A stretch of DNA of 64,000 nt from an uncultured Chloroflexia bacterium (GTDB lineage: Bacteria > Chloroflexota > Limnocylindria > Limnocylindrales > CSP1-4). This document shows, piece after piece, positions 1-64,000 of this stretch. Numbering within the stretch: position 1 is the first letter of the stretch; each line of letters opens with the position of its first letter. A program made the translations under genes and the position numbers. Under the pieces are notes generated by a model. The model had not been told where the DNA came from and made no database searches. It saw nothing but the letters and a program-made list of their open reading frames with translations. The stretch is from assembly GCA_963801445.1 (NCBI GenBank), contig CAWDEW010000013.1, positions 117,866 through 181,865 of the forward strand, given 5' to 3'.

Positions 1-980
1 GCCTCACCGTCGCCGCGCCGGATGGGTCGCTCGTGGCGTCGGAGGGTTCGGCGCCGGCGTCGGGAACCGTCCGCAACATCCCGCTGCGCGCCGGTGGGGA
101 GCTGCTCGGGGAGCTGCGGGTCGGCGCGACCACGACCGGCGTGCCGCTCGGCGCCCACGACCTCGAGCTGCTCGACATGTCCGCGGAGTACGTCGCCAGC
201 GCGCTCCGGACCGGTCGCCAGGAGGACGAGCAGACGAGCGGGCTGGCCCTCCTCGCCGAGGCCCGCGCCGCGGTCGAGTCGCAGGCAGAAGCGCTGCATG
301 CCGCCCTGGCCGGGCACCGCGAGACGCCTCCGGGGATGCGCATCTTCGCGCTGGGCCCGTTGCGCGTCGAGCGGGAGGGGACGCAGATCGAGCGCTGGGG
401 CGGCAGCAAGGCCGGCAGCCGCCAGGCGCAGGGCCTGTTCGCGTTCCTCTACGACCGCGGAGAGCGCGGCGTGGCCAAGGACGAGGTCATCGAGCTCATC
501 TGGCCGGACACCGAGCTCGAGAACGCCGACGTCGCGTTCCACCGGACGATGAATGGCCTCCGGTCGACCCTCGACCCCGATCACCGCCGGGGCAGCACCC
601 CGGCAGTCCGCTTCGTGAACGACCGGTACCGGCTCGGATACTCCGTGGTCGCCTGGTCCGACGTGGACGCCTTCCAGGCCGCGCTCGATGCGGCCGCGGC
701 GGCCGACCGACCCGATCAGATGCGATTCCTCGAGGAGGCTCGGCACCTCTACCGGGGCGAGTACCTCGACGACTGCCCCTACTACGGGGACAGCTCGTTC
801 GTGGAAGAGCGCCGGGCGCTGCTGCGCGGTCGATTCGTCGATCTCATGGTCGCGATCGGGGAGCGCTACGAGACCGTCGGGGATCGAATGTCGTCTTCGG
901 CAGCGTTCCGGGAGGCCCTGCAGCGGGCGCCGGACGGGTGTCCCCCGGCCCAGGCGGGCCTCGCGCGGCTGGGACTCTGA
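1..980 (+). CDS. SARP/AfsR-family transcriptional regulator (GAF C-terminus, OmpR-type winged helix and BTAD domain); 5'-partial, the frame is open to the window start
   Basis: ORF 33..980 is open upstream to nt 3. The segment MRIFALGPLRVEREGTQIERWGG...LFAFLYDRGERGVAKDEVIELIWPD matches an OmpR/SARP DNA-binding domain. FLEEARHLYRGEYLDDCPYY...ERRALLRGRFVDLMV matches a bacterial transcriptional activation domain. Confidence 0.7.
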   Translation, partial: LTVAAPDGSLVASEGSAPASGTVRNIPLRAGGELLGELRVGATTTGVPLGAHDLELLDMSAEYVASALRTGRQEDEQTSGLALLAEARAAVESQAEALHAALAGHRETPPGMRIFALGPLRVEREGTQIERWGGSKAGSRQAQGLFAFLYDRGERGVAKDEVIELIWPDTELENADVAFHRTMNGLRSTLDPDHRRGSTPAVRFVNDRYRLGYSVVAWSDVDAFQAALDAAAAADRPDQMRFLEEARHLYRGEYLDDCPYYGDSSFVEERRALLRGRFVDLMVAIGERYETVGDRMSSSAAFREALQRAPDGCPPAQAGLARLGL

Positions 981-1235
981 GGACCGCAGAATCGCCGAAG
1001 TCTGACCGCAGTCGCTCCGGGGTGGTCGCCGCGCAAGGTGCGGGCATCAACCTCCCGCACGAGAGCGACCGCCATGTTGGCCACACCTCGAACCGGTCGG
1101 TCCAGCGACACCATCGGAGCTCCCCCCGCACCTCCGCCCGACGGGCAGGCGAGCGGCGGGCAGCCAGCTCCCGCGTTCGGGCCGCACGGCGGCGCCGACC
1201 CGGCCGATCGGCCGTCGTGCGACTGGGCGACCCGC

Positions 1236-1793
1236 ATGTACGAGCAGCATCACGCCGAGCTGTACCGGGCCGCGATGCGCGCATGCCGGGACTCCGAAGC
1301 GGCCGAGGACCTGGTCCAGGAGGCCTTCCTGCGGCTGGTGGTCGAGATCGGCCGGGACCGCACGCCCGACAATGTCCGGGCCTGGCTGCACCGGGTGATC
1401 GCCAACCTCGCCGTCTCGGCGGGCCGCCGCGCGGCCGTCAGCCAGAAGTTCGCCCCCGCCCTTGTCAACCGCGACGAGCCCGCGACGCCCGAAGCCATCG
1501 CGCTCGACGAGGAGCGACGCTCCGATCTCGCGTCCGCGCTCGACGCGCTGCCCGCCGGTGCGCGAACCGCGCTGCTGCTCGCCGCCCAGGGCTTCTCCGG
1601 GACCGAGATCGCAGCAGCCATCGGCCGGACGGACTGCGCGACGCGCACCCTCATGTGCAGGGCTCGCATCACGGTCCGCGAGCGGATGGTCGCGGCGGCC
1701 GCCGGCTCACGAGGGCCCGCCGACACGGTGCTCGTGTCCGGGCCGGCGCGATCCGCCGACGCCCGACGACCGGTGCCCGCAGCCGCCATGTGA
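1236..1793 (+). CDS. ECF (sigma-70 family) RNA polymerase sigma factor; alternative starts at 1038 or 1074
   Basis: Region 2 reads LYRAAMRACRDSEAAEDLVQEAFLRLVVEIGRDRTPDNVRAWLHRVIANLAV. Region 4 reads LDALPAGARTALLLAAQGFSGTEIAAAIGRTDCATRTLMCRAR. Its size fits ECF sigma factors. Confidence 0.65.
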   Translation: MYEQHHAELYRAAMRACRDSEAAEDLVQEAFLRLVVEIGRDRTPDNVRAWLHRVIANLAVSAGRRAAVSQKFAPALVNRDEPATPEAIALDEERRSDLASALDALPAGARTALLLAAQGFSGTEIAAAIGRTDCATRTLMCRARITVRERMVAAAAGSRGPADTVLVSGPARSADARRPVPAAAM

Positions 1794-2009
1794 TCCGGCC
1801 GCGACGGTGTCGCGTGCAGGGCCCGGGCGGTTCCGCCCCCGAGGACGGGAACTTCCGCCCGCCCCGTAGGGCGCTGCGGCCCCGGGCGCCGACGCGATCC
1901 GTCCCTACCATCGACGGGACGGGTCCTGCGGCCCATGACCTCGCATGCCTGCGAGCGCGCCGACCGTGTCTCGCGCGCTTCTCTTCTGAGCTGAACTGGA
2001 AGAGGGCTG

Positions 2010-2501
2010 ATGCCCATCCTGCACGCCAAGCCGGTCGCGCCAAGCGACGACAAGCGCTGGAAGATCGTCGAGACCCGGATGCGTCGGCTCGGCGATCGCC
2101 CGGAGGCCCTGATCGAGGCGCTCCACGCCGCCCAGGAGGCGTTCGGCTACCTCGACGCCGGGGCGCTCCACTTCGTCGGTGACACCCTCGGGGTCCCCCA
2201 CTCCCGGGTGTTCGGGGTCGCGACCTTCTACTCGTTCTTCACCCTGAAGCCCCAGGGCGAGCACACCTGCGTGGTCTGCACCGGGACGGCCTGCTACATC
2301 AACGGCGCGAAGGAGATCCTCACGACGCTCGAGAGGGATCTCCACGTCCGGCCCAGGGAGACCACCGGCGACGGCAAGGTCTCGCTGCTGACCGCGCGCT
2401 GCCTGGGCGCGTGCAGCCTGGCGCCGGCCGTGATCGTCGATGGCGACGTCAGGGGCAAGGTGAGCGCGGGCGAGCTCGTTGCCCAGCTGGAGGCGATGTG
2501 A
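2010..2501 (+). CDS. hoxE: Bidirectional NAD-reducing [NiFe] hydrogenase diaphorase subunit HoxE (NuoE-like 2Fe-2S)
   Basis: NuoE/24-kDa-like sequence with Cys pattern CVVCTGTACYING...CLGACSLAP. It is first in the hoxEFUYH order. Confidence 0.85.
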   Translation: MPILHAKPVAPSDDKRWKIVETRMRRLGDRPEALIEALHAAQEAFGYLDAGALHFVGDTLGVPHSRVFGVATFYSFFTLKPQGEHTCVVCTGTACYINGAKEILTTLERDLHVRPRETTGDGKVSLLTARCLGACSLAPAVIVDGDVRGKVSAGELVAQLEAM

Positions 2502-2506
2502 GCGAG

Positions 2507-4153
2507 ATGCCCGCCGCGGCCCGGCCCATCCGCCGCCGCGTGATCACGGAGGAAGCCCACGATGGCCCTTTCCGCGCTTCCGCGTACGTGTGCGAGGCCG
2601 CGAGCTGCATGTCGGCGCAGTCCCACGAGATCACCACGAGCCTGAGCGAGCGCGTCGCCGAAGCCGGCCTGGGCGACGTGGTCGTCAAGCGCGTCGGCTG
2701 CCTCGGCCTGTGCGCGGCCGGCCCGCTCGTCGAGATTCCCCAGACCGGCCAGCTCTTCGAGCGCGTCCGGCCCGACGATCTCGCAGGGGTCCTCAAGGCC
2801 CTCAGGAAGGTGAAGGCGACCGACGCGCGCAGGCCGCAGGGCCCGTTCTTCGAGAAGCAGGTCCGGGTGGCCACCGAGAACATGGGCCGGATCGATCCCG
2901 AGAGCCTCGACGACTACCTCGAGCGGGGCGGGTACGAGGCCCTCCGCAAGGTTCTCGCGGACATGACCTCCACCTCGGTCCGCGAGGAGATCACCCGCAG
3001 TGGCCTGCGCGGCCGCGGCGGCGCCGGATACCCGACGGGCCTGAAGTGGACGACGGTCGCCAAGGCCGCCGGCGCGAAGAAGTACGTGATCTGCAACGCT
3101 GACGAGGGCGACCCCGGCGCGTTCATGGACCGGAGCGTCCTGGAGAGCGACCCGTATCGCGTCCTCGAGGGGATGGCCATCGCGGCCTTCGCCGTGCATG
3201 CCACCGAGGGCTACATCTACTGCCGGGCGGAGTACCCGCTGGCGGTTGCCCGCCTCCGGACCGCGATCCGCAACGCCCAGCGCGCCGGGTACCTGGGGGC
3301 CGGCATCGCCGACACCTCGTTCACCTTCGACGTGCAGATCCGGCTCGGCGCCGGCGCCTTCGTGTGCGGCGAGGAGACCGCCCTGATCGCGTCGGTCGAG
3401 GGTCGGCGCGGGACCCCCCGGCCGCGTCCGCCGTACCCCGCGGTCGAGGGCCTGTGGGGCTGCCCCACCCTGATCAACAACGTCGAGACCTTCGCGAACG
3501 TGCCCGCGATCATCCGCAGGGGCGCCGAGTGGTACGCCGGGATCGGCGTCGGCAAGAGCAAGGGCACCAAGGTCTTCGCCCTGGCCGGTCGCATCGTCAA
3601 CACCGGCCTGGTCGAGGTTCCGATGGGGATGACCCTCCGGGAGATCATCTACGACATCGGCGGCGGGATCGTGGACGGCCGTCCGTTCAAGGCGGTTCAG
3701 ACCGGCGGCCCGTCGGGCGGGTGCATCCCCGCCGACCTCCTGGACATGTCGGTCAGCTACGAGTCGCTCATCGAGGCCGGCTCGTTCATGGGATCGGGCG
3801 GCATGATCGTGATGGATGACACGTCGTGCATGGTCGACGTCGCCAAGTACTTCCAGGACTTCTGCCGCGACGAGTCGTGCGGCAAGTGCGTCCCCTGCCG
3901 GGTCGGCACGACCCAGATGTACATGCTCCTCGACTCGATCACCCGGGGCGAGGCGACCCTCGAGTCCCTCGCCCAGCTGGAGCGGCTGGCCGGGATCGTC
4001 CAGCGCATGTCGCTGTGCGGGCTCGGCCAGGGGGCACCGAACCCGATCTTCAGCACGCTGCGCTACTTCCGGGACGAGTACCTCGCCCACATCGTGGACA
4101 GGGTCTGCCCCGCCGGCGTGTGCACGATCACGCCGGTGGAGGTGCTGGCATGA
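2507..4153 (+). CDS. hoxF: Hydrogenase diaphorase subunit HoxF (NuoF-like; FMN/NAD-binding, 4Fe-4S)
   Basis: NuoF motifs GRGGAGYPTG, GAGAFVCGEETALIASVEG and CGKCVPCRVG. The start follows hoxE closely. Confidence 0.9.
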   Translation: MPAAARPIRRRVITEEAHDGPFRASAYVCEAASCMSAQSHEITTSLSERVAEAGLGDVVVKRVGCLGLCAAGPLVEIPQTGQLFERVRPDDLAGVLKALRKVKATDARRPQGPFFEKQVRVATENMGRIDPESLDDYLERGGYEALRKVLADMTSTSVREEITRSGLRGRGGAGYPTGLKWTTVAKAAGAKKYVICNADEGDPGAFMDRSVLESDPYRVLEGMAIAAFAVHATEGYIYCRAEYPLAVARLRTAIRNAQRAGYLGAGIADTSFTFDVQIRLGAGAFVCGEETALIASVEGRRGTPRPRPPYPAVEGLWGCPTLINNVETFANVPAIIRRGAEWYAGIGVGKSKGTKVFALAGRIVNTGLVEVPMGMTLREIIYDIGGGIVDGRPFKAVQTGGPSGGCIPADLLDMSVSYESLIEAGSFMGSGGMIVMDDTSCMVDVAKYFQDFCRDESCGKCVPCRVGTTQMYMLLDSITRGEATLESLAQLERLAGIVQRMSLCGLGQGAPNPIFSTLRYFRDEYLAHIVDRVCPAGVCTITPVEVLA

Positions 4154-4866
4154 GCGCCGTCTTCACGTTCCGGATCGACGGCCGGGACGTCGCGGGTGCG
4201 GAAGGCCAGACCATCACGGAGGTGGCCGAGGAGAACGGGATCGACATCCCGGGCCTCTGCCACCTCGAGGGGATCCACGACCGGGGCGCCTGCCGCCTGT
4301 GCATGGTCGAGATCGCCGGTTCCCCGAAGCTGGCCGCGGCCTGCATGACGAAGGTCGCCGAGGGGATGGACGTCACGGCCCATTCCGAGGGCCTCCTCGA
4401 ATACCGCCGGGCGGTCACCGAGATGCTGTTCGTGGAGCGCAACCACGTCTGCGCGGTCTGCGTCGCGAACAACCATTGCGAGCTGCAGGACCTCGCCGAG
4501 GACCTGGAGCTCACCCACTTCGACCTTCCCCGGATCAGCCCGCTCGTCGGGATCGACGCGAGCCACCGGCTCTTCGCCATCGACCACAACCGCTGCATCC
4601 TGTGCCTCCGCTGCGTCCGCGTGTGCGACGAGATCGAGGGCGCCCACACCTGGGACGTCATGCACCGGGGCCTCGAGACCCGGGTCCAGACGGACATGGG
4701 CATCCCGTGGGGCGAATCCCCGACCTGCACGAGCTGCGGCAAGTGCGTCCAGGTCTGCCCGACCGGCGCCCTCTTCGAGAAGGGCCGCCCGGTTGCCGGC
4801 GGCAGCAAGAACAAGCGCCCCTTCCTGCCCTGGCTGAAGGTCGTGCAGGAGGAGCGCGGGCTGTGA
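4150..4866 (+). CDS. hoxU: Hydrogenase diaphorase subunit HoxU (NuoG-like 2Fe-2S/4Fe-4S ferredoxin)
   Basis: N-terminal 2Fe-2S motif (CHLEGIHDRGACRLCMVEI) plus several CxxC clusters (CAVCVANNHCE, CILCLRCVRVC, CTSCGKCVQVC). ATGA overlap with hoxF. Confidence 0.85.
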   Translation: MSAVFTFRIDGRDVAGAEGQTITEVAEENGIDIPGLCHLEGIHDRGACRLCMVEIAGSPKLAAACMTKVAEGMDVTAHSEGLLEYRRAVTEMLFVERNHVCAVCVANNHCELQDLAEDLELTHFDLPRISPLVGIDASHRLFAIDHNRCILCLRCVRVCDEIEGAHTWDVMHRGLETRVQTDMGIPWGESPTCTSCGKCVQVCPTGALFEKGRPVAGGSKNKRPFLPWLKVVQEERGL

Positions 4867-5393
4867 GCAGGCCGCGGATCGCGACGGTCTGGCTGGACGG
4901 CTGCTCGGGCTGCCACATGTCGCTCCTCGACCTCGACGAGCGCCTGCTCGACATCTTCGAGCGGGCCGACCTCGTCTTCAGCCCGCTCGTCGACTGCAAG
5001 GAGTACCCGGAGGACGTGGACGTCTGCCTCGTCGAAGGGGCAGTTTCGAGCACGGACGACCTCGAACGGATCCTGATGGTCCGGGAGCGGACGAAGACGA
5101 TCGTCGCCTTCGGCGACTGCGCGGTCACGTCCAACGTCCCGGGCATGCGCAACCCCATCGGGCCGCTGCCGCTCCTGGAACGGGCGTACCTGGAGAACGT
5201 GACGATCAACCCGATGATCCCGGACCAGGTCGTCCCGAGGCTGCTGCCCACGGTTCGACCGGTCCACCGGGTGGTGAAGGTGGACGTCTTCCTGCCCGGC
5301 TGCCCACCTTCCGCCGACCTCATCTACACGCTGCTCGACGACCTGCTGGCCGGTCGCGTCCCGGACGCGGCGGGCGCCCGGTTCGGCCGCTGA
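4863..5393 (+). CDS. hoxY: [NiFe] hydrogenase small subunit HoxY
   Basis: VWLDGCSGCHMSLLDL and FGDCA small-subunit motifs. GTG start overlaps the hoxU stop. Confidence 0.85.
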   Translation: MSRPRIATVWLDGCSGCHMSLLDLDERLLDIFERADLVFSPLVDCKEYPEDVDVCLVEGAVSSTDDLERILMVRERTKTIVAFGDCAVTSNVPGMRNPIGPLPLLERAYLENVTINPMIPDQVVPRLLPTVRPVHRVVKVDVFLPGCPPSADLIYTLLDDLLAGRVPDAAGARFGR

Positions 5394-5403
5394 CGGGAGC
5401 CCC

Positions 5404-6825
5404 ATGAGCCAGACCATCGTCATCGACCCGGTCACCCGGATCGAAGGCCACTCCAGGATCACGATCCAGCTCGACGAGCGCGGCGAGGTCGTCGACGCCC
5501 GCTTCCACGTCACCCAGTTCCGCGGCTTCGAGCGGATCACCCAGGGCCGCCCGGTCCACGAGATGCCGGCGATCATGGCCCGCATCTGCGGCATCTGCCC
5601 GGTGAGCCACCTGATCGCGTCGTCCAAGGCGGTCGACGACATCCTGGCCGTCGAGCCGTCGCCAACCGGCGCGGACCTGCGCCGGATCATCAACCTGGGC
5701 CAGATCGTCCAGTCGAATGCCCTGTCGTTCTTCCACCTGTCCTCGCCGGACCTGCTGTTCGGATTCGACGCGGACCCGGCCGAGCGGAACATCGTCGCCC
5801 TGGCCCGGGCGAACCCGCAGCTGGCCAGGGACGGCATCGGCCTCCGCAAGTGGGGCCAGCAGATCATCGAGTGGGTGGGCGGCAAGCGCATCCACCCCAC
5901 CTGGATCGTGCCCGGGGGCGTGGCGGAGCCGCTGACCGCCGAGGTCCGTGACCGGATCCTCGCCGGCGTGCCCGAGGCGCTCGCGGCCGTGGAGCGGGCG
6001 ATCGCCTGGTACAAGACGGACATGCTCCGCTGGGAGGAGGAGGCCGCGACGTTCGGCAACTTCCGCTCGGCGTTCATGGGCCTCGTCGACCGCCAGGGCA
6101 ACGTCGACCACTACGGCGGCTGGCTCCGGGTCGTCGACGCCGACGGCAACTACCTCGCCGACAGGATCGACCCGAAGCTCTTCAACGACTACATCGGCGA
6201 GGCCGTCGAGCCCTGGACGTTCCTCAAGACGACCTACTGGAAGCCGATGGGCTACCCGGACGGCATCTATCGCGTGGGGCCGCTGGCGCGGCTCAACGTG
6301 GCCGACCGGATGGGCACGCCGCGCGCCGACGAGGAGCTCCAGAAGTTCCGCTGGCGCGTGGGTCGCGTGGCGGGCTCGTCGTTCCACTACCACTACGCCC
6401 GCCTCATCGACACGCTCCACGGCATCGAGAAGATCGAGGAGCTCCTGCGGGGCCCGGAGATCCTCTCGAAGCACGTCCGCTCCCGGGCCGAGGTCAACCG
6501 GCGCGAGGGAATCGGCGTCGCCGAAGCGCCCCGGGGCACCCTGATGCACCACTACCGGGTGGACGACGACGGCATCGTCGAGTGGGCGAACCTGATCATC
6601 GCCACCGGCCACAACAACATGGCCATGAATCGAGCCGTCCTCCAGGTCGCCCGACACCACGTCAAGGGCGACGCGCTCACCGAGCCGATGCTCAATCGCG
6701 TGGAGGCGGTCATCCGCTGCTACGACCCCTGCCTCAGCTGCTCCACCCACGCCCTGGGCGAGATGCCGCTGCGGATCCAGCTGCTGGGCCCCGACGGCAC
6801 CGTCCTCGACGAGCTGGCCCGGTGA
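5404..6825 (+). CDS. hoxH: [NiFe] hydrogenase large subunit HoxH (group 3d)
   Basis: N-terminal RICGICPVSH and C-terminal DPCLSCSTH Ni-binding motifs. A C-terminal extension follows the His, as expected for endopeptidase processing. Confidence 0.9.
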   Translation: MSQTIVIDPVTRIEGHSRITIQLDERGEVVDARFHVTQFRGFERITQGRPVHEMPAIMARICGICPVSHLIASSKAVDDILAVEPSPTGADLRRIINLGQIVQSNALSFFHLSSPDLLFGFDADPAERNIVALARANPQLARDGIGLRKWGQQIIEWVGGKRIHPTWIVPGGVAEPLTAEVRDRILAGVPEALAAVERAIAWYKTDMLRWEEEAATFGNFRSAFMGLVDRQGNVDHYGGWLRVVDADGNYLADRIDPKLFNDYIGEAVEPWTFLKTTYWKPMGYPDGIYRVGPLARLNVADRMGTPRADEELQKFRWRVGRVAGSSFHYHYARLIDTLHGIEKIEELLRGPEILSKHVRSRAEVNRREGIGVAEAPRGTLMHHYRVDDDGIVEWANLIIATGHNNMAMNRAVLQVARHHVKGDALTEPMLNRVEAVIRCYDPCLSCSTHALGEMPLRIQLLGPDGTVLDELAR

Positions 6826-7397
6826 GAGCCGGCGAGGCCCGCACGTCACGGGCGGGCACGCCTGGTGAGCGCGGGTCGAGCGCGGGCCCGCGCGGTTGCG
6901 CCGGGGTCCTCGTCGTTGGCTACGGCAGTGTGCTGCGCGGTGACGACGCGCTGGGCTGGCACGCCGTGGCGCGCCTCGCCCGGGACCCGCGGCTGGACGG
7001 TGCCCGCGTCTCCTGGACGCACCAGCTGACCCCGGAGCTGGCCGACGAGATCGCCGGTTGCTCGCTCCTGGTCCTGGTCGACGCAGCGGCCGGCACGGTT
7101 CCCGGCGCGCTCCAGGTCCGGCGCCTGGGCTCGGCCGGTGCGGGCAGTGCGGCCGGCGCGAGGGGTGCCGCAGGCGCGGCGGGTAGGCCCGGCGCGGCCC
7201 TGACCCACCATGTGGCACCGGAGAGCCTGCTCGGCCTCGCCCGGGAGCTGTACGGTTCCGCACCCGAAGCGTGGGTCGTGAGCGTCGGCGCAGCTGGGTT
7301 GGACATCGGGGACGGCCTGTCACCCGCCGTCGAGGCAGCGCTGCCGGCCGTGATCGATGCCGTTGCCGGCATCATCGGAAGGCGCGTCCATGCATGA
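6822..7397 (+). CDS. hoxW: Hydrogenase maturation endopeptidase (HoxW/HycI family); start uncertain
   Basis: VLVVGYGSVLRGDDALGWH matches the HybD/HoxW N-terminal motif. GTGA overlap with the hoxH stop. Contains a Gly/Ala-rich insertion. Confidence 0.7.
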   Translation: MRAGEARTSRAGTPGERGSSAGPRGCAGVLVVGYGSVLRGDDALGWHAVARLARDPRLDGARVSWTHQLTPELADEIAGCSLLVLVDAAAGTVPGALQVRRLGSAGAGSAAGARGAAGAAGRPGAALTHHVAPESLLGLARELYGSAPEAWVVSVGAAGLDIGDGLSPAVEAALPAVIDAVAGIIGRRVHA

Positions 7398-7731
7398 GGT
7401 CTCGCTGGTCGCCGACCTGATCGGCGAGGTCCGCAGGCGGGCCGGCGGCGCGCCGGTGGAGCAGATCCGGGTCCGCCACGCAACGACGATCCCGGACGAT
7501 GTGGTGCGCCAGGCGTTCACGCTGCTGACCCAGGGCGACCCGCTGGCCCTTGCCGCGCTCGAGGTCGAGCCGTTCGAGATCCGCCTCGCCTGCCCGTGCG
7601 GATTCGACGGCCCGCTCGGCCACGACGACGTGGTCGGCGCGACGATGGTCGTCTGCCCCTCGTGCGGGGAGCTCCGGCGGACGCCCCCGACCTCGGAGCT
7701 GGAGCTCCTGGAGGTTCGAACCGGCTCCTGA
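7390..7731 (+). CDS. hypA: Hydrogenase nickel-incorporation protein HypA
   Basis: MHEVSL N-terminus and a CPCG...CPSCG zinc-ribbon, as in HypA/HybF. Overlaps the hoxW 3' end. Confidence 0.8.
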   Translation: MHEVSLVADLIGEVRRRAGGAPVEQIRVRHATTIPDDVVRQAFTLLTQGDPLALAALEVEPFEIRLACPCGFDGPLGHDDVVGATMVVCPSCGELRRTPPTSELELLEVRTGS

Positions 7732-7799
7732 GGTGGCCCCGGGTCGCCGGCCTCGGGCGGCCCGGGCGCGGGTGCCTTCGGAGCGAGCTCCGGAAATGC

Positions 7800-8046
7800 G
7801 ATGCCTTGCGCCGCATCACTGGCGCGGTCGGCGGGCGCCTGGGCGGATCTGAGCGCAGGCGCGGCATCGCCGGTTCGGCCGGCGGAGATGGTCCTTCTGA
7901 AACGCGATGCCTTGCGCGGCATCACTGGCGCTGTCGGCGGGCGCCTGGGCGGATCTGAGCGCAGGCGCGGCATCGCCGGTTCGGCCGGCGGGAGATGGTC
8001 CTTCTGAAACGCGATGCCTTGCGCGGCATCACCGACGTGGTCGGCC
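7800..8046. repeat. Tandem direct repeat, unit ~106 bp, ~2.3 copies; each unit begins with the hairpin gatgccttgcgc(g/c)gcatc
   Basis: Units at approximately 7800-7905 and 7906-8012, plus a partial unit from ~8013. They are near-identical, differing by a 1-nt indel and a few substitutions. The repeat sits between hypA and the next gene. Confidence 0.8.
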
Positions 8047-8069
8047 GGGCACAGGGGTTCGGAGCGCGC

Positions 8070-9027
8070 CTACGGGGCGGCGTGGAGCTCGGCGATAGGC
8101 CATTCGCTCTCGGGCGTCGTGACGACGTCGTTGAACGCAGACGGGGCGCCGGGCGTGGGCGCGGGGACCTTCAGCCCGAGGTAGTCGATCCCTGTCGCAG
8201 GGTCCGTGAAGAAGTACCCGTCCAGGGAGCCCCCCGCCATCGAAGTTGGGAACGACCACCAGCTGTCCTCGTGGAACGTGGGACAGCTGCCATCTGCCCG
8301 ATGGACGACCCCGTTCTCGCCGATGTGCCCGACCAGCGAGAAGGTCAGCAGGGCGAACGGCCCTCCCGAGGTGGTCGGCGCCGGGGCGCTCTCGTCGACG
8401 ATCAGCTGGATCGTCGCCGTTTCCTCGACGCTCGGGTTCCAGGTGGGCGCCGCCCCGAATCCGAAGCCGCCCTCGCCCGTGTAGGCCTCCGTCCACTTCG
8501 TGCAGTCGGTGCCCTGGGCGAACCCGGTCCCGTGGATCGACCACGAGCCCGCGTCATCCACCCAGACGGTCCGGGTGGCGTCCGATTGCGCCGGATCGAC
8601 CTTGAGTCGCACGTTCATGTCCCCGGCAACCTCGTGCGTCTTCGCCAGCCCATCCTGCTCCGTGGTCGCGTAGCGCTCGAGATAGATCACCGTCCCGGTC
8701 AACAGGGTGGGCAGGTGTCCCGACCAGCTCGTCGGGACCGGCCGCAGCGACGCGCCGGAGGACGCCCCGGGCGAGGACCCCGACGAGGAGCCAGGGGTGC
8801 CTGCAGGGGTCTCCCCGGGCGACGCCGCGAGCGAGCTGGTCGGTCCGGGTGCGCCGACCGCTCGCGCCGCCGACCCCACCAGCTCGGGTCGGGGCCGGCG
8901 TGCCGCTCGAGCCGCCCGGAGGTCCGGCCCCGCCCTGGCTCCCGGCCGGGGATCCGCCGGCGCACCCGGCGATCGAGAGGGCGGCCATCCAGGCTATCCA
9001 CGAACGGCCGGGGACACGTCGCGACAT
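8070..9027 (-). pseudogene. Putative lipoprotein whose signal peptide and mature domain lie in different frames (frameshift, or sequencing error in a G-run)
   Basis: The frame starting at 9027 encodes MSRRVPGRSWIAWMAALSIAGCAGG (signal plus lipobox) and then turns Arg-rich nonsense. The frame of ORF 8070..8879 encodes a plausible Gly/Ser/Pro linker and a globular domain but has no signal peptide. Confidence 0.4.
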
Positions 9028-9265
9028 GGCGACCTCGGGCTGATCGCGCCGGGAGGTTCGAGGCGACCAACGGTATCGCCTGCGCCCGCGGTGTCAACAG
9101 GCGGCCCGCCATCCGGCGGCTTGCGAACGGCAGCCTCGCAACCGCCGGTCCCACGCCCGGGCGGGGGGGCCACTTGCGCCCCCGTCGTACACTCCCATAC
9201 CGGTCGAGCGGGTGCGTGCCACGGGGACGCGCGCGGTGGCCGGAGCACGAGGCGTGCGAACGACG

Positions 9266-10204
9266 ATGGCACGATCCATGTGGCGCGGGGCGATCCAGTT
9301 CGGGCTCGTGACGATCCCGGTCCGGCTCTACCTCGCGACGGACTCCCACGGGATCTCGTTCAACATGCTCCACGAGAGCTGTCTGAACCGGATCCAGATG
9401 AAGACCTACTGCCCGTTCCACGACGAGGTCATCTCGCGCGGCGACACCATCAAGGGGTTCGAGTACGCGAAGGACCAGTACGTCGTCATCACCGACGAGG
9501 ACCTGGCGAACGTCCCGCTGAAGACGGTGCGCTCGATCGAGATCGAGAAGTTCGTGCCGGCCGCCGCCAGGCAGGACGAGCCCGTCCGCTTCGTGAAGCA
9601 GGCCTACTACGTCGAGCCGGAGGCGATCGGCCGCAAGGCGTACGCGCTCCTCCGCGAGGTCCTCGCCGAGCAGGGCCTGGCCGCGGTGTGCAAGGTCGTG
9701 ATCAAGGATCGCGAGGCACTGGCCTCGCTGAATCCGCAGGGCAACGCGCTGGTCCTCGAGACGCTCCATTGGCCGGACGAGATTCGGGCGACCCAGGAGC
9801 TGGACCTCCCGGCCGACGATATCGAGGTGAAGCCGGCGGAGCGGGCCATGGCGGCCCAGCTGATCGCGGCGATGACGGGCGAGTTCGACCCGGCCGAGTA
9901 CCGGGACGAGTACCGCCAGGCGCTCCAGCAGGTGATCGAGGCCAAGGTCGAGGGGCGCGAGGTCGCCGAGCCGGCCGAGCCCGCCGCGGGCGGCCAGCTG
10001 GTGGACCTGATGGCCGCCCTGGAGGCGTCCGTCAACGCGGCCCGGGCAGCCCGGGCCGCGGGCGCCGTCCCGGAGGCCGCGCCGGCACCGGTGAAGGTGG
10101 CTCGCGCCGGGCGTGCGTCCAGGGCGTCCGCCCCGTCCGACGCGGCGGACGCCGTCGACGAGGATGCCGCCCCGCGCAGGATGGCGCGCCGCAAGTCCGC
10201 CTGA
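9266..10204 (+). CDS. ku: NHEJ DNA end-binding protein Ku
   Basis: MARSMWRGAIQFGLVTIPVRLY is the canonical bacterial Ku N-terminus. Sits directly upstream of ligD. Confidence 0.9.
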   Translation: MARSMWRGAIQFGLVTIPVRLYLATDSHGISFNMLHESCLNRIQMKTYCPFHDEVISRGDTIKGFEYAKDQYVVITDEDLANVPLKTVRSIEIEKFVPAAARQDEPVRFVKQAYYVEPEAIGRKAYALLREVLAEQGLAAVCKVVIKDREALASLNPQGNALVLETLHWPDEIRATQELDLPADDIEVKPAERAMAAQLIAAMTGEFDPAEYRDEYRQALQQVIEAKVEGREVAEPAEPAAGGQLVDLMAALEASVNAARAARAAGAVPEAAPAPVKVARAGRASRASAPSDAADAVDEDAAPRRMARRKSA

Positions 10205-10256
10205 CCGGACCTCGGGCGCGCGAGACGCCGCGGCGCTGCGGCCGCATCATGGGGCC

Positions 10257-10976
10257 GTGACGCGCGAACGCCTCCCGCTCGACTTCGGCCTGACCGCCTC
10301 GCGCCTGCCGGAACGCATCGAGGCCATGCGTCCGACCGACGGCGATGGCCCGTTCGACGATCCCGGCTACTTCTTCGAGCCGTGGTGGCCGGGCATCCGG
10401 GCCCTGGTGCTCGTCGAGGCGGGTCGAGTCCGTCTCCGTGCACAGGCACTGACGGACCCGACGACCGCCTTCCCGGAGCTTGCGGCGCTGCCCGGGTTGC
10501 TGGCCGGGGACGGGGTCGTGCTCGATGCGACGCTCATGGTGCTCGACGCCCGGGGCCGTCCGAGCGCCCGGCTCCTCGAGGCGCGACTGCGCGGTGGCGC
10601 GGAGGCCGCGGAACGCGCCGACGCGGCGCCGGCGCCGGGGGTCGAGCATCCCGGGCAGGCCGCCCTGGTCGCGGGCGACCTCGTCTACCTCGGCGGACGG
10701 TCACTGGCGGCGCGCTCGTTCGGGGAGCGCCGGGGCGAGCTGGCGGCCCTGATGACCCCCAGCCCCTGGTGCCTGCCCGGGCGCGGGTTCGTCGGCGACG
10801 GCCTCGCGGTCGCCGAGGCGCTGGGATCGCTGGGCTTCCGGGCGCTCTCGGCCCGGCGCCTCGACGCGCGCCTCCGCCAGGGTCCAGCGGGTGACGCCTG
10901 GTTCCGCGTCCCGGTCCGTGCGTCCGCGCGCACGCTTCCGCCATTCCTGGCCGTCATCCAGCGCCTTCCACTCTGA
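10257..10976 (+). CDS. LigD ligase-domain paralog with all nucleotidyltransferase catalytic residues substituted (putative pseudoligase); alternative start 10326
   Basis: Aligns along its length to the ligase domain of the downstream LigD. Motif I FEPKWDGYRA becomes FEPWWPGIRA. Motif III DGEVV becomes DATLMV. Motif IV EGAMAK becomes LGSLGF. Motif V WLKLK becomes WFRVP. Confidence 0.7.
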   Translation: MTRERLPLDFGLTASRLPERIEAMRPTDGDGPFDDPGYFFEPWWPGIRALVLVEAGRVRLRAQALTDPTTAFPELAALPGLLAGDGVVLDATLMVLDARGRPSARLLEARLRGGAEAAERADAAPAPGVEHPGQAALVAGDLVYLGGRSLAARSFGERRGELAALMTPSPWCLPGRGFVGDGLAVAEALGSLGFRALSARRLDARLRQGPAGDAWFRVPVRASARTLPPFLAVIQRLPL

Positions 10977-10988
10977 GGCGAGACCCGC

Positions 10989-13877
10989 ATGCCGCTGGAC
11001 CGGTACCGCACACGGCGTGACTTCACGCGGACACCCGAGCCGGCGCCGGGGACCGTGGGGTCGTCCCCCGGACCGGGCGCCCCGGATCCGACCGCTCCAG
11101 GGGGCTGCGGTCGCTTCGTCGTGCACATGCACCGGGCCCGTCGCCTGCACTGGGACCTGCGCCTGGAGATCGACGGAGTCCTGGCCTCGTGGGCCATCCC
11201 GAAGGGCCCCACCCTGGACCCGGAGGAACGGCGCTTCGCGGCACGCACCGAGGACCACCCGATCGAGTACCTCGACTTCGAGGGCGTCATCCCGGCGGGC
11301 GAGTACGGGGCCGGCGACTCGATCTGCTGGGATTGGGGCACCTTCGAGCCGGAGCTCTCCTGGGATCCCGGGCAAGCGGTGCGCGACGGGGAGCTGAAGA
11401 TGCGCCTGCGCGGCGAGAAGCTGCGCGGGAGGTTCACCCTCGTGCGCACGGCCGGACGCGGCGGGGACGGAAGGGCGACGGGCGACGGGCGATCGCGCCG
11501 CTCACGGACGGACGCGGGCGGAGCGGAGGACGCGGGATCCGGCGAGGGCTGGCTGCTGATCGCCAAGCGCGACCCGGACTCGGTGGCCGGCTGGGACGCC
11601 GGCGACCACCCGGCGTCCGTGCGATCCGGCCTGACCAGCGCCGAGGTCGCCGCCGGCATGTCGCCGCGGTTCGTGCGCCCGGCCCCGGCGCCGCTGCCCT
11701 CGCTGGATGCCCCGGGCAGCCTGCGGGGCGTCCAGCCGACCACCCTGGCCCCGATGCTCGCGACGCCCGGCACGGCCCCGTTCGACGACGAGTCGTGGCT
11801 CTTCGAGCCCAAGTGGGACGGCTATCGCGCGCTCGCGATCGTGGCCGGGGGCAAGGTCCGCCTCGTGACCCGCAACGGCAACGATGCCGGTCGCTACTTC
11901 CCGGAGCTGCTCGGCCCGCCGGCCTGGCTGATGGCGCCCGACGCGATCGTGGATGGCGAGGTCGTGGCGTTCGACGAGGCGGGCCGCCCCGACTTCTCGC
12001 TCCTGCAGGCCCGGGTGGGCGGCGGATTCGGGCGCAGCGATCCGGGGCCCAGGCCGGAGGCCCGCGCGGCTGGCCAGGCGGCGCCGCTCCTGTTCATGGC
12101 CTTCGACCTGCCCTGGTGCGCCGGCCGATCGCTCGCGGGCGTGGCCCTCGAGGAGCGCAAGGCGATCCTGCGCCTGGTCCTGCGGGAGCATCCGCGCGTC
12201 CGCTACGGCGGGCACGTGGAGCGGGACGGCGTGGCGTTCTTCCGGGCGGCCGCCGAGCGCGGGCTGGAAGGCGCGATGGCGAAGCACCGGGCAAGCCGCT
12301 ACGAGCCGGGCCGCCGGTCTCCGGCCTGGCTCAAGCTGAAGGTCCGCCCCACCCAGGAGCTGGTCGTGGCGGGCCACGTCCCCGGGCAGGGCTCGCACCG
12401 CGACCTCGGGGCCCTCCTGGTGGGCCTGTTCGATGGTGGCACCCTGCGCTCCGTCGGCCGTGTCGGGAGCGGGATCGATGGGCCGATGCGAGCCCGGCTC
12501 CGGCGTGACCTGGATGCGCTCGCCCGCCCGACCATGTCGTTCGCGGCCCCAACCGCCGACCTGGCGGAGCTGGCCCGCACGCCGGAGGTCACCTGGGTCG
12601 ACCCGGTGCTGGTGATCCGCGCCGAGATCGGAGGCTGGACCCTGGACGGCAACATCCGCCAGGCCTCGTTCGTGGAGCTCGCCCGCGACGTGGACCCGGC
12701 CGCGGTCGAGCGCCAGGATGCCGTGGGTCCGGCAGCCGCCCAACGGGCCCTCGCGAAGTCCGGCCTCGGCTCGGGTCCCACCCGGGCCCCGGCAGTGCCC
12801 GGCCTGGCCTCGCGCCGAGGTGCGTCGCGCGAGTCGGTCGCGCCGGCCTCGGACCCGACTGCGCCGGCGGCGGTCGCGACGACGCTCCCACCTGCCCCGG
12901 TCGTGGCGGCGCCGGCCGTCGTCCTGACGGCCTCGGCCGCGGAGCTCGCGGCCCTCGAGGCGCTCCCGGCAGGCGGCGGGACCTGGAACCTTGCCGGGCG
13001 CGAGATTCGCCTCACGAACCTGGGCCGGGTCCTCGCGCCGGGCTCGGCGCCGGACGACCCACCGATCACGAAACGGGAGCTCATCCGATACCTGGTGGAG
13101 GCCGCGCCGCTCCTCCTCCCGCACCTTTCCGGCCGGGCCCTCAACCTGGCCCGCTACCCGGAGGGGATCGCCGGCGAATTGTTCTGGCAGAAGGACGTGC
13201 CGAAGGGGACGCCCGACTGGGTCGCCCGGTGGCGGGAGCCCGACCCGCCGGACCGCCGGGCGCACTCGTACGTGCTCGCGGACGAGGTCGCGGCGCTCGG
13301 CTGGCTCGGCAACCAGGCCGCCGTGGAGATCCACCCCTGGACGTCCCGGATCGAGGCGCCCGCCGAACCGCGCTGGGCCCTGATCGACATCGATCCGGGG
13401 ACGGCCACGACCTGGGACGAGGTGCTCGTGCTGGCCCGACTCTTCAGGCGCGCCCTGGAGCACCTGGGCGTCACCGGCGTCCCGAAGACGAGCGGCAAGC
13501 GGGGCCTCCAGGTCTTCATCCCGATCGGCCCCGGCTCGACGTTCGAGGCAACCCGGGGCTGGATCGAATTGCTCTCGCGGGCGGTCGGTGGAGCCGTCCC
13601 GGACCTCGTGAGCTGGGAGTGGGCGAAGGAGCGGCGGGGCGGCCGGGCGCGCCTCGACTTCACCCAGAACTGGCGGAACCGGACCCTGGTCGCCGCCTAC
13701 TCGCCGCGCCCGGCGCCCGGGCTGCCGGTCTCGGCGCCGATCACCTGGGCCGAGCTGGACGATCCGGAGCTGCGTCCCGACCGCTGGACGATCCGGACGA
13801 TCCTGGCCCGCGTCGGGGCCCGCGGCGACCTCTTTGCCGCCGCGCTCGGCCCGGACCAGGCCCTCCCGCCGCTCTGA
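10989..13877 (+). CDS. ligD: Multifunctional NHEJ DNA ligase LigD (phosphoesterase, ATP-dependent ligase, polymerase/primase domains)
   Basis: N-terminal phosphoesterase (RRDFTRTPEP, HMHRARRLHWDLRLE). Ligase motif I FEPKWDGYRA with motifs III, IV and V. C-terminal polymerase domain (LDFTQNW). Confidence 0.9.
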   Translation: MPLDRYRTRRDFTRTPEPAPGTVGSSPGPGAPDPTAPGGCGRFVVHMHRARRLHWDLRLEIDGVLASWAIPKGPTLDPEERRFAARTEDHPIEYLDFEGVIPAGEYGAGDSICWDWGTFEPELSWDPGQAVRDGELKMRLRGEKLRGRFTLVRTAGRGGDGRATGDGRSRRSRTDAGGAEDAGSGEGWLLIAKRDPDSVAGWDAGDHPASVRSGLTSAEVAAGMSPRFVRPAPAPLPSLDAPGSLRGVQPTTLAPMLATPGTAPFDDESWLFEPKWDGYRALAIVAGGKVRLVTRNGNDAGRYFPELLGPPAWLMAPDAIVDGEVVAFDEAGRPDFSLLQARVGGGFGRSDPGPRPEARAAGQAAPLLFMAFDLPWCAGRSLAGVALEERKAILRLVLREHPRVRYGGHVERDGVAFFRAAAERGLEGAMAKHRASRYEPGRRSPAWLKLKVRPTQELVVAGHVPGQGSHRDLGALLVGLFDGGTLRSVGRVGSGIDGPMRARLRRDLDALARPTMSFAAPTADLAELARTPEVTWVDPVLVIRAEIGGWTLDGNIRQASFVELARDVDPAAVERQDAVGPAAAQRALAKSGLGSGPTRAPAVPGLASRRGASRESVAPASDPTAPAAVATTLPPAPVVAAPAVVLTASAAELAALEALPAGGGTWNLAGREIRLTNLGRVLAPGSAPDDPPITKRELIRYLVEAAPLLLPHLSGRALNLARYPEGIAGELFWQKDVPKGTPDWVARWREPDPPDRRAHSYVLADEVAALGWLGNQAAVEIHPWTSRIEAPAEPRWALIDIDPGTATTWDEVLVLARLFRRALEHLGVTGVPKTSGKRGLQVFIPIGPGSTFEATRGWIELLSRAVGGAVPDLVSWEWAKERRGGRARLDFTQNWRNRTLVAAYSPRPAPGLPVSAPITWAELDDPELRPDRWTIRTILARVGARGDLFAAALGPDQALPPL

Positions 13878-13958
13878 ACGATCGCTCGTCTCGACGGCTG
13901 TAGGCGCCCGGTCCCCCGCTCGCCTACCATTGGGGCTCACCGATCGCACGGGGCCCCC

Positions 13959-16517
13959 ATGCCGCCAGCGCCGCTCACCCGCCGCTCCGCCTCTTCGGCG
14001 CTGGCGGCCGGCCCTCGCGCAGCGCGGCCGCTCGCGCGGCGCAGGCTCGCCAGCGGGCTCGTGGCGCTCGCCCTGCTCCTTCCGGGCACGCCCGGAGCGC
14101 TCGCGGCCGCGTCCCCTGCCCTGGCCGCGGCGGGATCGGCCCCCGGGATCGGCGCGACGGCCGGAGCGGCAGGCACGCTCACGTTGCCCCTCGGGCGCGG
14201 CACCGCCAGGCGAGTCACGACCCGGACGCCGGCGGTGCCGGGCGCGATCCGCCCGACGTCCCGGCCCTACCTCACGGTCGGCCCCGCCAGGGGCGCGGGC
14301 ACGGTGGCCGGGACTCCCCGAGCCGGCACCCCGGCCGGCCCGGTTCCGGCCGGCGGACCGGGCAGCCCGGTGGCGCCGCTGGCGGCGTTGCCCGGTCCCG
14401 GATCGCAGGCGGGCGCGACCTTCCTGGGCCTGACGGACCAGGCGAACGCCGCCTACCTGCCCGATTGCGGCACCACGCGGCCGTGCATCGAGCCGCCGGA
14501 CCCCTGGGTCGCCGTGAGCGCCACGTACGTGGTCCAGTCCGTGAACGGCGTGACCAGGGTCACCACGCGATCCGGCGGCCTCCCGAATCCGGGGGCTCCG
14601 ACGGCCGGCGTGAACAGCAACGCCGCCTGGTTCGGGCTCCCCGCGGACATGCTGGACGCCGATCCCCACGTGCTCTACGACGCGGCCCACGATCGCTGGA
14701 TCGCCACGTTGTTCGGCTACAGCTGCACGGCCGGGCGCCTCTACGTCGCGGTCTCCGCGGACGGAGCGCCGTACCCCCTCACGTCCGGGCCGGGTGGTCA
14801 CTGGAGCACGATCGAGCTGAACTTCGACGGGTCCGTGACCGGGCTTCCGGCCGGCATGCCGGACTTCCCGCTCGTCGGGTTGACGAGCTCCGTCGTCGGG
14901 ATCGGGATCAACGTCTTTGCGCGCGACCCGGCCGCCGTCGACCTCTGCGACGCGGTCTACCCACCCGTCTACGGTGGCGCGCAGCTTCTGGCGTTCGACC
15001 TGTCTGCGTTGGAGGGGACGGGGCCGATCCCCTACGCCTACACCGCACCATCGACGACCGTCTTCTCGTTCGCGCCCGCCCACGACGTCGGGGCCGGGAA
15101 CCGCCTCCACGTGGTGGCCGCCGGAGGCGGTGACTTCGCCAACCCGGCCACGATCCCGGCGGCGCCGACCGTCCTCTACGGGGCGCTCGACGGGCCGATC
15201 GGCGGGACCACCGGGGCGACGTCGATCACGATGACGACGCTGGACGGCGTCACCCTGGCCCAGCCACCCCCGCCGATCGACCCGGGCGGCAGCCTGGACT
15301 TCGCCGCGGACTTCCGGATCACGGACGCGACCTGGACAGCGGACCGCCTTGCGTTCCCGACGACCGGCATCTCGGGACCCGGCGGGCGACCGCGAGCCCG
15401 CGTGGTCGAGCTCGCAACCAACGCGGAGGGCGGTCCTGCCGGAGCCACGCTGGCCCAGGTCTTCACGCTCCAGCCGAGCGCCGGCTTCGGATACACGGAT
15501 ACGTTCGTGGCCGGTGTCGGATACGCCGCCGACGGCACCCTGTGGACCGCCTACAGCCAGTCGGGCCCGTCGGCCGCGATCTCGAGCTGGTCCCGCCGCC
15601 AGCGCCTCGTGGATCGCCCGGCGACCCTGCCCGCCGTGGACGCGCCCTTCTCGGCCGGTGCCGCCCTGCTCGCGACCGGTCGGGGCGGATACGGCGGGAT
15701 GAACAGTCGGTGGGGCGACTACGTCGGGGTCGCTCCCGATCCGGCCCCGGGGATGGAGGGGACCGTCTGGCAGGCCAACGAGTTCGCCGACCTGGCCGAG
15801 GGCTGGGCCACGCTTGCCTCGCAGCTCGGCGACGACACGGCGTCCCCGTCGATCCCGGGGCCGTTCTCGGTGGCCCTGGGAAATGGACGGGGGCTTCCGT
15901 CGCGGACCTCGATCCCGGTCACCGTCTCGTGGGGAGCGGCGACCGATGCCGGCAGCGGAATCGGCGCGTACCGCCTCCTCAGGCGCGTGAACGGCGGGGC
16001 GTGGGCAGCCGTCCCGCTGGGCTCCCCGACCGCGCGGTCGGTCACGGTCACGATGGCCTTCGGGGCCAGCTACCAGTTCCAGGTCAGCGCGACGGACAAC
16101 GCGGGCAACCCGGCAGGGCCGGCCCGGACGAGCCCGGCCTACCGGCCGACCTTCTACCGGCCCATCGCGAGCGCGTCCGTCGCCCTCGTCGGCTGGTGGG
16201 GGTGGGCAAGGTGCTCTCCCTGCGTCGGCGGCCGGCTCCGGTCCTCCTCGGTGCGGAACTCCCGGGTCACGCTCACCACCACGGCCTGGGCGATCGGCTG
16301 GGTGACGGTCCGCGGGCCAGCCCGTGGCTCCGCCCGGGTCTACCGCGACGGCGTGCTGCAAGGCGCCTACAGCCTGTACGCTCGCCTGAACCTGACCCGC
16401 TTCCTCGTCACCAGCCGGACGTTCCCGACGCTGGCCCGCCACAGCATGCGGGTCGTCGTCGTGGGCACGGCCGGTCACCCGCGGATCGACGTGGACGTGT
16501 TCATCGTCATCCGCTGA
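13959..16517 (+). CDS. Large secreted hypothetical protein with signal peptide and a C-terminal fibronectin-III-like module
   Basis: N-terminal hydrophobic signal (LVALALLLPGTPGALAAA). C-terminal VTVSWGAATDAGSGIGAYRLLRRVNGGAW...YQFQVSATDNAGN is FN3-like. Confidence 0.55.
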   Translation: MPPAPLTRRSASSALAAGPRAARPLARRRLASGLVALALLLPGTPGALAAASPALAAAGSAPGIGATAGAAGTLTLPLGRGTARRVTTRTPAVPGAIRPTSRPYLTVGPARGAGTVAGTPRAGTPAGPVPAGGPGSPVAPLAALPGPGSQAGATFLGLTDQANAAYLPDCGTTRPCIEPPDPWVAVSATYVVQSVNGVTRVTTRSGGLPNPGAPTAGVNSNAAWFGLPADMLDADPHVLYDAAHDRWIATLFGYSCTAGRLYVAVSADGAPYPLTSGPGGHWSTIELNFDGSVTGLPAGMPDFPLVGLTSSVVGIGINVFARDPAAVDLCDAVYPPVYGGAQLLAFDLSALEGTGPIPYAYTAPSTTVFSFAPAHDVGAGNRLHVVAAGGGDFANPATIPAAPTVLYGALDGPIGGTTGATSITMTTLDGVTLAQPPPPIDPGGSLDFAADFRITDATWTADRLAFPTTGISGPGGRPRARVVELATNAEGGPAGATLAQVFTLQPSAGFGYTDTFVAGVGYAADGTLWTAYSQSGPSAAISSWSRRQRLVDRPATLPAVDAPFSAGAALLATGRGGYGGMNSRWGDYVGVAPDPAPGMEGTVWQANEFADLAEGWATLASQLGDDTASPSIPGPFSVALGNGRGLPSRTSIPVTVSWGAATDAGSGIGAYRLLRRVNGGAWAAVPLGSPTARSVTVTMAFGASYQFQVSATDNAGNPAGPARTSPAYRPTFYRPIASASVALVGWWGWARCSPCVGGRLRSSSVRNSRVTLTTTAWAIGWVTVRGPARGSARVYRDGVLQGAYSLYARLNLTRFLVTSRTFPTLARHSMRVVVVGTAGHPRIDVDVFIVIR

Positions 16518-16718
16518 CCCGGTCCGGGCCGGCGCCGGCTGCCGCCGGTTCGCGAGGGGCACCGGGCGAGCGCTCCCGAAGTGCCGCGAATGGCGCCGCT
16601 CGGTGCCCGGTTCGACCCGCCCCTGCCGGCCGGCCCGCACGGGTGGCCCGGGGGGGCCCGCCCGGGGATGCCCGACGGCACTTGCTGCCTGGTGGGGTGC
16701 CCGGCGGAGACTGGGCAC

Positions 16719-17201
16719 ATGAACGAGACTGCCGCACTCATCGCAGCGTTGAACACGTCGTGGTTTGCGTCCGGTCTGAGCGAGAAGTCGCAGGCGCGCC
16801 TCGCGGAGCTCGGGCGGCGCTTCACCGCCGAGCCCGGGACGGAGCTCTTCAGGGAGGGTGAGCCCAGCGAGACCTTCGGCATCCTGGTCCACGGCCGCGT
16901 CGCGCTGCGGACCCTCGTCCCTGAGCGCGGCGACATCACGATCCTCACGGTCGAGCCGGGCGACGTCTACAGCTGGTCGGCGCTCGTCCCGCCGTACAAG
17001 GCCTCGTCCACCGGGACCGCGATCGAGCCAATCGAATCGATCGTCTTCGACGGCAACGCCCTGCGGGCGGCCCTCCGCGAGGATTGCGACCTGGCCAGGT
17101 CGCTCTACCCCCGCATCCTCGTCGCGGTCTCGCGGCGCCTCAACGCGACCCGGGTCCAGCTCCTTGACCTGTTCGCGGCCGAGCAGGTACGCGCGTGGTG
17201 A
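16719..17201 (+). CDS. Standalone cyclic-nucleotide-binding (CAP effector) domain protein
   Basis: A cNMP-binding beta-barrel (FREGEPSETFGILVHGRVAL...EPGDVYSWSAL) with no HTH or output domain. Its 3' end overlaps the start of the hydrogenase beta-gamma gene. Confidence 0.7.
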   Translation: MNETAALIAALNTSWFASGLSEKSQARLAELGRRFTAEPGTELFREGEPSETFGILVHGRVALRTLVPERGDITILTVEPGDVYSWSALVPPYKASSTGTAIEPIESIVFDGNALRAALREDCDLARSLYPRILVAVSRRLNATRVQLLDLFAAEQVRAW

Positions 17202-19186
17202 CGATGCGCTCCCAGGGGCGGGGCCAGCGTCCCGCCCTGGAAGGCCCCGGATACCTCGACCGTGCCGATCTCCAGGCTCTCTTCGACCTCCTTCGCGAGG
17301 ATGGCCGGCGACTCGTCGGCCCCACCATGGCCGATGGTTCGATCGTCTACGACGAGATCGCCTCGGTGGACGACCTTCCGCGCGGCTTCGGGGACGAGCA
17401 GGCGCCCGGCCGCTACCGGGTGCGCCGTCGCGGCGATGAGCGCCTCTTCGGCTTCGTGGTCGGCCCGACCGCGTGGAAGCGCTGGACATTTCCGCCGCTG
17501 GTGCAGCTGACCCATGCCACCCGCGACGGCCACCGCGTCTCCTTCGAGCCTGACGCGGCGGGGGTCCCGCTGCTCGCGTTCCTCGGCGTCCGCGCCTGCG
17601 ATCTCGCGGCGATCGGCGTCCAGGACCAGGTCTTCACCGGGGCGACCTTCGTCGACCCGGACTACCAGGCGCGCCGGGCGCGGGTCCTGGTGGTGGCCAC
17701 CCAGTGCATGACCGCCGCGTCGACCTGCTTCTGCACTTCGATGGGCACGGGCCCCGAGGTGACCTCCGGCTACGACATCCTGCTCACCGAGCTCGACAGC
17801 GGGTTCCTGGTCGAGGCGGATTCCGCCCCCGGCCGCGCGCTGCTCGAGCGGCTCCCGATCCGGCCGGCAACGGCCGTCGAACAGTACGGGGCGGCCGCCG
17901 CGGTCGCGGCGGTGCGCGCGAGGATCGGCGACCCGGTCCCGGCGGCAGGTCTCCACGACCGCCTCATGGCCCAGCTTGACCACCCGCGCTGGGCGCAGGT
18001 GGCCGAGCGCTGCATCACCTGCGGCAACTGCACGCTCGCCTGCCCGACCTGCTTCTGCACGACCCTCGGCCAGGCGACGGACCTCACCGGGGAGCGCGCG
18101 ACGACGACGCGAATCTGGGACAGCTGCTTCAGCCCCGGCTTCGCGAAGGTCGCCGGCGGCAGCTTCCGGGCCCGCCCGCGCGATCGCTACCGGCAATGGC
18201 TCACCCACAAGTTCGGCACCTGGTGGGACCAGTTCGGGCAATCCGGGTGCGTGGGCTGCGGCCGCTGCATCACCTGGTGCCCCGTCGGGATCGACGTTCG
18301 CGAGGAGCTCAACGCGATCGCCCCGTCCGTCCCGCTGTCCCCGGAGACGCCGCTGGTCCAACCGGTGGCCGCGACCCCGAACGACTTCGTGACCGCCCGC
18401 GTCGTGGCTACCAAGGCCGAGACGGTGGACACGACGACGCTGACCCTGACCGGCGTGGATCCCGCGTTCAGCAAGGGAAGCACCGGCCAGTTCGCGATGG
18501 TCTCCCTGCCCGGGTTCCCACCGCTCCCGATCTCGATCAGCCGGTTCCTCCCCGACGGCATCGAGCTGACCATCCGCGGTGCCGGACCCGCGACGCGCGC
18601 GATGTGCGCGCTCCAGGTCGGCGATCAGCTGGGCCTGCGCGGCCCGCTGGGCAACAACTGGCCGCTCGATCGGGCCGTCGGCCGCGACCTCGTGATCGTG
18701 ACCGGCGGGATCGGCCTCGCCCCGCTGCGCCCCGTCCTCCAGGCGATCGTGGCCGACCGTCGCCGGTTCGGCGACGTGATGCTGTTCTACGGCGCGCGGA
18801 CGCCCGGCGATCTGCTCTACCGGGACGAGCTGGAACGCTGGGCCAGCCGCCATGGAATTGAGGTGAGCCTGACGGTCGACCGCGCGGGGCCGGAATGGAC
18901 GGGCCGGGTCGGCATCGTGACCCACCTCTTCGACCAGGCCGCCTGGGACGGGACCAACATGATCGCGTTCGTGTGCGGCCCCGAGCGGATGATGCAGGCG
19001 ACGGCGACCACGCTGGCCGGCCGGGGCGTCCCGGCAACCCGGATCCACGTGACCCTGGAGCGCCACATGGAGTGCGGGATCGGGCTCTGCGGCCACTGCC
19101 AGATGGGCAAGTACTTCGTCTGTCGGGACGGGCCGGTCTTCTCGATCGCCCAGCTCGGCGACACCTTCGGCCGGGAGGGGATCTGA
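17195..19186 (+). CDS. Group 3b [NiFe] hydrogenase beta-gamma fusion: N-terminal 4Fe-4S subunit and C-terminal FAD/NAD(P)-binding subunit with a 2Fe-2S site
   Basis: The N-terminal half has CITCGNCTLACPTCFC and CVGCGRCITWCP (HydB/AsrA-like). The C-terminal half has a ferredoxin-NADP reductase fold (LVIVTGGIGLAPL) ending CGIGLCGHCQ (HydG/AsrB-like). Confidence 0.85.
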   Translation: MVTMRSQGRGQRPALEGPGYLDRADLQALFDLLREDGRRLVGPTMADGSIVYDEIASVDDLPRGFGDEQAPGRYRVRRRGDERLFGFVVGPTAWKRWTFPPLVQLTHATRDGHRVSFEPDAAGVPLLAFLGVRACDLAAIGVQDQVFTGATFVDPDYQARRARVLVVATQCMTAASTCFCTSMGTGPEVTSGYDILLTELDSGFLVEADSAPGRALLERLPIRPATAVEQYGAAAAVAAVRARIGDPVPAAGLHDRLMAQLDHPRWAQVAERCITCGNCTLACPTCFCTTLGQATDLTGERATTTRIWDSCFSPGFAKVAGGSFRARPRDRYRQWLTHKFGTWWDQFGQSGCVGCGRCITWCPVGIDVREELNAIAPSVPLSPETPLVQPVAATPNDFVTARVVATKAETVDTTTLTLTGVDPAFSKGSTGQFAMVSLPGFPPLPISISRFLPDGIELTIRGAGPATRAMCALQVGDQLGLRGPLGNNWPLDRAVGRDLVIVTGGIGLAPLRPVLQAIVADRRRFGDVMLFYGARTPGDLLYRDELERWASRHGIEVSLTVDRAGPEWTGRVGIVTHLFDQAAWDGTNMIAFVCGPERMMQATATTLAGRGVPATRIHVTLERHMECGIGLCGHCQMGKYFVCRDGPVFSIAQLGDTFGREGI

Positions 19187-20034
19187 TGCCGCACACTCCC
19201 GTCGCCGCCCGCCCGCGCGTCGGCGTCGTCAAGTTCGCCTCGTGTGACGGCTGCCAGCTCACCCTGCTCGACCTCGAGGACGAGCTGCTCTCGATCGTCG
19301 AGCACTTCGAGATCGTGGACTTCCCGGAGGCGACCTCGGCCCGCTCCGCGGGCCCGTACGACGTCCTCTTCGTCGAAGGGTCCATCAGCGAGCCGGCCCA
19401 TCTCGAACGGATCGCCGAGCTTCGCCGGCGCACCCGCTTCCTCGTGACGATCGGCGCCTGCGCGACCGCCGGCGGCATCCAGGCGCTCCGCAACTGGGGC
19501 GACCACGATGCGTTCCGGAGCAGCGTGTACGCCCAGCCCGAGCAGATCGAGTCGCTGGCCCGCTCGACGCCGATCGCGGAGCACGTCGCGGTTGACGCGG
19601 AGCTGCGCGGCTGCCCGATCGACCCGGGCCAGCTCGTCGAGCTGCTCACCGCCCTCACCACCGGCCGCCGCCCGCAGCTCCGCGACGAGGCCGTGTGCAT
19701 GGAGTGCAAGCGGCGCGGCGTCGTGTGCGTGATGGTCGGCAAGGGGATCCCCTGCCTCGGCCAGGTGACCCAGACGGGCTGTGGCGCGATCTGCCCGCGC
19801 TATGGTCGCGGCTGCTACGGGTGCTTCGGCCCCCGCGAGCAGGCCAACGCCGCGGGCCTGGCCCGGCACCTCCAGATGGCCGGCGACCGGCCACGTGACG
19901 AGGTCGGGCGGCTCTTCGCCGGGTTCACGGCCTACGCGGAGCCGTTCCGGAGCATGGTCACCGAGCTCGGCGGCGCCCGGTCCGGGCGGCCCGAGACCGC
20001 GGCCGAGCCGGGCCCGCAGGGAGGCAAGGCATGA
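19186..20034 (+). CDS. Group 3b [NiFe] hydrogenase small (delta) subunit
   Basis: VVKFASCDGCQL...FVEGS...GACATAGG small-subunit motifs and a distal cluster (CMECKRRGVVCV...CLGQVTQTGCGAICP). TGATG overlap with the upstream gene. Confidence 0.85.
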   Translation: MPHTPVAARPRVGVVKFASCDGCQLTLLDLEDELLSIVEHFEIVDFPEATSARSAGPYDVLFVEGSISEPAHLERIAELRRRTRFLVTIGACATAGGIQALRNWGDHDAFRSSVYAQPEQIESLARSTPIAEHVAVDAELRGCPIDPGQLVELLTALTTGRRPQLRDEAVCMECKRRGVVCVMVGKGIPCLGQVTQTGCGAICPRYGRGCYGCFGPREQANAAGLARHLQMAGDRPRDEVGRLFAGFTAYAEPFRSMVTELGGARSGRPETAAEPGPQGGKA

Positions 20035-21353
20035 GCCACGGGACCGCGCACCACGAGGCGGACGAGCGGCTCTACGAGGTCGGAGAGCTGACCCGGGTGG
20101 AGGGCGAAGGATCGCTCCGCCTGCGGGTCCGCGACGGCGAGGTCATCGAGGCCCGCCTCGGGATCTTCGAGACCCCGCGCTACTTCGAGGCCCTCGTCGT
20201 CGGACGCACACCCGACGAGGCGATCGACATCGTCGCCCGCATCTGCGGGATCTGTCCGGTCGCCTACCAGATGAGCGCGGTCCACGGGTTCGAGGACCTC
20301 TTCGGCGTCCGGATCGACCCGTCGGTGCGCGCGCTCCGGCGACTCTTCTATTGCGGCGAGTGGATCGAGAGCCACGCCCTGCACATCTACTTCCTGCACG
20401 CGCCGGACTTCCTGGGCTATGAGAGCGCGATCGCGATGGCGGCCGACCACCGGCCCGCCGTCGAGGCGGCCCTGCGGATGAAGAAGGTCGGCAACCAGGT
20501 CGTCCGCGTCCTGGGCGGACGCCCGATCCACCCGGTCTCCGTGCGGGTCGGCGGCTGGTCCCACGTCCCGCGCCGGGCGGAGCTCGAGGCGCTGGTCCCG
20601 GACCTCGAGGCCGGCCTGGCGATCGCCCGCGAGACGATGAGCTTCGTGACCGGCCTGACGATGCCCGTCTTCGAGCGCGAGCCGCGCCTGGTCAGCCTCC
20701 GCCACGCCGCCGAGTATCCCTTCAACGACGGGCGGATCGTGAGCAGCGACGGCCTGGACCTGGCGCCCGGCGCGTGGCGCGATGCCTTCGAGGAGTTCCA
20801 GGTGGAGGGAAGCCACGCGCTCCATGCCCGCTCCCGGGACGGGAAGGGCGTCTATCTCGTGGGCCCCGCGGCCCGCGTGACGATGGCCGCGGAGCAGCTC
20901 CACCCGCTGGCCCGGGAGGCCCTGGCGGCGTCCGGCTACGCGCAGGCGATCCGCACGAACATCTACGCCTCGATCGTGGCCCGGGCGGTCGAGCTGGTCC
21001 ATGCCTTCGCCGAGGCGCTGGACCTGGTCGCCGCCTACCGGCCGCCCTCCGAGCCGCTCGTCGCCTGGAAGAGCCGCCCGGGCGTGGCCGCGTGGGCGAC
21101 GGAGGCGCCCCGCGGGCTGCTGTTCCACCGCTACGAGGTGGACGAGGCCGGTCGGATCAAGGCCGCCCAGATCGTGCCCCCGACCAGCCAGAACCAGGCC
21201 GCCATCGAACGTGACCTCGCGGTCGCGGCGAAGGGCGTCCTGGACCTGCCCCACGCCCAGGCGACCCACCGCCTGGAGCAGATGATCCGGAGCTACGACC
21301 CGTGCATCAGCTGCGCGACCCACTTCCTCGATCTCCGGGTCGAGCAAGCCTGA
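20031..21353 (+). CDS. Group 3b [NiFe] hydrogenase large (alpha) subunit
   Basis: RICGICPVAY N-terminal and DPCISCATH C-terminal Ni-Fe motifs. ATGA overlap with the small subunit. Confidence 0.9.
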   Translation: MSHGTAHHEADERLYEVGELTRVEGEGSLRLRVRDGEVIEARLGIFETPRYFEALVVGRTPDEAIDIVARICGICPVAYQMSAVHGFEDLFGVRIDPSVRALRRLFYCGEWIESHALHIYFLHAPDFLGYESAIAMAADHRPAVEAALRMKKVGNQVVRVLGGRPIHPVSVRVGGWSHVPRRAELEALVPDLEAGLAIARETMSFVTGLTMPVFEREPRLVSLRHAAEYPFNDGRIVSSDGLDLAPGAWRDAFEEFQVEGSHALHARSRDGKGVYLVGPAARVTMAAEQLHPLAREALAASGYAQAIRTNIYASIVARAVELVHAFAEALDLVAAYRPPSEPLVAWKSRPGVAAWATEAPRGLLFHRYEVDEAGRIKAAQIVPPTSQNQAAIERDLAVAAKGVLDLPHAQATHRLEQMIRSYDPCISCATHFLDLRVEQA

Positions 21354-21382
21354 CCGCGGCCACCGGGCCCGGGCCGTCGATC

Positions 21383-21868
21383 GTGGCGCGCGTCCCGGTC
21401 TTCGTGTGCGGCGAGCCGGCCCGCGGCGACGACGCCGCCGCGCTCGCCGCGATCGCCCTGTTGCCCGCGTCCGTCCGCGAGCTCGCGGACATCGTGGAAG
21501 CCGGCCAGCTGGACCTGCTCCTCCTGATGGACCTGCCCGCCGGAGCGCCCTGCGTCGTGGTTGATGCCGTGGCCGGCATCAGGCCGGGCGAGATCTGGGT
21601 GCGCCCGCTGGCCCGGCTCGCGGACCTGCCCCGGATGCGGGCCCAGGGCGGCCCGGCGCCTGAGCCGCGATCCTCGCACGAGCTGCCCCTCGACCACGTC
21701 CTGGCCCTGGCGGCGACGCTGCGCGATGGACCACCCGAGGGAACGTTCATCGGGATCGGCGGTGCCTGCTTCGACGTCGGCACGTCCCTCACGCCGGCCG
21801 TTCAGGCGGCCCTGCCGACCCTCGGCGCGACCATCGCCGCCGAGGTGGAGCGGCTCGCCGGCCGCTGA
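21383..21868 (+). CDS. Hydrogenase maturation endopeptidase (second copy, for the group 3b enzyme)
   Basis: VFVCGEPARGDDAAA matches the HycI/HybD-like N-terminus. GTG start just after the large-subunit stop. Confidence 0.65.
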   Translation: MARVPVFVCGEPARGDDAAALAAIALLPASVRELADIVEAGQLDLLLLMDLPAGAPCVVVDAVAGIRPGEIWVRPLARLADLPRMRAQGGPAPEPRSSHELPLDHVLALAATLRDGPPEGTFIGIGGACFDVGTSLTPAVQAALPTLGATIAAEVERLAGR

Positions 21869-21954
21869 GATGGCCGCCGCCCGGCCGCTGCGGGCGGCGA
21901 GTCGGCCGGACCGCGACGAGACGGAGCTCCCACGGGTGGGCGTCCCGCCCGCGG

Positions 21955-23169
21955 TCAGGGGTAGATCTGGCCGATCGTGGCCTTGTCGACCCAGGCCGGC
22001 TCGACGAGGAGGAGCTTGGGGACGCTCTTCCCGGCGATCAGGTCGAGGAGGGCCGGCACCGCGCTGGCCCCGTACTTCTCGGGGAAGTAGGCGCTGTCGC
22101 CGAGGTAGTGGGCGTTCGTCCGGATCAGGTCGCGGACGCGGGAGTCGGCCCCCTGACCGCTGACGTAGACGTCGTTCGACCGGCCGGCCTGGCTGGCCCC
22201 GTCCAGGGCTCCGAGCGCGCCGTCGTCGTTCATGGCGACGACGAGGATCCTCGACTTCCCGGCCAGGTTCGGGAGGAGCTCGAGGAGCGCATCGCGCGCC
22301 GTGTCGGTCCGGTCCGCGCTCGTGCCGATCTGCTCGTTCGTGAGCCCCGCTGCGACCGTCGGAGCCGGGGATCCGCTCGCTCCGGGTGCCGACGCGGACG
22401 CTGACGCGGACGCTGAGGCAGGTGGTGCGCTGGACGGCGCGGCTGGCGACCCTGACGCTGCCGGCGACGAGGCCGACGAGGCCGACGGGGCCGGCGATGC
22501 GGCCACGCCCGGACAGACGGTCAGGAAGCCCTGCCGGTAGCCCTCCATGCGCATCTGGCTGCGCTCCGGGGCCGACGCCGATTCGAACGAGACGTAGGCG
22601 TCGTACTGGCAGCTCCAGCTCGCCTTCACCCAGGCGCCGACGGCAGCCCCGGCGATCTGGCCGGCTCGCAGGTCGTCGGCCCGGACGAGCGTCGCCGCGC
22701 ACGGATCCTGGGCGAACTCGATGGCGACGACCGGGACGTTTGCCGCGACCTGACCGCACACGATCGCCGGATCCTTGAGCAGGCCCTGGAACTGGATGAT
22801 CCCCTTGACGCCGGCGTCCGAGAGCTGCTTCATGCAGGCGTCGACCTTGCCCTGGTCCAGCGCCGCGTCGCAGACGACGAGGTCCGCGCCGGCCTTTTGG
22901 GCCTCGGAACGGATCCCGGCGGTGATCGACGCGACGTACGGGACCTGCTCGCCGTAGCTGACGTAGCCGATCTTGATGCCGTTGCCGCTCCCGGCGGCTG
23001 CGCCGGTGTACGGGTTCGCGGACGGCGAAGGCGTCGGGGCGAGGGTGGGCGTCGGAGACGCGGCCGCTCCCCCGGACCCGGGGACGCAGGCCGTCGCGGC
23101 GATCGCGACGATGCCAAGGACGGCGAGCAGGCGGCCGGCGCGGAATGGCGCCGAGCGGCGGACGGGCAC
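21955..23169 (-). CDS. Sugar ABC transporter substrate-binding lipoprotein (periplasmic-binding-protein type I family) with an internal Ala/Ser/Pro low-complexity insertion
   Basis: Signal plus lipobox (IVAIAATAC) and a ribose/galactose-binding-like core (KIGYVSYGEQVPYVASITAGI...ILVVAMNDDGALGA). No cognate permease or ATPase is adjacent. Confidence 0.65.
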   Translation of the reverse strand: MPVRRSAPFRAGRLLAVLGIVAIAATACVPGSGGAAASPTPTLAPTPSPSANPYTGAAAGSGNGIKIGYVSYGEQVPYVASITAGIRSEAQKAGADLVVCDAALDQGKVDACMKQLSDAGVKGIIQFQGLLKDPAIVCGQVAANVPVVAIEFAQDPCAATLVRADDLRAGQIAGAAVGAWVKASWSCQYDAYVSFESASAPERSQMRMEGYRQGFLTVCPGVAASPAPSASSASSPAASGSPAAPSSAPPASASASASASAPGASGSPAPTVAAGLTNEQIGTSADRTDTARDALLELLPNLAGKSRILVVAMNDDGALGALDGASQAGRSNDVYVSGQGADSRVRDLIRTNAHYLGDSAYFPEKYGASAVPALLDLIAGKSVPKLLLVEPAWVDKATIGQIYP

Positions 23170-23286
23170 GAGGATCCTCCGGTGCGTGGGGTCGGGCGCC
23201 CGCCCGACCGCCGGCCGGGTGGCGCCACCGCCCGCAAGGATACGGGAGCCGCGGGGTTCCCGGGCGCGGTGCGAGCGGTCCGCGCC

Positions 23287-24771
23287 TCAGCGCCCCGCTT
23301 CGAGGGCGCCCAGCGCTTCGTTCGCCGGCGCCAGCCGGGCGTTGAGCTCCTCGTAGATCGCGAAGACCTGGTCGTGGATCCCGACGGCAGCCGGGTCCGG
23401 GCTGATCCGCTCGGCCACGCGGGCGATCCCGTTCACCGCTGCGGGCAGGTCCGGGTAGGCGCCGAGCGCGGCGGCGGAGAGGACCGCGGCGCCGACGAGC
23501 GAGGCTTCGGTCACCTCGGGGACCGCGATCTCCACGGCGAGCACGTCCGCCTTCACCCTGTTCCAGAGCGGGCTGGCGGCCGTTCCCCCGGTGACCCGCA
23601 GCTCGTGGAACGGGAGCCCGGCCGCCCGGGCCGGCGCCGCGACGTGGCGGATCGCGTAGGCCGCGGCCTCGAGGACGGCCCGGGCGAGGTGGCCGCGGCG
23701 ATGGTGGAGCGTGAGGCCCACGAAGGCACCCCGCGCGGTCGGGTCGTGGAGCGGCCAGCGTTCGCCGGCCAGGTAGGGCAGGAAGATCAGGCCGTCCGCC
23801 CCGGGCGGCGTCGCGGCGGCCTCGTCCAGCAGCTGGTCGAGCGTCGCCGCCCCGCCGAGGGCGTCGTCCACGAACCAGTCGAGGGCCTTGCCGGTCCCGG
23901 CCATCGCCCCGCCCACGAAGTGGAGCCCGGGGTACGGCGCCGTGCCGGCCCAGAGCGGCGGCACGTGCTCGACCCGCGCCGTGTACAGGCCGAACCCCCC
24001 GGACGTGCCGCCGGTGTCGATCGCCTGGCCCGGTGCCCGCAGCCCGGCCCCGAGGAACGTGGCGATCGCATCGTTGACGCCGGCAACGACGGGCAGGCCG
24101 GCCGGCAGCCCCAGGGCGGCGGCGGGCGCCGCGAGGAGGGGACCCAGGATCGTCCCCGATCGGACCCCCGGCGGCGCCGCTCGACCGTCGAGCCCGGCGC
24201 GCTCCGCATCGCCGGCCGTGATCGCCTCGGCAGGGTCCGCCAGGGATGCCGCCGCGACCCCGGAGAGGCGGTAGGCGACGTGATCCCACGCGGCGAGGAA
24301 CCAGGCCGTGGCGCCGGCGGCCGCGGGATCGGTCCGGGCGAGGCGCCGCGCGGTGCCCAGGAGCGACGTCGTCCAGCCGTATCGACCGACGGCCGCGGCG
24401 GCCGCCTCCACGTCCGCCGCGCCGCGCCGGTCCAGCCAGGTCACGGCGGGCGCGGCCGCCGTGCCGTCGGCGCGCGTGGCGACCAGCGTGGGGCCCTGGC
24501 CCACGCAGCAGATCGCGACGGGGTCCACCGGGCCGAGCGCCTCGGCCGCGGCGAGCGCCGACCGCGATGCCGACACCAGGGCGGACCACCATGCCTCCGG
24601 GTCCTGCTCCGCGCGACCCGCCTCCCCGTCGAGGAGGAGCGCGTAGCCCGCTCGTCCGTAACCACGCAGGCGCCCGTCGAGGCCGACGACCCCGGCCTTG
24701 GCCGCGGAGGTCCCGAGGTCGAGGGCGAGCACGACGCGGCGGTCGGTCGAGGGTTCGGGTGGAGTGCTCAC
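23287..24771 (-). CDS. FGGY-family carbohydrate kinase (xylulokinase/glycerol kinase-like); start uncertain, between 24732 and 24873
   Basis: VVLALDLGTSAAKAGVV N-terminal ATPase motif. The FGGY C-terminal domain reads GGTAASPLWNRVKADVL. Confidence 0.65.
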   Translation of the reverse strand: MSTPPEPSTDRRVVLALDLGTSAAKAGVVGLDGRLRGYGRAGYALLLDGEAGRAEQDPEAWWSALVSASRSALAAAEALGPVDPVAICCVGQGPTLVATRADGTAAAPAVTWLDRRGAADVEAAAAAVGRYGWTTSLLGTARRLARTDPAAAGATAWFLAAWDHVAYRLSGVAAASLADPAEAITAGDAERAGLDGRAAPPGVRSGTILGPLLAAPAAALGLPAGLPVVAGVNDAIATFLGAGLRAPGQAIDTGGTSGGFGLYTARVEHVPPLWAGTAPYPGLHFVGGAMAGTGKALDWFVDDALGGAATLDQLLDEAAATPPGADGLIFLPYLAGERWPLHDPTARGAFVGLTLHHRRGHLARAVLEAAAYAIRHVAAPARAAGLPFHELRVTGGTAASPLWNRVKADVLAVEIAVPEVTEASLVGAAVLSAAALGAYPDLPAAVNGIARVAERISPDPAAVGIHDQVFAIYEELNARLAPANEALGALEAGR

Positions 24772-24886
24772 GAGGGCCAATCCTAGGGGCGCCGCGCCGA
24801 GCGTGCCGCCGGGCGCGGGGACCGCGACGCGTCGATCCGGCGTGCCCTGGCCCGCCCCGCTTCGCGCCCCCACTCCGCGAGCCCGG

Positions 24887-26296
24887 TCAGAGCACCTTGC
24901 CCGGGTTGAGGATCCCCAGCGGGTCCAGCGCGGCCTTCACCGCCCGCATCACCCGGACGGCGTCGGCCCCCCGGGTCATCTCGAGGTAGGCCTTCTTGGC
25001 CACGCCGATCCCGTGCTCACCGGTCACGGAGCCGCCCAGAGCCAGGGTGGCCCGGTACAGGTCGTCCTGGGCGGCGCGCAGCCGGGGCGCGCCGGTCGGG
25101 TCGTCGCGGTCGAACACGAAGCTCGGGTGGAGGTTGCCATCCCCGGCGTGGCCGAAGACGCCGATCCGGAGCCCGCGCCGGTCGCCGATCTCGTGGATGG
25201 CGTGCAGGAGCTCCGGCACCCGGCTGCGGGGGACGACGACATCCTCCATCCGGCTGACGCCCATGGCATCGAGCGCCCAGTGGGCCATCCGGCGGCCCTG
25301 GCGAAGAAGATCGGCCTCGGTGGGGTCGTGGGCCCGGACCAGCGTGCCGGCGTCCGCGGACGCACAGGCGCGTTCCGCGCGGTCCAGCTCATCGTTGGCG
25401 GCCGACCCGGGAAGGTCCGACTCGACGAGCAGCATCGCGGCCGCGTCCTCGTCGAGGCCCAGGTGGTAGGCGGCGTTCACCGCCCTGATCGTGAACTGGT
25501 CCATCAGCTCCAGGGTGCAGGGCTGCACCCCGTCCCGGACCATCCCCGCGACGGCGCGTCCGGAATCCTCGATCGTCCCGAAGAAGGCGAGCAGGGTCTG
25601 CTTCGGGGCCGGCATCGGGATCAGGCGGAGCGTCGCCTCGGTCACCACGCCCAGCGTTCCCATGCTCCCCACGAAGAGGCTGGTGAGGTCGTAGCCGGCG
25701 ACGTCCTTGACGTTCCGGCCGCCCGTCCGGATGACCGCACCATCGGCCAGCACGACCTCCAGGCCCAGGACCGCGTCCCGGGTGACCCCGTACTTGACGC
25801 AGCAGAGACCCCCGGAGTTCGTGGAGACGTTGCCCCCGATCGTGCACGTCTCGTAGCTCGCCGGGTCGGGGGCGTAGAAGAGGCCGTGCTCGGCGACCGC
25901 CTTCTTGAGCTCGGCGTTCACGACGCCGGGCTGGACGACGACCGCGCGGTTCTCCTCGTCGATCTCCAGGATCCGGTTCATCCGCATGAGGCTGACGGTG
26001 ACCCCCCCGGAGACCGCGATCGCCCCGCCGGAGAGGCTCGTTCCGGCGCCGCGCGGCACCAGCGGCACCCGATGGGCCGCGGCGAGCCGGACCAGGGCGG
26101 CCACCTCCGCGGTCGACGCGGGGAACGCGACGGCCAGCGGGGCGGGTGGCTCGAGATAGGCGGTCTCGTCGCGGCGGTGCGACTCGAGGTCGGCAGCGTC
26201 CCTGGTCAGCCGCAGGTCGGGCAGCGCGACGCGCAGGGCCGCGAGGAACGCCCGCTGGGCCGGATCGGGCTGGAGGGTCGAAGCATCGTCCGTCAT
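24887..26296 (-). CDS. FAD-linked oxidase (GlcD/D-lactate dehydrogenase family)
   Basis: FAD-binding PCMH domain (PLVPRGAGTSLSGGA) and a C-terminal FAD-oxidase domain (GGSVTGEHGIGVAKKAYL). Confidence 0.8.
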   Translation of the reverse strand: MTDDASTLQPDPAQRAFLAALRVALPDLRLTRDAADLESHRRDETAYLEPPAPLAVAFPASTAEVAALVRLAAAHRVPLVPRGAGTSLSGGAIAVSGGVTVSLMRMNRILEIDEENRAVVVQPGVVNAELKKAVAEHGLFYAPDPASYETCTIGGNVSTNSGGLCCVKYGVTRDAVLGLEVVLADGAVIRTGGRNVKDVAGYDLTSLFVGSMGTLGVVTEATLRLIPMPAPKQTLLAFFGTIEDSGRAVAGMVRDGVQPCTLELMDQFTIRAVNAAYHLGLDEDAAAMLLVESDLPGSAANDELDRAERACASADAGTLVRAHDPTEADLLRQGRRMAHWALDAMGVSRMEDVVVPRSRVPELLHAIHEIGDRRGLRIGVFGHAGDGNLHPSFVFDRDDPTGAPRLRAAQDDLYRATLALGGSVTGEHGIGVAKKAYLEMTRGADAVRVMRAVKAALDPLGILNPGKVL

Positions 26297-26328
26297 GACC
26301 GAAGGATACGGACGGCGCGAGCCTCCGG

Positions 26329-27198
26329 CTATCCAATTCGCCGATCTGCCTCCAGGGCCCAGGGCATCGTCCGCCAGGCGGGGGGCAGGACCGCCGACCA
26401 GGCCCGCCAGCTCGCGCCGAGCCAGGCGGCGACAACCCTTCGGCCCGGCGTCCAGTGGATCCCGTAGCCCTCACGGACGCGCGCCGGGAGGAGGCCCAGG
26501 GCGGGCCACAGCAGGAAGCCGAGCCACCCGCGGGGGACGGCCGCGAGCAGCGGGCCGAGGGCGCCCGGGAGGATCGCCCCGGGTCCGTCGCCGGCGAGGG
26601 GCCCGAGCGGCGGCGCCAGGATGGCCGCCGCAAGGTCCCGTGCCGTGGGAGTCACCTGGATCGGCCCTCCCGGGCCCAGCATCCCATCCCACCATCGGCG
26701 GAATGCGGAGAGGTCGGGCGGGAGGACCGACTCGCTGATCCCGAAGGCTTGGGCGATGGGCAGGGTCTCGGCGTAGAACCGGGCCGCCTCGACCGCGTCC
26801 AGCGGCCCCAGCCAGGCCTCGTTGAGGGCGAGCGTGCTCTCGACGAGCGTCGCATGCACCCACAGCGAGAGCGCGGAGTCGCGGGCGTCGTACGTCGTCG
26901 CACCGGTGACGGATCGCGCGAGCGGGTCGACCACCGGTCCCGTGACCGGTCGGTGAAGCCGGTTCAGGCGCGCGATCTCGGCGAGGGCGGCCGCCCGGGA
27001 TCCGTAGACGATCCGGAGATAGCTCCCCAGGGTGCCGACCAGCCGGGACCAGGGGTCGAACCGGAACGATGAGTGCGCCGCGACACCCTCCGCGATCAGC
27101 GGGTGGGCGAGCTGGAGGAGGAGCGCACGTGGGCCGGCGCCCAGGAGGAGGAACGCCTCGCGATTGAGCGACCAGGCGGCGGAGCCGGGTCCGTACAG
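26329..27198 (-). CDS. DUF2236/MpaB-family oxygenase-like protein; no canonical start codon precedes the conserved N-terminal region
   Basis: Upstream of the tabulated GTG start (26934) the same frame stays open and encodes GPGSAAWSLNREAFLLLGAGPRALLLQLAHPLIAEGV, the family hallmark. There is no ATG/GTG/TTG in that stretch. Confidence 0.55.
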   Translation of the reverse strand: MYGPGSAAWSLNREAFLLLGAGPRALLLQLAHPLIAEGVAAHSSFRFDPWSRLVGTLGSYLRIVYGSRAAALAEIARLNRLHRPVTGPVVDPLARSVTGATTYDARDSALSLWVHATLVESTLALNEAWLGPLDAVEAARFYAETLPIAQAFGISESVLPPDLSAFRRWWDGMLGPGGPIQVTPTARDLAAAILAPPLGPLAGDGPGAILPGALGPLLAAVPRGWLGFLLWPALGLLPARVREGYGIHWTPGRRVVAAWLGASWRAWSAVLPPAWRTMPWALEADRRIG

Positions 27199-27208
27199 GC
27201 CGGCGTCG

Positions 27209-27922
27209 TCAGCGTTCGCCGTGTCCGCGCCCCACGATCCACCAGGCCGTCGGGAAGATGATCCCGGCGGCGGCGAGCTTGATCAGGTCCCAGGCGAGGA
27301 ACGGGTAGGCGCCCTTCTCCAGCGCGGTGGCCGGGTCGAAGCCGGCGGCGACGGCCAGCCAGGGGACGCCGACGAGGTAGATCACGAGGTTGCCGACCAG
27401 CATGGCCGCCACGGCTCCACCGACGTGACGGTCCCAGCCCAGCTCGGCGAGGCGGCCGACGATGGCGCTCGCAAGGAGGAACCCGATGAGGTACCCGCCG
27501 GTCGCCCCGAGGACGAGGTGGCCCCCGTCACGGGCGACGAACGTGTGGATGCCCGAGGCCCCGCCGGCGTAGACGGGCAGGAAGAGCCCCATCAGCAGGT
27601 AGAGCCCCACCGAGAGCCCGCCCCGGCGGAAGCCCAGGGCCCCACCCACCAGCAGGACCGAGAAGGTCTGGAGCGTGATCGGGACGGGCGAGATCGGGAG
27701 CGTGACCCGGACGTCGCCCAGGAAGGAGATCGACCGCCCGTCGAGCGGGAGGGCGACGTTGGCGCTGAGGGCGATCAGCACGGCCCCGAGGACGACGAGG
27801 GCGAGGTGCCGGGCCCGCTCGCTGATGCGCTCCCCGATGGCGATCGGGACGAGGAAGTCGCCGATCGTGATCCCGCGCTCCGACGCGGGGAGCCGGTTCA
27901 GGCGCGGCGAGGCCAGCGACAT
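27209..27922 (-). CDS. bioY: Biotin transporter BioY (ECF S-component)
   Basis: SPVPITLQTFSVLLVGGALGFRRGGLSV matches the BioY signature, with multiple transmembrane segments. Confidence 0.75.
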   Translation of the reverse strand: MSLASPRLNRLPASERGITIGDFLVPIAIGERISERARHLALVVLGAVLIALSANVALPLDGRSISFLGDVRVTLPISPVPITLQTFSVLLVGGALGFRRGGLSVGLYLLMGLFLPVYAGGASGIHTFVARDGGHLVLGATGGYLIGFLLASAIVGRLAELGWDRHVGGAVAAMLVGNLVIYLVGVPWLAVAAGFDPATALEKGAYPFLAWDLIKLAAAGIIFPTAWWIVGRGHGER

Positions 27923-28058
27923 GCGTCCCTCCAGGGGCGGCCTGCAGGCCACCGAGAGCCCGAGTCTACCAGAGGTCCCGGGCCGCTCCGTCCGCACCTC
28001 GCCTCCGGAATCCGGGGCGGCTCCGCAGACCGGTTCGGGCGGCTCCCAGCCGCCGGCC

Positions 28059-30587
28059 TCAGTCGAACGTCACGGCCCGGACGATCGCGAACCGGGCGGC
28101 CCGGCGGGCCGGGTAGGCCGCGGCGAGCATGGCGAGCGCGATTCCCAGGACCAGCGCCGCCCCCACGCTCCCCCACCCCGGCGTGAAGGCGATCCCGCCG
28201 CCCAGGGCCACGAGCAGCGCGCCGGCCCCGAGGCCGGCCGCGATCCCCAGGACCGATCCGACGAGGCCGAGCACGGCCGCCTCCAGGACCACGAGCCGCC
28301 AGGCCTGGCTGCGGGTCAGCCCGACAGCGCGGAGTACGCCGAGCTCGCGCACTCGCTCCAGGACGTTCATCGCCAGGGTGTTGGTGATCCCCAGCGCGGC
28401 GACGACCAGGGCGATCAGGCCCAGCCCGTCGAAGAGCGCGAAGAGCCGGTCGACCGCCGCGCCGAGCGAGCCGGCGATGGCGTCCCGGCCGAGGGGCTGG
28501 AGCGCGTTGCCCCGGGCCACCTCCTCCAGCGCCGGCCGGGCCGTCGATGCGGCTCCCGGCGCGAAGCGGACCGCGAAGCCATCCGCGCCGACGACGCCGA
28601 GCCGGTCCGTCGCCTCCCGCCATCCAACGAGGACGGAGGCCCCCGCAACGCCGGGCATCGTGCGCGCCGCGATTCCCACGACCTTGAACGGCAGGACCGT
28701 GCGGCCGCTCAGGACCCGCAACGTCGCGCCCAGGGGCAGGCCCAGGCGGTCCGCGAGCGCCTGGGGCAGGATCACCGAACCGCCGGCGTCCAGCGCCTGG
28801 AGCGCCATGGCCCGGTCCCCGGCCGTGAGCGTGAGCCGGCCGTCCGCGAGCAGGTCGCTCCCGACGACGGCTGCCGCGTCGAGGCGCTGCCCGTCGGAGG
28901 CGATCGAGAACCGGGCATACGGGCTGACCCGGGCGACGCCGGAGACCGCGGCGAGGTCCGCCACGACCGGCTCGTCCAGCCCGACCGGGCGGACCGACGT
29001 CAGGAGCAGGTCGCCGGGCACGACATCGTCGATCCACGCGGTGGCCTCCTGGCGCGTCGTCGCGGCCACCCCACCCAGGGCGACCATGACCCCCAGGGCC
29101 ACGGCCAGCGCGCCGACCGTCAGCACGGTGCGGCTTCGATCGCGGACGAGGGAGCCCCTGGTCAGCCGCTCCTCGATGGGCAGGAAGGGGCGGGCGAGCA
29201 GCCCGGCGAGGGCGCCCAGCGGGCCGACCAGCCATGACGAGGCCAGGGCGACGACCAGGAACAGGCCGTAGATCGCGAGCGGCCCGACGAGCCCGAGCGG
29301 GGTGGTCGTGGCGCCCGGCCAGAGCAGGATGCCGGCGGCCCCGACGACGAGGAACACGAGGAGCAGCCAGCGCAGCCTGGCCCGCAGGTCGGCCGACTGG
29401 TCCAGCCGGGCGGTCAGCGCCGCGACGGGGCTGATCCGACCAGCCCGCAGGGCCGGCTCCAGCGCAGCGGCGAGGGTCACGCCGATCCCGAAGAAGGCCC
29501 CGATCGCCGGCGCGACCGGTGGGATCGCTGGTTGCCCGAGGGCCACCGGGAGCCCATCCGGCCCAAGGTAGGCCACGGCCAGGATCGCCAGCGCGACCCC
29601 GCCGACAAGGCCGACGATCACGCCACCGACCCCCAGGATCAGGGCTGAGCCCAGCACCTGGCGGGTCACCTGGCCGCGGGTCATGCCGGCCGCCCGCAGG
29701 AGGCCCAGGTCGCGGGCCCGCTCGGCCACGGTCATCGCCATCGTGTTGAAGATCAGGAAGGCCCCTCCGAAGAGCGCGATCGCGGCCACCAGGCCGACTG
29801 TCAGGCGGAACTGGACCGTGGAGGCGTCCAGCGAGCCGGTGAGGTCATCTGCGGTGGCCAGGATCCAGGGCTCGGCCGTGATCGCCCGGTCCAGCGCGGC
29901 CGCGACCCCGCTGACGGGCGCGTCGGGCGCGGTCGCCACGTCCACCGAGGTCACGCCCGCCGTCCCGAAGAGGCGCTGCGCGCTCGCGAGCGGGATCCAC
30001 GCGACGCGTCCGCCCGGGTCCGCGTCGCCGCGCGTGGCCGCGACGATCCCGACGACCGGGAAGGCCGTGGGTCCCGCGTCGGCGCTGCCGAGCAGGGTGA
30101 TCGTCGACCCGACCGAGAGGCCCTCGCCGGAGGCCAGCCCCTCCGAGAGGACCGCCCCGCCTCCCGTGTCCGGGAGCCATCTCCCCGACGTGATGGCCCG
30201 GTCGTGGAGCGCCGCGTCGGCCGCCGGATCCACGCCGAGAACGGTCAGCGGGTCCGGCGCGCCGCCTGACGCTGCCGCCCCGGATGGCGCCTCCAGCGGG
30301 AACGTGCGGCGCTCCAGCGTCGGGGCCGCCACCGTGACGCCCGGGGTTCCCGCGATCGCTGTGATCGTGGCAGCCGACAGGCCGCTCTCCTGGAGGGCGC
30401 TGACCCGCAGGGAGGCGCGACCAAGGAGATCGCGGACGCTGCGCTCGACGGACGCGTCGAGGGCCGCGTTGAGGATGAGGGCGGCCACCAGGACGGCCAC
30501 CCCGAGGCCGATCCCGAGCGTCGTCAGCGCCGTTCGGAGCGGGCGGGCGACCAGGCTCTTCCGGGCCAGCCAGCCCAGGGTGCGCAT
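28059..30587 (-). CDS. ABC transporter permease with two FtsX domains (MacB/YtrF-like)
   Basis: 842-aa membrane protein. Repeated FtsX-type 4-TM modules with large extracytoplasmic loops. Cognate ATPase lies 4 nt upstream. Confidence 0.8.
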   Translation of the reverse strand: MRTLGWLARKSLVARPLRTALTTLGIGLGVAVLVAALILNAALDASVERSVRDLLGRASLRVSALQESGLSAATITAIAGTPGVTVAAPTLERRTFPLEAPSGAAASGGAPDPLTVLGVDPAADAALHDRAITSGRWLPDTGGGAVLSEGLASGEGLSVGSTITLLGSADAGPTAFPVVGIVAATRGDADPGGRVAWIPLASAQRLFGTAGVTSVDVATAPDAPVSGVAAALDRAITAEPWILATADDLTGSLDASTVQFRLTVGLVAAIALFGGAFLIFNTMAMTVAERARDLGLLRAAGMTRGQVTRQVLGSALILGVGGVIVGLVGGVALAILAVAYLGPDGLPVALGQPAIPPVAPAIGAFFGIGVTLAAALEPALRAGRISPVAALTARLDQSADLRARLRWLLLVFLVVGAAGILLWPGATTTPLGLVGPLAIYGLFLVVALASSWLVGPLGALAGLLARPFLPIEERLTRGSLVRDRSRTVLTVGALAVALGVMVALGGVAATTRQEATAWIDDVVPGDLLLTSVRPVGLDEPVVADLAAVSGVARVSPYARFSIASDGQRLDAAAVVGSDLLADGRLTLTAGDRAMALQALDAGGSVILPQALADRLGLPLGATLRVLSGRTVLPFKVVGIAARTMPGVAGASVLVGWREATDRLGVVGADGFAVRFAPGAASTARPALEEVARGNALQPLGRDAIAGSLGAAVDRLFALFDGLGLIALVVAALGITNTLAMNVLERVRELGVLRAVGLTRSQAWRLVVLEAAVLGLVGSVLGIAAGLGAGALLVALGGGIAFTPGWGSVGAALVLGIALAMLAAAYPARRAARFAIVRAVTFD

Positions 30588-30590
30588 GGA

Positions 30591-31343
30591 TCAGAGCCCC
30601 AGCTGGGCGAGGCGCGAGATGAGCGGAGCTGCTCCGTGCTCATCCCGCCGCCCCAGGCGGATCTCCTCCCGGATCGTGCCGTCGCGGAGCACGCAGACGC
30701 GATCGGCATAGGCGGCCGCCTTCGCGTCATGGGTCACCAGGACGATCGTCTGGCCGCGCTCGACGCAGGAGCGCCAGAGCCGCTCGAGGATCTCGGTCCC
30801 GGTCGCGTAGTCGAGGTTGCCGGTCGGCTCATCGGCCAGGACCAGCGCCGGGCGCCGGACCAGGGCGCGCGCGACCGCCACCCGCTGCTGCTCCCCGGCC
30901 GAGAGCTGGTCGGGCCGGTTCCGTTCCTTGCCGACGAGCTCCACCTCGGCCAGCGCATCGCGGATCGCGACGCCGTTCTCTCCGCGGCGCGGGTCTTCCC
31001 CGGCGATGATGTAGGGCAGGGCCACGTTCTCCCAGACGCTCAGCATCGGCACCAGGTTGAAGAACTGGAAGACGAATCCGGTCTTCTCGCGGCGGAGGCG
31101 CGTGGCAGCGTTGTCGGAGAGCCGGCTGACCGTGGCCCCGTCGAGGATCACCTCGCCGCTCGTGGGTCGGTCGAGCCCGCCCAGGAGGTGGAGCAGCGTG
31201 CTCTTACCGCAGCCGGAAGGGCCCATGAAGGCGACGAACTCGCCCGGCTCGACGGCCAGCGAGATTCCTCGGACCGCCTCGGTCTCGCCGGTGCCGATCC
31301 GGTAGCGCTTGACCAGGTCCCGCGCCTCGAGGATGGCGGTCAT
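30591..31343 (-). CDS. ABC transporter ATP-binding protein (MacB/LolD-type)
   Basis: Walker [10 protein letters not shown], signature [15 protein letters not shown] and Walker [13 protein letters not shown]. Confidence 0.85.
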
Positions 31344-31449
31344 GCGCGGGACGACGACCAGTGCCGGATCGGACGCTCGGACGTGGTCGTCGACATGGCC
31401 GCAGTGTAGCGCGGCAGTTCGGCCGCCCAGCGCCCGGGGAGGGGCCCGG

Positions 31450-32349
31450 TCAGGGCCCGAAGATCAGCCCGAGCAGGCCACCGACGAGGCCGTCGAGGAG
31501 CCCGGGCGTCCGGACCGGCTCCGCCACCCGGAGCGAGGCGCCGTCGGGCAGGTCGACCCCGGGCGGGAGCGGCGAGGCCGTCGGTTGCGGGGTCGGCGTC
31601 GCGACGGGCGTCGGCTCGGGCGTCGGCGATGGCGTCGCGACCGGCGTGGGCTCCGGCGTCGGCGAGGGAGTCGACTTCGGCGTGGGCCTCGGCGTGGGCC
31701 TGGGCGTCGCCGCAACCGCCGGTCGGGGCGTCACGGTCACGCGGGCCGTGGGCTTCGGCGTGGGCCTCGGCGTGGGCCTGGGCGTGGGCCTGGGCGTCGA
31801 GACCGAACCGCATCGGTCGGCGAAGAGGACGGTGAAGTAGTTGAACCCGTCGGCCCCCTTGTAGGCACCGATCCCCATCACGTCCCAGGCCTTCCCCAGG
31901 ATGTTGGACCGGTGCGTCGGCGAACCCATGAACCCGCTCTGGATGGCCGCAGCCGCCTCCGAGTCGGGGTAGTCGTTCTTGCCGATGTTCTCGCCGGCAA
32001 GGTTGTAGCAGTACCCCTTCGCGTCGAGGACGTCGAAGACCATGCCTCCGCCGGGGGGAATGTTGTGGCTGAAGTAGCCGCGGGTCGCCATGTCCTTCGA
32101 GCGCCAGCGCGCCACCGAGGCGAGGACGGAGTCCCAGCGCAGGGACACGAGGCGGTTCGCGGCGCGAGCCTGGTTGGTCAGGGCAAAGAGCGTCTGCTCG
32201 GCCGACGACGAGAAGGTGTCCGCGCTCCAGCCCCGGGCGGTCGCCGGTGCCGCGACCGAGAGGACGGAACCGACGAACAGGGCGATCGCCACGAGCACGG
32301 CGAGCGGGGAGCGGGACCGGCGCGGCCGGGCGGCGGGGACCTGAGGCAT
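31450..32349 (-). CDS. Secreted CAP/SCP (PR-1-like, YkwD-type) domain protein with a C-terminal Pro/Thr-rich tandem-repeat tail
   Basis: Signal peptide ([23 protein letters not shown]). CAP core (YFSHN...GENIGKN...[13 protein letters not shown]). Tail of (PRPTP)n / [14 protein letters not shown] repeats encoded by periodic DNA at ~31540-31790. Confidence 0.7.
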
Positions 32350-32706
32350 CGAGAAGCTGGCTCCTGTCGGGTGGCGGGGTGCCTGCAAGAGCATGGATCC
32401 CGCCGCCGCCCGCATCCCCGGCGCGATGGTCCCGGGCCATCGCTCCGGAGGTCCTACTGGCGGTCCGGTGTGGATCGGTCGGGTTGGACCCGCGCCTCGC
32501 CGACGGGGCGGCAGGCGGTCGTGCGGCGATCCTGGGCCCCGGAGAGAGCTGACCGGCCGCTTCGGCGCCGCGGGGCGGCCTCCCCCGCGGGGGTCGCCGG
32601 CGCGGGTTCCGCACGGCCCCGCCGACATCGGCCCGTGAGCGCCTCGCGTATACTTCGCCGGTCCCCGCGCACCGGACCCCGTCCGCGATGCGCGGTCGCG
32701 ACTCGC

Positions 32707-32783
32707 GGTGGCCTTAGCTCAACTGGCAGAGCACTGGATTGTGGCTCCAGAGGTTACGGGTTCAAGCCCCGTAGGCCACCCCA
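32707..32783 (+). tRNA. tRNA-His (anticodon GTG) with genome-encoded G-1 and 3' CCA; coordinates ±2 nt
   Basis: Cloverleaf GTGGCCT/AGGCCAC acceptor stem, anticodon loop TTGTGGC, discriminator C, then CCA. A G precedes the acceptor stem. Confidence 0.85.
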
Positions 32784-32974
32784 CCGCCCCCACGTGTGAC
32801 CGGCATCGACGGGCAGCGATCGAGTGCAGATCGAGTGCAATCCGCTCAGAAGGCGGCTGCCCGAGATCGAGTGCGCCGATCTTCGCGGTTCCTGTAAGCC
32901 TCGACACAGAATCCAACGGCTCCGGGGCCTACGGTCGGCGTCATCAACGTCCGAGACACCACGAAGGAGCCACC

Positions 32975-33493
32975 ATGGCCAGCACAGCGCTCGCGGCGCG
33001 AACAACGGGGACCAGCGCGTGGGTTCGCACCGGGCTCATCGGCGGGGTCGTCGCCGGCATCGTGTTCGCGATGTTCGAGATGATCATGGCCGTCGTTCTC
33101 AATGGCGGCGACGCGTTCTTCATGCCCCTGCGCATGATCGGGGCGATCGGCCTCGGGATGTCCGCGCTCGATCCCGCCAGCTCGCTGGTCGCCGCCGGTG
33201 GCGCCGGCCTCGTGATCCACATGATGCTGTCGGCCATGTACGGCCTCGTGGTCGCCGGCGTCATCGCCAGGGTCGGCTCGCTCTCCCGGTCGACCGCCTC
33301 GGTCCTCGTCGTCTCGAGCATCGCCGGCTTCGCCCTCTGGATCATCAACTTCTTCGTGCTGGCCCGGATCTTCGGCTGGACCTGGTTCCCCGACACGCAG
33401 AACGTCGCCGTCCAGCTCGTCGCTCACACCATGATGTTCGGCACCGTGCTCGGCCTCCTGCTCGACCGGTTCGCCTTCCGCGCCTCCCGGTAG
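32975..33493 (+). CDS. Small integral membrane protein of unknown function (4-5 predicted TM helices)
   Basis: AAGGAG ribosome-binding site upstream of the ATG. Strongly hydrophobic throughout. Confidence 0.5.
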   Translation: MASTALAARTTGTSAWVRTGLIGGVVAGIVFAMFEMIMAVVLNGGDAFFMPLRMIGAIGLGMSALDPASSLVAAGGAGLVIHMMLSAMYGLVVAGVIARVGSLSRSTASVLVVSSIAGFALWIINFFVLARIFGWTWFPDTQNVAVQLVAHTMMFGTVLGLLLDRFAFRASR

Positions 33494-33690
33494 GCTCCCG
33501 GGCGGCCGGGCTGGCGGGCCGGCGCGGGCGCCCCGCCCCGGCACGAGGACCATCTCCAGCGTCGACCCCGGATGCCATCTCGGCCCGGGGTCGTCGCCTT
33601 GTCCGGCAGGCGCCGGGCATGCCACTCACGACCGGGTCGCGGTGTCAGGCAGCCATCAGCGCCCCGGCAGGCCGGCGCGGTCGTCGTCCC

Positions 33691-34521
33691 TCAGGCCGTT
33701 GCGACAGCATCCCCGGCGACAGCCACGGCCTGGACCAGGCGCAACGAGCCATCGGCCAGGCCCGCGACGAGGTTCGCGGCCTTGGCGGCGAACCCGGGGA
33801 CGACGACATGGAGCCCGAGGGGCTGTCGAGGCCCGGCGAGCGCAGACCGCAGGCGCGGGATCGCGGCCTCGGTGAGATCGTTCCAGGCGGCGATGTCGAA
33901 CCCCGCGGCGCGGAGCTCGCGCTGGAGCCCGACGGCAGTCGTCAGGTGGCTCATCTCGGGCGTGTCGGCCCACGGCTGGGGGTAGCGCACCGCCGCCGCC
34001 TGTCCGGCCACCAGCTCCCAGAGCGCGAGGCGTCCCCCGTTCCGGAGAGCCCGGCGGGCCTCCCGGTAGAGGGCGGCCTTGGCGGCCACGTTCATCTGGA
34101 CATGCTGGGTCCACACGACGTCGACGGATCCCGTGGCGACGGGGAGGGAGAGCGCGTCCCCGCAGATGACCGTGATCAGGCCGTCCAGCCTCGTCGAGGC
34201 ATCGAGCCAGCGCGCGACGGCGCAGAACTCGGGGGTGATGTCCAGCGTCGTGACGCGGCAGCCGAACCGGTCGGCGAGGTAGCGGGCCGCCCCTCCCAGG
34301 CCGGCCCCGATGTCGAGCATGTGGTCCGCGGCGCCGATGCCCGCGAGCTCCGCAAGCGCGACGGTCGCCTGGCGCCCGAGCGTGTGGAACTCGTCAAACG
34401 GCGCCGTGTCGACGACCGTCAACGAGCCCGGGTCCCGGCCCGCGGCGACCAGGGCAGCCGAGATCCGCTCCCGGAGGTCCGGTCGCCCGTACTGACCCTC
34501 GATGTCCGAGCGGCCGGTCAT
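33691..34521 (-). CDS. Class I SAM-dependent methyltransferase
   Basis: Motif I LDIGAGLGGAARYLA and motif post-I CRVTTLDI. ATGA overlap with the upstream NmrA-like gene. Confidence 0.75.
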   Translation of the reverse strand: MTGRSDIEGQYGRPDLRERISAALVAAGRDPGSLTVVDTAPFDEFHTLGRQATVALAELAGIGAADHMLDIGAGLGGAARYLADRFGCRVTTLDITPEFCAVARWLDASTRLDGLITVICGDALSLPVATGSVDVVWTQHVQMNVAAKAALYREARRALRNGGRLALWELVAGQAAAVRYPQPWADTPEMSHLTTAVGLQRELRAAGFDIAAWNDLTEAAIPRLRSALAGPRQPLGLHVVVPGFAAKAANLVAGLADGSLRLVQAVAVAGDAVATA

Positions 34522-35618
34522 GACGCCCTCGCGAGCTGCGTCACCGAGCGGGTCGCCGCGGGTCCGGCGGCGGGACCATGCGCGGCGACCCACGCCGGCG
34601 AGTCGGCGGCCAGCTCGGCGTGGTCGTTGTCGACCGAATAGGTGCGGGCGACCTTCGCGCGGTCGACGGCCGGCGTCGCCAGGACGCGCCCCATCGTCGC
34701 GATCGCGCGGAGCCGCCCGGCGAGCGTCCTGCTGGCGGACGGCGTGGCCGCCACGTAGCGCCGCACGATCGTCTCGAAGTCCTCGGGCGGGCGCCCGCCG
34801 ACGCGCTCGACGACATCGGTCGGAGCCCCGATCGCGAACGAGTCCCGCCGGTATTCCTCGAGGAAGGTCAGCACCGACGCCGACACGTAGTCGGGGAAGC
34901 CGAACGTCCGCATGACCTTCGCGAAGAGCGCGGGAGAGGCGTCCAGGTAACGGACGCGGTGGCCGAGCACCCGCCCGAAGGTCGAGGCGATCTCGGCAGG
35001 CGTGAGCAGCGCAGGCCCGGTAGGCCGAAGTGATCGACCGATGTACGGCGCGGGATCGGCGAGGGCGCCCACGATCACCCGGGCGATGTCCTCGTTGGAG
35101 GGCGGGGCATTGCGGCCTTCGCCGAGCGGCATCGCGAACAGCCCGAGCTGGGCCGCCATCGCGAGCCCCGCCATGTAGTTGTCGGCGAACCAGCCGGGGT
35201 TGATGGTCACGACGCCCGTGTCGGGCAGTGCCGCGAACCGCTGGACCGCGAGCCAATCCTCGCGGGCGTGGACCGACGGATGCGTCGGGTGGGCGAGCCA
35301 CAGGCTCAGCACGCCGATGACCTCAAGGCGCGCGGCGTCGGCGGCTTCCGCGAAGATCGAGCTCACGCGCAGGGCGCCGGGCGCGAAGGGGGGCGCGAAG
35401 TAGGCGCGCTGGACGCCGGCGAGCGCCCCGGCGACATCGATCGGATCGTCGAGCGAACCCACGACCACCTGCGCCCCGAGCTCGCGCAATCGCTGAGCCC
35501 GGCCGTCGTCGCGGTGCACGAGCGCTCGAACGGGGAAGCCTCGGTCCAGGAGGCCGACGACGGTGGGCAGGCCCGTGTGGCCCGTCGCGGATGTCACGAG
35601 GATGGTCGGTTGCGGCAT
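34518..35618 (-). CDS. NmrA-family NAD(P)-binding protein (atypical SDR)
   Basis: ILVTSATGHTG Rossmann motif and NmrA-like architecture. Divergent from an HxlR regulator. Confidence 0.75.
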   Translation of the reverse strand: MPQPTILVTSATGHTGLPTVVGLLDRGFPVRALVHRDDGRAQRLRELGAQVVVGSLDDPIDVAGALAGVQRAYFAPPFAPGALRVSSIFAEAADAARLEVIGVLSLWLAHPTHPSVHAREDWLAVQRFAALPDTGVVTINPGWFADNYMAGLAMAAQLGLFAMPLGEGRNAPPSNEDIARVIVGALADPAPYIGRSLRPTGPALLTPAEIASTFGRVLGHRVRYLDASPALFAKVMRTFGFPDYVSASVLTFLEEYRRDSFAIGAPTDVVERVGGRPPEDFETIVRRYVAATPSASRTLAGRLRAIATMGRVLATPAVDRAKVARTYSVDNDHAELAADSPAWVAAHGPAAGPAATRSVTQLARAS

Positions 35619-35743
35619 GCTGGGGACGCTCCCTTCGGGGATCTGGCGCGGCGGTCGACGGCATCGGGGCGCCGTCGCGTTCAATGATGCAACTCTAGCG
35701 TATTCGCGTACAGTGATGCAACTCGTCGGCTAGACTGGACACC

Positions 35744-36223
35744 ATGAAGGCGACCGACCTGGCGGACCTGCATTGCTCGATCGCTCGCGCCCTCGACGTG
35801 ATCGGCGACTGGTGGACGCCGCTCATCATTCGCGACGCGTGGTTCGGGGTCACTCGCTTCGAGGACTTCCACGACCGGCTCGGGATCCCGCGCAACACCC
35901 TGGCCAGCCGGCTGGCCAAGCTCGTGACCCGCGGCGTGCTCGAGCGCCGGGCCTACCAGGCCCAGCCGGCACGCTTCGACTACCTCCTCACGGCCAAGGG
36001 CCGCGACCTCTGGGAGGTCCTCTGGAGCCTGGCGCGGTGGGGAGACCGCTGGGAGGCGACGCCGCTCGGTCCCCCCATGCAGGTGCGTCACCGGACCTGC
36101 GGCGCCCTGATCGAGCCGATCATCTCATGCCCGGCCTGCGGGGAGCGGCTCGTGCCCGCCGACCTCCAGCCGACCCCGGGACCCGGAGGGATCGACCCCG
36201 CGATGCTGCCGCCCGTTCGGTAG
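35744..36223 (+). CDS. HxlR-family winged-helix transcriptional regulator with a C-terminal Cys-rich (zinc-ribbon-like) extension
   Basis: CSIARALDVIGDWWTPLIIRD matches the HxlR HTH. The C-terminus adds HRTCGALIEPIISCPACGERL. Confidence 0.8.
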   Translation: MKATDLADLHCSIARALDVIGDWWTPLIIRDAWFGVTRFEDFHDRLGIPRNTLASRLAKLVTRGVLERRAYQAQPARFDYLLTAKGRDLWEVLWSLARWGDRWEATPLGPPMQVRHRTCGALIEPIISCPACGERLVPADLQPTPGPGGIDPAMLPPVR

Positions 36224-36365
36224 GGCGAGATCGGTGGCAGCCCTCGATCGGCAGGAGCCGCGGGGACGAGCCGCCGGCCGTGCGTTGCGGCGTGAGCCAC
36301 CGCCCCATCGTGACCCGGCCGCGGGTCCGGGACCGTGATCCACATCACATCCCGCGGGGTTCGCG

Positions 36366-37346
36366 GTGGCCTACGATCGGAGGGTCCCGAACCAGGCGAC
36401 ACCCGAGGAGATCAGCGCGATGCACGCTCACCCGGACGCGGCCTCCGCGATGGGACCCGGACCCGGTGCGCCCACGGGTGGCCCGGACGACGACACCCGC
36501 GCACACCTCCGACAGGGTGCGGGCGCCCCTGGACCCGCTCCGGTCGCCGCACCCCAGCCGGAGGCGTCGCTCGCGACCGTCGTCGGGCGCCGCCCCCCTG
36601 GTTCGCTCTCGGTCCCGGCCGTGACCGCCGCGCAGATGGCCGACGTCGATCGACTGGCCGTCGAGGTCTACGGCATCACGCTCTTCCAGATGATGGAGCA
36701 GGCCGGGTCCCACCTTGCCGAGGTCGTTCGCCTCGAGCTCGGCGGCGATCTCCGTGATCGGGCGGTCGTGGTCGTCGCGGGCCCCGGCAACAACGGCGGC
36801 GGAGGGCTGGCTGCGGCACGCCACCTCGCCAACCGCGGGGCATGCGTCCGGGTCATCCTCGCCCGGCCCGCCCGGCGCATGACCGAGGCCGGCCAGCACC
36901 AGCTCGCGACCCTCATCGCGATGGGTATCGACTGCTGCGTCATGACCTACGACCTGCCCGACGACGAGCTCGCCGCGGCCTTCGCCGGCGCCGCCGTGGT
37001 GGTCGATGCCATCCTCGGGTACAGCCTGCGGGGTGCCCCGCGGGCCGAGGTCGCGCGGCTCATCGGCTTCGTGAACGGGAGCGGTCGGCCGATCGTGAGC
37101 CTCGACGTCCCCTCGGGCATGGATCCCGACACGGGGGCGGCGCCCGGGATCGCGGTCATGGCGCGTGCGACGCTCACCCTCGCCCTGCCGAAGTCCGGCC
37201 TCCTGACCGAAGCGGGCCGCCTGCGAAGCGGGCGTCTCTACCTGGGCGACCTGGGCCTGCCGGCCGAGCTCTATGCCTCGCTCGGGATCGACGTGGGCGC
37301 CCCGTTCGCCGCCGACCGCATCGTCAGAGTGGACCGCACGAGATGA
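36366..37346 (+). CDS. NAD(P)H-hydrate epimerase (YjeF N-terminal domain) with a long low-complexity N-terminal extension; the true start may be downstream
   Basis: VVVAGPGNNGGGGLAAARHL matches the YjeF_N signature. The first ~85 residues are Pro/Gly/Ala-rich. Confidence 0.6.
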   Translation: MAYDRRVPNQATPEEISAMHAHPDAASAMGPGPGAPTGGPDDDTRAHLRQGAGAPGPAPVAAPQPEASLATVVGRRPPGSLSVPAVTAAQMADVDRLAVEVYGITLFQMMEQAGSHLAEVVRLELGGDLRDRAVVVVAGPGNNGGGGLAAARHLANRGACVRVILARPARRMTEAGQHQLATLIAMGIDCCVMTYDLPDDELAAAFAGAAVVVDAILGYSLRGAPRAEVARLIGFVNGSGRPIVSLDVPSGMDPDTGAAPGIAVMARATLTLALPKSGLLTEAGRLRSGRLYLGDLGLPAELYASLGIDVGAPFAADRIVRVDRTR

Positions 37347-38071
37347 CGTCGCCCGCCGGGTCCCGATCATTCGCCGCGAAGCTCGGCCTGCTTTCGGAGC
37401 TGACCCTGTTCGCCGGACTGTCCGAGGCGGACATGATGGCCATCGGCCATGCCACCACCATGACCCACTGCGTCCGCGGCCAGCAGATCCTCTCGCCCGA
37501 TGACCCGCCCGACAGGATCCACATCATCAAGGCGGGTCGCGTCCGGGTGTTCCGGATGAGCCCCGATGGCAAGCAGCTCACGCTCGACATCTTCGAGAAG
37601 GGGACGATCCTCGGCGACATGAGCCTGCTCGGCCAGGACCGGCTCGCGGAAGCGTACGCCGAGGCGATCGACGATGGCGTCATCTGCACGATCACCCCGG
37701 ACGAGCTCCGGCGCCTCATCGAGCGCTACCCGATCATCGGGGTCAACATCATCCGCCACCTCTCCCGACGGCTCCAGGCCGCCGAGCGCGAGATCGAGGC
37801 GATGGCCTACCAGCGGGTCGACCAGCGCCTCGCGCGACGGCTGCTCGACCTCGCCAGTCGCTTCGGCGTCCGGCACGAGCAGGGCACGAGGATCGAGGCC
37901 CGGCTCACCCAGCAGGAGCTGGCCGAGATGGTGGGGACCACGCGCGAGACCCTCGCCCACACACTCGCCGATTTCCGGCAGCGGGGCCTGCTCGACACCG
38001 CCCATCACCATGTCGTCATCCGCGATGCCGAGCGCCTCGCCGAGATCGCCGAAGGAGACGAGCTGGCCTGA
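37343..38071 (+). CDS. Crp/Fnr-family transcriptional regulator
   Basis: N-terminal cNMP-binding domain and C-terminal HTH (QQELAEMVGTTRETLAHTLADF). ATGA overlap with the upstream gene. Confidence 0.8.
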   Translation: MTSPAGSRSFAAKLGLLSELTLFAGLSEADMMAIGHATTMTHCVRGQQILSPDDPPDRIHIIKAGRVRVFRMSPDGKQLTLDIFEKGTILGDMSLLGQDRLAEAYAEAIDDGVICTITPDELRRLIERYPIIGVNIIRHLSRRLQAAEREIEAMAYQRVDQRLARRLLDLASRFGVRHEQGTRIEARLTQQELAEMVGTTRETLAHTLADFRQRGLLDTAHHHVVIRDAERLAEIAEGDELA

Positions 38072-38537
38072 ACGTTCGCCTTGGTCGATCGCTCGAAGGG
38101 CTCGAGCGGCCCGGCGCCTGGGGCACGCCTGCCGCCGATCCGCGTTCTGCCTCCTGACCCATCGGGCCGCCGCATCGTGGCCGGACTCGCCGACTCGTCC
38201 GACTCGTCCGGGATGCCGACCCGAGCTGGCTCCAGGCGGGACGAGGCGAACGCCGGTCTCGGCTCGGCCGCTGGGCGCGAGGGCCGTCCCGGCGCGTTCG
38301 CGGCCCTGCTCGATGCGACCGCTGAGGAGGCCGAGATTGGACACGACGAACGGGGTGAGGTAGTTCGTCGCGACCTTGAGCGCGATGCCGGCGCTCATGT
38401 GCCCGGCGAGGATCACGTCGCCCTGGTTTGCGAGCGTCAGGAACGTGCCCACCACGCCGGCGATCGCGAGCGTTCGTCGGAGATGTGCCGGGTGGAGCAC
38501 GTGCGAGATCGCCGACCGGAGCCGGCTTGGAAGCGCA

Positions 38538-39755
38538 CTACGCGGTCGGCTCATCGACCCTGGCCGTGGCCTTCAGGTGGCGGCCTTCCATCCAGCGGCG
38601 GACCGACAGCAGCGCCGCGATCCCCTCGCCGGCCGCGCTACCGACCTGCTTGGTCGAGCCCGCGCGCACGTCCCCGGCCGCGAAGACGCCATCCATCGTC
38701 GTGCGATACCGGTCATCGGTGATGACGAACCCGGCCTGGTCGAGATCGAGCGTCCCGTGCAGGAACGCCGTATTGGGGTCGAGACCGACGAAGACGAACG
38801 CAGCCGCCGCTTCCAGGCGCAGCTCGCGACCGTTCGCCCGCTCGACCGCGACGACCGCTCCGAGCCTGTCGTCGCGACGCTCGAACTCCCGGATATCCAT
38901 GCCGGTGTGGACGGTGATCCGCGGATGAGAGCGGATGCGATCCTGGACGAGCTCGCTTGCGCGCAGCTCGCCGCGGGTGAGGACCGTGACATGCTCGGCG
39001 AGCGTCGCGAGGAACAGCAATTCCTCGAGCGCCGAGTTGCCGCCGCCGACGACGACGATCTCCTTCGCGCCCCGGTAGAAGGGACCGTCGCAGGTGGCGC
39101 AGTAGTGGACCCCGAGGCCGATCAGGCCATCCTCGCCGGGAATGCCGAGCCGCCGGTAGCGCGAGCCCGTGGCGACGATCAGGGCACTCGCGCCGTACGT
39201 GTCGCCCGCGGCGGTCGTGACCACGACGCAGTCGGGCTCGCGGACGACCCGGGCGATGTCCGCGGCGGTGACCATCTCGACGCCGTAACGCGTGGCATGA
39301 GCGACGAGCCGTTCGGCCAGCTCGGCGCCGCCGATCCCCTCGGGGAAGCCCGGGTAGTTGTCGATCCGGTCCGTCGCCCCGGCCTGTCCGCCGAGCGCGC
39401 CGCGCTCGAGGACGAGTGCGTCCAGGCCCTCCCTGGCCGCGTAGATCGCGGCCGACAGGCCGGCCGGCCCGCCGCCCAGGACGAGGATGTCGTAGATGGA
39501 CCGGCTCGCCCGGACCTGGAGACCGAGCCTGGCCGCGAGCTCCGCATTCGAGGGTTCGAGCAGGTACGAACCGTCCGGGAACACGATCGTCGGGATCGTG
39601 CGGCCACCGCGTTGGAGCTCCTCCACGAAGCGCCGACCGGCCTTGTCCGCGTCGATGTCGACCCAGGCGAAGGGGATCCGCTGCTCGGTCAGGAATGCCC
39701 TCGAGCGGTGGCAGTCGGGGCACCACGGCGCCCCGTAGACGGTGATCGCGCCCAT
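38538..39755 (-). CDS. Glutaredoxin-like domain fused to thioredoxin reductase
   Basis: The N-terminus ITVYGAPWCPDCHRSRAFL carries a CPxC glutaredoxin/NrdH-like motif. The body is TrxB-like with GGGPAG FAD motifs and a CATCDG redox centre. Confidence 0.8.
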   Translation of the reverse strand: MGAITVYGAPWCPDCHRSRAFLTEQRIPFAWVDIDADKAGRRFVEELQRGGRTIPTIVFPDGSYLLEPSNAELAARLGLQVRASRSIYDILVLGGGPAGLSAAIYAAREGLDALVLERGALGGQAGATDRIDNYPGFPEGIGGAELAERLVAHATRYGVEMVTAADIARVVREPDCVVVTTAAGDTYGASALIVATGSRYRRLGIPGEDGLIGLGVHYCATCDGPFYRGAKEIVVVGGGNSALEELLFLATLAEHVTVLTRGELRASELVQDRIRSHPRITVHTGMDIREFERRDDRLGAVVAVERANGRELRLEAAAAFVFVGLDPNTAFLHGTLDLDQAGFVITDDRYRTTMDGVFAAGDVRAGSTKQVGSAAGEGIAALLSVRRWMEGRHLKATARVDEPTA

Positions 39756-40049
39756 TGGATCTCTCTCTCTTCTCTTGAGCGGCGCACGCAAGTGAGTCGC
39801 GACGAGTGCCCACCGACATCCTGGTGCCTGGACCTGGGTCGCGTCTGTGCGCCGGATCACAGCCGCCCGGCTCGACGGGCCTTCCTGCCCACCGGATCGT
39901 GACTCCCGGACCTTCGACATCACATGTGCGCGTGAGATGTTCAGCGCATGGAGATCTTCCGCCCGCTGGCGCTGCCCGGCGGCCGCCCGTCGGCGCAGGC
40001 GCGGGACCCGTCGCGGCGGCACGATCCATTCCCGCAGGCGGTAGGAACG

Positions 40050-40499
40050 ATGCCCGACTACCTGGAAGCCACGGTCGACAAGTTCATCTTCAGGGTCGCG
40101 ACCGACCGCCTGTACGGCGCCGAGGGGGTCTGGGCCCTGGCGGACGGCAATCGGATCCGCATCGGCGTGACCGACTTCCTGCAGCAGCGCAGCGGGGATG
40201 TCGCCTTCGCGGAGGTGAAGCCGGCAGGCACGGCGGTCGTGGTCGGCGGCGAAGTCGCCGCGATCGAGACCATCAAGGCCAATGTGGAGGTGCCGTCGCC
40301 CGTCGCCGGTGGGATCGCCGACGTGAACCCGGCGCTGAAGCTCTCCCCCGAGGTCATCAACCAGGATCCGTATGGCCAGGGGTGGCTCGCCGTCATCGAA
40401 GCCTCCGACTGGCCGAAGGATCGGGACGTGCTGCTCGACCCGCAGGCCTACCTCGAGCTGATGAAGGGCCAGGCCGAAGAGGAAGCGAAGAAGCCATGA
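40050..40499 (+). CDS. Glycine-cleavage H-protein-like lipoyl-carrier protein
   Basis: GcvH fold, with VAAIETIKANVEVPSPVAGGIADVN aligning to the IESVKAASD lipoyl-lysine motif and QDPYGQGWLAVIE at the C-terminus. GTAGGAA ribosome-binding site. Confidence 0.75.
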   Translation: MPDYLEATVDKFIFRVATDRLYGAEGVWALADGNRIRIGVTDFLQQRSGDVAFAEVKPAGTAVVVGGEVAAIETIKANVEVPSPVAGGIADVNPALKLSPEVINQDPYGQGWLAVIEASDWPKDRDVLLDPQAYLELMKGQAEEEAKKP

Positions 40500-40924
40500 G
40501 CGTCGAGGAGCGCCAGGTCCTGGTCGTGCCCTGCAGCGGCATCGGCAAGACGTACGGGACGGTCAGCCGCGAGGCCGCCTACGAGGTCACCGAAGACCGG
40601 CGACCGGGGGTCACGGGGCTCGTGGCCCTGTCCCTCCTCGTCCTCGGTGACCGGGACGCCCGTGCCGCAGTCCGAGCACGTCCGGCCGTGACGATCGACG
40701 GGTGCAAGCTCGCCTGCGCGGCCAGGATGGTGACGGAGAGCGGAGGGCATGTCGCCCAGGGCATCGCGGTGCTCGACGTGTACCGGCGCAACCGGGAGCT
40801 CAAGCCGCAGGGCATCGCCGAGCTGAACGAGGGCGGCCAACGGCTCGCCCATGCGGTGGCCGAGGAGGTCGCCATCATCGTCGACGAGCTGGTGGTCGTC
40901 CGGGAGACGCCCGACCATGCCTGA
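40496..40924 (+). CDS. DGC-domain protein (putative zinc-binding; PF08859-like)
   Basis: VVPCSGIGKTYG...TIDGCKLACAA gives the conserved DGC motif and Cys pattern. ATGA overlap with the GcvH-like gene. Confidence 0.7.
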   Translation: MSVEERQVLVVPCSGIGKTYGTVSREAAYEVTEDRRPGVTGLVALSLLVLGDRDARAAVRARPAVTIDGCKLACAARMVTESGGHVAQGIAVLDVYRRNRELKPQGIAELNEGGQRLAHAVAEEVAIIVDELVVVRETPDHA

Positions 40925-41687
40925 GCTGCCCCAGCGGAAGGTCGGGATCGTCGCCTGCTCCGGCGAAGAGCTGGCCGAAGGGACCGTGACCCGCCTGGCC
41001 GCCCTGCGAGTCCTCGAGCAGCGACGCCCCGGCCAGACGGTGACCATCTGCCTGCCGCTCTTCCTGGCCGGTGGAGAAGGCGACCGCGCGTTTGCCCGCT
41101 TCTATCCGACGATCGCGGTCGATGGGTGCGCCACGCGGTGCGCCGCGCGGGCGACGGAGCAGCTCTCGGGCAAGCCCGCCGCGAGCGTCGTGGTGAGCGA
41201 GCTGGTCCGCGAGGCGGGGCTGGCCCTACCGGAGGGCGCGCGGCGCCTCGACGAGCACGGCCGGCAGGCCGTCGAGCTGACCGCCGACCGGGTGGTACGC
41301 CTCGTCGATGAGCTGCTCGGCGGGCAATGGAGTCGACGGAGCGGATCCTTCGTCGAGCCCGACCCGGCGCTGCCGGCCGCGCAAGCGGCGCCCGCCGGGC
41401 AAGCCCCGCCGGCGGGCGATGCGATCCAGGCAGCCTGTGCCTGCGCGTCGGCCATCCCGTGCCAGGACCTGGACGTCGCCGGCCGAACGGTGTCGCTGGT
41501 GGCGTTGCCGCTGATCCTCGAGCAGCTCCACGCCGCGGGCAGGGTGCCCGGGCCCGAGGTGACGCACGAGCTGCTCGCGATCGTCAGGATCTACAACGAC
41601 ATGCCGGCCGGGACCGACGAGGAGTACGGGGCAGCCCTGGCGCGCGAGTACGCCGCCTTCTGCGCCCAGGAGCGGGCCCGGACATGA
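40917..41687 (+). CDS. DGC-domain protein, second copy, with a C-terminal extension
   Basis: VACSGEELAEGTV...IAVDGCATRCAA. Overlaps the upstream DGC gene by 8 nt and the downstream OsmC-like gene by 4 nt. Confidence 0.65.
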   Translation: MPELPQRKVGIVACSGEELAEGTVTRLAALRVLEQRRPGQTVTICLPLFLAGGEGDRAFARFYPTIAVDGCATRCAARATEQLSGKPAASVVVSELVREAGLALPEGARRLDEHGRQAVELTADRVVRLVDELLGGQWSRRSGSFVEPDPALPAAQAAPAGQAPPAGDAIQAACACASAIPCQDLDVAGRTVSLVALPLILEQLHAAGRVPGPEVTHELLAIVRIYNDMPAGTDEEYGAALAREYAAFCAQERART

Positions 41688-42136
41688 GCCGCACCGCGAC
41701 GTATCACACGACGGTCACGTGGACGGGCGAGCACCGGGGGCAGATCGCGATGGGCAACGGCCCGCAGATGGCCTTCTCGGCCCCGCCGGACGCGCAGGGA
41801 CATCCCGGCGTGCTGACCCCCGAGGACGCCTTCGTCGCAGCGGCGAACACCTGCGTGATGATGATGTTCATCTGGGCGGCCGAGCGCTTCAAGCTCGACC
41901 TGGAGTCGTACGACTGTCGCGCCGAGGGAACCAAGCTCATCGAGCTCGACCGGACGGAGACCTTCACCCACCTGCGGCTGTGGCCGCGGATCCGCATCCG
42001 CGCGGGACTCGAGCGACCGGCCCTGGTCGAGGCTCGAGCACGCCGGGCCCTGCGATCGGCCCAGAAGTACAGCCTGGTGGCCAACTCGGTGAAGTCCGAG
42101 ATCGTCGTCGAGCCGACGCTCGAGATCGTTCCCTGA
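41684..42136 (+). CDS. OsmC/Ohr-family (peroxiredoxin-like) protein
   Basis: OsmC fold with the conserved first Cys in AAANTCVMMMF. The second canonical Cys was not found. Confidence 0.75.
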   Translation: MSRTATYHTTVTWTGEHRGQIAMGNGPQMAFSAPPDAQGHPGVLTPEDAFVAAANTCVMMMFIWAAERFKLDLESYDCRAEGTKLIELDRTETFTHLRLWPRIRIRAGLERPALVEARARRALRSAQKYSLVANSVKSEIVVEPTLEIVP

Positions 42137-42164
42137 TCAACGAACACGCTCCAGGGAGGCCCAG

Positions 42165-42491
42165 ATGCAGACGCAGCTGCCAGTGCTCGACCTTCGAATG
42201 AACCTCGCGGCCCCGGACGTCCACGATGCCGCCTCAGCGGCGGCGATCCTCGCCGATCCGATCCGGGCGAGCGTCATGCGCATGCTCCGCGACGGTCCCG
42301 TCTGCGTGTGCGAGATGGCGGCTGCGCTCGGCTCGCGCGAGAACAACGTCAGCAACCACCTCGCGAAGCTCCGCGACGCGGGCCTCGTGCGGGCCGCGCG
42401 ATACGAGGCCGACACCCGACGGGTCTACTACGAGCGCGACGAGGCCGCCTGCCGGGTTGCGCTCCAGGGGCTCGGGGAGATCCTCGGATGA
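42165..42491 (+). CDS. ArsR/SmtB-family transcriptional regulator
   Basis: LADPIRASVMRMLRDGPVCVCEMAAALGSRENNVSNHLAKLRDAGLV matches the ArsR HTH with a Cys pair. Confidence 0.8.
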   Translation: MQTQLPVLDLRMNLAAPDVHDAASAAAILADPIRASVMRMLRDGPVCVCEMAAALGSRENNVSNHLAKLRDAGLVRAARYEADTRRVYYERDEAACRVALQGLGEILG

Positions 42492-42557
42492 CAGGGCTCG
42501 CGCTGCGGCGGGCAGATCGCCACCACTCCACGTCCAGCTGAGCGAAAGGAGCTCACG

Positions 42558-42794
42558 GTGAAGACGATCGAGGTCCTCGGACCTGGCTGCGCCAACTGCA
42601 TCAACCTCGAGAAGAACGCTCGCGAGGCCGTCGCCATGGCCGGCGTCGAGGCCCAGGTGGTGCACGTCACCGATCCGATCGAGATCAGGGCCCACGGGAT
42701 CCTGAGCACGCCCGGGCTCGTCATCGACGGCCAGGTCGTCAGCGCAGGCCGGATCCCGTCGGCCGGCGACATCGCAGCCTGGCTCAGCGAGTAG
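42558..42794 (+). CDS. Small thioredoxin-fold redox-active protein (redox-active disulfide protein 2-like, CxxC)
   Basis: 78 aa with GPGCANC near the N-terminus. This family is often found beside ArsR regulators. Confidence 0.7.
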   Translation: MKTIEVLGPGCANCINLEKNAREAVAMAGVEAQVVHVTDPIEIRAHGILSTPGLVIDGQVVSAGRIPSAGDIAAWLSE

Positions 42795-42837
42795 GAGCGC
42801 CCGGCGGAGGAGGGCGGCTCGGAAGCGACTGCCGCCG

Positions 42838-43734
42838 TCACGCGTGGCTCCGCTCTTCGAGCCGCTGGCGATCGACCGTCTCGAGCTGGAAGGTCGAGTG
42901 CTCGATGTCGAAGTCGTCGGACAGGCAGGAGCACAGCGCGTCGAGCGTCGCCGCGGCGTCGGCCACCTCGGCAAGGGTGACGTGGGCGGACAGCACGTTC
43001 ATCCCGGACGTGATCGTCCAGGCGTGGAGGTCGTGGCAGTCGACGACGCCGGGGGCGTCAAGGATGTGGGCACGCACGTGATCCATGTCGATCCCCCTGG
43101 GGGTCGCTTCGAGGAGCACGTCGGTCGCATCGCGGAGCAGGGCGAAGGTGCGGGGCAGGATGAGCAGGCCGATCAGCGCCGAGGCCACGGCGTCCGCGGT
43201 CGTCCAGCCCGCCAGGGCGATCACGAGCGCAGCGACGATCACTGCGGCCGACCCGGCGAGGTCGCCCATGACCTCGAGATAGGCCCCCCGCATGTTCAGG
43301 CTCTCGCGCTGGGCGTCGCGCAGGAGGAACAGCGACGCGGCGTTGGCGGCGAGGCCGACGAGGGCCACCGCGAGCATCAACCCGGACGCGATCTCGGGCG
43401 GCTCCGACAGTCGTCGCCAGGCCCCGTACAGGATGAACGCCGCAAGCCCGAAGAGGAGGAAGGCGTTCGTCACCGCCGCGAGGATCTCCACGCGGAGGTA
43501 GCCAAAGGTGCGCCCGTTCGTCGGGCTCCGCCCGGCGAACCAGATCGCCACGAGGGCCATCCCGACACCGGCCACGTCGGTGAGCACGTGCCCGGCGTCG
43601 GCGAGCAGCGCGAGGCTGTTCGCCGCAATCCCGCCGACGACTTCGACGACAAGGATCACGAGGGAGAGGGCCAGGACGGCGATGAGCCGACCCCGGTGAG
43701 CCGCGGCGGCCGAGCCGTGCGCGTGGGCCATCAC
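42838..43734 (-). CDS. czcD: Cation-diffusion-facilitator metal efflux transporter (CzcD/ZitB-like)
   Basis: Six TM helices with His/Asp sites (HVLTD...DLAGS) and a C-terminal cytoplasmic domain. Overlaps the upstream ArsR/SmtB gene. Confidence 0.85.
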   Translation of the reverse strand: MMAHAHGSAAAAHRGRLIAVLALSLVILVVEVVGGIAANSLALLADAGHVLTDVAGVGMALVAIWFAGRSPTNGRTFGYLRVEILAAVTNAFLLFGLAAFILYGAWRRLSEPPEIASGLMLAVALVGLAANAASLFLLRDAQRESLNMRGAYLEVMGDLAGSAAVIVAALVIALAGWTTADAVASALIGLLILPRTFALLRDATDVLLEATPRGIDMDHVRAHILDAPGVVDCHDLHAWTITSGMNVLSAHVTLAEVADAAATLDALCSCLSDDFDIEHSTFQLETVDRQRLEERSHA

Positions 43735-44117
43735 CCGACCTCGGAGACATGCGTCGCTGCGCCCAGGACAAGATCGCGGAGGTGGTCGTCGACCAGCCGG
43801 TAGTAGGCGATTCGACCGGCCTTGCGCCGATCGACCGCGCCGCGCTCGCGCAAGAAGCGGAGCTGGTGCGACAGGGCGGACACGCTCATCCCCAGCACGA
43901 GTGCGATGTCACAGACGCACAGCTCCTGCTCGGTGATCGCCAGGAGGTGGACGATCCTCGCCCGCGAGGGATCGGCGAGGGTCGCGAACAGCTCGCCGAC
44001 GGCTCGGGCCCCCTCGCTCCCGAGAGATCGTCCGAGGAGCGGCCGGATCGCCTCGGGGTGGAGACAGTCGACGGAGCAGGTGTCGCCGTCGATCTCGGAG
44101 GCAAATACTTGAGCCAC
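43731..44117 (-). CDS. ArsR/SmtB-family metalloregulator (CzrA-like)
   Basis: ELCVCDIALVLGMSVSALSHQLRFLRERG. Co-oriented with and overlapping the CDF gene. Confidence 0.8.
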   Translation of the reverse strand: MAQVFASEIDGDTCSVDCLHPEAIRPLLGRSLGSEGARAVGELFATLADPSRARIVHLLAITEQELCVCDIALVLGMSVSALSHQLRFLRERGAVDRRKAGRIAYYRLVDDHLRDLVLGAATHVSEVG

Positions 44118-44484
44118 GGTTCAAGTGTACGTCCGCGACACCGCGGGCGGCGCGGCCACGCGCTCGGCTCGTCCTTGCCATGGCGTACCCAAGACGGAAA
44201 GGGCAATCCGGGCCTGTCACGCTCGCGCATGTAGGCTGAAGGGCCGCCGAGGTGGCTGCCGACGACCCCTCGGGTCGATGTCCTGAGCGCTCCAGCGATC
44301 AGCTTCGTCGGGGAAGACGAGGGGCCATGAGTCGCCAACCTCGCGATCGACCGGTTCAGCACAGGAACCGGCGCCGGCCGTTCTCCGTAGAGACGGTCAT
44401 GAGAGCGCTCGTCACCTGCCTGGCGACGGTCGTCAGCGGGCCCGTGATCGACACGCCCCTCCACCGGGCGCCGTCCAGGCCACG

Positions 44485-45843
44485 ATGACCGAGCCCGCGG
44501 GCTTTCGCGCGAGGCTGGACGCCGAGGGGCGTGGCCGCCGCCGCGCCAGGGCGCTCGCCGCCGTGCTGGTCGTCGCGTTCCTCGGCCTCGCCGTCGCCAA
44601 GCCATGGGGCGCCTCGGTCACACCCGCACCCGGGCCCGCAGTCGGGCCGACCCAGGGCGCCGTTCCGCCCACTGCGGCTCCGCCGGCCGTGACCCCAGCT
44701 GAGCTGCTCCCCTCCGCGTTCGTGACGCCCGAGCCTCCGCCCCCGATGGCCGCCTGGGCCAGCATCCGCTGGACCCAGCTTGCGCCGGACGACCCGCTGG
44801 CCCGCGTCAGGTCGGTGACGCGCTGGCGGGGCGGCTTCGTCGCGCTGGGCCTGGAGGCCTCGGGAGCGACGCCGATCTGGACGTCGGCGGACGGGGCGCA
44901 CTGGCAGGCGCTGCCCTTCAACACTGCCGGGACGTTCTGGCCGGGCCTGCGGGTCCTCCAGGTGGTCGAGGTGCCCAGGGGCCTCGTGGCCGTCACGGAA
45001 CGCCTGGCCGACAACTGTGGTGGCGAGCCCTGCTTCGGGCCGTTCACGCCGCTCGTCACCATGTGGACGTCGCCCGACGCACGGACATGGTCGCCCCAAC
45101 CGTTCCCTCCCCTCGGGCCGCCCGAGGCGCCAGGCGCTGCGCCGCTCATCGCGGCCGGCCGGGCGGGATTGCTCGTCGTGTCGAGCGGAGCGCCGGCCCA
45201 CGCGGCGACGTCACCCGACGGCGTCCACTGGACCGTCCTTCCCGACGGCATCATCCGGAAGGACTTCTGGGTGGTCGCGCTCGCGAGCACGGCGCTGGGT
45301 TACGTGCTGGGCGGCGCGGTCGAGCCGGACACCACCAATGGCGACGCGGCGACCCTCTGGTCGGCGGACGGGACGGCCTGGGCGGCATCCCCGGCCCTGC
45401 CGACGGCCGCTGGCTCAGGCGCCACGCTCGTGAGCACGGGCGAGCTGTCGGTCGTCACGTCGTTCGTCGCCGGCCGCGATGGGCTCATCGCGCTCGGCGA
45501 CTGGTCGTCGACGCCGAGCATCGCGGTCTGGTGGCAGTCATCGGATGGACGAACCTGGCAGGTCCTGACCGGATATCCACCCCTCGGGCCGACCACCTGC
45601 ACCGGGGAGGGCTGCGGCGGCCAGCCCAACGGCGCGCTCGTCGGGGATGGACGCCGGATGGTCGCCCTCCGGGGCGGCCGTGACGCCGGCGCCTGGACGT
45701 CCGTCGACGGGCGTGCCTGGAAGCGTCTCCCGGCCGCCGGGGACCTGCCCAGCGAGCAGGCCACGAATGCAGTCCTGCTGCCGGGCGGACTGCTCGTCTC
45801 CGATGGGACGACGACCTGGTTCGGCGAGGCCCTCGTGAGGTGA
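44485..45843 (+). CDS. Membrane-anchored BNR/Asp-box repeat (beta-propeller) protein, paralog 1
   Basis: N-terminal signal anchor. At least five SxDGxxW Asp-box motifs (WTSADGAHW, TSPDGVHW, WSADGTAW, WQSSDGRTW, WTSVDGRAW). Confidence 0.6.
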   Translation: MTEPAGFRARLDAEGRGRRRARALAAVLVVAFLGLAVAKPWGASVTPAPGPAVGPTQGAVPPTAAPPAVTPAELLPSAFVTPEPPPPMAAWASIRWTQLAPDDPLARVRSVTRWRGGFVALGLEASGATPIWTSADGAHWQALPFNTAGTFWPGLRVLQVVEVPRGLVAVTERLADNCGGEPCFGPFTPLVTMWTSPDARTWSPQPFPPLGPPEAPGAAPLIAAGRAGLLVVSSGAPAHAATSPDGVHWTVLPDGIIRKDFWVVALASTALGYVLGGAVEPDTTNGDAATLWSADGTAWAASPALPTAAGSGATLVSTGELSVVTSFVAGRDGLIALGDWSSTPSIAVWWQSSDGRTWQVLTGYPPLGPTTCTGEGCGGQPNGALVGDGRRMVALRGGRDAGAWTSVDGRAWKRLPAAGDLPSEQATNAVLLPGGLLVSDGTTTWFGEALVR

Positions 45844-45896
45844 CAGGTCGTGATCGTCGGCGCCCCAGCGCCCCGCGGGGCACCGCCTGAGCCGCG

Positions 45897-47303
45897 ATGC
45901 CCGAGCCAACGTCCTTCCGCGGCAGGCTGGACGCCGACGGGCGCGGACGTCGACGCGTCACGGCGCTCGTCGCCCTGCTGGTCGTCGCGTTCGTGGGCAT
46001 CGCCATCGCGAAGCCGTGGGCCGCGGCTGCCCCGGTCCCGCTGGCTCTCGGGCCGTCCCTCACTGCGACCCCGAACGGGACTGCAGGCCCAGGCCCATCG
46101 CCGGCGGCCACGCCGTCCGCCCCGATCCTGCCGACAGCGACTCCTGGCAAGCCGCTCCCGGACGCGTTCACCACGCCCGTGCCTCCACCCGCGACCGCGC
46201 CGTGGACGAGCATCCGATGGCGCCGGCTTGCCCAGGATGACCCGCTGACGCTCGTCCGGTCGATGCTGCGCTGGCGGGGCGGGTTCATCGCGATCGGCGG
46301 GGACTCATTGGGAGCCGTGGCAACGCCCCCGGTCTGGACCTCGATGTGGACCTCGACCGATGGAGCGCACTGGGAGCCGCTGCCCGTGGGAACCAGCACG
46401 ACCTTCTGGCCGGGCCTGGGCGTTCTCGGCGTCGCCGAGGTGCCCGCGGGCCTCGTGGCGCTCACGGGCTTCGGTGCCCGGGGCGGCTGCGGCACGACGC
46501 CCCCCTGCCCTGCAACCGTCATCTCGTGGACATCCAGCGAGGGTCGAGCCTGGACGCCCCATGGCTTCTCTCCCCTCGGGCCGTCATCACCGACGGGTGC
46601 CGAGCCCCTGCTCGCGATCGGCCCGGCAGGGCTGCTCGTCGTGTCGGCCGGCTCGCCCGCCCACGCGGCCACGTCCGCCGACGGAGACGCCTGGCAGATC
46701 CTGCCGGACAGCACGATCCCGACGGACTTCCTGGTGGCCGACGCTCGGGGCACGGCCACCGGGTATGTGCTGGGTGGCGCGCGGATGTCGAGTGCCACGC
46801 ACGGGGACGCGGCCGTGCTGTGGTCGCCGACCGGGCGGGCCTGGACGGCGGCCGGAATCCTGCCCTCCCTGCCCAACCTGAACAGGGCGTCTCCACCCAG
46901 CACCCAGACGTCGACGGTCGACTCGTTCCTGATCGGCAGTGACGGGCTGATCGCGCTCGGCCGGTGGATCGCGACGCCGGGCGCCGCCATCTGGTGGCAT
47001 TCGCCCGACGGGCGAGATTGGCGAACGCTCGACGGGTACGTGCCCCTGGGGCCTGGGCCCGCGAACGAGATCGCCGGCGGGGGACCGTATGGAACCCTCG
47101 TGGGGGATGGCCACCGCATGGTCGCCCTGCGGGGTGGCCGCGACGCCGGTGCCTGGACCTCTCCCGACGGCCTCGCCTGGACTCGCCTGCCGGTGACCGG
47201 CGACCTGCCGGCAGAGCAGGCCACGGACGCGGTGCTCCTGCCGGGCGGCGTGCTCCTGACCGACGGGACGACGACGTGGTTCGGCGAGGCAGGAGTGAGC
47301 TGA
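45897..47303 (+). CDS. Membrane-anchored BNR/Asp-box repeat (beta-propeller) protein, paralog 2 (tandem duplicate)
   Basis: Collinear with paralog 1 at roughly 55-60% identity by eye, with the same Asp-box spacing and the C-terminal LLPGG(L/V)L(V/L)(S/T)DGTTTWFGEA motif. Confidence 0.6.
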   Translation: MPEPTSFRGRLDADGRGRRRVTALVALLVVAFVGIAIAKPWAAAAPVPLALGPSLTATPNGTAGPGPSPAATPSAPILPTATPGKPLPDAFTTPVPPPATAPWTSIRWRRLAQDDPLTLVRSMLRWRGGFIAIGGDSLGAVATPPVWTSMWTSTDGAHWEPLPVGTSTTFWPGLGVLGVAEVPAGLVALTGFGARGGCGTTPPCPATVISWTSSEGRAWTPHGFSPLGPSSPTGAEPLLAIGPAGLLVVSAGSPAHAATSADGDAWQILPDSTIPTDFLVADARGTATGYVLGGARMSSATHGDAAVLWSPTGRAWTAAGILPSLPNLNRASPPSTQTSTVDSFLIGSDGLIALGRWIATPGAAIWWHSPDGRDWRTLDGYVPLGPGPANEIAGGGPYGTLVGDGHRMVALRGGRDAGAWTSPDGLAWTRLPVTGDLPAEQATDAVLLPGGVLLTDGTTTWFGEAGVS

Positions 47304-47394
47304 AGGCCAGGTCTTCGACCGTGCCGGATTCCTGGTCCCCCGCCTCGCTACAGTTCGTCCCGGGCCCGGGAATGGCTACGCGAGGCGAGGCGAG

Positions 47395-48543
47395 GTGGAG
47401 ATGCACGTCATCGTGGTCGGCGGGGGGATCGTCGGGACCGCGGCGGCCGCGTTCCTCGCGCAGGCGGGCGCGCGAGTCACGCTCGTCGAGCGCGAAGGCC
47501 TCGCCTCGGGTGCTTCCGGCGCCAACTCCGGCGTGGTCCAGCATCCGTTCGACCCGGTCCTGGCCGCGCTCTACCGAGCGACGGTGACCTGCTACCGCGA
47601 CCTGTCGGCAGCCGACGCGGGGTTCCGCCTGGCCGCGGAGCCGAACGGCATGCTGTACGTCTCGGCCGACGGCGCGGCGGTGACCCGCCTGGCGGACTCG
47701 CTCGGCCGGTCGTTCCCTGACCTGGCCGTGGAGGTGGTGGACGGCCCCGCCATCGAGCGGCTGGAGCCGTCGCTGGCTGGAGGTCTCGTTGCCTGCCGAG
47801 TGGGGATCGGCTTTCCGGTCCAGCCGGGCGCGTCGACGTACGCCTACGCCACGCTGGCCGAACGGCACGGGGCCACCGTCCGCCTGGGGCGCGAGGCTGC
47901 GCTGGCGCGCGCGGGCATGACGATCACCGGCGTGATCATCGACGGCACGCGCCTGCAAGCCGACGCGGTGCTCGTGGCCGCGGGACCATGGACCTCCGGG
48001 CTGCTCGATCCTGCCGGTCGTTGGGCAGCGATCAGGCCGCGCTGGGGCGTTGTCGTTGAGACGGACCTCCCGCGCGCGCCGCACCACGTCCTCGAGGAGG
48101 CGGAGATCGACGCGGCGATCGGCGTGCCCGCCCCACCGGCCGATGACGCGCCCGGCGAGGGCGCCGATCCCGCGCCCGACCTGGTGCAGTTCAGCCTCGT
48201 CCCCACCCCCGGCGTGGCGGCCGTCGGATCCACGTTCCTCGCGGAGCAGCCCGACGCGGCCGCGTGGGTCGAGCCGATCCTCCTGACCGCAGCCCGGTTC
48301 GTGCCCGGCCTGGCCGAAGCCCCGATCCGCGGAGTCCGGTCGTGCGCCCGCCCCCAGAGCAGCGACGGGCGACCGCTGGTCGGCCGGGTCCCGGGTCGCG
48401 ACGGCCTCTTCGTGTGCGCCGGCCACGGCCCGTGGGGGATCTCCACGGGGCCCGCCTCGGCGCGCCTGGTGGCGGATCTCATCCTGGGCCGGGAACCGGA
48501 GATCCCCGCGGGCCTCGACCCGGGGCGCTTCGGAAGGCCCTGA
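47395..48543 (+). CDS. FAD-dependent oxidoreductase (DAO family; glycine/D-amino-acid oxidase-like)
   Basis: VIVVGGGIVGTAAAAFLAQAG matches the GxGxxG FAD motif, with a DAO-type C-terminus. Confidence 0.8.
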   Translation: MEMHVIVVGGGIVGTAAAAFLAQAGARVTLVEREGLASGASGANSGVVQHPFDPVLAALYRATVTCYRDLSAADAGFRLAAEPNGMLYVSADGAAVTRLADSLGRSFPDLAVEVVDGPAIERLEPSLAGGLVACRVGIGFPVQPGASTYAYATLAERHGATVRLGREAALARAGMTITGVIIDGTRLQADAVLVAAGPWTSGLLDPAGRWAAIRPRWGVVVETDLPRAPHHVLEEAEIDAAIGVPAPPADDAPGEGADPAPDLVQFSLVPTPGVAAVGSTFLAEQPDAAAWVEPILLTAARFVPGLAEAPIRGVRSCARPQSSDGRPLVGRVPGRDGLFVCAGHGPWGISTGPASARLVADLILGREPEIPAGLDPGRFGRP

Positions 48544-48572
48544 GGTCGGCTGTGCCAGTTCAGCGGTCGGGC

Positions 48573-48612
48573 CGACCCTATTCGGCCTGGGCTGACCCTA
48601 TTCGGCCTGGGC
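48573..48612. repeat. 20-bp tandem duplication c(c/t)gaccctattcggcctggg, two copies, abutting the stop of the Fur-like fragment
   Basis: Perfect duplication apart from one C/T difference, in the 55-nt gap between the convergent DAO gene and the Fur-like fragment. Confidence 0.7.
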
Positions 48613-48849
48613 CGACCCCGGGGAGAGGCAGCCCGCGCAGCGTCCGGCGATCCTGAGGTAGACCGTCGAGGGAGTCGTCCCGGGATCCCGCTCGCGGCAG
48701 CGCTCCACGACCGCGTTCACGGTCACGTGCCCAGTCGTCGCGGTAAGGACGTCGAGGATGAGGCGACGCTGGGGCGTTGAGCGCAGGCCACGCGAGCGGA
48801 GCGCAGCACGGGCGCCATCCAGGGTTGGGAGATCGGAGGAAGGCGTCAT
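48598..48849 (-). CDS. Fur-family regulator fragment: N-terminal DNA-binding domain only (84 aa); possibly a truncated gene remnant
   Basis: LRSRGLRSTPQRRLILDVLTATTGHVTVNAVVERCRERDPGTTPSTVY matches the Fur winged helix up to the TVYR motif. The ORF then ends with no metal-binding or dimerisation domain. TGATG-coupled to the upstream ATPase. Confidence 0.55.
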   Translation of the reverse strand: MTPSSDLPTLDGARAALRSRGLRSTPQRRLILDVLTATTGHVTVNAVVERCRERDPGTTPSTVYLRIAGRCAGCLSPGSAQAE

Positions 48850-49676
48850 CAGTCCGGCCCGTGGTGCTCGGCGTCGTGGTCGTGCGCGTGGACCCCTCCG
48901 TCGTGCTCGTGGAGATGCTCGTGGATCAGGTTCGCCCGGATGAGCAGGTCGCGATCGCCCAGGATCTCCGCGCTGGGGCCATCGGCAAGCACGCGCCGGT
49001 TTTCCCCGAGGACGACGGCGCGTTCCGCGATGACCGGCACGATCTCGAGCTCGTGGGTCGCGGTGACGAGCGTCGTGCCGCCCTCGCCGAGGCGCCGGAT
49101 GAGGTTGACGAGGACCCATTTCGTGCGCGGATCAAGCGCTGCTGTCGGCTCATCGAGCAGCAGGACGTCGGGCCGCAGGGAGAGCACGGACGCGATCGCG
49201 GCGCGCTTCTTCTCGCCGCCCGAAAGCTCGAACGGGGCCCGATCCGCGAGATGCCGGATCTCCATCTGGTGGAGCGCCTCGTCGACGCAGCTCCGGATCT
49301 CCTCCTTCGCCATGCCCAGCTGGAGCGGGCCGAAGGCGACGTCGTCCGAAACGGTGGCGCTGAAGAGCTGGATGTCCGGGTCCTGGAAGACGAGGCCGAC
49401 CTCGCGGTGGAACCGGAATGCGTCGAGGCCGTCCGCCACGGCCGCGATGTCCCGTCCCAGGGCGCGCATCGTGCCGCCGCTGGGGGCCACGATCCCGTCG
49501 AGCAGCTTGAGCAGCGTGGACTTTCCGGAGCCGTTCGCCCCGAGGAGCGCGACCCGCTCGCCGCGCTCGATCCGCAGGTCGATCCCGTCGAGCGCCACCT
49601 GGCGCCCACCGTACACGTACCGGATGCCGTGCAGGTCGAAGACGGGCTCGGCAACCGGCGGCGCGGGCTCGATCAC
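48849..49676 (-). CDS. ECF-type Ni/Co transporter ATPase (CbiO/NikO) with a His-rich C-terminal tail
   Basis: Walker A GANGSGKST, signature LSGGEKKRAAIASVL and Walker B LLLDEPTAALD. The tail is EHLHEHDGGVHAHDHDAEHHGPD. GTGA overlap with the T-component gene. Confidence 0.8.
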   Translation of the reverse strand: MIEPAPPVAEPVFDLHGIRYVYGGRQVALDGIDLRIERGERVALLGANGSGKSTLLKLLDGIVAPSGGTMRALGRDIAAVADGLDAFRFHREVGLVFQDPDIQLFSATVSDDVAFGPLQLGMAKEEIRSCVDEALHQMEIRHLADRAPFELSGGEKKRAAIASVLSLRPDVLLLDEPTAALDPRTKWVLVNLIRRLGEGGTTLVTATHELEIVPVIAERAVVLGENRRVLADGPSAEILGDRDLLIRANLIHEHLHEHDGGVHAHDHDAEHHGPD

Positions 49677-50539
49677 GGGAGGGCCCTTGCGGCGACGATC
49701 ACCGCGGCCGCAACGGCCACCGACCCGGCCAGGCCGGCCCAATCCGAGGCGCGCATCCGGTACTCCTGGAACGTCCGGATCGATCCGCTGAAGCCGCGCG
49801 CGACCATGGCGGCGTAGACGTCGTTGCTCATCTTCACCGACCGGTTCAGGAGGTTGCCCATGGAGCCGCCGATCCAGCGCCGCTGCTCCCCACCGCTCGT
49901 GCGCGCGACCGTCCGGCTCTTGCGCGCCTCGAACATGCCGTTGGCGAGGTGCAGGAACAGGAAGATGTAGCGGTAGGTCATCGCCAGCACCAGGATGAAG
50001 AGTTGGGGCACGCGGATCGCCTGCAGGCTCTTGAGCAGGTCCGCCCACGGCGTGGTCATGACCAGCAGGACGGCCAGCGAGACGCTGACGCCCACGCGAG
50101 CCACGAACAGGACGGCGCCTTCGAGGCCGGGGATCGAGGGCGCGACGTGGAGCGGCCCGAGGGCCAGGTCGAAGAGGCGCGCGCCCGGCACGAGGAAGAT
50201 CGCCGGGATGACCACGATGCCCGCGAAGAACGGGATCCCGAGCCAGACGCGGCGGACGAAGAAGTCGAACGGGATCCGACTGGCCGCGGCGGCGCCGAGG
50301 ACGACCGCGTAGAGGGCCACCTCGACGAGGAACGAGCCCGAGAGGCTCGCCGCGAGGACCAGCGCCAGGAACATGCCCAGCTTCGCGCGGGGGTCCGCGG
50401 CCTGGAGCCAGCCCTTCGCCCGGGCATGCTCCTCGGTGAAGACCGCCCGCTCGATCGACGCGCTGATCCCCGCCACCGTGTGCTCGAGCCAGCCGGCCCG
50501 CTCCGTGCGGCCGCTCCCCGCGCCGTGTCCGCCGGCCAT
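49673..50539 (-). CDS. ECF transporter transmembrane (T) component CbiQ/NikQ
   Basis: CbiQ family with multiple TM helices and the conserved ARGF motif (AMVARGFSGS). TGATG overlap with the upstream gene. Confidence 0.8.
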   Translation of the reverse strand: MAGGHGAGSGRTERAGWLEHTVAGISASIERAVFTEEHARAKGWLQAADPRAKLGMFLALVLAASLSGSFLVEVALYAVVLGAAAASRIPFDFFVRRVWLGIPFFAGIVVIPAIFLVPGARLFDLALGPLHVAPSIPGLEGAVLFVARVGVSVSLAVLLVMTTPWADLLKSLQAIRVPQLFILVLAMTYRYIFLFLHLANGMFEARKSRTVARTSGGEQRRWIGGSMGNLLNRSVKMSNDVYAAMVARGFSGSIRTFQEYRMRASDWAGLAGSVAVAAAVIVAARALP

Positions 50540-51831
50540 CAGCTCGTCACCGGTCCGACCCGGGCCGCGTCGTCTTCGGCAGATCGGCCCCTCCCGAGCA
50601 TGCGGGCGATGAGGTACACCAGCAGCCCGAGCAGCAGCATCCCGATGGTGCCCGCGATCTCGTAGCCGATCGCCACCTGCCAGAGGGCCGCGTTCGCGTC
50701 GCCGAAGAACGGGAGCGGGATGGAGTACCCGGCGAACGGGGCGCTGAAGATCGTCGAGAGCCCGCGGAGCCCCTCGGGGATGTAGCCGAAGGCGGCCTGG
50801 ACGTCCGCGGTGGATCCCTCGCCGTAGGCGAACCCGGGCGCGATCAGACCGAGCGGCGCGATCACGGCCGCCGCAACGAACGCCGTCCCGACGCCTCGGA
50901 CGCGGCGGGGCAGGAGCAGCCGCGCCAGCGGGATCAGCACGGCCGCGATGACCACGACGACAAGGAGCATCGTGGCCACGCTGGGCCAGTCGACCGCCGT
51001 CCAGTCCGTGTCGAACGCGTGCGCCAGGTTGCCGCCGCCGGTGATCAGACCCGCCGCCACCAGGATCCCGACCGAGACGGCGACCAGTGCGCCGCCCGTC
51101 TGCCAGAGCGGCCTGCGCGAGCGCTCCCCTTCCTCGACGTCGCTGCCAGCGAAGAAGCGACGCAAGGACGTGAGGTACTCCGGGTGGCGCTTCTGGAGGT
51201 AGGCGACCCCGAAGGCGGTCACCAGACCTTCGACGATCGAGGCCCCGAACACGTGGGCGATCAGCATCGCCGGTACCGCGACGGAGAGGTCGTACGGGCT
51301 GTAGAGCGCGTGGCCGTTCTCCGTGAACAGGAGGGGCTGGATCCCCAGCTCGATCCCGACCGCGAGCGCGCAGACGGTGATCCCGAGGTAGGCCCCGATG
51401 CCCGCGGCCCAGACGCGACGAACCGACAGGATGGGCGCGCGTCCGGCAAGGAGCCGGTAGGTGGCGTACCCGACGAAGGGCAGGATGAACGCCATGTTCA
51501 GGCAGTTCGCGAAGATCGCCAGGACGCCGCCGTCGCCGAAGAAGAGGGCCTGGATGATCAGGGCGACGCTGACGGCGATCGCCGCCGCCCACGGTCCGAG
51601 GACGATCGCGGCGAGGGTCCCGCCGACGGCGTGGGCGGTCGTGGCGCCGGGCACGGGGATGTTGAACATCATGATCGTGAAGCTGAGGGCGGAGAAGATC
51701 GCAAGCAGCGGGATCGTCCGGTTCGACAGGACCTTCTGGACGCGGTCCGTGGCGATCGCCCACCCGGGAACCGTTGCGACGCCCAGGCCGACCGAGATGA
51801 TCGGACTCAGGTAGCCGTCGGGGATGTGCAC
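50539..51831 (-). CDS. ECF substrate-capture component CbiM/NikM with a fused C-terminal PDGLE-like (CbiN/NikN-type) membrane domain
   Basis: A GTG start preceded by AGGAGG gives an fMet-HIPDGYLSP N-terminus. A CbiM core of ~230 aa is followed by an extra 2-TM domain containing GYIPEGL. Confidence 0.8.
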   Translation of the reverse strand: MHIPDGYLSPIISVGLGVATVPGWAIATDRVQKVLSNRTIPLLAIFSALSFTIMMFNIPVPGATTAHAVGGTLAAIVLGPWAAAIAVSVALIIQALFFGDGGVLAIFANCLNMAFILPFVGYATYRLLAGRAPILSVRRVWAAGIGAYLGITVCALAVGIELGIQPLLFTENGHALYSPYDLSVAVPAMLIAHVFGASIVEGLVTAFGVAYLQKRHPEYLTSLRRFFAGSDVEEGERSRRPLWQTGGALVAVSVGILVAAGLITGGGNLAHAFDTDWTAVDWPSVATMLLVVVVIAAVLIPLARLLLPRRVRGVGTAFVAAAVIAPLGLIAPGFAYGEGSTADVQAAFGYIPEGLRGLSTIFSAPFAGYSIPLPFFGDANAALWQVAIGYEIAGTIGMLLLGLLVYLIARMLGRGRSAEDDAARVGPVTS

Positions 51832-51990
51832 GTCCGCCTCCTGCAGTGCCGCCCCCGATGCGCTTTCCCCGCCGCGACCCGGGCTGGGCCCCATCCGCCC
51901 AGTTCGCGGACGGCTGGCCAGCGGATGCACTGACCGCTTATTACAACGTCATGCAAGAGCCATTATAGTCGAATGGCGAATGGGCGCCTC
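51832..51990 (-). promoter_or_regulatory. AT-enriched leader/promoter of the Ni/Co ECF operon with a TATAAT -10-like hexamer and a TCTTGCA half-palindrome
   Basis: The minus strand reads ccattcgccattcgacTATAATggcTCTTGCAtgacgTTGTAATaagcgg about 115 nt upstream of the GTG start. This is the only AT-rich stretch in the area. Confidence 0.3.
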
Positions 51991-52120
51991 GCGAGCAGCC
52001 GGCGCCGGCAGCCTCATCCTCACCGCCCTGTTCGCGTCGCCCTGGCGGTCTGGCGACGGAACGGACCGGCCGCGTCGCGCGTCAGGGGAGCACCCAGCCC
52101 GCCGAGGAGGGATCGAATCC

Positions 52121-53122
52121 ATGCGGCTGCCATCGCGCCAGCCCCGTGCGGCCACTGCCGCTGCGCTGCTCGGCCTTGTCGCCGTCGTCGCGCTCGCCTG
52201 CGGGTCGTCGGGGCCCGGATCGCCCGGGCCGGGCTCGTCCGCGCGATCCGCCCCACCGGTCGGATCGACCGGTGGGGCCGGGGCAGCGGGGTTGGCCACC
52301 TTCGCCGAGGGTGGTCTCGCGTTCGAGTACCCGGCTGGCTGGCGGGTCTTCCACCACCAGGAGCTCTCCACGGCCTCCAGCCTGATCGCCGAGCTTTCGA
52401 CGGTCGACGTCCCGGAGCCATGCTCCACGACCCCCGTCCAGGGTGGCGGCACGCAGGTCAGCTGCTCCGCACGGTACCGGCTCCAGCCGGACACCCTGGT
52501 GGTCAGGGTGAGCGCGAATGGCTGGCCCTCGTTCAACATCCTGGACCCCTTGCCGGCGGCGGCCCGGCCGCTCGTCGTCGGCGGCCTGCCGGCCTACGTC
52601 GAGGTCGGGCTCCCCGTCGACCCCGCAACCGGCGCCGACACGGTCGTCACCTGGACGCTCGCGCGGCCCGGCTCGGTCGACAACTACTACACGATCAGCG
52701 CAGCGCTGCGCGGGCCCGACATCGCGACGATGCGCGCCCAGCTCGACGCGCTCGTCGCGAGCCTCCGCTTCGACCCGCCGGCCACCCTGCTGCCTGCCGG
52801 CCAGGAGGCCGCCGCGACGGCGGCCGGGCACGCCCTGGCGATCCTCGCCAGCGGCGATCCATCGTGGCGCTGCTTCCCGACCCGGCCCGGGACGGCGGCG
52901 CTGACCGTGACCGCCCTGCCCATGGGCCCGGCGCTCAGCGCTGCGCAGGTCGCGACCTGCACGATGGCGGTCGAGGCCACGCCGCTCCAGCTCTGGAAGA
53001 TGACCCTGACCATGGCCCTGCAACACGCGGACGCGAACGCCGGTCCAGGCCAGCGGTTCACGGTCTGGGTCGGGCCCGACGGGACCCCGGGCGAGACGAG
53101 CGGCGGGCCGCTGGCCCCGTAG
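52121..53122 (+). CDS. Lipoprotein of unknown function
   Basis: GAGGAGG ribosome-binding site. Signal plus lipobox LLGLVAVVALACGSSG. Confidence 0.6.
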   Translation: MRLPSRQPRAATAAALLGLVAVVALACGSSGPGSPGPGSSARSAPPVGSTGGAGAAGLATFAEGGLAFEYPAGWRVFHHQELSTASSLIAELSTVDVPEPCSTTPVQGGGTQVSCSARYRLQPDTLVVRVSANGWPSFNILDPLPAAARPLVVGGLPAYVEVGLPVDPATGADTVVTWTLARPGSVDNYYTISAALRGPDIATMRAQLDALVASLRFDPPATLLPAGQEAAATAAGHALAILASGDPSWRCFPTRPGTAALTVTALPMGPALSAAQVATCTMAVEATPLQLWKMTLTMALQHADANAGPGQRFTVWVGPDGTPGETSGGPLAP

Positions 53123-53134
53123 GGACGCCCGGGC

Positions 53135-54031
53135 TCAGCGCGCCTCGATCGAGCGCTTGGCGAGGCCCCACCAGTAGCCCTCGATCGCCGTCCGGGGCGC
53201 GTCGTCGGGACGCGCCGCGGCGCCCAGGGCCACGAAGAGCGGGGCGAAGTGCTCCACGGTCGGGTGGGCGTAGGGCATCCCCGGGCCCTTCTCGCGGAAC
53301 GCGAACAGGGAGTCGATGTCGCCCCGGGCGAGGGCCTCGGCCACCCAGCGGTCGAACTCGACCGACCAGGCCGGCGCGACGTCGGTGTGGCCCATGTAGC
53401 GGTGGATGAAGGGCAGGCCGTGGGTCATGAACCCGCTGCCCACGATCAGGACCCCCTCGTCGCGGAGCGGGGCCAGGCGCCGGCCGATCTCGAACAGGTG
53501 GGCTGGCTCGAGGTCCGGCATGGAGACCTGGAGGACCGGGATCGAGGCATCCGGGTACATGGCCATCAGGGGCACCCACGCCCCGTGGTCGAGGCCGCGG
53601 GTCGGGCGATCGATGACCGGCTCCGAGGCCGGCATCAGCCCCTTGACCTTGACGGCGAGGTCGGGCGCGCCGGGCGCGCCGTAGCGCAGCTCGTAGTAGT
53701 GCTCCGGGAATCCGTAGAAGTCGTACACGAGGGGCACCAGGGTCGTGGCCCCCACGGCCATCGGGGCGGTCTCCCAGTGGGCGCTGACGATCAGGATCGA
53801 GGCCGGGCGCGGCAGCGACGCGCTCCACGCCGCCAGCTCGCCCATCCAGGCCCCGTCCTCCAGGAGCGGCGGCGCGCCGTGCCCGAGGTAGATGGCCGGG
53901 AGTCGGGATGACCCCGGCGCTGCCGTGCCCGCACCTGCGACGGCCGGCGTGGCGCCGGCGGCGCCCGTGGTGGCGACGGCCGGCGTGGGGGCGGGGGCCC
54001 CCGGGGCGGCCGTGGGATAGAGGAGGTTCAT
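53135..54031 (-). CDS. Class III extradiol dioxygenase (LigB/YgiD, DOPA-dioxygenase-like) with an Ala/Pro-rich N-terminal extension
   Basis: LPAIYLGHGAPP...SAHWE...HGAWVPL match LigB-family catalytic-subunit motifs. Confidence 0.7.
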   Translation of the reverse strand: MNLLYPTAAPGAPAPTPAVATTGAAGATPAVAGAGTAAPGSSRLPAIYLGHGAPPLLEDGAWMGELAAWSASLPRPASILIVSAHWETAPMAVGATTLVPLVYDFYGFPEHYYELRYGAPGAPDLAVKVKGLMPASEPVIDRPTRGLDHGAWVPLMAMYPDASIPVLQVSMPDLEPAHLFEIGRRLAPLRDEGVLIVGSGFMTHGLPFIHRYMGHTDVAPAWSVEFDRWVAEALARGDIDSLFAFREKGPGMPYAHPTVEHFAPLFVALGAAARPDDAPRTAIEGYWWGLAKRSIEAR

Positions 54032-54453
54032 GGCGAGAGCTCCGGGACGCGCGTCCCCGACGTGGGCGTCGGCTGCCGCGAACGGGACGACGCCGACCCG
54101 TCGAAGGCGACTGGGAGGCTGTTGCGCCCGCAACTGTGCCGCGACGGCCTCCGGGGGTCAAGCGCCGGGCTGTCCGCGACCCTCCCGGCCGGCCCGGGCA
54201 GCCCACCTCCGCGCGACCTCCGGGTGTCATTGGCCGGCGCACGACAGCCGGCCGATCCGCTGCTATCGTTCGGGCGTGATCCCGTCCGGAACCCGCACGA
54301 CCTGTCGCTGCTCCTGTCCCCGGCGAGTGCCGGTGGCGGACGAGCGCACGGGTCGCGGCTAGCGCGACCGGGCCACTCCCCCACCGGGCCTCGCGCCTCT
54401 CGTCGTGCGACGCGCCATCGGCGCGTCTCCGTCCCGACGACCCGGAGGGTCCC

Positions 54454-54966
54454 GTGTCCCAGAGCGTCCTCGTCCCGCCCGCCCGCCAGATCGATCCGCG
54501 CGGCCAGCGCTTCGGCGCCGGCGTCTCCGCCGCGATCTTCGCCATTGCCTTCGCAATGAGCGTCCCATGGCTGGCGGTCCTCGTCGGCCTGGACCTCGCC
54601 GTCTCGGCAGCCTTCGGCACCCGGTGGTTCGTCCCCGGCCGCGCCTGGCCGGTCATCCGTCGGATGCTCCGCATCGGGCCGGCCGAGCCCGAGCACGAGT
54701 ACCCGCCGCGCTTCGCCCAGGCCCTCGGAGCCACGCTCCTCGGCCTCGCGGCGCTGGCCTTCGTCGCCGGTGCCGCCGTGCTCGGTTGGCTCCTGGTCGG
54801 CGCGGTGGCCGCGCTCCAGGCGCTCCTTGCCGCGACCGGCATCTGCATCGGGTGCCGTCTCTACTTCCTGCGCTGGTGGGTCCCGTCGCTGTTCGCTCGC
54901 CTCATCGGGCGGGCCGACTCCGCGATCGGGTTCGACGCCCCACGGCTCCAGCTCCCGGAGGCCTGA
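54454..54966 (+). CDS. DUF4395-family membrane protein
   Basis: Four hydrophobic segments. GTG start with a GGAGGG ribosome-binding site. [13 protein letters not shown] motif near the C-terminus. Confidence 0.55.
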
Positions 54967-54973
54967 CCGAACC

Positions 54974-55846
54974 ATGACGACGACGCGCGCGCCGGTCCGG
55001 CCGGCATCGACCGACAGGGGCAGCACGTTCGCGGAGCACCTGGCAGGCGCACGCCGGCCGGACGGGGTCGCGCTGCCCCCGCGGCGGGTCGTCGCCGCCT
55101 GGGCCGACGAGCTGCTCGCGATCCTGTTTCCCCAGCTCGACGGCATTCGCGCGGCCGACGCGTCTGCGATCGGCGCCCGGCTCGACGCGGCCGGCACGGA
55201 CCTGCGCGGGATCCTCGACGGCGTCGTGGGCAGCGTTCGCGCGGCCGACGTCGCGACCGCGCTCTCGGGGGCGCTGTCCGAGCTGCACGCCCGGGTCGTG
55301 CTCGATGCCGAGGCCATCGTGGCCGGCGATCCGGCGGCGACCGGGCTCGACGAGGTGATCGTCGCCTATCCCGGCTTCCTGGCGATCGCGTTCCATCGCC
55401 TCGCCCACGAGCTGCACCGGCTGGGCGTGCCCATCGTCCCGCGCCTGCTCTCCGAGGAGGCGCATTCCCGCACGGGGATCGACATCCACCCCGGGGCCAC
55501 GATCGGCCGCTCGTTCTGCATCGACCACGGGACCGGGATCGTCGTCGGGGAGACCGCGATCATCGGCGACGAGGTCAAGCTCTACCAGGGCGTGACCCTT
55601 GGTGCGCTGAGCGTGGCCAAGGATGCGGCCGGCACCAAGCGCCACCCCACGATCGAGGACCGGGTGGTCCTCTATGCGAGCGCCACCGTGCTCGGCGGCG
55701 ACACCGTGGTCGGCCACGACAGCGTGATCGGCGGCAACGTGTTCCTCACCCACAGCGTGCCCCACCACTCCGTCGTCTACCACACCAGCCAGGTCCGGGT
55801 CCGGAGCGCGACGGACGCGTTCGAGCTCCTGGATTACGTCATCTAG
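54974..55846 (+). CDS. cysE: Serine O-acetyltransferase
   Basis: Hexapeptide-repeat left-handed beta-helix ([43 protein letters not shown]) with a SAT N-terminal domain. Confidence 0.8.
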
Positions 55847-55861
55847 AGGGAGCGCCAACCC

Positions 55862-56776
55862 ATGCCCGTCGCATCGATCCTCGAGACAATCGGCGGCACC
55901 CCGCACGTCCGGGTCAACCGCCTCTTCGATCCACGCGTGCAGGTGTGGTCCAAGCAGGAGCGGGTCAACCCGGGCGGCAGCATCAAGGACCGGATCGCGC
56001 TGGCGATGGTCGAGGACGCGGAGCGGCGGGGGATCCTCGGACCCGACTCGGTCATCATCGAGCCCACCTCGGGCAACACCGGGATCGGCCTGGCGCTGGT
56101 CGCGGCGGTCAAGGGCTACCGGCTGATCCTGGTCATGCCCGACTCGTTCTCGATCGAACGGCGCAAGCTCATGATGGCCTACGGCGCCGAGCTGGACCTG
56201 ACCCCGCGGGAAGTGGGCATGAAGGGCGCGATCGCGCGGGCCCAGGAGCTCGCGGCCCAGACGCCCCATTCCTGGATCCCGCTCCAGTTCGACAACCCCG
56301 CGAACGTCGACGCGCACCGGCGGACGACCGCGGAGGAGATATTCCGCGACTTCCCGGACGGCCTCGACTACATCGTCACCGGCGTGGGCACCGGCGGCCA
56401 CATCACGGGCGTCGCCGAGGTCCTCAAGCCGCGCTGGCCGAACCTCAAGGTCTATGCCGTCGAGCCCACGCTCTCGCCCGTGCTCTCGGGCGGGACGCAC
56501 TCGCCCCACCCGATCCAGGGGATCGGGGCCGGGTTCATCCCGGGCGTGATGCGCCCGGAGCTGCTCGACGGAATCCTGCGGGTGGCCCCGGCGGACGCGC
56601 TGGACTATGCCCGGCGCTCCGCCCGCGAGGAGGGCGTGCTCGTCGGCGTCTCGTCCGGCGCGTCGCTCGCGGCGGTCGCCCAGCTCATCCCGCAGGTGCC
56701 CGACGGCTCGCGAATCCTGACCTTCACGTACGACACCGGCGAGCGCTACCTCTCCGTCGAGGCCCTCTTCGGCTGA
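55862..56776 (+). CDS. cysK: Cysteine synthase A (O-acetylserine sulfhydrylase)
   Basis: PLP-lysine motif NPGGSIKDR, plus GNTGIGLA and [11 protein letters not shown]. Confidence 0.9.
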
Positions 56777-56949
56777 CGCCCGTCGCCCTGTCGGGCGCCG
56801 GGGGGACCGCAGAGTCGTCCGGCAGGGGGCGTCACGGTCGGTCGCGCCGGGTCGGCCGCGGCCCGACCGCGCGGGCATCCGCCCCGAGCGGGCGCCGGCC
56901 TGCCCGTTCCATGCCCCCGCGGCCCCCGTGACCGCCTACGATCCGCGTC

Positions 56950-58203
56950 ATGGGTCAGGTTGGCGCGGTCCAGGCCGTCGAGATCCTCGTCACGCTGCTG
57001 GGCGTGGCGATGGTCGTCGCGATCGCGGTCCGCCGGCTCCACCTCCCGTACAGCGTGGCCCTGGTCCTGGTCGGGTTCGCGGTGGCCGCGATCGTCTCCG
57101 CGCTCCGGCCGGGCGAGCGGCTCACGATCGGGCCGGACCTCGTGCTCATCGTGCTCCTGCCTGGCCTCGTCTTCGAGGCCGGGTACCGGCTGGACCTCGC
57201 CCACCTGCGGCGGACCCTGGCCGGCCTGCTGCTGCTCGCCGCCCCGGGCGTCTTCATCTCGGCCGGGATCGTGGGCGTCACGCTGCACCTCGTCGTGGGG
57301 ATGCCGCTCGACCTTGCCTTCGTGGTCGGGGCGATGGTCTCGGCGACGGACCCGGTGGCCGTGATCGCGACGTTCCGCGAGCTGCGCACGCCGGCTGCCG
57401 TCGCGACGCTCGTCGAGGGCGAGAGCCTCGCGAACGACGGCACCGGGCTGGTCGTCTTCGCGCTGGCCCTCAAGGCGGTCGGCACCCCCGTCGCCCCGAC
57501 CGAAGTCGCCGTCTCATTCGTCGCGATCGTCGTCGCGTCGCTCGCGATCGGCGCGGCAGCCGGCTGGATCGCGAGCCGTTTCATGGGCCTCACCGACGAC
57601 CACCTCGTGGAGCTGACGGTCTCGGTGGTCCTGGCCTACGGGACGTATCTCGTCGCCGACCAGGTCCACGCCTCGGGCGTGATCGCGACGGTGACGGCCG
57701 CCATCGTGCTCGGCAACTACGGTCGGCCCCGGACGATGTCGGAGACCGGCAGCGGCGCCCTGGACACGGTCTGGGAGTTCCTGGCCTTCGTCATGACGGC
57801 GGTCGTATTCCTGCTGATCGGATTCGCCGTCCAGCCGGCCCAGCTCGCGGGGTCGATCGGGCCGATCGCCGTCGCGATCGTCGCCGTCATGGCGGCGCGG
57901 GCCGTCGTGGTCTACGGCCTGCTCGGCATCCCATCCCGGCTCATCGCCCCGCGCGCCTCCGGGATGCCGCCGGGGTGGCTCCATGTCCTCTTCTGGGCAG
58001 GGCTCCGGGGGGCCGTGTCGGTCGCGATGGCCCTGGCTCTCCCGGAGGACCTGCCCCAGCGGGCGACGCTCCAGGAGATCACCTTCGGGGTCGTCGTCTT
58101 CACCCTGTTCGTCCAGGGGACCACCGCGCGCGCGGTGGTGTCGCGGGCCCTGGGCACCTCCGGCGCGGGCTCTGCGGGCTCGGGCGGCAGCCCGGCCAGC
58201 TGA
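56950..58203 (+). CDS. Na+/H+ antiporter, CPA1 (NhaP-type)
   Basis: 12-TM protein with the CPA1 ESLANDG motif region (VEGESLANDGTGLVVF). Confidence 0.8.
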   Translation: MGQVGAVQAVEILVTLLGVAMVVAIAVRRLHLPYSVALVLVGFAVAAIVSALRPGERLTIGPDLVLIVLLPGLVFEAGYRLDLAHLRRTLAGLLLLAAPGVFISAGIVGVTLHLVVGMPLDLAFVVGAMVSATDPVAVIATFRELRTPAAVATLVEGESLANDGTGLVVFALALKAVGTPVAPTEVAVSFVAIVVASLAIGAAAGWIASRFMGLTDDHLVELTVSVVLAYGTYLVADQVHASGVIATVTAAIVLGNYGRPRTMSETGSGALDTVWEFLAFVMTAVVFLLIGFAVQPAQLAGSIGPIAVAIVAVMAARAVVVYGLLGIPSRLIAPRASGMPPGWLHVLFWAGLRGAVSVAMALALPEDLPQRATLQEITFGVVVFTLFVQGTTARAVVSRALGTSGAGSAGSGGSPAS

Positions 58204-58372
58204 CCCCCCCGCGGGTTGCGACCGGGGGCCGGCCGCCTTGCCGGCGGATGCTACGATCCGTCCCGAACCCGAGCCAGCCCCTCGTACGGGGTCCGTCCGC
58301 GCCGTCACGCCAGCACGTGGCGGCCGTGATGCAGGGACCCGCGATGATCCGGCCGGGAGCAGGAGCGAACGC

Positions 58373-59485
<1,113 letters not shown>

Positions 59486-59580
59486 CCAGCCCGGACCGGC
59501 GCGGAGGCCGGTCCCGCCGCCTCGACGAGCCGGGTCGCATGGCCCGGCTCGCCTGCGCCAGCCGTGCGATCATCTGGCCC

Positions 59581-60222
59581 ATGCCGACGCCCGAACCGGT
59601 CTCCAGCGCAGAAGCCTCCGACCCCCGGCCCGCGGGGAGCCCGGACCCGCTGGAGGAGCGCGTCGTCGGATCGCGGCCCATCTACCGGGGCCGCTACCTC
59701 GAGGTCACGGTCGACACGATCGAGCGCGCCGACGGCGCGCGCCACGAACGCGACGTGATCCGCCACCCCGGAGCCGTCGCCATCGTCGCGCTGGACGACC
59801 GGGAGCGCGTGCTCCTCGTGCGCCAGTGGCGCCTGCCGGCGGGCCGGGCGCTCCTGGAGATCCCCGCCGGCACGCTGGACCGGGCGGCCGACGGCACGAT
59901 CGAGGATCCCGCGCTCGCGGCGCCGCGCGAGCTCGAGGAGGAGACGGGCTACCGTGCCCGGCGCTGGGAGCTGCTCGGCACCTTCTGGACCGCGCCCGGC
60001 TTCGCCACCGAGCTGATGAGCCTCTACCTCGCCACGGATCTCGCTCCCGTCCACGAGAACCGGCTGGGGCCCGACGAGGACGAGGCCCTCGAGCTCGTCC
60101 GGATGCCCTGGCGGGAGGCGCTCGACGCCGTCGACGACGGGAGCTTCCACGACGCCAAGACGCTGGTCGGGCTCCTCACCCTGGGGCGGCGGATGGCTGC
60201 TGGGACGGGCGCCCGCGCCTGA
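59581..60222 (+). CDS. NUDIX hydrolase (ADP-ribose pyrophosphatase-like); alternative start 59539
   Basis: Nudix box GTLDRAADGTIEDPALAAPRELEEETGY (GX5EX7REUXEEXGU-like). Confidence 0.7.
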   Translation: MPTPEPVSSAEASDPRPAGSPDPLEERVVGSRPIYRGRYLEVTVDTIERADGARHERDVIRHPGAVAIVALDDRERVLLVRQWRLPAGRALLEIPAGTLDRAADGTIEDPALAAPRELEEETGYRARRWELLGTFWTAPGFATELMSLYLATDLAPVHENRLGPDEDEALELVRMPWREALDAVDDGSFHDAKTLVGLLTLGRRMAAGTGARA

Positions 60223-60234
60223 CGGCGCGCCCCG

Positions 60235-60645
60235 TCAGCGGCCGGGCGCGAGGCGCTCGAGCCCGCCGCGGTAGAGCCGGCTGTCCGGCTTCAGGGCAAC
60301 CGCGAGCCGGAGGTGGGTCCGCCCCTCGGCCACCCGCCCGAGTCGGACCAGGCCCCGTCCGAGCGCGTAGTGGGCGTAGTGATTCGACGGATCGACTTCG
60401 AGCAGGATCCGGAACGTCTCCACGGCGCGCTCCACCTGGCCGCTGATGAAGTACGCGCGACCCAGCGGCTCGAGGATCGAGCCGCGCCGGGGCTCGCAGC
60501 GATCGGCCCGGGCCAGCACGATGGCGGCCTGCGCGTGGTGCCGTCGGGCAAGCAGCGCCTGGCCGCGCTGGAGCAGCTCGTAGGCGCCCTCGGGGTCCTG
60601 CGGGTCCTCGGGTTCGCCCCGGTCCCGCCGTGCTGTGTCGTCCAC
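60235..60645 (-). CDS. Tetratricopeptide-repeat protein
   Basis: Three TPR-like helical pairs (AYFISGQVERAVETFRILLEVDPSNHYAHYALGRGL). Confidence 0.55.
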   Translation of the reverse strand: MDDTARRDRGEPEDPQDPEGAYELLQRGQALLARRHHAQAAIVLARADRCEPRRGSILEPLGRAYFISGQVERAVETFRILLEVDPSNHYAHYALGRGLVRLGRVAEGRTHLRLAVALKPDSRLYRGGLERLAPGR

Positions 60646-60727
60646 GGCGCGGATCGTGCCACGGAAGCCGCGCGCGCGCCCGCGACGCGCTCGGGCGACA
60701 TCCCTCAGGGGCCGCCGGGCGTCCTGG

Positions 60728-63307
60728 TCAGGCTTCGGCGGCCGCCCCGGCGGCGAACGCGCGCGCCGCTACTGCGCGGTCCACGTCGTCGGCGGCCTCG
60801 GTCAGCAGGCGCCCCAGGGTCGGCAGCGAGTCGCCCTCCAGCAGCACGAGGTCCCGCGCACGCCGGGCGGTCGCGCCCTCCACGCGGTAGGACGGGAAGA
60901 GGGCTCCGACGTACGCCCGGACGAACTCGTGCTCGCGGGTCCGGGCAACGGTGGGCAGCGCCTCGAAGAAGCGCTCGACGTACGGCTCCAGCAGGTCGCG
61001 CTGGTTGGCCTGGTTGAACCCCCGCATCGCCGCCCGCGTCCGGTGCAGGGAGCCATATCCGGACCCGTGGATGCGCTCCCAGGCGGCCTCCTTGGCCGGC
61101 GCGTCCGGGGCCGCCGTCGCCGCGAGGAGGGCAAACCGCTCGCCGCGATCGGTGGCGTCCCGGCGCAGCTCCCCGGCGATCCGGTCGGGGGCGCCGGTCA
61201 GCCCGAAGGCCGACGCCGCCGCCACGATCCCCCAGCGCATCTCCTGGTCGATGGCGACAGCCGGCAGGCTGGCCGGGTCGTCGAGAGCGGCCAGGAGCGC
61301 CCCCACGTCGGCCGGCCCCGCGGCCGAGTCGATCACCGCGCGCAGCCAGAGGCGCCGGAGATCGCCAGGCGGCAGGTCCCCGAGCGCGGCGAACCCGGCC
61401 CGGGCGAACGCGGCGGCCTCGGGGACCCGGCTCTCCTCCGGGACGTAGCGGGCGAGCGCCGCGCGGGCGGCGGCCAGCGCACCGACGACGATCTCGTCGT
61501 CGCGCTCCTCCGGCAGGCGGTCCCGCACGAGGGCCAGGTAGCGGGATGCCGGCAGCTGCGCGTCGCGGACCATCTCCCAGAGCGTCGCCCAGAGCAGCTG
61601 GCGCAGGAGCGGGTCGTCGATGCGGCCCAGGAACGAGGGCGCCGCGGCGAGCGACGCCGGGTCCAGGCGAACCTTCGCGTAGCCATGGTCGCCGTGGTTG
61701 GGGAAGACGAGGTCGGGCGCGGGGCGGCCGACGGCCGCCTCGACCCAGGATTCCGCCCCGTCGATCCGGGCCGGGATCGCGTCGACGATCGCGCCGCCGT
61801 CCGGCAGGCCGCGGACCAGGGCGAGCTCCAGCGCGTGCGGACGCTGCGTCGGGTGCGCGTCGGGCGCTTCCTGGGTCAGCTCCAGCCGCTCCACCCGGCC
61901 GTCACGGACGGTCCAGCGGGCCTCGATCGTGTTGAGCGACGCCGACTCCAGCCAGCGGCTGGCCCAGTCGGCGAGGGGCCGGCCGCTGCCCTCCTCCAGC
62001 GCGGCGAGGAAGTCGCCCAGGCTCGCGTTGCCCCACGCATGGCGGTCGAAGTAGACCCGCAGGCCGGCCCGGAAGGCGTCGCGCCCCAGCGCGGCCACCA
62101 GCTGCTTGAGGACGGCGGCGCCCTTGCCGTACGTGATCCCGTCGAAGTTGTAGAAGGTGGCGTCGGTGTCGGGCACCGGCCCGGAGATCGGGTGGGTCGT
62201 GGACCGTTCGTCGGCCTGGTAGCCCCAGCGCTTCATGTCGGCGTGGAACGCCCGCCAGGCTCCCTCGAAGCGGGTCGCCTCGGCCAGGGCCAGGTTCGAC
62301 ACGTAGGTCGCGAAGCTCTCGTTCAACCACAGGTCGTCCCACCAGCGCATCGTCACGAGGTCGCCGAACCACATGTGGGCCAGCTCGTGAAGGATCGTCT
62401 CGGCCCGCGTGAGGCGCTGGCTCTCGGTGGGCGGATCCCGGTGGACGTAGGCCTCGGCAAACGTGACCGCCCCGGCATTCTCCATCGCCCCGGCGTTGAA
62501 CTCCGGGACGAAGAGCTGGTCGTACTTCGCGAACGGGAAGGGCCGGTCGAACAGCTCCGCGAAGAAGGCCATCCCCTGGCGGGTGACGGCGATCACCTCC
62601 GCCGCGTCGACGTGCTCGGCCAGCGACCGCCGGCTCCAGACGCCCAGCGGGACCGGGCCCGAATCGTCGAGCACGCCGACGTAGGGCCCGGCCACGACCG
62701 CGGCGAGGTAGGTCGCGAGCGGGGGCGTGGGCGCGAAGCGGTGGACGCGCCGACCATCCGGGCCTTGGTCGATCGAGGCCGTGGGCGAGTTCGAGATCAC
62801 GGCCCACTCGGCGGGGACGGTCACGACGAACGTGAAGCGACCCTTCAGGTCGGGCTGGTCGAAGCACGGGAAGAGCCGGTGCGCCTCGAACGGCTCGAAG
62901 TTCGAGTAGCAGTACTCCGCGCCGTCGACCGGGTCGATGAACCGGTGGAACCCGTCGCCGTTGCGGTCGAACGCGTTCTCGTAGACGATCCGGACGTCGA
63001 CCTCGGGCCCGAGCATCGCCGCCGGCAGGACGATCCGGCAGCCCGGCCGCTCCGCCGCCTCGAGCGCTCTCCCGTTGATCTCCAGGAGCTCGATCGTGCC
63101 TCCCCGGAAGTCGAGGAAGAGGTCGCCCGATCCCGCCAGCGAGAACCGGAGGCGGGCCTCGCCGCGGTAGGTCTCGCGGCCGGCCTCGAGGTCCAGCTCG
63201 ACGTGGTAGTCGAGGGGGCCGACACGCGCGGCGCGCTCGCGCGCCTCTTCGCGCGCCAGGACGTCATGGAGCAGCGCGGTCCCCGGAGCGGCGGCCGACG
63301 AGGTCAT
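60728..63307 (-). CDS. pepN: Aminopeptidase N (M1 family)
   Basis: Exopeptidase motif GAMEN and the zinc site HELAHMWFG-x18-E (WLNESFATY). Confidence 0.9.
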   Translation of the reverse strand: MTSSAAAPGTALLHDVLAREEARERAARVGPLDYHVELDLEAGRETYRGEARLRFSLAGSGDLFLDFRGGTIELLEINGRALEAAERPGCRIVLPAAMLGPEVDVRIVYENAFDRNGDGFHRFIDPVDGAEYCYSNFEPFEAHRLFPCFDQPDLKGRFTFVVTVPAEWAVISNSPTASIDQGPDGRRVHRFAPTPPLATYLAAVVAGPYVGVLDDSGPVPLGVWSRRSLAEHVDAAEVIAVTRQGMAFFAELFDRPFPFAKYDQLFVPEFNAGAMENAGAVTFAEAYVHRDPPTESQRLTRAETILHELAHMWFGDLVTMRWWDDLWLNESFATYVSNLALAEATRFEGAWRAFHADMKRWGYQADERSTTHPISGPVPDTDATFYNFDGITYGKGAAVLKQLVAALGRDAFRAGLRVYFDRHAWGNASLGDFLAALEEGSGRPLADWASRWLESASLNTIEARWTVRDGRVERLELTQEAPDAHPTQRPHALELALVRGLPDGGAIVDAIPARIDGAESWVEAAVGRPAPDLVFPNHGDHGYAKVRLDPASLAAAPSFLGRIDDPLLRQLLWATLWEMVRDAQLPASRYLALVRDRLPEERDDEIVVGALAAARAALARYVPEESRVPEAAAFARAGFAALGDLPPGDLRRLWLRAVIDSAAGPADVGALLAALDDPASLPAVAIDQEMRWGIVAAASAFGLTGAPDRIAGELRRDATDRGERFALLAATAAPDAPAKEAAWERIHGSGYGSLHRTRAAMRGFNQANQRDLLEPYVERFFEALPTVARTREHEFVRAYVGALFPSYRVEGATARRARDLVLLEGDSLPTLGRLLTEAADDVDRAVAARAFAAGAAAEA

Positions 63308-63380
63308 GGACGGGTGGGCACCCCGAGCTGGAGGTCGCGGGGCGCCCGTAACGCCCGCGACGAACGGCGATGGACGGTGA

Positions 63381-64000
63381 TCAGGCGCCCGCGCGCCATG
63401 CCCGGAGGTCGACGTGCTTCAGGCGCGGGCTGGGCGTCGCGCCCGGGATGCGGCCGCGCTTGGCGATCGGCCGGCCGTCGATCTCCTTGATGTCGCCGGT
63501 GAAGTCGATCGGGCTGGCGCCGGAGATGTAGCTGCCCACGGCGAAGTTGTCCGCCGGTGCGCCCTGCTCCTTGAAGGAGCGGATCCGGTCCGGGGTGAGG
63601 CCGCCGGACACCACGATCCGCACGTGGGAATGGCCGGCCTGGTCGAGCCGGGCCCGGATCTCCTTGACCAGGTCCACGGTGACCCGGCCGCGCTCCGACG
63701 GCGTGTCGAGACGGATCCCGTACAGCCGCTCGCCGAGGGCGTCGGCGACGCGGAGCGCCTCCTCGGCCTCGTCCTTGAACGTGTCGACGAGGACGATCCG
63801 GGGGACGTCCGGCTCCAGGTCGCGGTCGAACGCCTGGGCGGCGCGGACGGTGTCGCCCACGATCAGGACCAGCGAGTGGGGCATGGTCCCGGTCGGGTTC
63901 AGGTTGGCCAGCCGCGCGCCGGCCGGCGTGCTGGCACCCACGCAGCCGCCCACGATCGCCGCGTAGTCCAGGACGTCCGTCACGTCCGGGTGCACGTGGC
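63381..64000 (-). CDS. Nicotinate phosphoribosyltransferase family protein, C-terminal part; the N-terminus lies beyond the window end
   Basis: NAPRTase C-terminal domain (IRLDTPSERGRVTVDLVKEIRARLDQAGHSHVRIVVSGGL). The frame is still open at nt 64000. Confidence 0.7.
   Translation of the reverse strand, partial: HVHPDVTDVLDYAAIVGGCVGASTPAGARLANLNPTGTMPHSLVLIVGDTVRAAQAFDRDLEPDVPRIVLVDTFKDEAEEALRVADALGERLYGIRLDTPSERGRVTVDLVKEIRARLDQAGHSHVRIVVSGGLTPDRIRSFKEQGAPADNFAVGSYISGASPIDFTGDIKEIDGRPIAKRGRIPGATPSPRLKHVDLRAWRAGA

Follow-up and report, generated by a model that had tools for sequence, protein, structure and literature searches.

The textbook system for rejoining DNA breaks in bacteria has two parts, encoded by ku and ligD. 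XLF and PAXX are Ku-associated scaffolds that serve NHEJ as non-enzymatic factors. A ligase can also contribute to end joining without its chemistry, as shown by eukaryotic DNA ligase IV (Lig4), which in catalytically inactive form continues to sustain the synapsis of ends and their repair (PMC3549972, PMC9638927, PMC10858965). Two bacterial systems bear on how the ligase module of LigD (LigDom) meets Ku: in M. tuberculosis (Mtb) the Ku C-terminus contacts the LigD NTase domain at D522, R567/T572, K579 and L580 (bioRxiv 10.64898/2025.12.12.693941), and in B. subtilis LigDom is specifically bound by the Ku core (PMC13201618).

The window analysed here, a stretch of 64,000 nucleotides from an uncultured Chloroflexia bacterium, carries a third gene, X, between ku and ligD (Table 1). 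The start of ku (MARSMWRG) agrees with its homologues, and the encoded Ku has a conserved minimal C-terminal arm, LVDLMAALEASV, and a basic tail. LigD is catalytically intact, with an unbroken signature (KDGEEKKK). The start of X at 10257 is backed by homologues that open with MTR, and the GC content of its frame by codon position (0.82/0.58/0.88) is a coding pattern, as in ku and ligD. The gaps are 52 nt from ku to X and 12 nt from X to ligD, and no terminator-like site was found in either. The two genes ku and X, in the close clade together with ligD, probably form one transcription unit and would be co-expressed as an operon.

Table 1. Coordinates of ku, X and ligD and of their motifs in the window
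Feature	Position	Strand	Basis or remark
ku (end-binding protein of NHEJ, 312 aa)	9266..10204	+	Pfam Ku 6.3e-41; TIGR02772 1.8e-82
X (239 aa; catalytically dead paralogue of the NTase domain of LigD's ligase, without OB)	10257..10976	+	GTG start; BLASTP to LigD E 3e-27
X N-terminal linear motif ERLPLDF (residues 4-10)	10266..10286	+	translation; family conservation
X PFDD pre-motif and dead motif I FEPWWPGIRA	10350..10403	+	Trp43 for adenylated Lys; Pro45 for Asp
X dead motif III LDATLMVLD	10521..10547	+	Thr92 in place of ribose-contacting Glu
X dead motif IV FRALSARRL	10836..10862	+	Glu to Arg, Lys to Arg
X dead motif V AWFRVPV	10896..10916	+	Lys to Arg, Lys to Pro
X C-terminal tail TLPPFLAVIQRLPL, up to the free C-terminus	10932..10973	+	translation; family alignment
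ligD (complete PE-Lig-Pol DNA ligase D, 962 aa)	10989..13877	+	Pfam PF13298, PF01068, PF04679, PF21686
LigD PE domain	11124-11447	+	
LigD pre-ligase linker motif PLPSLD	11691..11708	+	conserved island ~20 aa ahead of PMLAT; counterpart of X N-terminal motif
LigD NTase domain	11751-12341	+	
LigD motif I FEPKWDGYRA, catalytic lysine aa 275	11802..11831	+	translation
LigD OB domain	12399-12689	+	
LigD Prim-Pol domain	13068-13835	+	
LigD extreme C-terminal tail AAALGPDQALPPL	13836..13874	+	past the Pfam Prim-Pol model; counterpart of X tail

A sequence-only reading of this DNA had described X as colinear with the ligase domain of the downstream LigD. BLASTP bears out the colinearity, aligning X with LigD residues 250-453 (35% identity across 207 aa, E 3e-27), far beyond chance; X is a copy of the NTase half only, the OB half being lost. 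The OB model PF04679 has no match in X, and the protein stops about 20 residues past motif V. Although its homology to the adjacent LigD is clear, X does not reach the family thresholds of PF01068 (16.1 bits, below the 26.2 cut-off) or TIGR02779 (54.6, under 227.75). Database searches recovered 681 relatives at E<=0.001, the best 120 of which are 64-74% identical to X and, in all but one case, cover 97-100% of it; counts out of 120 given below refer to these close database clusters. The window copy contains no lysine at all, which is also true of 94 of the 120.

X was compared with LigD motif by motif through alignment to the window LigD, hmmalign and alignment to Mtb LigD. Trp43 of X aligns to K275 of the window LigD and to K481 of Mtb LigD, so that motif I reads FEPWWPGIRA against FEPKWDGYRA in LigD. 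Likewise, motif III is DATLM against DGEVV (Glu to Thr), motif IV FRALSARR against LEGAMAKH and motif V AWFRVPV against AWLKLKV, turning the signature KDGEEKKK into WPGTRRRP. The direct alignments and hmmalign agree on these substitutions, which the earlier reading had listed together with a retained PFDD pre-motif, also present in the alignment to LigD. The motif I lysine is truly absent from the window copy and from the 120 close clusters, all of which carry FEPWWPG, and the replacements of the motifs are themselves invariant. The frame of X is intact and colinear, and no single indel could restore the motifs or is needed to do so. From its sequence, X is predicted to be capable of neither self-adenylation nor nick sealing.

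The AlphaFold2 (AF2) model of X has a pLDDT of 88.4 and a pTM of 0.82, and its Foldseek matches are archaeal, human and Mtb ligase adenylation domains (TM 0.64-0.71, E about 1e-14 to 1e-11). X is thus confidently modelled as keeping the ligase adenylation (NTase) fold, in line with the fold retention proposed earlier. Its best sequence match of solved structure is the homologous and colinear LigDom of Mtb LigD (PDB 1VS0, 6NHX, 6NHZ; E about 5e-15), which superposes on the X model with TM 0.64-0.66, an rmsd of 2.5-3.0 A and 27-28% identity. Both proteins are encoded with ku and share PFDD, FE.(K/W)W.G, FPEL, the D of FDLL, ERR and PG..W; unlike LigDom, the lysine-free X lacks the motif I lysine, the catalytic residues of motifs III, IV and V, and the OB, PE and POL domains. 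The retained fold would also suit a cryptic enzyme that uses it for other chemistry, with a non-lysine nucleophile or for non-covalent nucleotide sensing, and a new conserved block, SARRLDA/RGxxG[DE]G, lines the former pocket together with a Trp pair; its SARRLDA part, in the motif IV region, is specific to the X family. However, in motifs I, III, IIIa, IV and V every residue that touches adenine, ribose or phosphate is replaced, the motif I Arg of X is not conserved in the deeper clade, and the lysine site of sister lineages can hold W, S, D, R, N, L or A, unlike a redesigned active site. Such an enzyme is very improbable.

X occurs in more than 75 independent loci of uncultured Chloroflexota (Candidatus Limnocylindria). 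NG86 omega lies at 0.09-0.24 for X and, when the same genome pairs are compared, at 0.07-0.28 for ku and the LigD domains, which indicates purifying selection on X in a range like that of ku and ligD. Decay of a ligD duplicate, or an assembly or sequencing artefact, could be suspected since X falls under the Pfam and NCBIfam thresholds and some MAG copies (L028, L031, L032, L034, L054, L056 and L057) look split by frameshifts. In L034, L054 and L057, however, the ku or ligD matches are split besides X, and the breaks in X therefore look like read errors rather than decay. The intact ORF, the coding GC pattern, omega far below 1, replacements invariant across 120 clusters and the number of loci refute this explanation, whose probability is practically nil. 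Invariant replacements, low omega, fold and synteny instead uphold the earlier view of a selective loss of catalysis. Thus, X is a pseudoenzyme, a paralogue kept by selection whose fold is retained and whose catalytic residues are lost.

The neighbourhood of X was followed in two sets of loci: 59 species-level genomes, retrieved through X's own motifs, and 18 metagenomic loci of the lineage, anchored on Ku alone. X lies directly 3' of ku in every locus of the 59-genome set with upstream DNA and follows ku in 18/18 of the Ku-anchored loci; among loci with more distant Ku, nine have a plain ku-ligD arrangement. The close clade is arranged ku-X-ligD. The position between ku and ligD, as first described for the window, is conserved in these relatives and does not extend to a deeper subclade, in which ku-X stands without ligD alongside (none within 6 kb). 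The invariant partner of X is ku, not ligD.

Other lysine-less LigD-like ligases, independent of X, retain an OB domain (Lys to N, R, D or S) and occur in ku-X'-ligD operons, both in Dormibacteria and on other metagenomic contigs. The ku-X'-ligD or X'-ligD arrangement is found for P0254 (Dormibacteria), P0147, P0161 and P0155, and the NTase+OB architecture in P0254, P0147, P0161 and P0187; P0187 and P0244 have no adjoining ku or ligD on their short contigs. Across X and these relatives the lysine position is occupied by W, S, D, R, N, L or A. LigC-like NTase+OB ligases are likewise single-module LigD-type proteins encoded apart from LigD, but LigC-type enzymes keep KxDG and seal nicks, whereas X and its relatives lack that lysine and X also lacks the OB domain.

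Both ends of X carry short conserved motifs with counterparts in LigD. The N-terminal motif follows the consensus [ED][PQ]LPL[EQ]F in the close clade, its L, P, L and F being kept by 119-120 of 120 clusters; the deeper clade has EQLxLx[ILV] instead. It parallels the LigD linker, [PQ]LPLEF or EQLDLSI in X corresponding to PLP[ST]LD or AEIDLSA in LigD at equal distance to the PM anchor; almost every intact LigD from the close-clade loci carries the linker consensus [PA]L[PAS][ST]LDPPG. At the other end, the X family terminates in ...[FLI]RRLP[LF] in the close clade (LP[LF] in 120/120) and RPxLxL[IL]QRLPL in the deeper clade, with residues 229-235 of X predicted as a short helix (pLDDT about 70), and the relative P0155 keeps an X-like tail behind its OB domain. 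This tail (RPLLxLLQRLPL or RRLPL-COOH) resembles that of LigD (GDLFAPVLxLxQxLP / QxLPxL-COOH), which has QxLPxL at the stop codon in 29 of 30 recovered C-termini, L060 running five residues further. These likenesses between X and LigD are short, and they could be convergent or inherited without function.

Through its N-terminal motif, X could also act as an adaptor that links Ku-bound ends, or LigD, to the beta sliding clamp DnaN. We know of no clamp link for NHEJ. At a flexible terminus, beta-clamp partners such as Hda and Pol IV bear a short hydrophobic motif; X has one too, in an N-terminus modelled with lower confidence (AF2 pLDDT about 60); the Hda motif, 6-QLSLPL-11, lies in an N-terminal flexible loop (PMC5397184). 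The deeper-clade EQLxLx[ILV] fits the hexapeptide consensus QLxLF / QLxLxL (PMC4564189), as do P0187 (MPQLSLFPEG), P0155 (QLTLQL) and P0244 (QLPLAL); the motif is present in 21/45 lysine-less and 2/71 lysine-bearing representatives, and genuine LigB-type ligases have NQLSLFGDDES at their end (P0335, P0338). Unlike clamp partners, however, X lacks the Gln in the window copy (RLPLDF) and in 87 of the 120 close-clade clusters (for example, PLPLEF), and the homologous LigD linker motif (PLPSLD, AEIDLSA) is unlike a clamp motif. There is no dnaN near X, and a literature search found no link of LigD or Ku to the clamp. Clamp tethering is, on this evidence, rather improbable.

We favour, with a probability of roughly 0.6, the interpretation that X, a non-catalytic 'mini-LigD', binds to Ku and serves end joining as a structural or regulatory subunit. 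The dead but retained fold, the selection on X, its linkage to NHEJ genes, its LigD-like termini and the Ku-LigDom contacts of Mtb and B. subtilis speak for it. X descends from the ligase module of LigD, a copy of which shed its OB domain and all adenylate-transfer residues. Retained were the NTase fold and a pair of short linear motifs like those of LigD, the first ahead of the domain, the second at the very C-terminus. It would dock on the Ku surfaces that normally receive the LigD ligase module; the Ku-interface residues defined in Mtb, when mapped by us on the alignment, are conserved neither in X nor among LigDs. Once docked, X could stabilise or organise DNA ends, or control the number of LigD molecules that engage, without sealing anything itself. 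Weighing against this interpretation, the relatives P0187 and P0244 lie away from ku and ligD on their short contigs, and a LigD-centred role cannot be universal because no ligD is found within 6 kb of ku-X in the deeper clade. By analogy, the role proposed for X is comparable to the non-catalytic one of Lig4, XLF and PAXX; X is not homologous to XRCC4, XLF or PAXX, and one Lig4 polypeptide does both jobs in eukaryotes, whereas here a separate dead paralogue stands beside an active LigD.

The same features of X could serve the opposite end. As an inactive LigD look-alike, X might compete with LigD for Ku and so act as a decoy or brake that keeps mutagenic end joining in check, for instance in growing cells. 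Its LigD-mimicking termini and the persistence of the ku-X pairing where ligD sits elsewhere fit this idea, as does the finding that in Mtb the contacts of Ku with the domains of LigD have both stimulating and attenuating effects on LigD activities (bioRxiv 10.64898/2025.12.12.693941). The tight ku-X-ligD unit, on the other hand, implies roughly stoichiometric co-expression, which would be unusual for a pure inhibitor, and we regard a brake as unlikely. X may either help or restrain joining, and the scaffold and decoy readings look alike computationally.

The sequence-only reading had also proposed an end-binding role, and a dead NTase core might bind a 5'-phosphate end or nick and mark or protect it. 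NTase domains do touch the nick in ligase-DNA structures among the fold matches (Lig1 and Lig3 complexes). Against such a sensor, X has no OB or DNA-binding domain, its phosphate-contacting lysines are gone, and its family shows no conservation of net charge, with pI values between 4.6 and 11.4, which speaks against a conserved DNA-binding surface. We hold a sensor to be slightly less probable than a clamp adaptor.

The claim that X was previously undescribed holds for the literature searched: no account of it came up in full-text searches, nor in a LigD review and a comparative-genomics preprint on NHEJ. A third conserved gene between ku and ligD suggests a three-part repair system rather than a two-part one. 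Tentatively, and at less than even odds, Limnocylindria may use three-component end joining, as may Dormibacteria and other Chloroflexota-like lineages through versions that keep the OB domain; in such a system a dead ligase paralogue would hold Ku-bound ends together and position or gate LigD, and the terminal peptides of X would represent new docking motifs of LigD for Ku or another partner such as the beta clamp. If so, X would fill the role that eukaryotic Lig4 performs non-catalytically, and its LigD-like terminal peptides would be previously unrecognised motifs by which LigD binds Ku or a ring-shaped partner.

X, the 239-aa protein encoded between ku and ligD, aligns colinearly with residues 250-453 of the neighbouring LigD (35% identity over 207 aa, E 3e-27). 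Its best sequence match among solved structures is the ligase domain of M. tuberculosis (Mtb) LigD, in which the adenylated Lys481 aligns with Trp43 of X. Eight diagnostic positions in a profile alignment (K, D and G of motif I, E of motif III, E and K of motif IV, and both K of motif V) read KDGEEKKK in LigD and WPGTRRRP in X. The alignment to the LigD of the window thus confirms the sequence-only reading that the catalytic residues of these motifs are replaced and that the PFDD pre-motif and the hydrophobic framework of the fold are kept. The proposed colinearity with the ligase domain holds for the nucleotidyltransferase (NTase) half only: X ends about 20 residues past motif V and therefore lacks the OB half. 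X contains zero lysines, so that none is available for an enzyme-AMP adduct. It scores under the Pfam and NCBIfam ligase-family cut-offs, and annotation pipelines therefore leave it unnamed or name it LigD; no family in Pfam, NCBIfam or PADLOC is specific to it. We rate X as a putative pseudoenzyme that arose from the ligase module of LigD.

At E<=0.001 a database search with X returned 681 relatives, of which the best 120 listed share 64-74% identity with X and cover 97-100% of it in 119 cases; FEPWWPG is present in all 120 and 94 are lysine-free. A look-up of contigs for the exact X protein of the window gave no record. Pairwise Nei-Gojobori omega, calculated over 15 genomes with every gene intact, is 0.09-0.24 for X, while ku and the three LigD domains span 0.07-0.28. 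An AlphaFold2 (AF2) model of X (36-row alignment) has a pLDDT of 88.4 and a pTM of 0.82, lower confidence being limited to residues 1-10, a variable loop (111-130) and the 19 C-terminal residues. In Foldseek searches the model matches ATP-dependent ligase adenylation domains, including those of Thermococcus ligases (E ~1e-14, TM ~0.7) and of Mtb LigD (1VS0/6NHX, rmsd 2.5-3.0 A). Purifying selection, the invariant FEPWWPG and the predicted adenylation fold all agree with the earlier proposal of selective loss of catalysis with retention of fold, not random decay. A pseudogene or artefact is ruled out by dN/dS, the invariant replacements and the number of independent loci. Nor does a single indel restore the catalytic residues: X is colinear with LigD in one frame, which has the codon-position GC of a coding sequence (0.82/0.58/0.88), as in neighbouring genes, whereas the other frames lack this pattern. 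Split tblastn matches to X resembling frameshifts occur in seven metagenome-assembled genome (MAG) contigs (L028, L031, L032, L034, L054, L056 and L057). Read or assembly errors are a better explanation than pseudogenisation, because ku or ligD matches are also split in L034, L054 and L057, and in L020, L022 and L027.

The region has a G+C content of about 75%. The three genes lie close together, with 52 nt between ku and X and 12 nt between X and ligD, and the ligD ATG is preceded by GAGG. A promoter and terminator scan, uninformative at 75% GC, found neither. Because the gaps are short and no terminator-like site intervenes, ku, X and ligD are likely co-transcribed. The longest ORF in the X frame opens upstream, within the 3' end of ku (Table), but this extension is probably not translated since homologues start at the MTR equivalent of 10257. 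The trio lies within a [NiFe]-hydrogenase gene neighbourhood; in our reading, end joining and [NiFe]-hydrogenase are both tied to dormancy or persistence. A tandem repeat after the HypA-like gene yields several spurious look-alike ORFs, and the 852-aa ORF directly 3' of ligD has no Pfam match.

Table. Coordinates of features in the window and in the other loci examined (locus given where not the window)
Feature	Position	Arrangement	Description
[NiFe]-hydrogenase gene neighbourhood	2411-21868	contains ku-X-ligD	
NuoF/HoxF-like gene	2411-4153	hydrogenase neighbourhood	
HypA	7357-7731	hydrogenase neighbourhood	
Tandem repeat	7793-8050	between HypA-like gene and next gene	106-bp unit, 2.4 copies, 94% matches
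ku	9266-10204	same strand as X and ligD	bacterial Ku equivalog TIGR02772, 1.8e-82
Upstream extension of X frame	10113-10256	92-nt overlap with ku 3' end	opens at GTG 10113
X	10257-10976	same strand as ku and ligD	239-aa ORF, GTG start
ligD	10989-13877	same strand as ku and X	Pfam PE, ligase NTase, OB and Prim-Pol (4/4 expected domains)
LigD conserved island	11691-11708	within ligD	PLP[ST]LDPPG
852-aa ORF	13959-16517	directly 3' of ligD	Ala/Leu-rich, signal-peptide-like N-terminus
cNMP-binding protein	16581-17201	hydrogenase neighbourhood	
Fe-S/NAD-binding subunit	17195-19186	hydrogenase neighbourhood	
NiFe large subunit	20031-21353	hydrogenase neighbourhood	
HycI protease	21302-21868	hydrogenase neighbourhood	
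tRNA-His (GTG)	32708-32783		
malK-III RNA motif	58270-58375		RF03009, 70.9 bits
PafBC-like regulator	L036 9506-10540 (-)	downstream of ku-X	HTH-WYL-WCX; equivalent in L045
P0254 (named Candidatus Dormibacteria)	L063 7001-8065	ku-P0254-ligD	motif I Lys to N; NTase+OB
P0147	L064 3866-4990	ku-P0147-ligD	motif I Lys to R; NTase+OB
P0161	L065 625-1683	ku-P0161	motif I Lys to D; NTase+OB
P0155	L060 1585-2673	ArsR-family gene, P0155, ligD	motif I Lys to S; degenerate OB

When one genome was scanned for each species with X-specific peptides as seeds, a design biased to X-bearing genomes, 59 X loci were identified, nearly all in MAGs labelled Chloroflexota or Candidatus Limnocylindria. X lies directly 3' of ku in every one of these loci that has upstream sequence. 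The placement between ku and ligD described in the sequence-only reading applies to a closer clade (about 53-74% identity to X), which has the order ku-X-ligD. It does not extend to a deeper clade (41-53% identity), where ku-X is followed by convergent genes and no ligD occurs within 6 kb. In this deeper clade ku-X has a LigB-type ligase 3-4 kb upstream, in conserved order, and a PafBC-like regulator plus a CYTH-domain gene 2-4 kb downstream. A second sample, of metagenomic loci fetched by Ku alone, removes the seed bias: an ORF with the same FEPWWPG follows ku in 18 of 18 loci of the lineage that extend far enough downstream, whereas nine loci with more distant Ku proteins (55-70% identity) lack X and have a classical ku-ligD arrangement, its FE[IV]KWDG intact. 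Thus, X is lineage-specific yet fixed inside its lineage. A mobile origin was rejected, as plasmid and phage collections gave no tblastn match to X, and so was a role as a defence-system component, PADLOC having returned no match for X or Ku.

In an exhaustive profile search only 23 representatives, the X family proper, fall at E<1e-30. Of the top 150 representatives, the motif I lysine is missing from 45 and the catalytic signature is complete in 71, a count enriched for dead forms by a query profile built from dead sequences. A further profile search on the taxonomy of the wider dead ligases gave few named matches. Four of the lysine-less proteins (P0254, P0147, P0161 and P0155; Table) adjoin ku and/or ligD, and P0155 has the same C-terminal tail as X, RPLLALLQRLPL. 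A dead ligase module next to ku and/or ligD is therefore a recurring arrangement, of which X is the most reduced form. In a neighbour-joining tree drawn without support values, the lysine-bearing ligases cluster together, as do the ligases with Trp in place of the motif I lysine. Identities between dead lineages (29-49%) are no higher than those to true LigDs, and all lysine-less ligases may or may not share one common origin. Five short LigD-like proteins of 450-576 aa combine PE, a lysine-less NTase without OB and a POL-like region, which, except in P0223, ends GDLFAPVL.L.Q.LP. Three are known from full sequences (P0146, Lys to R; P0193, Q; P0240, R) and two (P0242, P0223) were assigned from the motif table. 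These may be largely non-catalytic LigD paralogues.

X carries a short motif at each end, both in the lower-confidence termini of the AF2 model. In the close clade the N-terminal motif is [ED][PQ]LPL[EQ]F, and at least 119 of the 120 best relatives listed keep its L, P, L and F; the deeper-clade form is EQLxLx[ILV]. A motif of this N-terminal type is found in 21/45 lysine-less versus 2/71 lysine-bearing representatives. The C-terminal tail is [FLI]RRLP[LF]-COOH in 120/120 close relatives and RPxLxL[IL]QRLPL in the deeper clade. LigDs of the close clade have a conserved island, PLP[ST]LDPPG, which precedes the PMLAT anchor by some 20 residues and has the form AE[IV]DLS[AG]A in relatives without X. 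At the stop codon, 29 of 30 recovered LigD C-termini end ...GPGQxLPxL (that of L060 has five extra residues), and the general LigD tail form is GDLFAPVLxLxQxLP. Resemblance and spacing suggest that the terminal motifs of X are homologous to their LigD look-alikes, and X looks like a LigD reduced to the ligase-module scaffold and two peptide motifs. The deeper-clade N-terminal motif fits QLxLxL, and P0187 has an exact QLSLF, suggesting that X might be a beta-clamp adaptor; against this reading, most close relatives have lost the Gln and the LigD counterpart of the motif is not clamp-like. P0335 and P0338, LigB-type ATP-dependent ligases of ~582 aa (DBD+NTase+OB) with intact catalytic motifs, end ...NQLSLFGDDES, in which QLSLF is what we take to be a textbook beta-clamp-binding pentapeptide.

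In Mtb the Ku C-terminus touches LigD NTase-domain residues and the POL domain (bioRxiv 10.64898/2025.12.12.693941), a specific interaction links the Ku core of B. subtilis to the LigD ligase domain (PMC13201618), and the C-terminal region of Ku is a flexible tether for LigD (PMC12784962). Equivalents of the Mtb Ku-contact residues (D522, R567, T572, K579 and L580) vary in X and LigDs alike and are thus uninformative. Because the ku-X adjacency is fixed, the most economical reading is that X would dock on Ku at the site that takes a LigD ligase module, unable to ligate. As a structural subunit it could stabilise the ends held by Ku or organise them. X could instead restrict LigD access, but a structural co-factor is favoured because X is encoded stoichiometrically within the operon and stays with ku where ligD is elsewhere. 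A role as a DNA sensor is less likely, as X has no OB domain and pI ranges from 4.6 to 11.4 across the family. The proposed structural role is comparable to the non-catalytic role of eukaryotic ligase IV (PMC3549972, PMC9638927, PMC10858965).

Bacterial NHEJ is described as a minimal system of Ku and LigD (for example, PMC8656161, PMC12784962). A full-text literature search, including a LigD review and a comparative-genomics preprint, found no lysine-less ligase described in bacterial NHEJ, in line with the earlier claim of novelty; such absence is not proof. Every X carrier found is uncultured, so testing needs heterologous reconstitution. There is a realistic chance that X is a genuine third component of bacterial NHEJ. 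If so, this conserved, selected, operon-embedded dead-ligase gene would encode the first dedicated non-enzymatic accessory factor of bacterial NHEJ, with a eukaryotic parallel in the structural role of ligase IV. The two short motifs common to X and LigD indicate candidate, so far unstudied interaction peptides in LigD, and the lysine-less relatives (W, S, D, R, N, L or A at motif I, with or without OB) offer a natural series on non-ligating roles of the ligase module.

Follow-up and report, generated by a model that had tools for sequence, protein, structure and literature searches.

A group 3b [NiFe]-hydrogenase operon of Limnocylindria-type Chloroflexota with a candidate HoxI-like accessory subunit

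Results

Positions 16719-21868 of the window, by which we mean the whole 64,000-nucleotide stretch of DNA analysed here, hold five genes on the + strand, which encode in order a protein of the cNMP-binding fold (CNB), a fused β-γ polypeptide, the δ and α subunits of a [NiFe]-hydrogenase, and a maturation protease (Table 1). The expected Pfam and NCBIfam domains were found for all five, their third-position GC (GC3) is high, ranging from 0.88 to 0.95, and stop/start overlaps of 1-4 nt connect the first four. Judged by its sequence, this group 3b operon is intact and complete.

Table 1. Features of the operon, in window coordinates
Feature	Position	Strand	Description
CNB gene	16719..17201	+	160 aa; standalone cNMP-binding fold; PF00027; GC3 0.92
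β-γ (diaphorase)	17198..19186	+	662 aa from GTG 17198; Pfam, NCBIfam, PDB 9nez
δ ([NiFe] small subunit)	19186..20034	+	282 aa; Pfam Oxidored_q6; NCBIfam ShyD
α ([NiFe] large subunit)	20031..21353	+	440 aa; Pfam NiFeSe_Hases; ShyA/HydA
Maturation endopeptidase (HycI/HoxW type)	21383..21868	+	161 aa; Pfam HycI; TIGR00072
GC hairpin, perfect 9 bp	21875..21899	.	inverted repeat I5

Three start codons are candidates for β-γ, namely GTG 17195 (663 aa), GTG 17198 (662 aa) and ATG 17204 (660 aa), and GTG 17198 is the start in an identical database protein (P0121). With that start, the CNB stop (TGA, 17199-17201) overlaps the β-γ gene by 4 nt (GTGA); with GTG 17195 the overlap would be 7 nt, and with ATG 17204 the stop would lie 2 nt upstream. 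The tight coupling of CNB to the hydrogenase genes claimed in a preliminary description of this DNA is borne out by the overlapping codons of this junction. Its sizes hold in part: there is one β-γ polypeptide, but it has the 663 aa given only if GTG 17195 is used, and CNB has 160 aa, not 161. Further along, the δ start (an ATG) overlaps the β-γ stop by 1 nt (TGATG), the α start overlaps the δ stop by 4 nt (ATGA), and the protease most likely begins at GTG 21383 rather than at the opening of its ORF at 21302. The hairpin lies between the protease stop and a convergent minus-strand gene (21955-23169). It could mark the end of the operon, albeit with no T-tract; a search of 16400-22100 returned no consensus terminator and no sigma-70 promoter.

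Profile and PDB sequence matches place the enzyme in group 3b, i.e. among the NAD(P)-coupled hydrogenases of the sulfhydrogenase type, as the preliminary description had it. The best match of every subunit is to the models and PDB chains of Pyrococcus sulfhydrogenase I/II. For α, the NCBIfam scores are 1.6e-75 (ShyA) and 8.4e-70 (HydA), against 1e-40 for VhuA and 2.6e-39 for FrhA, and the PDB chains 9nez_D, 9e15_B and 5yxy_A match at 2e-66 to 6e-64, against 1e-42 for the group 3c Mvh. The best NCBIfam match of δ is ShyD (8e-51), the best solved matches of β-γ are chains B and C of 9nez (sulfhydrogenase 1 β and γ), and the protease matches Pfam HycI and, above its cutoff, TIGR00072 (3.7e-17). 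The order δ, α, dedicated protease was likewise correctly described, with the HycI-family gene directly downstream of α.

The cofactor motifs are intact throughout: the Ni-Fe ligands of α (C72-x2-C75 and C425-x2-C428-x2-H431, with a tail of nine residues past His431 for the protease to cleave), two CxxCxxCxxxC motifs in β, and a C-terminal four-Cys cluster in γ. All partner modules of a group 3b enzyme are present, namely an Oxidored_q6 small subunit, an AsrA-like FeS β and an AsrB-like γ with FAD/NAD(P) and 2Fe-2S domains, and the predicted activity is that of a reversible H2:NAD(P)+ oxidoreductase. For each of the four catalytic modules, the top homologues are those of Pyrococcus furiosus sulfhydrogenase I/II and the Thermococcus kodakarensis cytosolic hydrogenase (9nez, 9e15, 5yxy), which carry the same cofactor motifs. 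However, archaeal group 3b enzymes are four-subunit enzymes with four separate chains, and no CNB subunit is listed in the solved complex, whose γ, β and α chains were matched. The β and γ halves are also ~30% identical to AsrA and AsrB of anaerobic sulfite reductase, which are encoded by adjacent genes and have the sirohaem subunit AsrC as partner in place of a [NiFe] dimer; the AsrA/AsrB matches list no CNB gene.

Within the fused polypeptide, the β part (~residues 1-371; Pfam Fer4_22 at 272-366, NCBIfam ShyB/HydB at 128-375) is followed by a Pro-rich linker of ~25 residues (~372-395; nt ~18311-18382) and by a γ part with the FAD/NAD(P) domain (~396-662; NAD_binding_1 at 502-604, DHODB_Fe-S_bind at 622-654, ShyC/HydG at 400-654). 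Such a fusion could be an artefact of sequencing or assembly, produced by a frameshift or by the loss of a stop codon, and frameshifts do occur in high-GC long-read MAGs, in this data set in L039, L059 and L053 and in a pseudo 'triple fusion', P0264. We nevertheless give this reading virtually no credence. Of 76 independent loci of related Chloroflexota (Limnocylindria-type), 73 have β and γ in one uninterrupted frame, and the artefact reading is effectively refuted by this recurrence. Database clusters with the fused frame number in the hundreds and come from several sources, GC3 is uniform at 0.92 along the ORF, and the fusion recurs in other lineages, including as a RefSeq protein (WP_167000795.1) of a gammaproteobacterial isolate with identical gene order. 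All 120 homologues listed in a protein search are fused, mostly at 656-692 aa, bar two entries truncated at the N- or C-terminus, and so are ~18 of the best 150 representatives at 50% identity. The single β-γ polypeptide of the preliminary description is thereby upheld, and, on this comparative evidence, the fusion is genuine and selected.

Turning to the CNB protein, PF00027 is its sole Pfam match, above the Pfam cutoff. Its AF2 model (pLDDT 91) has a CNB barrel and a 37-residue C-terminal helix (C-helix, 123-159), in line with the canonical domain of an eight-stranded β-barrel with a phosphate-binding-cassette helix and a C-helix, and Foldseek aligns it at probability 1.0 to CRP, GlxR, PKG and PKA domains. 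The closest structures are 3mdp and Mtb CRP/GlxR, and 3mdp (Gmet_1532, a 142-aa standalone CNB) is the best solved match by both sequence and fold, with a P-Y-x-x-T-S stretch in common. CRP/FNR effector domains have the same fold and long C-helix; CNB, however, has no HTH output domain, with no HTH_Crp_2 Pfam match and a chain that stops with the C-helix, at residue 160. It is, as first described, a bare cNMP-fold protein, free of enzymatic as well as DNA-binding domains. The family is of uniform length (~152-160 aa), and of the 465 homologues found, the best 120 are nearly all ~160 aa. FNR-type Cys clusters and CooA-type haem ligands are absent: the family alignment has no conserved His, and the only Cys of CNB (C123) is kept in just 51% of the clade.

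In the canonical cassette, a Gly-Glu pair binds the ribose 2'-OH, whilst Arg-Ser/Thr binds the cyclic phosphate. HMMER alignment to GlxR pairs Trp86 of CNB with the Glu and Ala95 with the Arg, and MAFFT alignments with HoxI, a protein of the cNMP fold from the hox operon, agree that Trp86 stands at the Glu of Gly-Glu. Trp86 is found in 100% of 116 Limnocylindria-type sequences and in 80% of 118 from other phyla; position 95 is Ala in 70% of the former set and Trp in 99% of the latter. 3mdp lacks both the Glu and the Arg as well. The cassette region does keep a basic residue (K/R94) and an invariant Ser97, and K/R94, which adjoins the lost Arg position in a loop whose alignment is uncertain by 1-2 residues, could contribute to phosphate binding. 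Since the canonical Glu and Arg are replaced family-wide, the cAMP/cGMP response raised in the preliminary description appears doubtful. The most conserved motif of the family, R140-L-x-A-T-R-x-Q-L-L-D150, lies on the C-helix, which in CRP-type proteins is the dimer or interface helix.

The CNB gene adjoins hydrogenase genes in 79 of 80 Chloroflexota loci, which confirms its synteny in relatives, and across these its identity (mean 68%) tracks that of β (70%; r = 0.93). The family also occurs inside group 3b operons of Actinomycetota, Pseudomonadota, Acidobacteriota, Bacteroidota and Armatimonadota, usually between β and γ. Operons of the order β, CNB, γ, δ, α, protease are found in Rhodococcus, Frankia (Francci3_4500-4495), Paraburkholderia, Burkholderia, Pandoraea, Blastocatellia, Bacteroidota and Armatimonadota. 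In these operons the enzyme is the same and the CNB protein belongs to the same family (29-34% identity, with the motifs G-[DE]-x3-W-S-x-L-x-PP-Y and R-L-x-ATRxQLLD in common), and codons overlap at the CNB gene, for instance in Rhodococcus, Paraburkholderia, Burkholderia and Pandoraea. They differ from the window in that β and γ are separate with CNB between them, whereas here CNB comes first and β-γ is fused.

From this distribution, bacterial group 3b operons commonly carry a member of the CNB family as their fifth gene, across at least six phyla. The gene is not universal: the group 3b operon of Streptomyces sp. NBC_01340 and the Hyd3 operon of M. smegmatis, as annotated, have no CNB gene, the homologues in Streptomyces are located apart from the hydrogenase, in a stress-protein island, and one Chloroflexota MAG holds an orphan paralogue with unrelated neighbours. 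The family's presence in group 3b operons has already been noted (PMC11879354, PMC13332983), with passing mentions in published genome papers on Frankia, Rhodococcus and methanotrophs. The pairing had at first been called unusual; given its spread, these reports and the parallel with HoxI, it is real but largely ordinary, CNB being a routine companion of group 3b enzymes in many bacterial phyla.

Natural β-CNB fusion proteins form two clusters, each in 2-3 independent assemblies, and downstream of one such fusion lies a further, unfused CNB gene, a pair that fits a dimer. In other operons, receiver domains are fused N-terminally to β or to β-γ. Both kinds of fusion point to a sensor module that the enzyme carries.

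Discussion

We favour, at slightly better than even confidence, the view that in this group 3b operon of Limnocylindria-type Chloroflexota CNB acts as a HoxI-like fifth subunit, tuning the enzyme through a ligand that is probably not a cyclic nucleotide. The host is a high-GC Chloroflexota bacterium of the Limnocylindria type, and the enzyme would be cytosolic and NAD(P)-linked. On the model of the homologous enzyme solved from Pyrococcus, the α-δ dimer would make or split H2, electrons would pass along the FeS clusters of δ and β to the FAD/NAD(P) site of γ, and the protease would trim the α C-terminus once Ni-Fe has been inserted; joining β and γ through the linker simply fixes their 1:1 stoichiometry. 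CNB, as a putative dimer-forming module made in step with β-γ via translational coupling, would dock on the β/γ diaphorase arm and, upon binding a small ligand, would tune the enzyme or (re)activate it. An AF2 model of a natural β-CNB fusion (pTM 0.71, with a disordered linker) gave no sign of a fixed CNB-β interface. As the CNB pocket lacks the residues that hold cAMP or cGMP, the ligand is probably not a cyclic nucleotide, and by analogy with the proposal for HoxI our leading guess is a pyridine nucleotide. We know of no group 3b enzyme, in the literature searched or otherwise, that has been purified with a CNB subunit.

The analogy on which this view draws is with HoxI (PHG093 of pHG1) of the soluble NAD-reducing hydrogenase of Cupriavidus necator (Ralstonia eutropha) H16, a group 3d enzyme. 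HoxI attaches to the diaphorase module in dimeric form, contributes a site for activation by NADPH, and dissociates easily from the core enzyme (PMC3702609, PMC3189943). Like CNB, it is small (167 aa), consists of the cNMP-binding fold alone, and has its gene alongside those of a soluble NAD(P)-linked [NiFe]-hydrogenase; on these shared traits, a HoxI-like accessory subunit is most likely what CNB is. The two are nevertheless far apart: BLASTP aligns them at 24% over 84 residues (E 2e-4), hhalign gives a probability of 70%, and CRP-type regulators score equal to or better than HoxI against CNB. HoxI keeps the cassette Gly-Glu and has neither the PP-Y nor the ATRxQLLD motif of the group 3b family; it is the last gene of the hox operon whilst CNB is the first of its own; and it partners a diaphorase of the complex-I type, HoxFU, that has no relationship to the AsrA/AsrB-type β/γ module. 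Because the similarity is so weak, the resemblance may reflect convergence.

Could CNB instead be a genuine cAMP/cGMP receptor, switching the hydrogenase allosterically with the level of a second messenger? It carries a bona fide cNMP-binding domain, its nearest solved full-length relatives are the cAMP-binding CRP, GlxR and Pat, and K/R94 and Ser97 are left in the cassette region. However, a Trp, invariant in the clade, at the Glu that should hold the ribose, an Ala or Trp at the Arg position, and the same double loss in 3mdp make such a receptor unlikely. An allosteric partner of the enzyme, as the preliminary description also suggested, remains the best reading, and the fusions to β speak for it; what has become doubtful is the cyclic-nucleotide signal. 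We regard it as similarly unlikely that CNB is an assembly or maturation helper of the FeS/flavin (β-γ) module, absent from the finished enzyme. Dedicated maturation genes are common in hydrogenase operons, the protease here being one, the CNB gene is dispensable in some group 3b operons, and HoxI itself is easily lost from its core enzyme; against this, stable β-CNB fusions imply a permanent 1:1 presence, and the receiver domains on the N-terminus of the same subunit are signalling modules, not chaperones.

We consider it quite improbable that CNB works at the level of transcription, passing its signal to a separate regulator and controlling expression rather than the enzyme. CNB does amount to a CRP/FNR effector domain with its dimer helix, a Frankia paper calls its homologue a small transcriptional regulator, and orphan copies lie away from hydrogenase genes. 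Yet there is no HTH, the 80 loci hold no conserved DNA-binding neighbour gene, and a place within a structural operon, with codons overlapping between two subunit genes, would be atypical of such a sensor. Nothing we found favours the hand-off to another regulator that had been raised as an option, and the covalent β-CNB fusions found in nature argue for action on the enzyme.

The layout of the window has a counterpart outside the Chloroflexota in the gammaproteobacterium Pseudomaricurvus alkylphenolicus, the isolate with the fused RefSeq protein, where a 161-aa CNB, a 670-aa β-γ, δ, α and a HycI protease follow one another in identical order, the first two genes overlapping by 8 nt. Identity to the window is 44% for β-γ and 29% for CNB. 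In Pseudomaricurvus, hypA, hypF, hypC and hypD come directly after the protease, whereas the window operon stops there.

A group 3b operon headed by a cNMP-binding-fold gene

The window has a G+C content of ~73%, so spurious frames crowd its six-frame ORF lists; a third-position GC of 0.88-0.95 nevertheless marks five successive plus-strand genes across 16719-21868 (see table). All four catalytic modules score highest against the Pyrococcus sulfhydrogenase I/II subunit models in NCBIfam and, in the PDB, against sulfhydrogenase 1 (9nez, 9e15) and the Thermococcus cytosolic hydrogenase 5yxy, with the large subunit at 2e-66 versus 1e-42 for the nearest group other than 3b. The Ni-Fe CxxC pairs and C-terminal cleavage tail of alpha, the two CxxCxxCxxxC motifs of beta and the 4-Cys cluster of gamma are all intact. 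The genes are tightly packed: the cNMP stop overlaps the beta-gamma GTG start by 4 nt (the same GTG is used for the identical database protein P0121), and overlaps of 1 nt and 4 nt follow at the beta-gamma/delta and delta/alpha junctions. Domain matches, GC3, motifs and junctions bear out the operon proposed in the preliminary description, with small coordinate corrections, and by homology the catalytic core can be understood with no special pleading. An Rfam scan of 16300-22200 for a riboswitch or other RNA element gave no match at E <= 1, and a consensus promoter and terminator scan of the operon found none.

Features of the window, and of related loci (L-prefixed, fetched from relatives' genomes)
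Feature	Position	Strand	Details
Group 3b operon
cNMP-fold protein	16719-17201	+	160 aa; cNMP_binding the sole Pfam match
beta-gamma	17198-19186	+	662 aa; Pfam: Fer4_22 FeS (N-half), NAD_binding_1 and DHODB 2Fe-2S (C-half)
delta, small subunit	19186-20034	+	Oxidored_q6
alpha, large subunit	20031-21353	+	NiFeSe_Hases
HycI-type protease	~21383-21868	+	Pfam, NCBIfam, start-codon reading
Elsewhere in the window
Hox-type soluble hydrogenase operon	2010-6825 and 7357-7731	+	HypA follows the large subunit
NuoE-like 2Fe-2S	2010-2501	+	Hox-type operon
NuoF-like FMN/NADH	2411-4153	+	Hox-type operon
[NiFe] large subunit	5404-6825	+	Hox-type operon
Ku and LigD	9212-10204 and 10989-13877	+	LigD full-length, three-domain
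852-aa ORF	13959-16517	+	coding-type GC3; no Pfam or NCBIfam match
Positive AT skew	26001-30000, 42001-44000, 50001-52000		0.16-0.27, 2-kb bins
Related loci
beta with C-terminal cNMP-family domain	L087:2924-5110, L088:1739-3925		542 aa
Receiver-fused group 3b operons	L089:5001-6566, L095:713-3428		receiver + beta (521 aa) or beta-gamma (773 aa)
Orphan cNMP paralogue	L038:8001-8480		62% identity
cNMP homologue, Streptomyces sp. SAT1 plasmid	L083:5980-6432		outside any hydrogenase operon

The beta-gamma fusion

That the fusion might be a sequencing artefact was checked on relatives, and it is real. A protein search with beta-gamma returned 7,984 relatives, and among the 120 matches listed, from NCBI, JGI, ENA and Logan assemblies, both halves are present in all except two that are truncated at the N- or C-terminus, most being 656-692 aa long. 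Using the cNMP protein as bait, we fetched 80 loci, every one from a Chloroflexota MAG carrying the label Limnocylindrales or 'Chloroflexia'; one uninterrupted beta-gamma frame runs through 73 of the 76 testable loci, and the remaining three look frameshifted or truncated. A further search of 1.84 billion representatives at 50% identity, with the best 150 typed, returned a majority of split beta subunits of ~370 aa and ~18 fused proteins, one of them, a RefSeq entry, from Pseudomaricurvus alkylphenolicus, an isolate of the Gammaproteobacteria. The operon of this isolate has exactly the layout seen in the window: a cNMP gene, an 8-nt overlap, the fused beta-gamma, then delta, alpha and protease. 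Taken together, the homologues, the 73 loci and the Pseudomaricurvus operon rule out an artefact. No published description of such a fusion in group 3b was found in the literature searched. The Pro-rich linker (residues ~372-395) joining beta to gamma fixes their stoichiometry.

Two seemingly larger fusions were set aside: the apparent beta-cNMP-gamma triple fusion of database protein P0264 is a frameshift artefact, its middle being an out-of-frame Arg/Pro/His-rich stretch, and the single ORF holding cNMP domain and beta-gamma in locus L053 is probably due to an indel, the cNMP match ending at residue 123.

Distribution of the cNMP partner

The cNMP gene precedes the hydrogenase in 79 of the 80 Chloroflexota loci, and is syntenic with it in these relatives. 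Within this set it is conserved to the same degree as beta (mean identity to the window protein 68% and 70%, respectively; r = 0.93). Our contig scan relied on very specific peptide patterns and returned Chloroflexota only; other phyla were reached through plasmid records and cluster representatives. By tblastn against annotated plasmids, the same small protein (30-39% identity) appears in group 3b operons of Rhodococcus, Paraburkholderia, Burkholderia and Pandoraea, its gene flanked by those for beta and gamma, with codons that overlap. A profile built from the non-Chloroflexota members recovered >5,500 clusters of 152-155-aa proteins, those named by organism coming from Burkholderiales, Acidobacteriota, Bacteroidota, Armatimonadota and Steroidobacteraceae. 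In all three loci whose context was checked (Blastocatellia, Bacteroidota and Armatimonadota), the cNMP gene sits directly 3' of beta with a 14-nt overlap; delta and alpha come next in Blastocatellia, and a gamma gene is called immediately after it in Armatimonadota.

The partner had been called unusual, a view that does not survive this survey: the same family accompanies group 3b enzymes in many phyla and is already in print, as a 'small transcriptional regulator' between hyhG and hyhB in Frankia (PMC11879354), as a gene noticed in Rhodococcus equi (PMC13332983) and under the name HoxI in a methanotroph (PMC12319191). Nor is it universal. M. smegmatis Hyd3 is annotated with beta, gamma, delta, alpha and protease only (PMC2799521), and in Streptomyces sp. 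NBC_01340 separate beta and gamma genes adjoin with nothing between them.

Several variant arrangements were seen. In one subclade (L040-L043 and L045) the gene for the maturation protease comes before the cNMP gene and not after alpha. The orphan paralogue in L038, from the same MAG as locus L026, has unrelated neighbours (polysaccharide deacetylase, CMAS methyltransferase, M20 peptidase and a DinB-like protein), and the homologue in L083 is surrounded by universal stress proteins, a CBS protein, a GAF sensor kinase and a response regulator. On two other Streptomyces plasmids a homologue lies ~12 kb from group 3b genes.

A CRP/FNR-type fold with a non-canonical pocket

An AlphaFold2 model of the 160-aa protein, built on a 22-sequence alignment (pLDDT 91), shows a cNMP-binding beta-barrel followed by a 37-residue helix, and no other domain. 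Its nearest matches by Foldseek and HMMER are a free-standing Geobacter domain of 142 aa (3mdp) and the CRP, GlxR and Pat effector domains of mycobacteria. As modelled, the protein is a CRP/FNR-type sensor domain with its dimer helix and without the DNA-binding half. Aligned to GlxR by HMMER, it has x-Trp86 at the cassette Gly-Glu and Ala95 at the Arg, and MAFFT alignments that include HoxI concur on the Gly-Glu/Trp86 position. Position 86 is Trp in 100% of 116 Limnocylindria-type sequences and in 80% of 118 from other phyla; position 95 is Ala in 70% of the former and Trp in 99% of the latter. Both sets share the motif G81-[DE]-x3-W-S-x-L-x-P91-P92-Y and, most strikingly, R140-L-x-A-T-R-x-Q-L-L-D150 on the C-helix. 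No Cys or His that could serve an FeS or haem sensor is conserved in the family alignments, and FNR-like FeS and CooA-like haem sensing were rejected on that ground.

A putative sensor subunit

The best-supported reading is that the 160-aa protein would be a HoxI-like accessory subunit. The hox operon of Cupriavidus necator encodes HoxI, a cNMP-fold protein of 167 aa; according to PMC3702609 and PMC3189943, which cite Burgdorf et al. 2005, HoxI binds the diaphorase module as a homodimer, comes off when salt is high and the pH alkaline, and gives the oxidised enzyme its NADPH activation site. The window protein resembles HoxI only weakly in sequence, and so the likeness is one of functional analogy within a superfamily, with no claim of orthology. 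By this analogy, a pyridine nucleotide is our leading guess for the ligand.

Natural gene fusions also support a physical association of the cNMP protein with the enzyme. Two protein clusters, each full-length in 2-3 independent assemblies, join a complete beta to a C-terminal domain of the same cNMP family, and in L087 and L088 such a fusion is directly followed by a free 153-aa cNMP-family gene; fused and free copies side by side are what a dimeric module would lead one to expect, if it is a dimer. In an AlphaFold2 model of one natural beta-cNMP fusion, P0262, both domains are confident and the linker (376-385) is disordered, with no confident inter-domain arrangement; its pTM of 0.71 is about that of one well-placed large domain alone. 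Other operons carry a response-regulator receiver domain at the N-terminus of the same beta or beta-gamma subunit, and in L095 a free receiver gene lies upstream, with a histidine kinase and a full-length CRP a few genes downstream. Two unrelated signalling folds at opposite ends of one subunit point to a sensor input that acts on the enzyme and not on DNA.

This pattern weighs against the possibility that the protein is a sensor at the level of transcription. It is likewise possible that it is a true cyclic-nucleotide receptor, as the preliminary description envisaged; canonical cAMP or cGMP binding is unlikely because the ligand-site residues (Trp86 and position 95) are non-canonical, and keeps some room because K/R94 is adjacent and the loop alignment is uncertain by 1-2 residues. 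An assembly factor is a further possibility. Against a HoxI-like subunit stand the orphan copies (L038, L083) and the operons that do without the gene (M. smegmatis Hyd3, Streptomyces sp. NBC_01340). On balance, the family is probably a conserved sensor subunit of group 3b hydrogenases in bacteria, one that does not bind cNMPs and has receiver-domain counterparts. A more specific version, which we put forward tentatively and consider rather doubtful, is that beta bears an exchangeable sensor gating electron flow between NAD(P)H and Ni-Fe, the window protein being its free form with a ligand other than cAMP or cGMP. The usual module would then be a dimeric pseudo-cyclic-nucleotide-binding protein with a Trp-lined pocket, replaced in some lineages by a phospho-receiver domain fed by a histidine kinase, such that a metabolite or phosphorylation would trigger gating and the enzymes would be directly controlled.

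Group 3b hydrogenases occur widely among bacteria of soil and water, where they are thought to shed excess reductant as H2 under hypoxia; to our knowledge, nearly all of their biochemistry comes from four-subunit archaeal enzymes. The window alone adds little, being a further instance of a common and already noted operon type, whose layout of cNMP gene first and fused beta-gamma recurs in one isolate and in hundreds of database entries. What interest remains attaches to the cNMP family as a whole: in most bacterial versions sampled, the enzyme comes with a fifth, conserved protein of cNMP fold, or its beta or beta-gamma subunit carries a fused receiver domain. Should this module be a regulatory subunit, group 3b enzymes would be under post-translational control, which would bear on the modelling of H2 production by aerobes and on enzyme engineering for cofactor regeneration. 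For expression and structural studies the fused beta-gamma is a simpler construct, and a culturable gammaproteobacterium has it.

Other features of the window

The second, Hox-type hydrogenase operon is probably of group 3d; no cNMP domain was found in the proteins scanned from it, which lie on either side of 4153-5404. Between the two hydrogenase operons lie Ku and LigD (phosphoesterase, ligase and primase-polymerase domains), a non-homologous end-joining pair. Relatives of the 852-aa ORF (41-50% identity, in several related MAGs) adjoin the cNMP gene on its upstream side in L019 and L021 and lie ~6 kb upstream of it in L003, L006, L011 and L017. AT skew is strongly positive in three stretches compared with the rest of the window, the one at 26001-30000 spanning minus-strand BioY and MacB/FtsX-type ABC permease genes.

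Follow-up and report, generated by a model that had tools for sequence, protein, structure and literature searches.

A recurrent cluster of GcvH-like, DGC and OsmC-fold genes with arsenic-type neighbors in Chloroflexota

Gene content of the locus

Four translationally coupled genes occupy positions 40050-42136 of the window, i.e., the whole stretch of 64,000 nucleotides analyzed here, and code for a GcvH-like protein, two DGC-domain proteins and an OsmC-fold protein. Genes for an ArsR/SmtB-family repressor and a thioredoxin-like protein follow them, and a divergent gene lies upstream:

38538..39755, minus strand: divergent fusion of a glutaredoxin/mycoredoxin-like domain and a thioredoxin reductase (Grx-TrxR), 405 aa, Pfam Glutaredoxin and Pyr_redox_2
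39756..40049, no strand: intergenic region upstream of the GcvH-like gene, 294 bp, presumed promoter/operator
40050..40499, plus strand: GcvH-like, predicted lipoyl-carrier protein, 149 aa, Pfam GCV_H
40496..40924, plus strand: DGC1, DGC-domain protein, 142 aa, Pfam PF08859
40917..41687, plus strand: DGC2, 256 aa, Pfam PF08859 and a C-terminal domain
41684..42136, plus strand: atypical OsmC-fold protein, 150 aa, Pfam OsmC
42165..42491, plus strand: ArsR/SmtB-family repressor, Pfam HTH_5, DNA-binding region containing a CVC motif (C47, C49)
42558..42794, plus strand: MTH895/ArsE-family thioredoxin-like protein, 78 aa, Pfam Thioredoxin_3, CxxC C11/C14

All six genes from the GcvH-like to the thioredoxin-like one run in the same direction, and no gap between them exceeds 66 nt. 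Position 40050 was preferred over 39948 as the start of the GcvH-like gene because nearly all homologues of its product are 149 aa long. Coordinates and overlaps bear out the coupled four-gene block described in an earlier note on this DNA. The ATGA-type overlaps ascribed to that block are found at the GcvH-like/DGC1 (40496-40499) and DGC2/OsmC-like (41684-41687) junctions, 4 nt each, but not at the DGC1/DGC2 junction, where the overlap of 8 nt (40917-40924, ATGCCTGA) is not strictly ATGA. The domain assignments of the same note stand as well, as Pfam matches exceed the gathering score for GCV_H (101.6 bits), for PF08859 in DGC1 (51.8 bits) and DGC2 (58.7 bits, residues 11-97), and for OsmC (46.8 bits); the Pfam matches listed for the Grx-TrxR fusion, the repressor and the thioredoxin-like protein exceed it too. 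The region 39756..40049, in which only weak palindromes were found, is presumed by inference to be the promoter/operator of the six-gene unit; no sigma-70-like or terminator-like sites were detected anywhere in 39600-43000.

The divergent Grx-TrxR fusion (NCBIfam TRX_reduct 301.5 bits, under the cut-off of 343) had been counted as part of a thiol-redox island. It is a neighbor and not a conserved member of the module, which it adjoins in this window only: none of 80 related loci has an orthologue next to the module. The 26-30% matches to the fusion at related loci are the dihydrolipoyl dehydrogenase (Lpd) gene, not orthologues.

Conservation and arsenic-type neighborhood

The comparison set consists of 80 related loci from 80 species-representative genomes, nearly all of Chloroflexota; context counts are also given over 81 loci, over 49 loci with adequate flanks and over 44 long loci. 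All four genes are complete, in constant order, in 65 of the 80 related loci, and this order is kept together with the 4/8/4-nt overlaps across 65-75 of 80. Taken singly, the -4-nt overlap between the GcvH-like gene and DGC1 recurs in 55/73 related loci, the -8-nt overlap of DGC1 with DGC2 in 58/69 and the -4-nt overlap of DGC2 with the OsmC-like gene in 56/67. Such recurrence, with all four genes and conserved overlaps in so many loci, is far above chance expectation. The lipoyl-Lys, the peroxidatic Cys and the conserved context, on which the earlier note had staked its proposal, are all present.

The ArsR and thioredoxin-like genes downstream, both correctly recognized in that note, are not incidental but near-universal partners, each present on the same strand in 47 of the 49 loci with adequate flanks. 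In Anaerolineae-type Chloroflexota, the conserved unit is a six-gene operon (GcvH-like, DGC1, DGC2, OsmC-like, ArsR, ArsE-type thioredoxin-like). The repressor scores 67.5 bits against NCBIfam HTH_metalloreg (cut-off 55); C47 is kept in 29/29 and C49 in 28/29, and in the upstream-type ArsR found at other loci CxC is present in 42/46. Judged by sequence, its CVC motif belongs to the type that senses As(III)/Sb(III), and the repressor is likely the metalloid sensor of the operon. The thioredoxin-like protein matches Pfam Thioredoxin_3 at 88.6 bits and NCBIfam TIGR00412 at 87 bits (cut-off 62), its CxxC being unchanged in 68/68.

Genes for Acr3, ArsC, ArsA, ArsD or ArsM-like proteins lie close by in 43 of 81 loci and often form one compact co-directional operon with the module, e.g., ArsR-GCV_H-DGC-DGC-OsmC-Trx_3-SBF(Acr3) in loci L082/L083 and ArsR-Trx3-ArsC-Acr3-GcvHL-DGC-DGC-OsmC in L047. 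An exporter (Acr3 or TauE) adjoins the module in 26 of the 44 long loci, and a dedicated arsenic pump or reductase is absent nearby in 18 of the 44, the window among them. Conventional ArsC is also carried by 22 loci, TauE/SafE genes stand next to the module in 21-25, and AhpD-like CxxC genes lie close by in 15. Regulators of the peroxide (OhrR/PerR) type do not recur at related loci, where ArsR-type ones are found instead. In 19 of 81 loci, the gene that immediately precedes the GcvH-like one, in the same orientation, codes for a true Lpd (494 bits, equivalog cut-off 408.8), and in L019 this gene is placed between ArsR and the GcvH-like gene; Lpd, Acr3 and ArsC are all absent from the window. 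In L073, the GcvH-like gene directly follows ArsC-Acr3, without DGC or OsmC genes. Neither gcvT nor gcvP appears in three Pfam-annotated contexts or in the neighbor census of related loci, lipoate-ligase, SirTM/macro and sHdr genes are not recurrent among the neighbors, and the locus gave no Rfam match at all, hence no glycine riboswitch.

Conserved residues of the encoded proteins

K76 of the GcvH-like protein, in an ETIK motif, is aligned with the lipoyl-Lys of Thermus thermophilus GcvH (PDB 1onl; ESVK there), with which the protein has a 97.8-bit match, and is unchanged in 79/79 homologues, which upholds the claim that the lipoyl-lysine motif is retained. The protein falls under both NCBIfam GcvH cut-offs (103.9 vs. 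117 and 86.7 vs. 115.85 bits), carries a conserved 15-aa N-terminal extension with an invariant K11, and belongs to a tight clade of 149-aa proteins sharing ~60-85% identity.

DGC1 has three invariant Cys (C13, C70, C74; DGCxxxC motif), conserved in 71-74 of 74 homologues. The DGC domain of DGC2 has four (C14, C45, C71, C75; 69-70 of 70), C75 standing immediately before a predicted helix, and the DGCxxxC Cys pairs are invariant. A conserved C174-x-C176 motif is followed by a C-terminal domain of ~85 aa without a Pfam match; elsewhere this domain is encoded by itself, with a CC motif, in L055 (9265-9576), and again in L056, L046 and L078. The proposed paralogy is borne out, DGC1 aligning with the N-terminal half of DGC2 at an hhalign probability of 99.8% over 131 columns. 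The AF2 model of DGC2 is confident for the C-terminal domain but not for the DGC core; no structural relatives of the DGC fold were found with this low-confidence core model, and DGC showed no profile similarity to ArsD or the thioredoxin-like family.

The OsmC fold of the fourth protein is confirmed at the level of its AF2 model (pLDDT 84), for which Foldseek ranks Ta0195 first (2onf; TM 0.79/0.85), VCA0330 second, E. coli OsmC next and Ohr after it; the two nearest are uncharacterized “third group” proteins. C57, C78, E47 and S130 are each conserved in 72/72 homologues, and His17, Arg79, Arg118 and Arg121 are invariant. In the model, Cys57, at the peroxidatic position, lies on helix 1 and Cys78 on the next strand. 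With the Ohr/OsmC peroxidases the protein thus shares the fold, the helix-1 peroxidatic-position Cys and the conserved Glu (PMC5384416; PMC5962072), but their canonical Cp/Cr pair, ~60 residues apart, is broken here by Ser130, which aligns with the resolving Cys of 2onf and 2d7v, and the Ohr-type Arg (Arg19-equivalent, position 18) is Trp in 65/72 members. By sequence, therefore, it fails two defining features of characterized Ohr/OsmC peroxidases: its earlier assignment as a peroxidase of this family holds for Cys57 and Glu47 and not for the canonical resolving Cys.

Candidate functions of the module

Tentatively, and with more doubt than conviction, we favor a metalloid-induced relay running from NADH through Lpd, a lipoylated GcvH-like carrier (lipoyl-GcvH-L) and DGC1/DGC2 to an atypical OsmC-type thiol peroxidase. 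K76 would be lipoylated, and the protein would act as a swinging-arm dithiol carrier, not as a glycine-cleavage aminomethyl carrier. It would be held reduced by NADH via Lpd, whose gene stands directly upstream in roughly one in four related operons; in this genome, Lpd would have to come from elsewhere. Electrons would then pass to the co-translated thiol proteins, the DGC paralogues (DGCxxxC) serving as adaptors or Cys-rich intermediates and the OsmC-fold protein as terminal thiol-dependent hydroperoxide reductase; since the canonical resolving Cys is absent, oxidized Cys57 would be resolved either by Cys78 or by the lipoyl dithiol itself. A thiophilic metalloid would release ArsR, and the module so expressed may limit the thiol and peroxide damage that comes with exposure to arsenic. 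We infer lipoylation, the direction of electron flow, the DGC role, peroxide as final substrate and arsenic as inducer.

Observed gene content, conserved residues and translational coupling all enter this explanation, and we count in its favor the conserved gene order and overlaps, the invariant K76 and DGCxxxC pairs, and the OsmC fold with Cys57 and Glu47. Ohr/OsmC proteins have lipoyl groups as their biological reductants (PMC5384416), and PDB entries 6ebg and 6ebd hold Ohr with dihydrolipoamide. The neighborhood of Lpd, ArsR, thioredoxin-like and ars genes is likewise observed: the upstream Lpd fits a redox-cycling lipoyl carrier, and the near-universal ArsR with its CVC motif, the AhpD-like genes, and the lack of gcvT/gcvP, of recurrent lipoate-ligase, SirTM/macro and sHdr neighbors and of a riboswitch point the same way.

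Lpd, DlaT, AhpD and AhpC of Mycobacterium tuberculosis, which Bryk et al. are said to have described in 2002, reportedly form an NADH-dependent peroxidase whose lipoyl carrier is an E2 subunit, whose adaptor has the AhpD fold and whose peroxidase is a peroxiredoxin. Its four steps (flavoprotein, lipoyl protein, small Cys-motif adaptor, terminal thiol peroxidase) would be paralleled here, with DGC1/DGC2 in place of AhpD, but those parts are not homologous to the DGC and OsmC proteins, and metalloid regulation is absent there. In Trichomonas hydrogenosomes, lipoate supplies OsmC with electrons through the L and H proteins in a peroxide-detoxifying relay (PMC7946386; for Trichomonas vaginalis, Nyvltova et al. 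2016, as cited in PMC7946386, PMC5384416). This relay is a functional precedent for the lipoyl-peroxidase idea of the earlier note, an idea that had been put forward as uncharacterized; our literature search found no paper describing the GcvH-like/DGC/DGC/OsmC cluster itself. As described there, the likeness extends to the kinds of component, namely an Lpd, an H protein that is lipoylated but works apart from glycine cleavage, and an OsmC-family protein, which in Trichomonas also departs from the canonical Arg/Glu signature. In these accounts, however, that relay is eukaryotic, with unclustered genes and neither DGC proteins nor an ArsR/ars context, whereas here an Lpd gene accompanies only a minority of loci and the OsmC-like protein has Ser130 and the new Cys78. 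The GcvH-L/SirTM/macrodomain/LplA2 operon of Staphylococcus and Streptococcus resembles the module in placing a second, non-glycine-cleavage H-like lipoyl carrier in a stress operon (PMC12440151), but differs in partners, regulation and phylum, with no SirTM, macrodomain or LplA2 gene near the module.

Other observations weigh against the relay. Besides Ser130 and the Trp at the Ohr-Arg position, a simple L-H-OsmC chain needs no DGC protein, yet no members of the module are more tightly coupled than the DGC genes; control is of the ArsR and never the OhrR/PerR type; about half of the loci have arsenic efflux/reductase genes; L073 has the GcvH-like gene alone; the window is without Lpd, Acr3 and ArsC; and the DGC fold is without a confident model or structural relative. 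Dihydrolipoyl groups are a classical target of As(III), so that inducing a lipoyl relay under arsenite offers no obvious protection. A strong rival, which we rate only a little lower, has the proteins of the module working on arsenicals themselves, by reducing them or by handing As(III) on. As a reductase system, the Lpd-recycled lipoyl arm would give the two electrons with which arsenate or pentavalent organoarsenicals are reduced, either at an oxyanion site of the OsmC-fold protein (Cys57/Cys78 with His17, Arg79, Arg118 and Arg121) or at the DGC proteins, and a dedicated Lpd implies sustained redox turnover. As a chaperone system, the arm in its dihydrolipoyl form, together with the Cys3/Cys4/CxC sites of DGC1/DGC2, would bind As(III) or MAs(III) and pass it to Acr3/TauE, keeping it off essential dithiols. 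ArsR and the ArsE-type protein as standing partners, the ars genes in compact operons, the adjoining exporters and the L073 gene behind ArsC-Acr3 all fit direct action, as do the remodeled OsmC active site, with invariant Cys78 and adjacent Arg79, and the vicinal CxC/CC of the DGC2 C-terminal domain, which resembles known As(III) sites. The case of P. mercurii ND132 also does so: its ArsR5 operon, differentially expressed with arsenic, encodes ArsR, ArsP, an MTH895/ArsE-family thioredoxin-like protein and a PF08859 DGC protein together, as here, but has a single DGC gene, an ArsP exporter and no GcvH-like or OsmC-like gene listed (bioRxiv 10.1101/2022.10.17.512643). Direct action is disfavored by the lack of DGC similarity to ArsD or the thioredoxin-like family, by the 22 loci in which a second arsenate reductase would be redundant, by the 18 long loci without a dedicated pump or reductase, and by the peroxidase-typical Cys-Glu pair. 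We know of no OsmC-fold or DGC protein that binds or reduces arsenic.

Sulfur or persulfide chemistry appears improbable. The GcvH-like protein would then carry sulfane sulfur as does LbpA of the sHdr system, itself a GcvH-like protein recruited as thiol carrier into a non-canonical pathway, sulfur oxidation (PMC6067878, PMC10332631), with ArsR as a BigR/SqrR-type persulfide/sulfite sensor, TauE as sulfite exporter and the Cys-rich proteins relaying sulfur. Adjoining TauE/SafE genes, weak NCBIfam matches of ArsR to BigR and TsoR, and the thiol-rich nature of every component agree with this, but BigR is matched at 26.9 bits (cut-off 155), arsenic genes are the hard markers that recur, and no sHdr, DsrE/TusA, rhodanese, SQR or persulfide dioxygenase genes, nor the sLpl(AB) or LipS1/S2 lipoylation genes, recur as neighbors. 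Still less credible is that the protein is the usual H protein of glycine cleavage, or relays lipoyl groups to E2 subunits, and lies beside stress genes by chance, in which case the four genes would be no functional unit; the strong GCV_H and T. thermophilus matches are set against the sub-cut-off NCBIfam scores, the tight clade, the overlaps with DGC genes conserved in most loci, and the lack of gcvT/gcvP in the surveyed neighborhoods and of a glycine riboswitch.

Given the ars context and the departures of the OsmC-like protein from Ohr/OsmC, and with no peroxide-type regulator, the peroxide-defense label of the earlier note survives as one of two comparably likely readings. Because the conserved module nearly always lies inside arsenic-type (ArsR-controlled) operons, it looks like an arsenic-induced, lipoic-acid-based thiol system rather than a general peroxide defense.

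Gene layout and conservation of the module

Four small genes encoding a GcvH-like putative lipoyl carrier, two DGC-domain proteins and an OsmC-like protein form a tightly packed module in the window, followed on the same strand by genes for an ArsR-family regulator and a thioredoxin-like (Trx-like) protein after gaps of 28 and 66 nt, respectively. All module assignments exceed their Pfam gathering scores (GCV_H 22.2, OsmC 27.5, DGC 27).

Features of the module and its immediate surroundings in the window (coordinates, strand, description and evidence)
38538-39755, divergent from the module: fusion of Glutaredoxin and Pyr_redox_2 (thioredoxin-reductase-like) domains (Grx-TrxR); Pfam
40050-40499, +: GcvH-like gene; ORF list and sequence reading, PF01597 GCV_H, 101.6 bits
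40496-40924, +: DGC1; PF08859 DGC, 51.8 bits
40917-41687, +: DGC2; PF08859 DGC, 58.7 bits
41684-42136, +: OsmC-like gene; PF02566 OsmC, 46.8 bits
42165-42491, +: ArsR-family regulator; Pfam HTH_5, 50.2 bits
42558-42794, +: Trx-like protein, 78 aa; Pfam Thioredoxin_3, 88.6 bits

The GcvH-like/DGC1 and DGC2/OsmC-like junctions are ATGA overlaps (40496-40499 and 41684-41687), and the DGC1/DGC2 junction is an 8-nt overlap, ATGCCTGA at 40917-40924, that is not strictly of the ATGA type. In this window of ~70-76% GC, a site scan of 39600-43000 returned no terminator-like sites, promoter, terminator, palindrome and Rfam scans of the region upstream of the module gave nothing usable, and an Rfam scan of 38000-44500 found no glycine riboswitch.

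A scan of one genome per species recovered 312 relatives of the H-like protein, and the best 80 of the 312 loci were analyzed; almost all of these belong to Chloroflexota MAGs (Anaerolineae, Thermoflexales, Aggregatilineales, “uncultured Chloroflexia”). When the window proteins were used as tblastn queries, the order GcvH-like, DGC1, DGC2, OsmC-like was the same in nearly all loci. DGC1, DGC2 and OsmC were detected in 77, 75 and 74 of the 81 loci that include the window, the H-like and OsmC-like genes occur together in 74/81, and the complete set of four genes is present in 65/80. The overlaps are kept as well, at -4 nt (55/73), -8 nt (58/69) and -4 nt (56/67) for the three junctions in order. 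Such conserved translational coupling argues that the four proteins are co-expressed at fixed ratios and may form a complex. The coupled four-gene module described in the earlier note is upheld by the ORFs, overlaps and Pfam matches. The Grx-TrxR fusion, which that note had placed beside it in one thiol-redox island, occurs next to the module in the window only and is rejected as a member for want of conservation. The 26-30% matches to Grx-TrxR in the related loci turned out to be a different gene, encoding a true dihydrolipoyl dehydrogenase (Lpd).

The four proteins of the module

The GcvH-like protein aligns over its full length with Thermus thermophilus GcvH (1onl, 97.8 bits), with K76 (ETIK) falling on the lipoyl-lysine of the 1onl ESVK motif. 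This lysine is invariant in 79/79 GcvH-like homologues and is the putative lipoylation site. The protein scores below the cut-offs of both NCBIfam GcvH models (NF002270, 103.9 vs 117; TIGR00527, 86.7 vs 115.85), and neither GCV_T nor GDC-P genes were found in the Pfam-annotated contexts of three related loci (L001, L082, L083) or among the recurrent neighbor families. Because both the curated cut-offs and the gcvTP context failed, the protein, judging from its sequence a GCV_H-fold lipoyl carrier, is nonetheless not filed as a plain member of the GcvH family. Its N-terminal extension MPDYLEATVDKF (window 40050-40094, residues 1-15), which lies upstream of the region aligned to solved GcvH structures, is kept in the H-like family with K11 invariant. 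The database copy of the window protein (183 aa, start 39948) is annotated 34 residues too long; neither it nor the window protein matched any contig in exact-sequence look-ups. In two related loci the GcvH-like gene occurs without DGC or OsmC genes, directly after ArsC-Acr3 in L073 (CP070785.1, 10001-10408) and after a radical-SAM/SPASM gene in L068 (10001-10423), which suggests a separate ars-linked role for this putative lipoyl carrier.

Cysteine conservation was counted on the four families extracted from the 80 related loci. Of the four conserved cysteines expected in the DGC family, DGC2 has all as invariant residues (C14, C45, C71, C75) and DGC1 only three (C13, C70, C74). DGC1 is clearly paralogous to the first 135 residues of DGC2 (hhalign probability 99.8%), and DGC2 carries in addition a C-terminal domain of ~85 aa, covered by no Pfam model, that opens with a nearly invariant C174-x-C176. 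Stand-alone genes for this domain, with a vicinal CC instead of CxC, are found in L055 (9265-9576), L056 (~12372-12659), L046 (~7015-7239) and L078 (~12435-12719); in L055 and L056 they come after the Trx-like gene. A relationship of the DGC domain to ArsD or to thioredoxins was rejected, with hhalign probabilities of at most 5.5%. No solved DGC homologue was found by sequence, and a Foldseek search of the PDB with the DGC2 model, which is confident only in the C-terminal domain (a beta-hairpin and three helices) and poor in the Cys-bearing core, returned no structural relatives. In the predicted strand-helix-strand start, C14 would lie just after the first strand (9-12), C45 would close the second strand (42-45) and C75 would stand just before a helix, a placement that is compatible, at low confidence, with a ligand or metal site at the edge of the sheet. 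Several long-read MAG assemblies carry frameshifted module genes (P0378, P0408, L001 10472-10877), leading to split DGC1 calls and to false DGC2-OsmC or OsmC-Trx “fusion” proteins in protein databases; the apparent DGC2-OsmC fusion P0378 (411 aa) was rejected as such a product.

The OsmC-like protein shows the OsmC fold in its AlphaFold model (pLDDT 84). Among solved structures, the closest in Foldseek are the uncharacterized “third-group” proteins Ta0195 (2onf, TM 0.79/0.85) and VCA0330 (2d7v), followed by E. coli OsmC (TM 0.72-0.75) and, further off, Ohr; the PDB matches include the Ohr crystal structures with dihydrolipoamide, 6ebg and 6ebd. C57 and E47 align with the peroxidatic Cys (Cp) of Xylella Ohr (1zb8) and with the catalytic Glu, respectively, and both are invariant (72/72). 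The resolving Cys (Cr) of Ohr/OsmC peroxidases lies ~60 residues downstream of Cp (PMC5384416). At this canonical position, located through the aligned Cys of 2onf and 2d7v, all 72 proteins carry Ser130. The only other invariant Cys of the family, C78, follows Cp by 21 residues and is placed by the model in the strand after the Cys57 helix. At position 18, equivalent to Arg19 of Ohr, 65/72 proteins have Trp and just four, the window protein among them, have Arg. The Arg of OsmC-type proteins is located elsewhere in the sequence than Ohr Arg19 (PMC5384416), and the invariant R79, R118 or R121 could act as the substitute catalytic Arg. In a search of 1.84 billion cluster representatives the OsmC-like proteins formed a tight clade, identity falling sharply from ~66% to 45% or less. 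Since the nearest outgroups have either Cp and the canonical Cr or Cp, C78 and Cr, the module's protein has specifically lost the canonical resolving Cys and kept C78. With the fold present but the Cp/Cr rule failed, it is, on its sequence, not filed as a plain member of the Ohr/OsmC family.

ArsR-type regulators and recurrent neighbors

Where the flanks are adequate, a same-strand ArsR-family gene accompanies the module in 47/49 loci, and so does the Trx-like gene (47/49). The ArsR protein of the window scores 67.5 against the HTH_metalloreg cut-off of 55 (NCBIfam), and the Trx-like protein belongs to the “MTH895/ArsE family” (87 bits vs a cut-off of 62). The CVC motif is conserved in window-type regulators (C47 in 29/29, C49 in 28/29), and ArsR proteins encoded upstream of the module have CxC in 42/46, mostly as CVCH. 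In classical ArsR, the As(III)/Sb(III) site carries this CVC motif, which CadC-type Cd/Pb sensors share.

The neighbor census combined ORF clustering, NCBIfam and Pfam scans of cluster representatives and a further tblastn run in which the identity filter was tightened. Acr3 is found in 22-25 loci (representative 462 bits vs 282.8) and a LMW-PTP-type ArsC-like gene in 22-23, and sequence inspection added ArsD (11 loci), ArsA (9) and an ArsM-like methyltransferase (4). Altogether, at least one dedicated arsenic gene (Acr3, ArsC, ArsA, ArsD or ArsM-like) is present in 43/81 loci, and in 26/44 of those with long flanks. Pfam-annotated contigs reached independently, from the OsmC side, have the order HTH_5 - GCV_H - DGC - DGC - OsmC - Thioredoxin_3 - SBF(Acr3). 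In the window, tblastn detected no Acr3, ArsC or Lpd gene near the module and no Lpd in the whole 64 kb; the efflux pump or arsenate reductase of an ars operon is thus missing there. The upstream flank, with NmrA-like, HxlR, YjeF_N and Crp/Fnr genes, has no arsenic link either, and the downstream flank is a convergent zinc-type CDF/SmtB pair that is not arsenic-related.

This pair comprises a CDF-family cation efflux gene (ZitB/CzcD-like, 42838-43734, -) with a 4-nt overlap with a second ArsR/SmtB regulator gene (43731-44117, -), whose C-terminus DDHLRDLVLGAATHVSE matches the DxHx10Hx2E alpha-5 zinc site. It was rejected as part of the module and represents a separate zinc/cobalt-type efflux unit; the related loci L055 and L012 also have CDF genes close to the module. 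Two tandem paralogues of ~450-470 aa (44485-45843, +; 45897-47303, +) share similar hydrophobic N-termini and repeated W/G-rich segments, and a scan of the first gave no Pfam match. Elsewhere in the window are a Ku-like and a LigD-like gene, recognized by inspection as a non-homologous end-joining pair, a NiFe-hydrogenase large subunit (Pfam) and a single tRNA-His (GTG), jointly listed at 9212-10204, 10989-13877, 20031-21353 and 32708-32783; all are unrelated to the module.

Among the other recurrent neighbors, Lpd (494 bits vs an equivalog cut-off of 408.8, the MerA model staying below its own) directly precedes the module, in the same orientation, in 19 loci, or 18 of the 69 with enough upstream sequence, as in L019 (ArsR-Lpd-GcvHL-DGC-DGC-OsmC-Trx3). 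TauE/SafE genes occur in 21-25 loci and AhpD-like CxxC proteins in 15, the window having neither. In the closest relatives the TauE/SafE membrane protein is encoded between the OsmC-like and ArsR genes (e.g., L039 12891-13646, L037 12057-12419). A radical-SAM/SPASM protein of ~418 aa with an AbrB/MazE-like N-terminal domain adjoins the module in 20 loci (e.g., L053 8669-9925, L001 8495-9745); its best NCBIfam matches are metalloenzyme-maturase models, all below cut-off (top: tungsten-cofactor oxidoreductase maturase, well below), and one of the Cys proteins may be its substrate for maturation or modification. In 16-22 loci there is a 177-aa protein, sometimes in two copies (e.g., L079 15055-15588, L055 9807-10334), that ends in a “putative Fe-S cluster” domain (PF04060) similar to the N-terminal part of the ACS gamma subunit and of RnfB. 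A Pfam census of 137 further neighbors revealed no recurrent glycine-cleavage, lipoate-ligase/synthase, SirTM/macrodomain or sHdr genes.

Candidate functions and their significance

The four thiol proteins of the module form a conserved, co-translated unit, with a dedicated putative lipoyl carrier outside the glycine-cleavage context. The function tentatively preferred, while still falling somewhat short of probable, is a metalloid-induced relay, a choice drawn from the conserved unit, Lpd, the ArsR(CVC) and ArsE partners, the arsenic neighbors and the Ohr-lipoyl literature. Electrons would pass from NADH to Lpd and lipoyl-GcvH-L, then to DGC1/DGC2 and finally to the OsmC-like protein, which would act as a hydroperoxide reductase, with either Cys78 or the lipoyl dithiol itself resolving its oxidized Cys57. 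The DGCxxxC proteins would be adaptors by analogy with AhpD, the adaptor of the mycobacterial Lpd-DlaT-AhpD-AhpC system, and the relay would be switched on by metalloid. That system is the closest known in architecture, and the Trichomonas L/H/OsmC relay is the closest in function; of the three components of the latter, the H-like and OsmC-like proteins are encoded together in most loci and Lpd upstream in 19, but no Lpd was found in the window. The lipoyl relay proposed in the earlier note is plausible and has a precedent, although the note did not cite it, grouped Grx-TrxR with the module's island, and missed the dominant conserved signal, i.e., arsenic-type regulation and neighborhood (ArsR and Trx-like genes 47/49, arsenic genes 43/81). 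The relay has its weak points, as the OsmC-like protein departs from two defining Ohr/OsmC features, lacking the canonical resolving Cys and, in most members, the Ohr-type Arg, a simple relay does not explain the DGC proteins, regulation is always of the ArsR type, and dihydrolipoyl groups are the classical arsenite target.

Direct action on arsenicals, either as a lipoyl-dependent arsenate/organoarsenical(V) reductase or as a chain handing As(III) over to Acr3 or TauE, is a doubtful but serious alternative. It draws on the ars context of the related loci, on the remodeled OsmC site with its invariant C78-R79, R118, R121 and H17, on the vicinal CxC/CC of the DGC2 C-terminal domain, also found as a stand-alone gene, and on the L073 H-like gene behind ArsC-Acr3. 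The system closest in genomic logic, the ArsR-ArsP-ArsE-DGC type of ars operon, lends further weight: in P. mercurii the ArsR5-ArsP-ArsE operon, which responds to arsenic, includes a DGC gene, while neither GcvH nor OsmC is listed for it. However, arsenic chemistry on an OsmC or DGC fold has no known precedent, DGC is unrelated to ArsD, many loci possess a conventional ArsC as well, and in 18/44 long loci there is neither an arsenic pump nor a reductase. A more far-reaching reading, rather unlikely, makes the module the first arsenic system to depend on lipoic acid, in which the Lpd-recycled dihydrolipoyl arm of an ars-encoded H-like protein would deliver electrons or As(III) to DGC and to a re-purposed OsmC fold (Cys57/Cys78, Arg/His-rich pocket), working as such a reductase or As(III) chain; if true, a first function would thereby be assigned to the DGC domain (PF08859). 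Sulfur or persulfide handling, which the TauE neighbors and the LbpA precedent would favor, is improbable; the sHdr and sLpl(AB)/LipS1/S2 genes of the LbpA-sHdr system are absent among the recurrent neighbors. The SirTM, macrodomain and LplA2 genes of the GcvH-L/SirTM/macrodomain/LplA2 system are likewise absent from the recurrent neighbors and the census. An ordinary GcvH lying beside stress genes by accident is scarcely credible.

No paper describing a GcvH/DGC/OsmC cluster, or linking one to ars operons, came up in the literature searches. Because lipoyl dithiols are a textbook arsenite target, one would not expect a dedicated, putative lipoyl carrier in arsenic-type operons throughout a whole bacterial class. 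If the module is a protective redox relay, it would extend the logic of the L/H/OsmC and Lpd-DlaT-AhpD-AhpC systems to bacteria with new adaptor proteins; if it acts on arsenicals, it would represent a new way to reduce or traffic them. With its four to six small soluble proteins the module is compact and lends itself readily to reconstitution, and it offers a testable context for two families that lack assigned biochemistry, namely the DGC domain and OsmC-like proteins of the “third group”.
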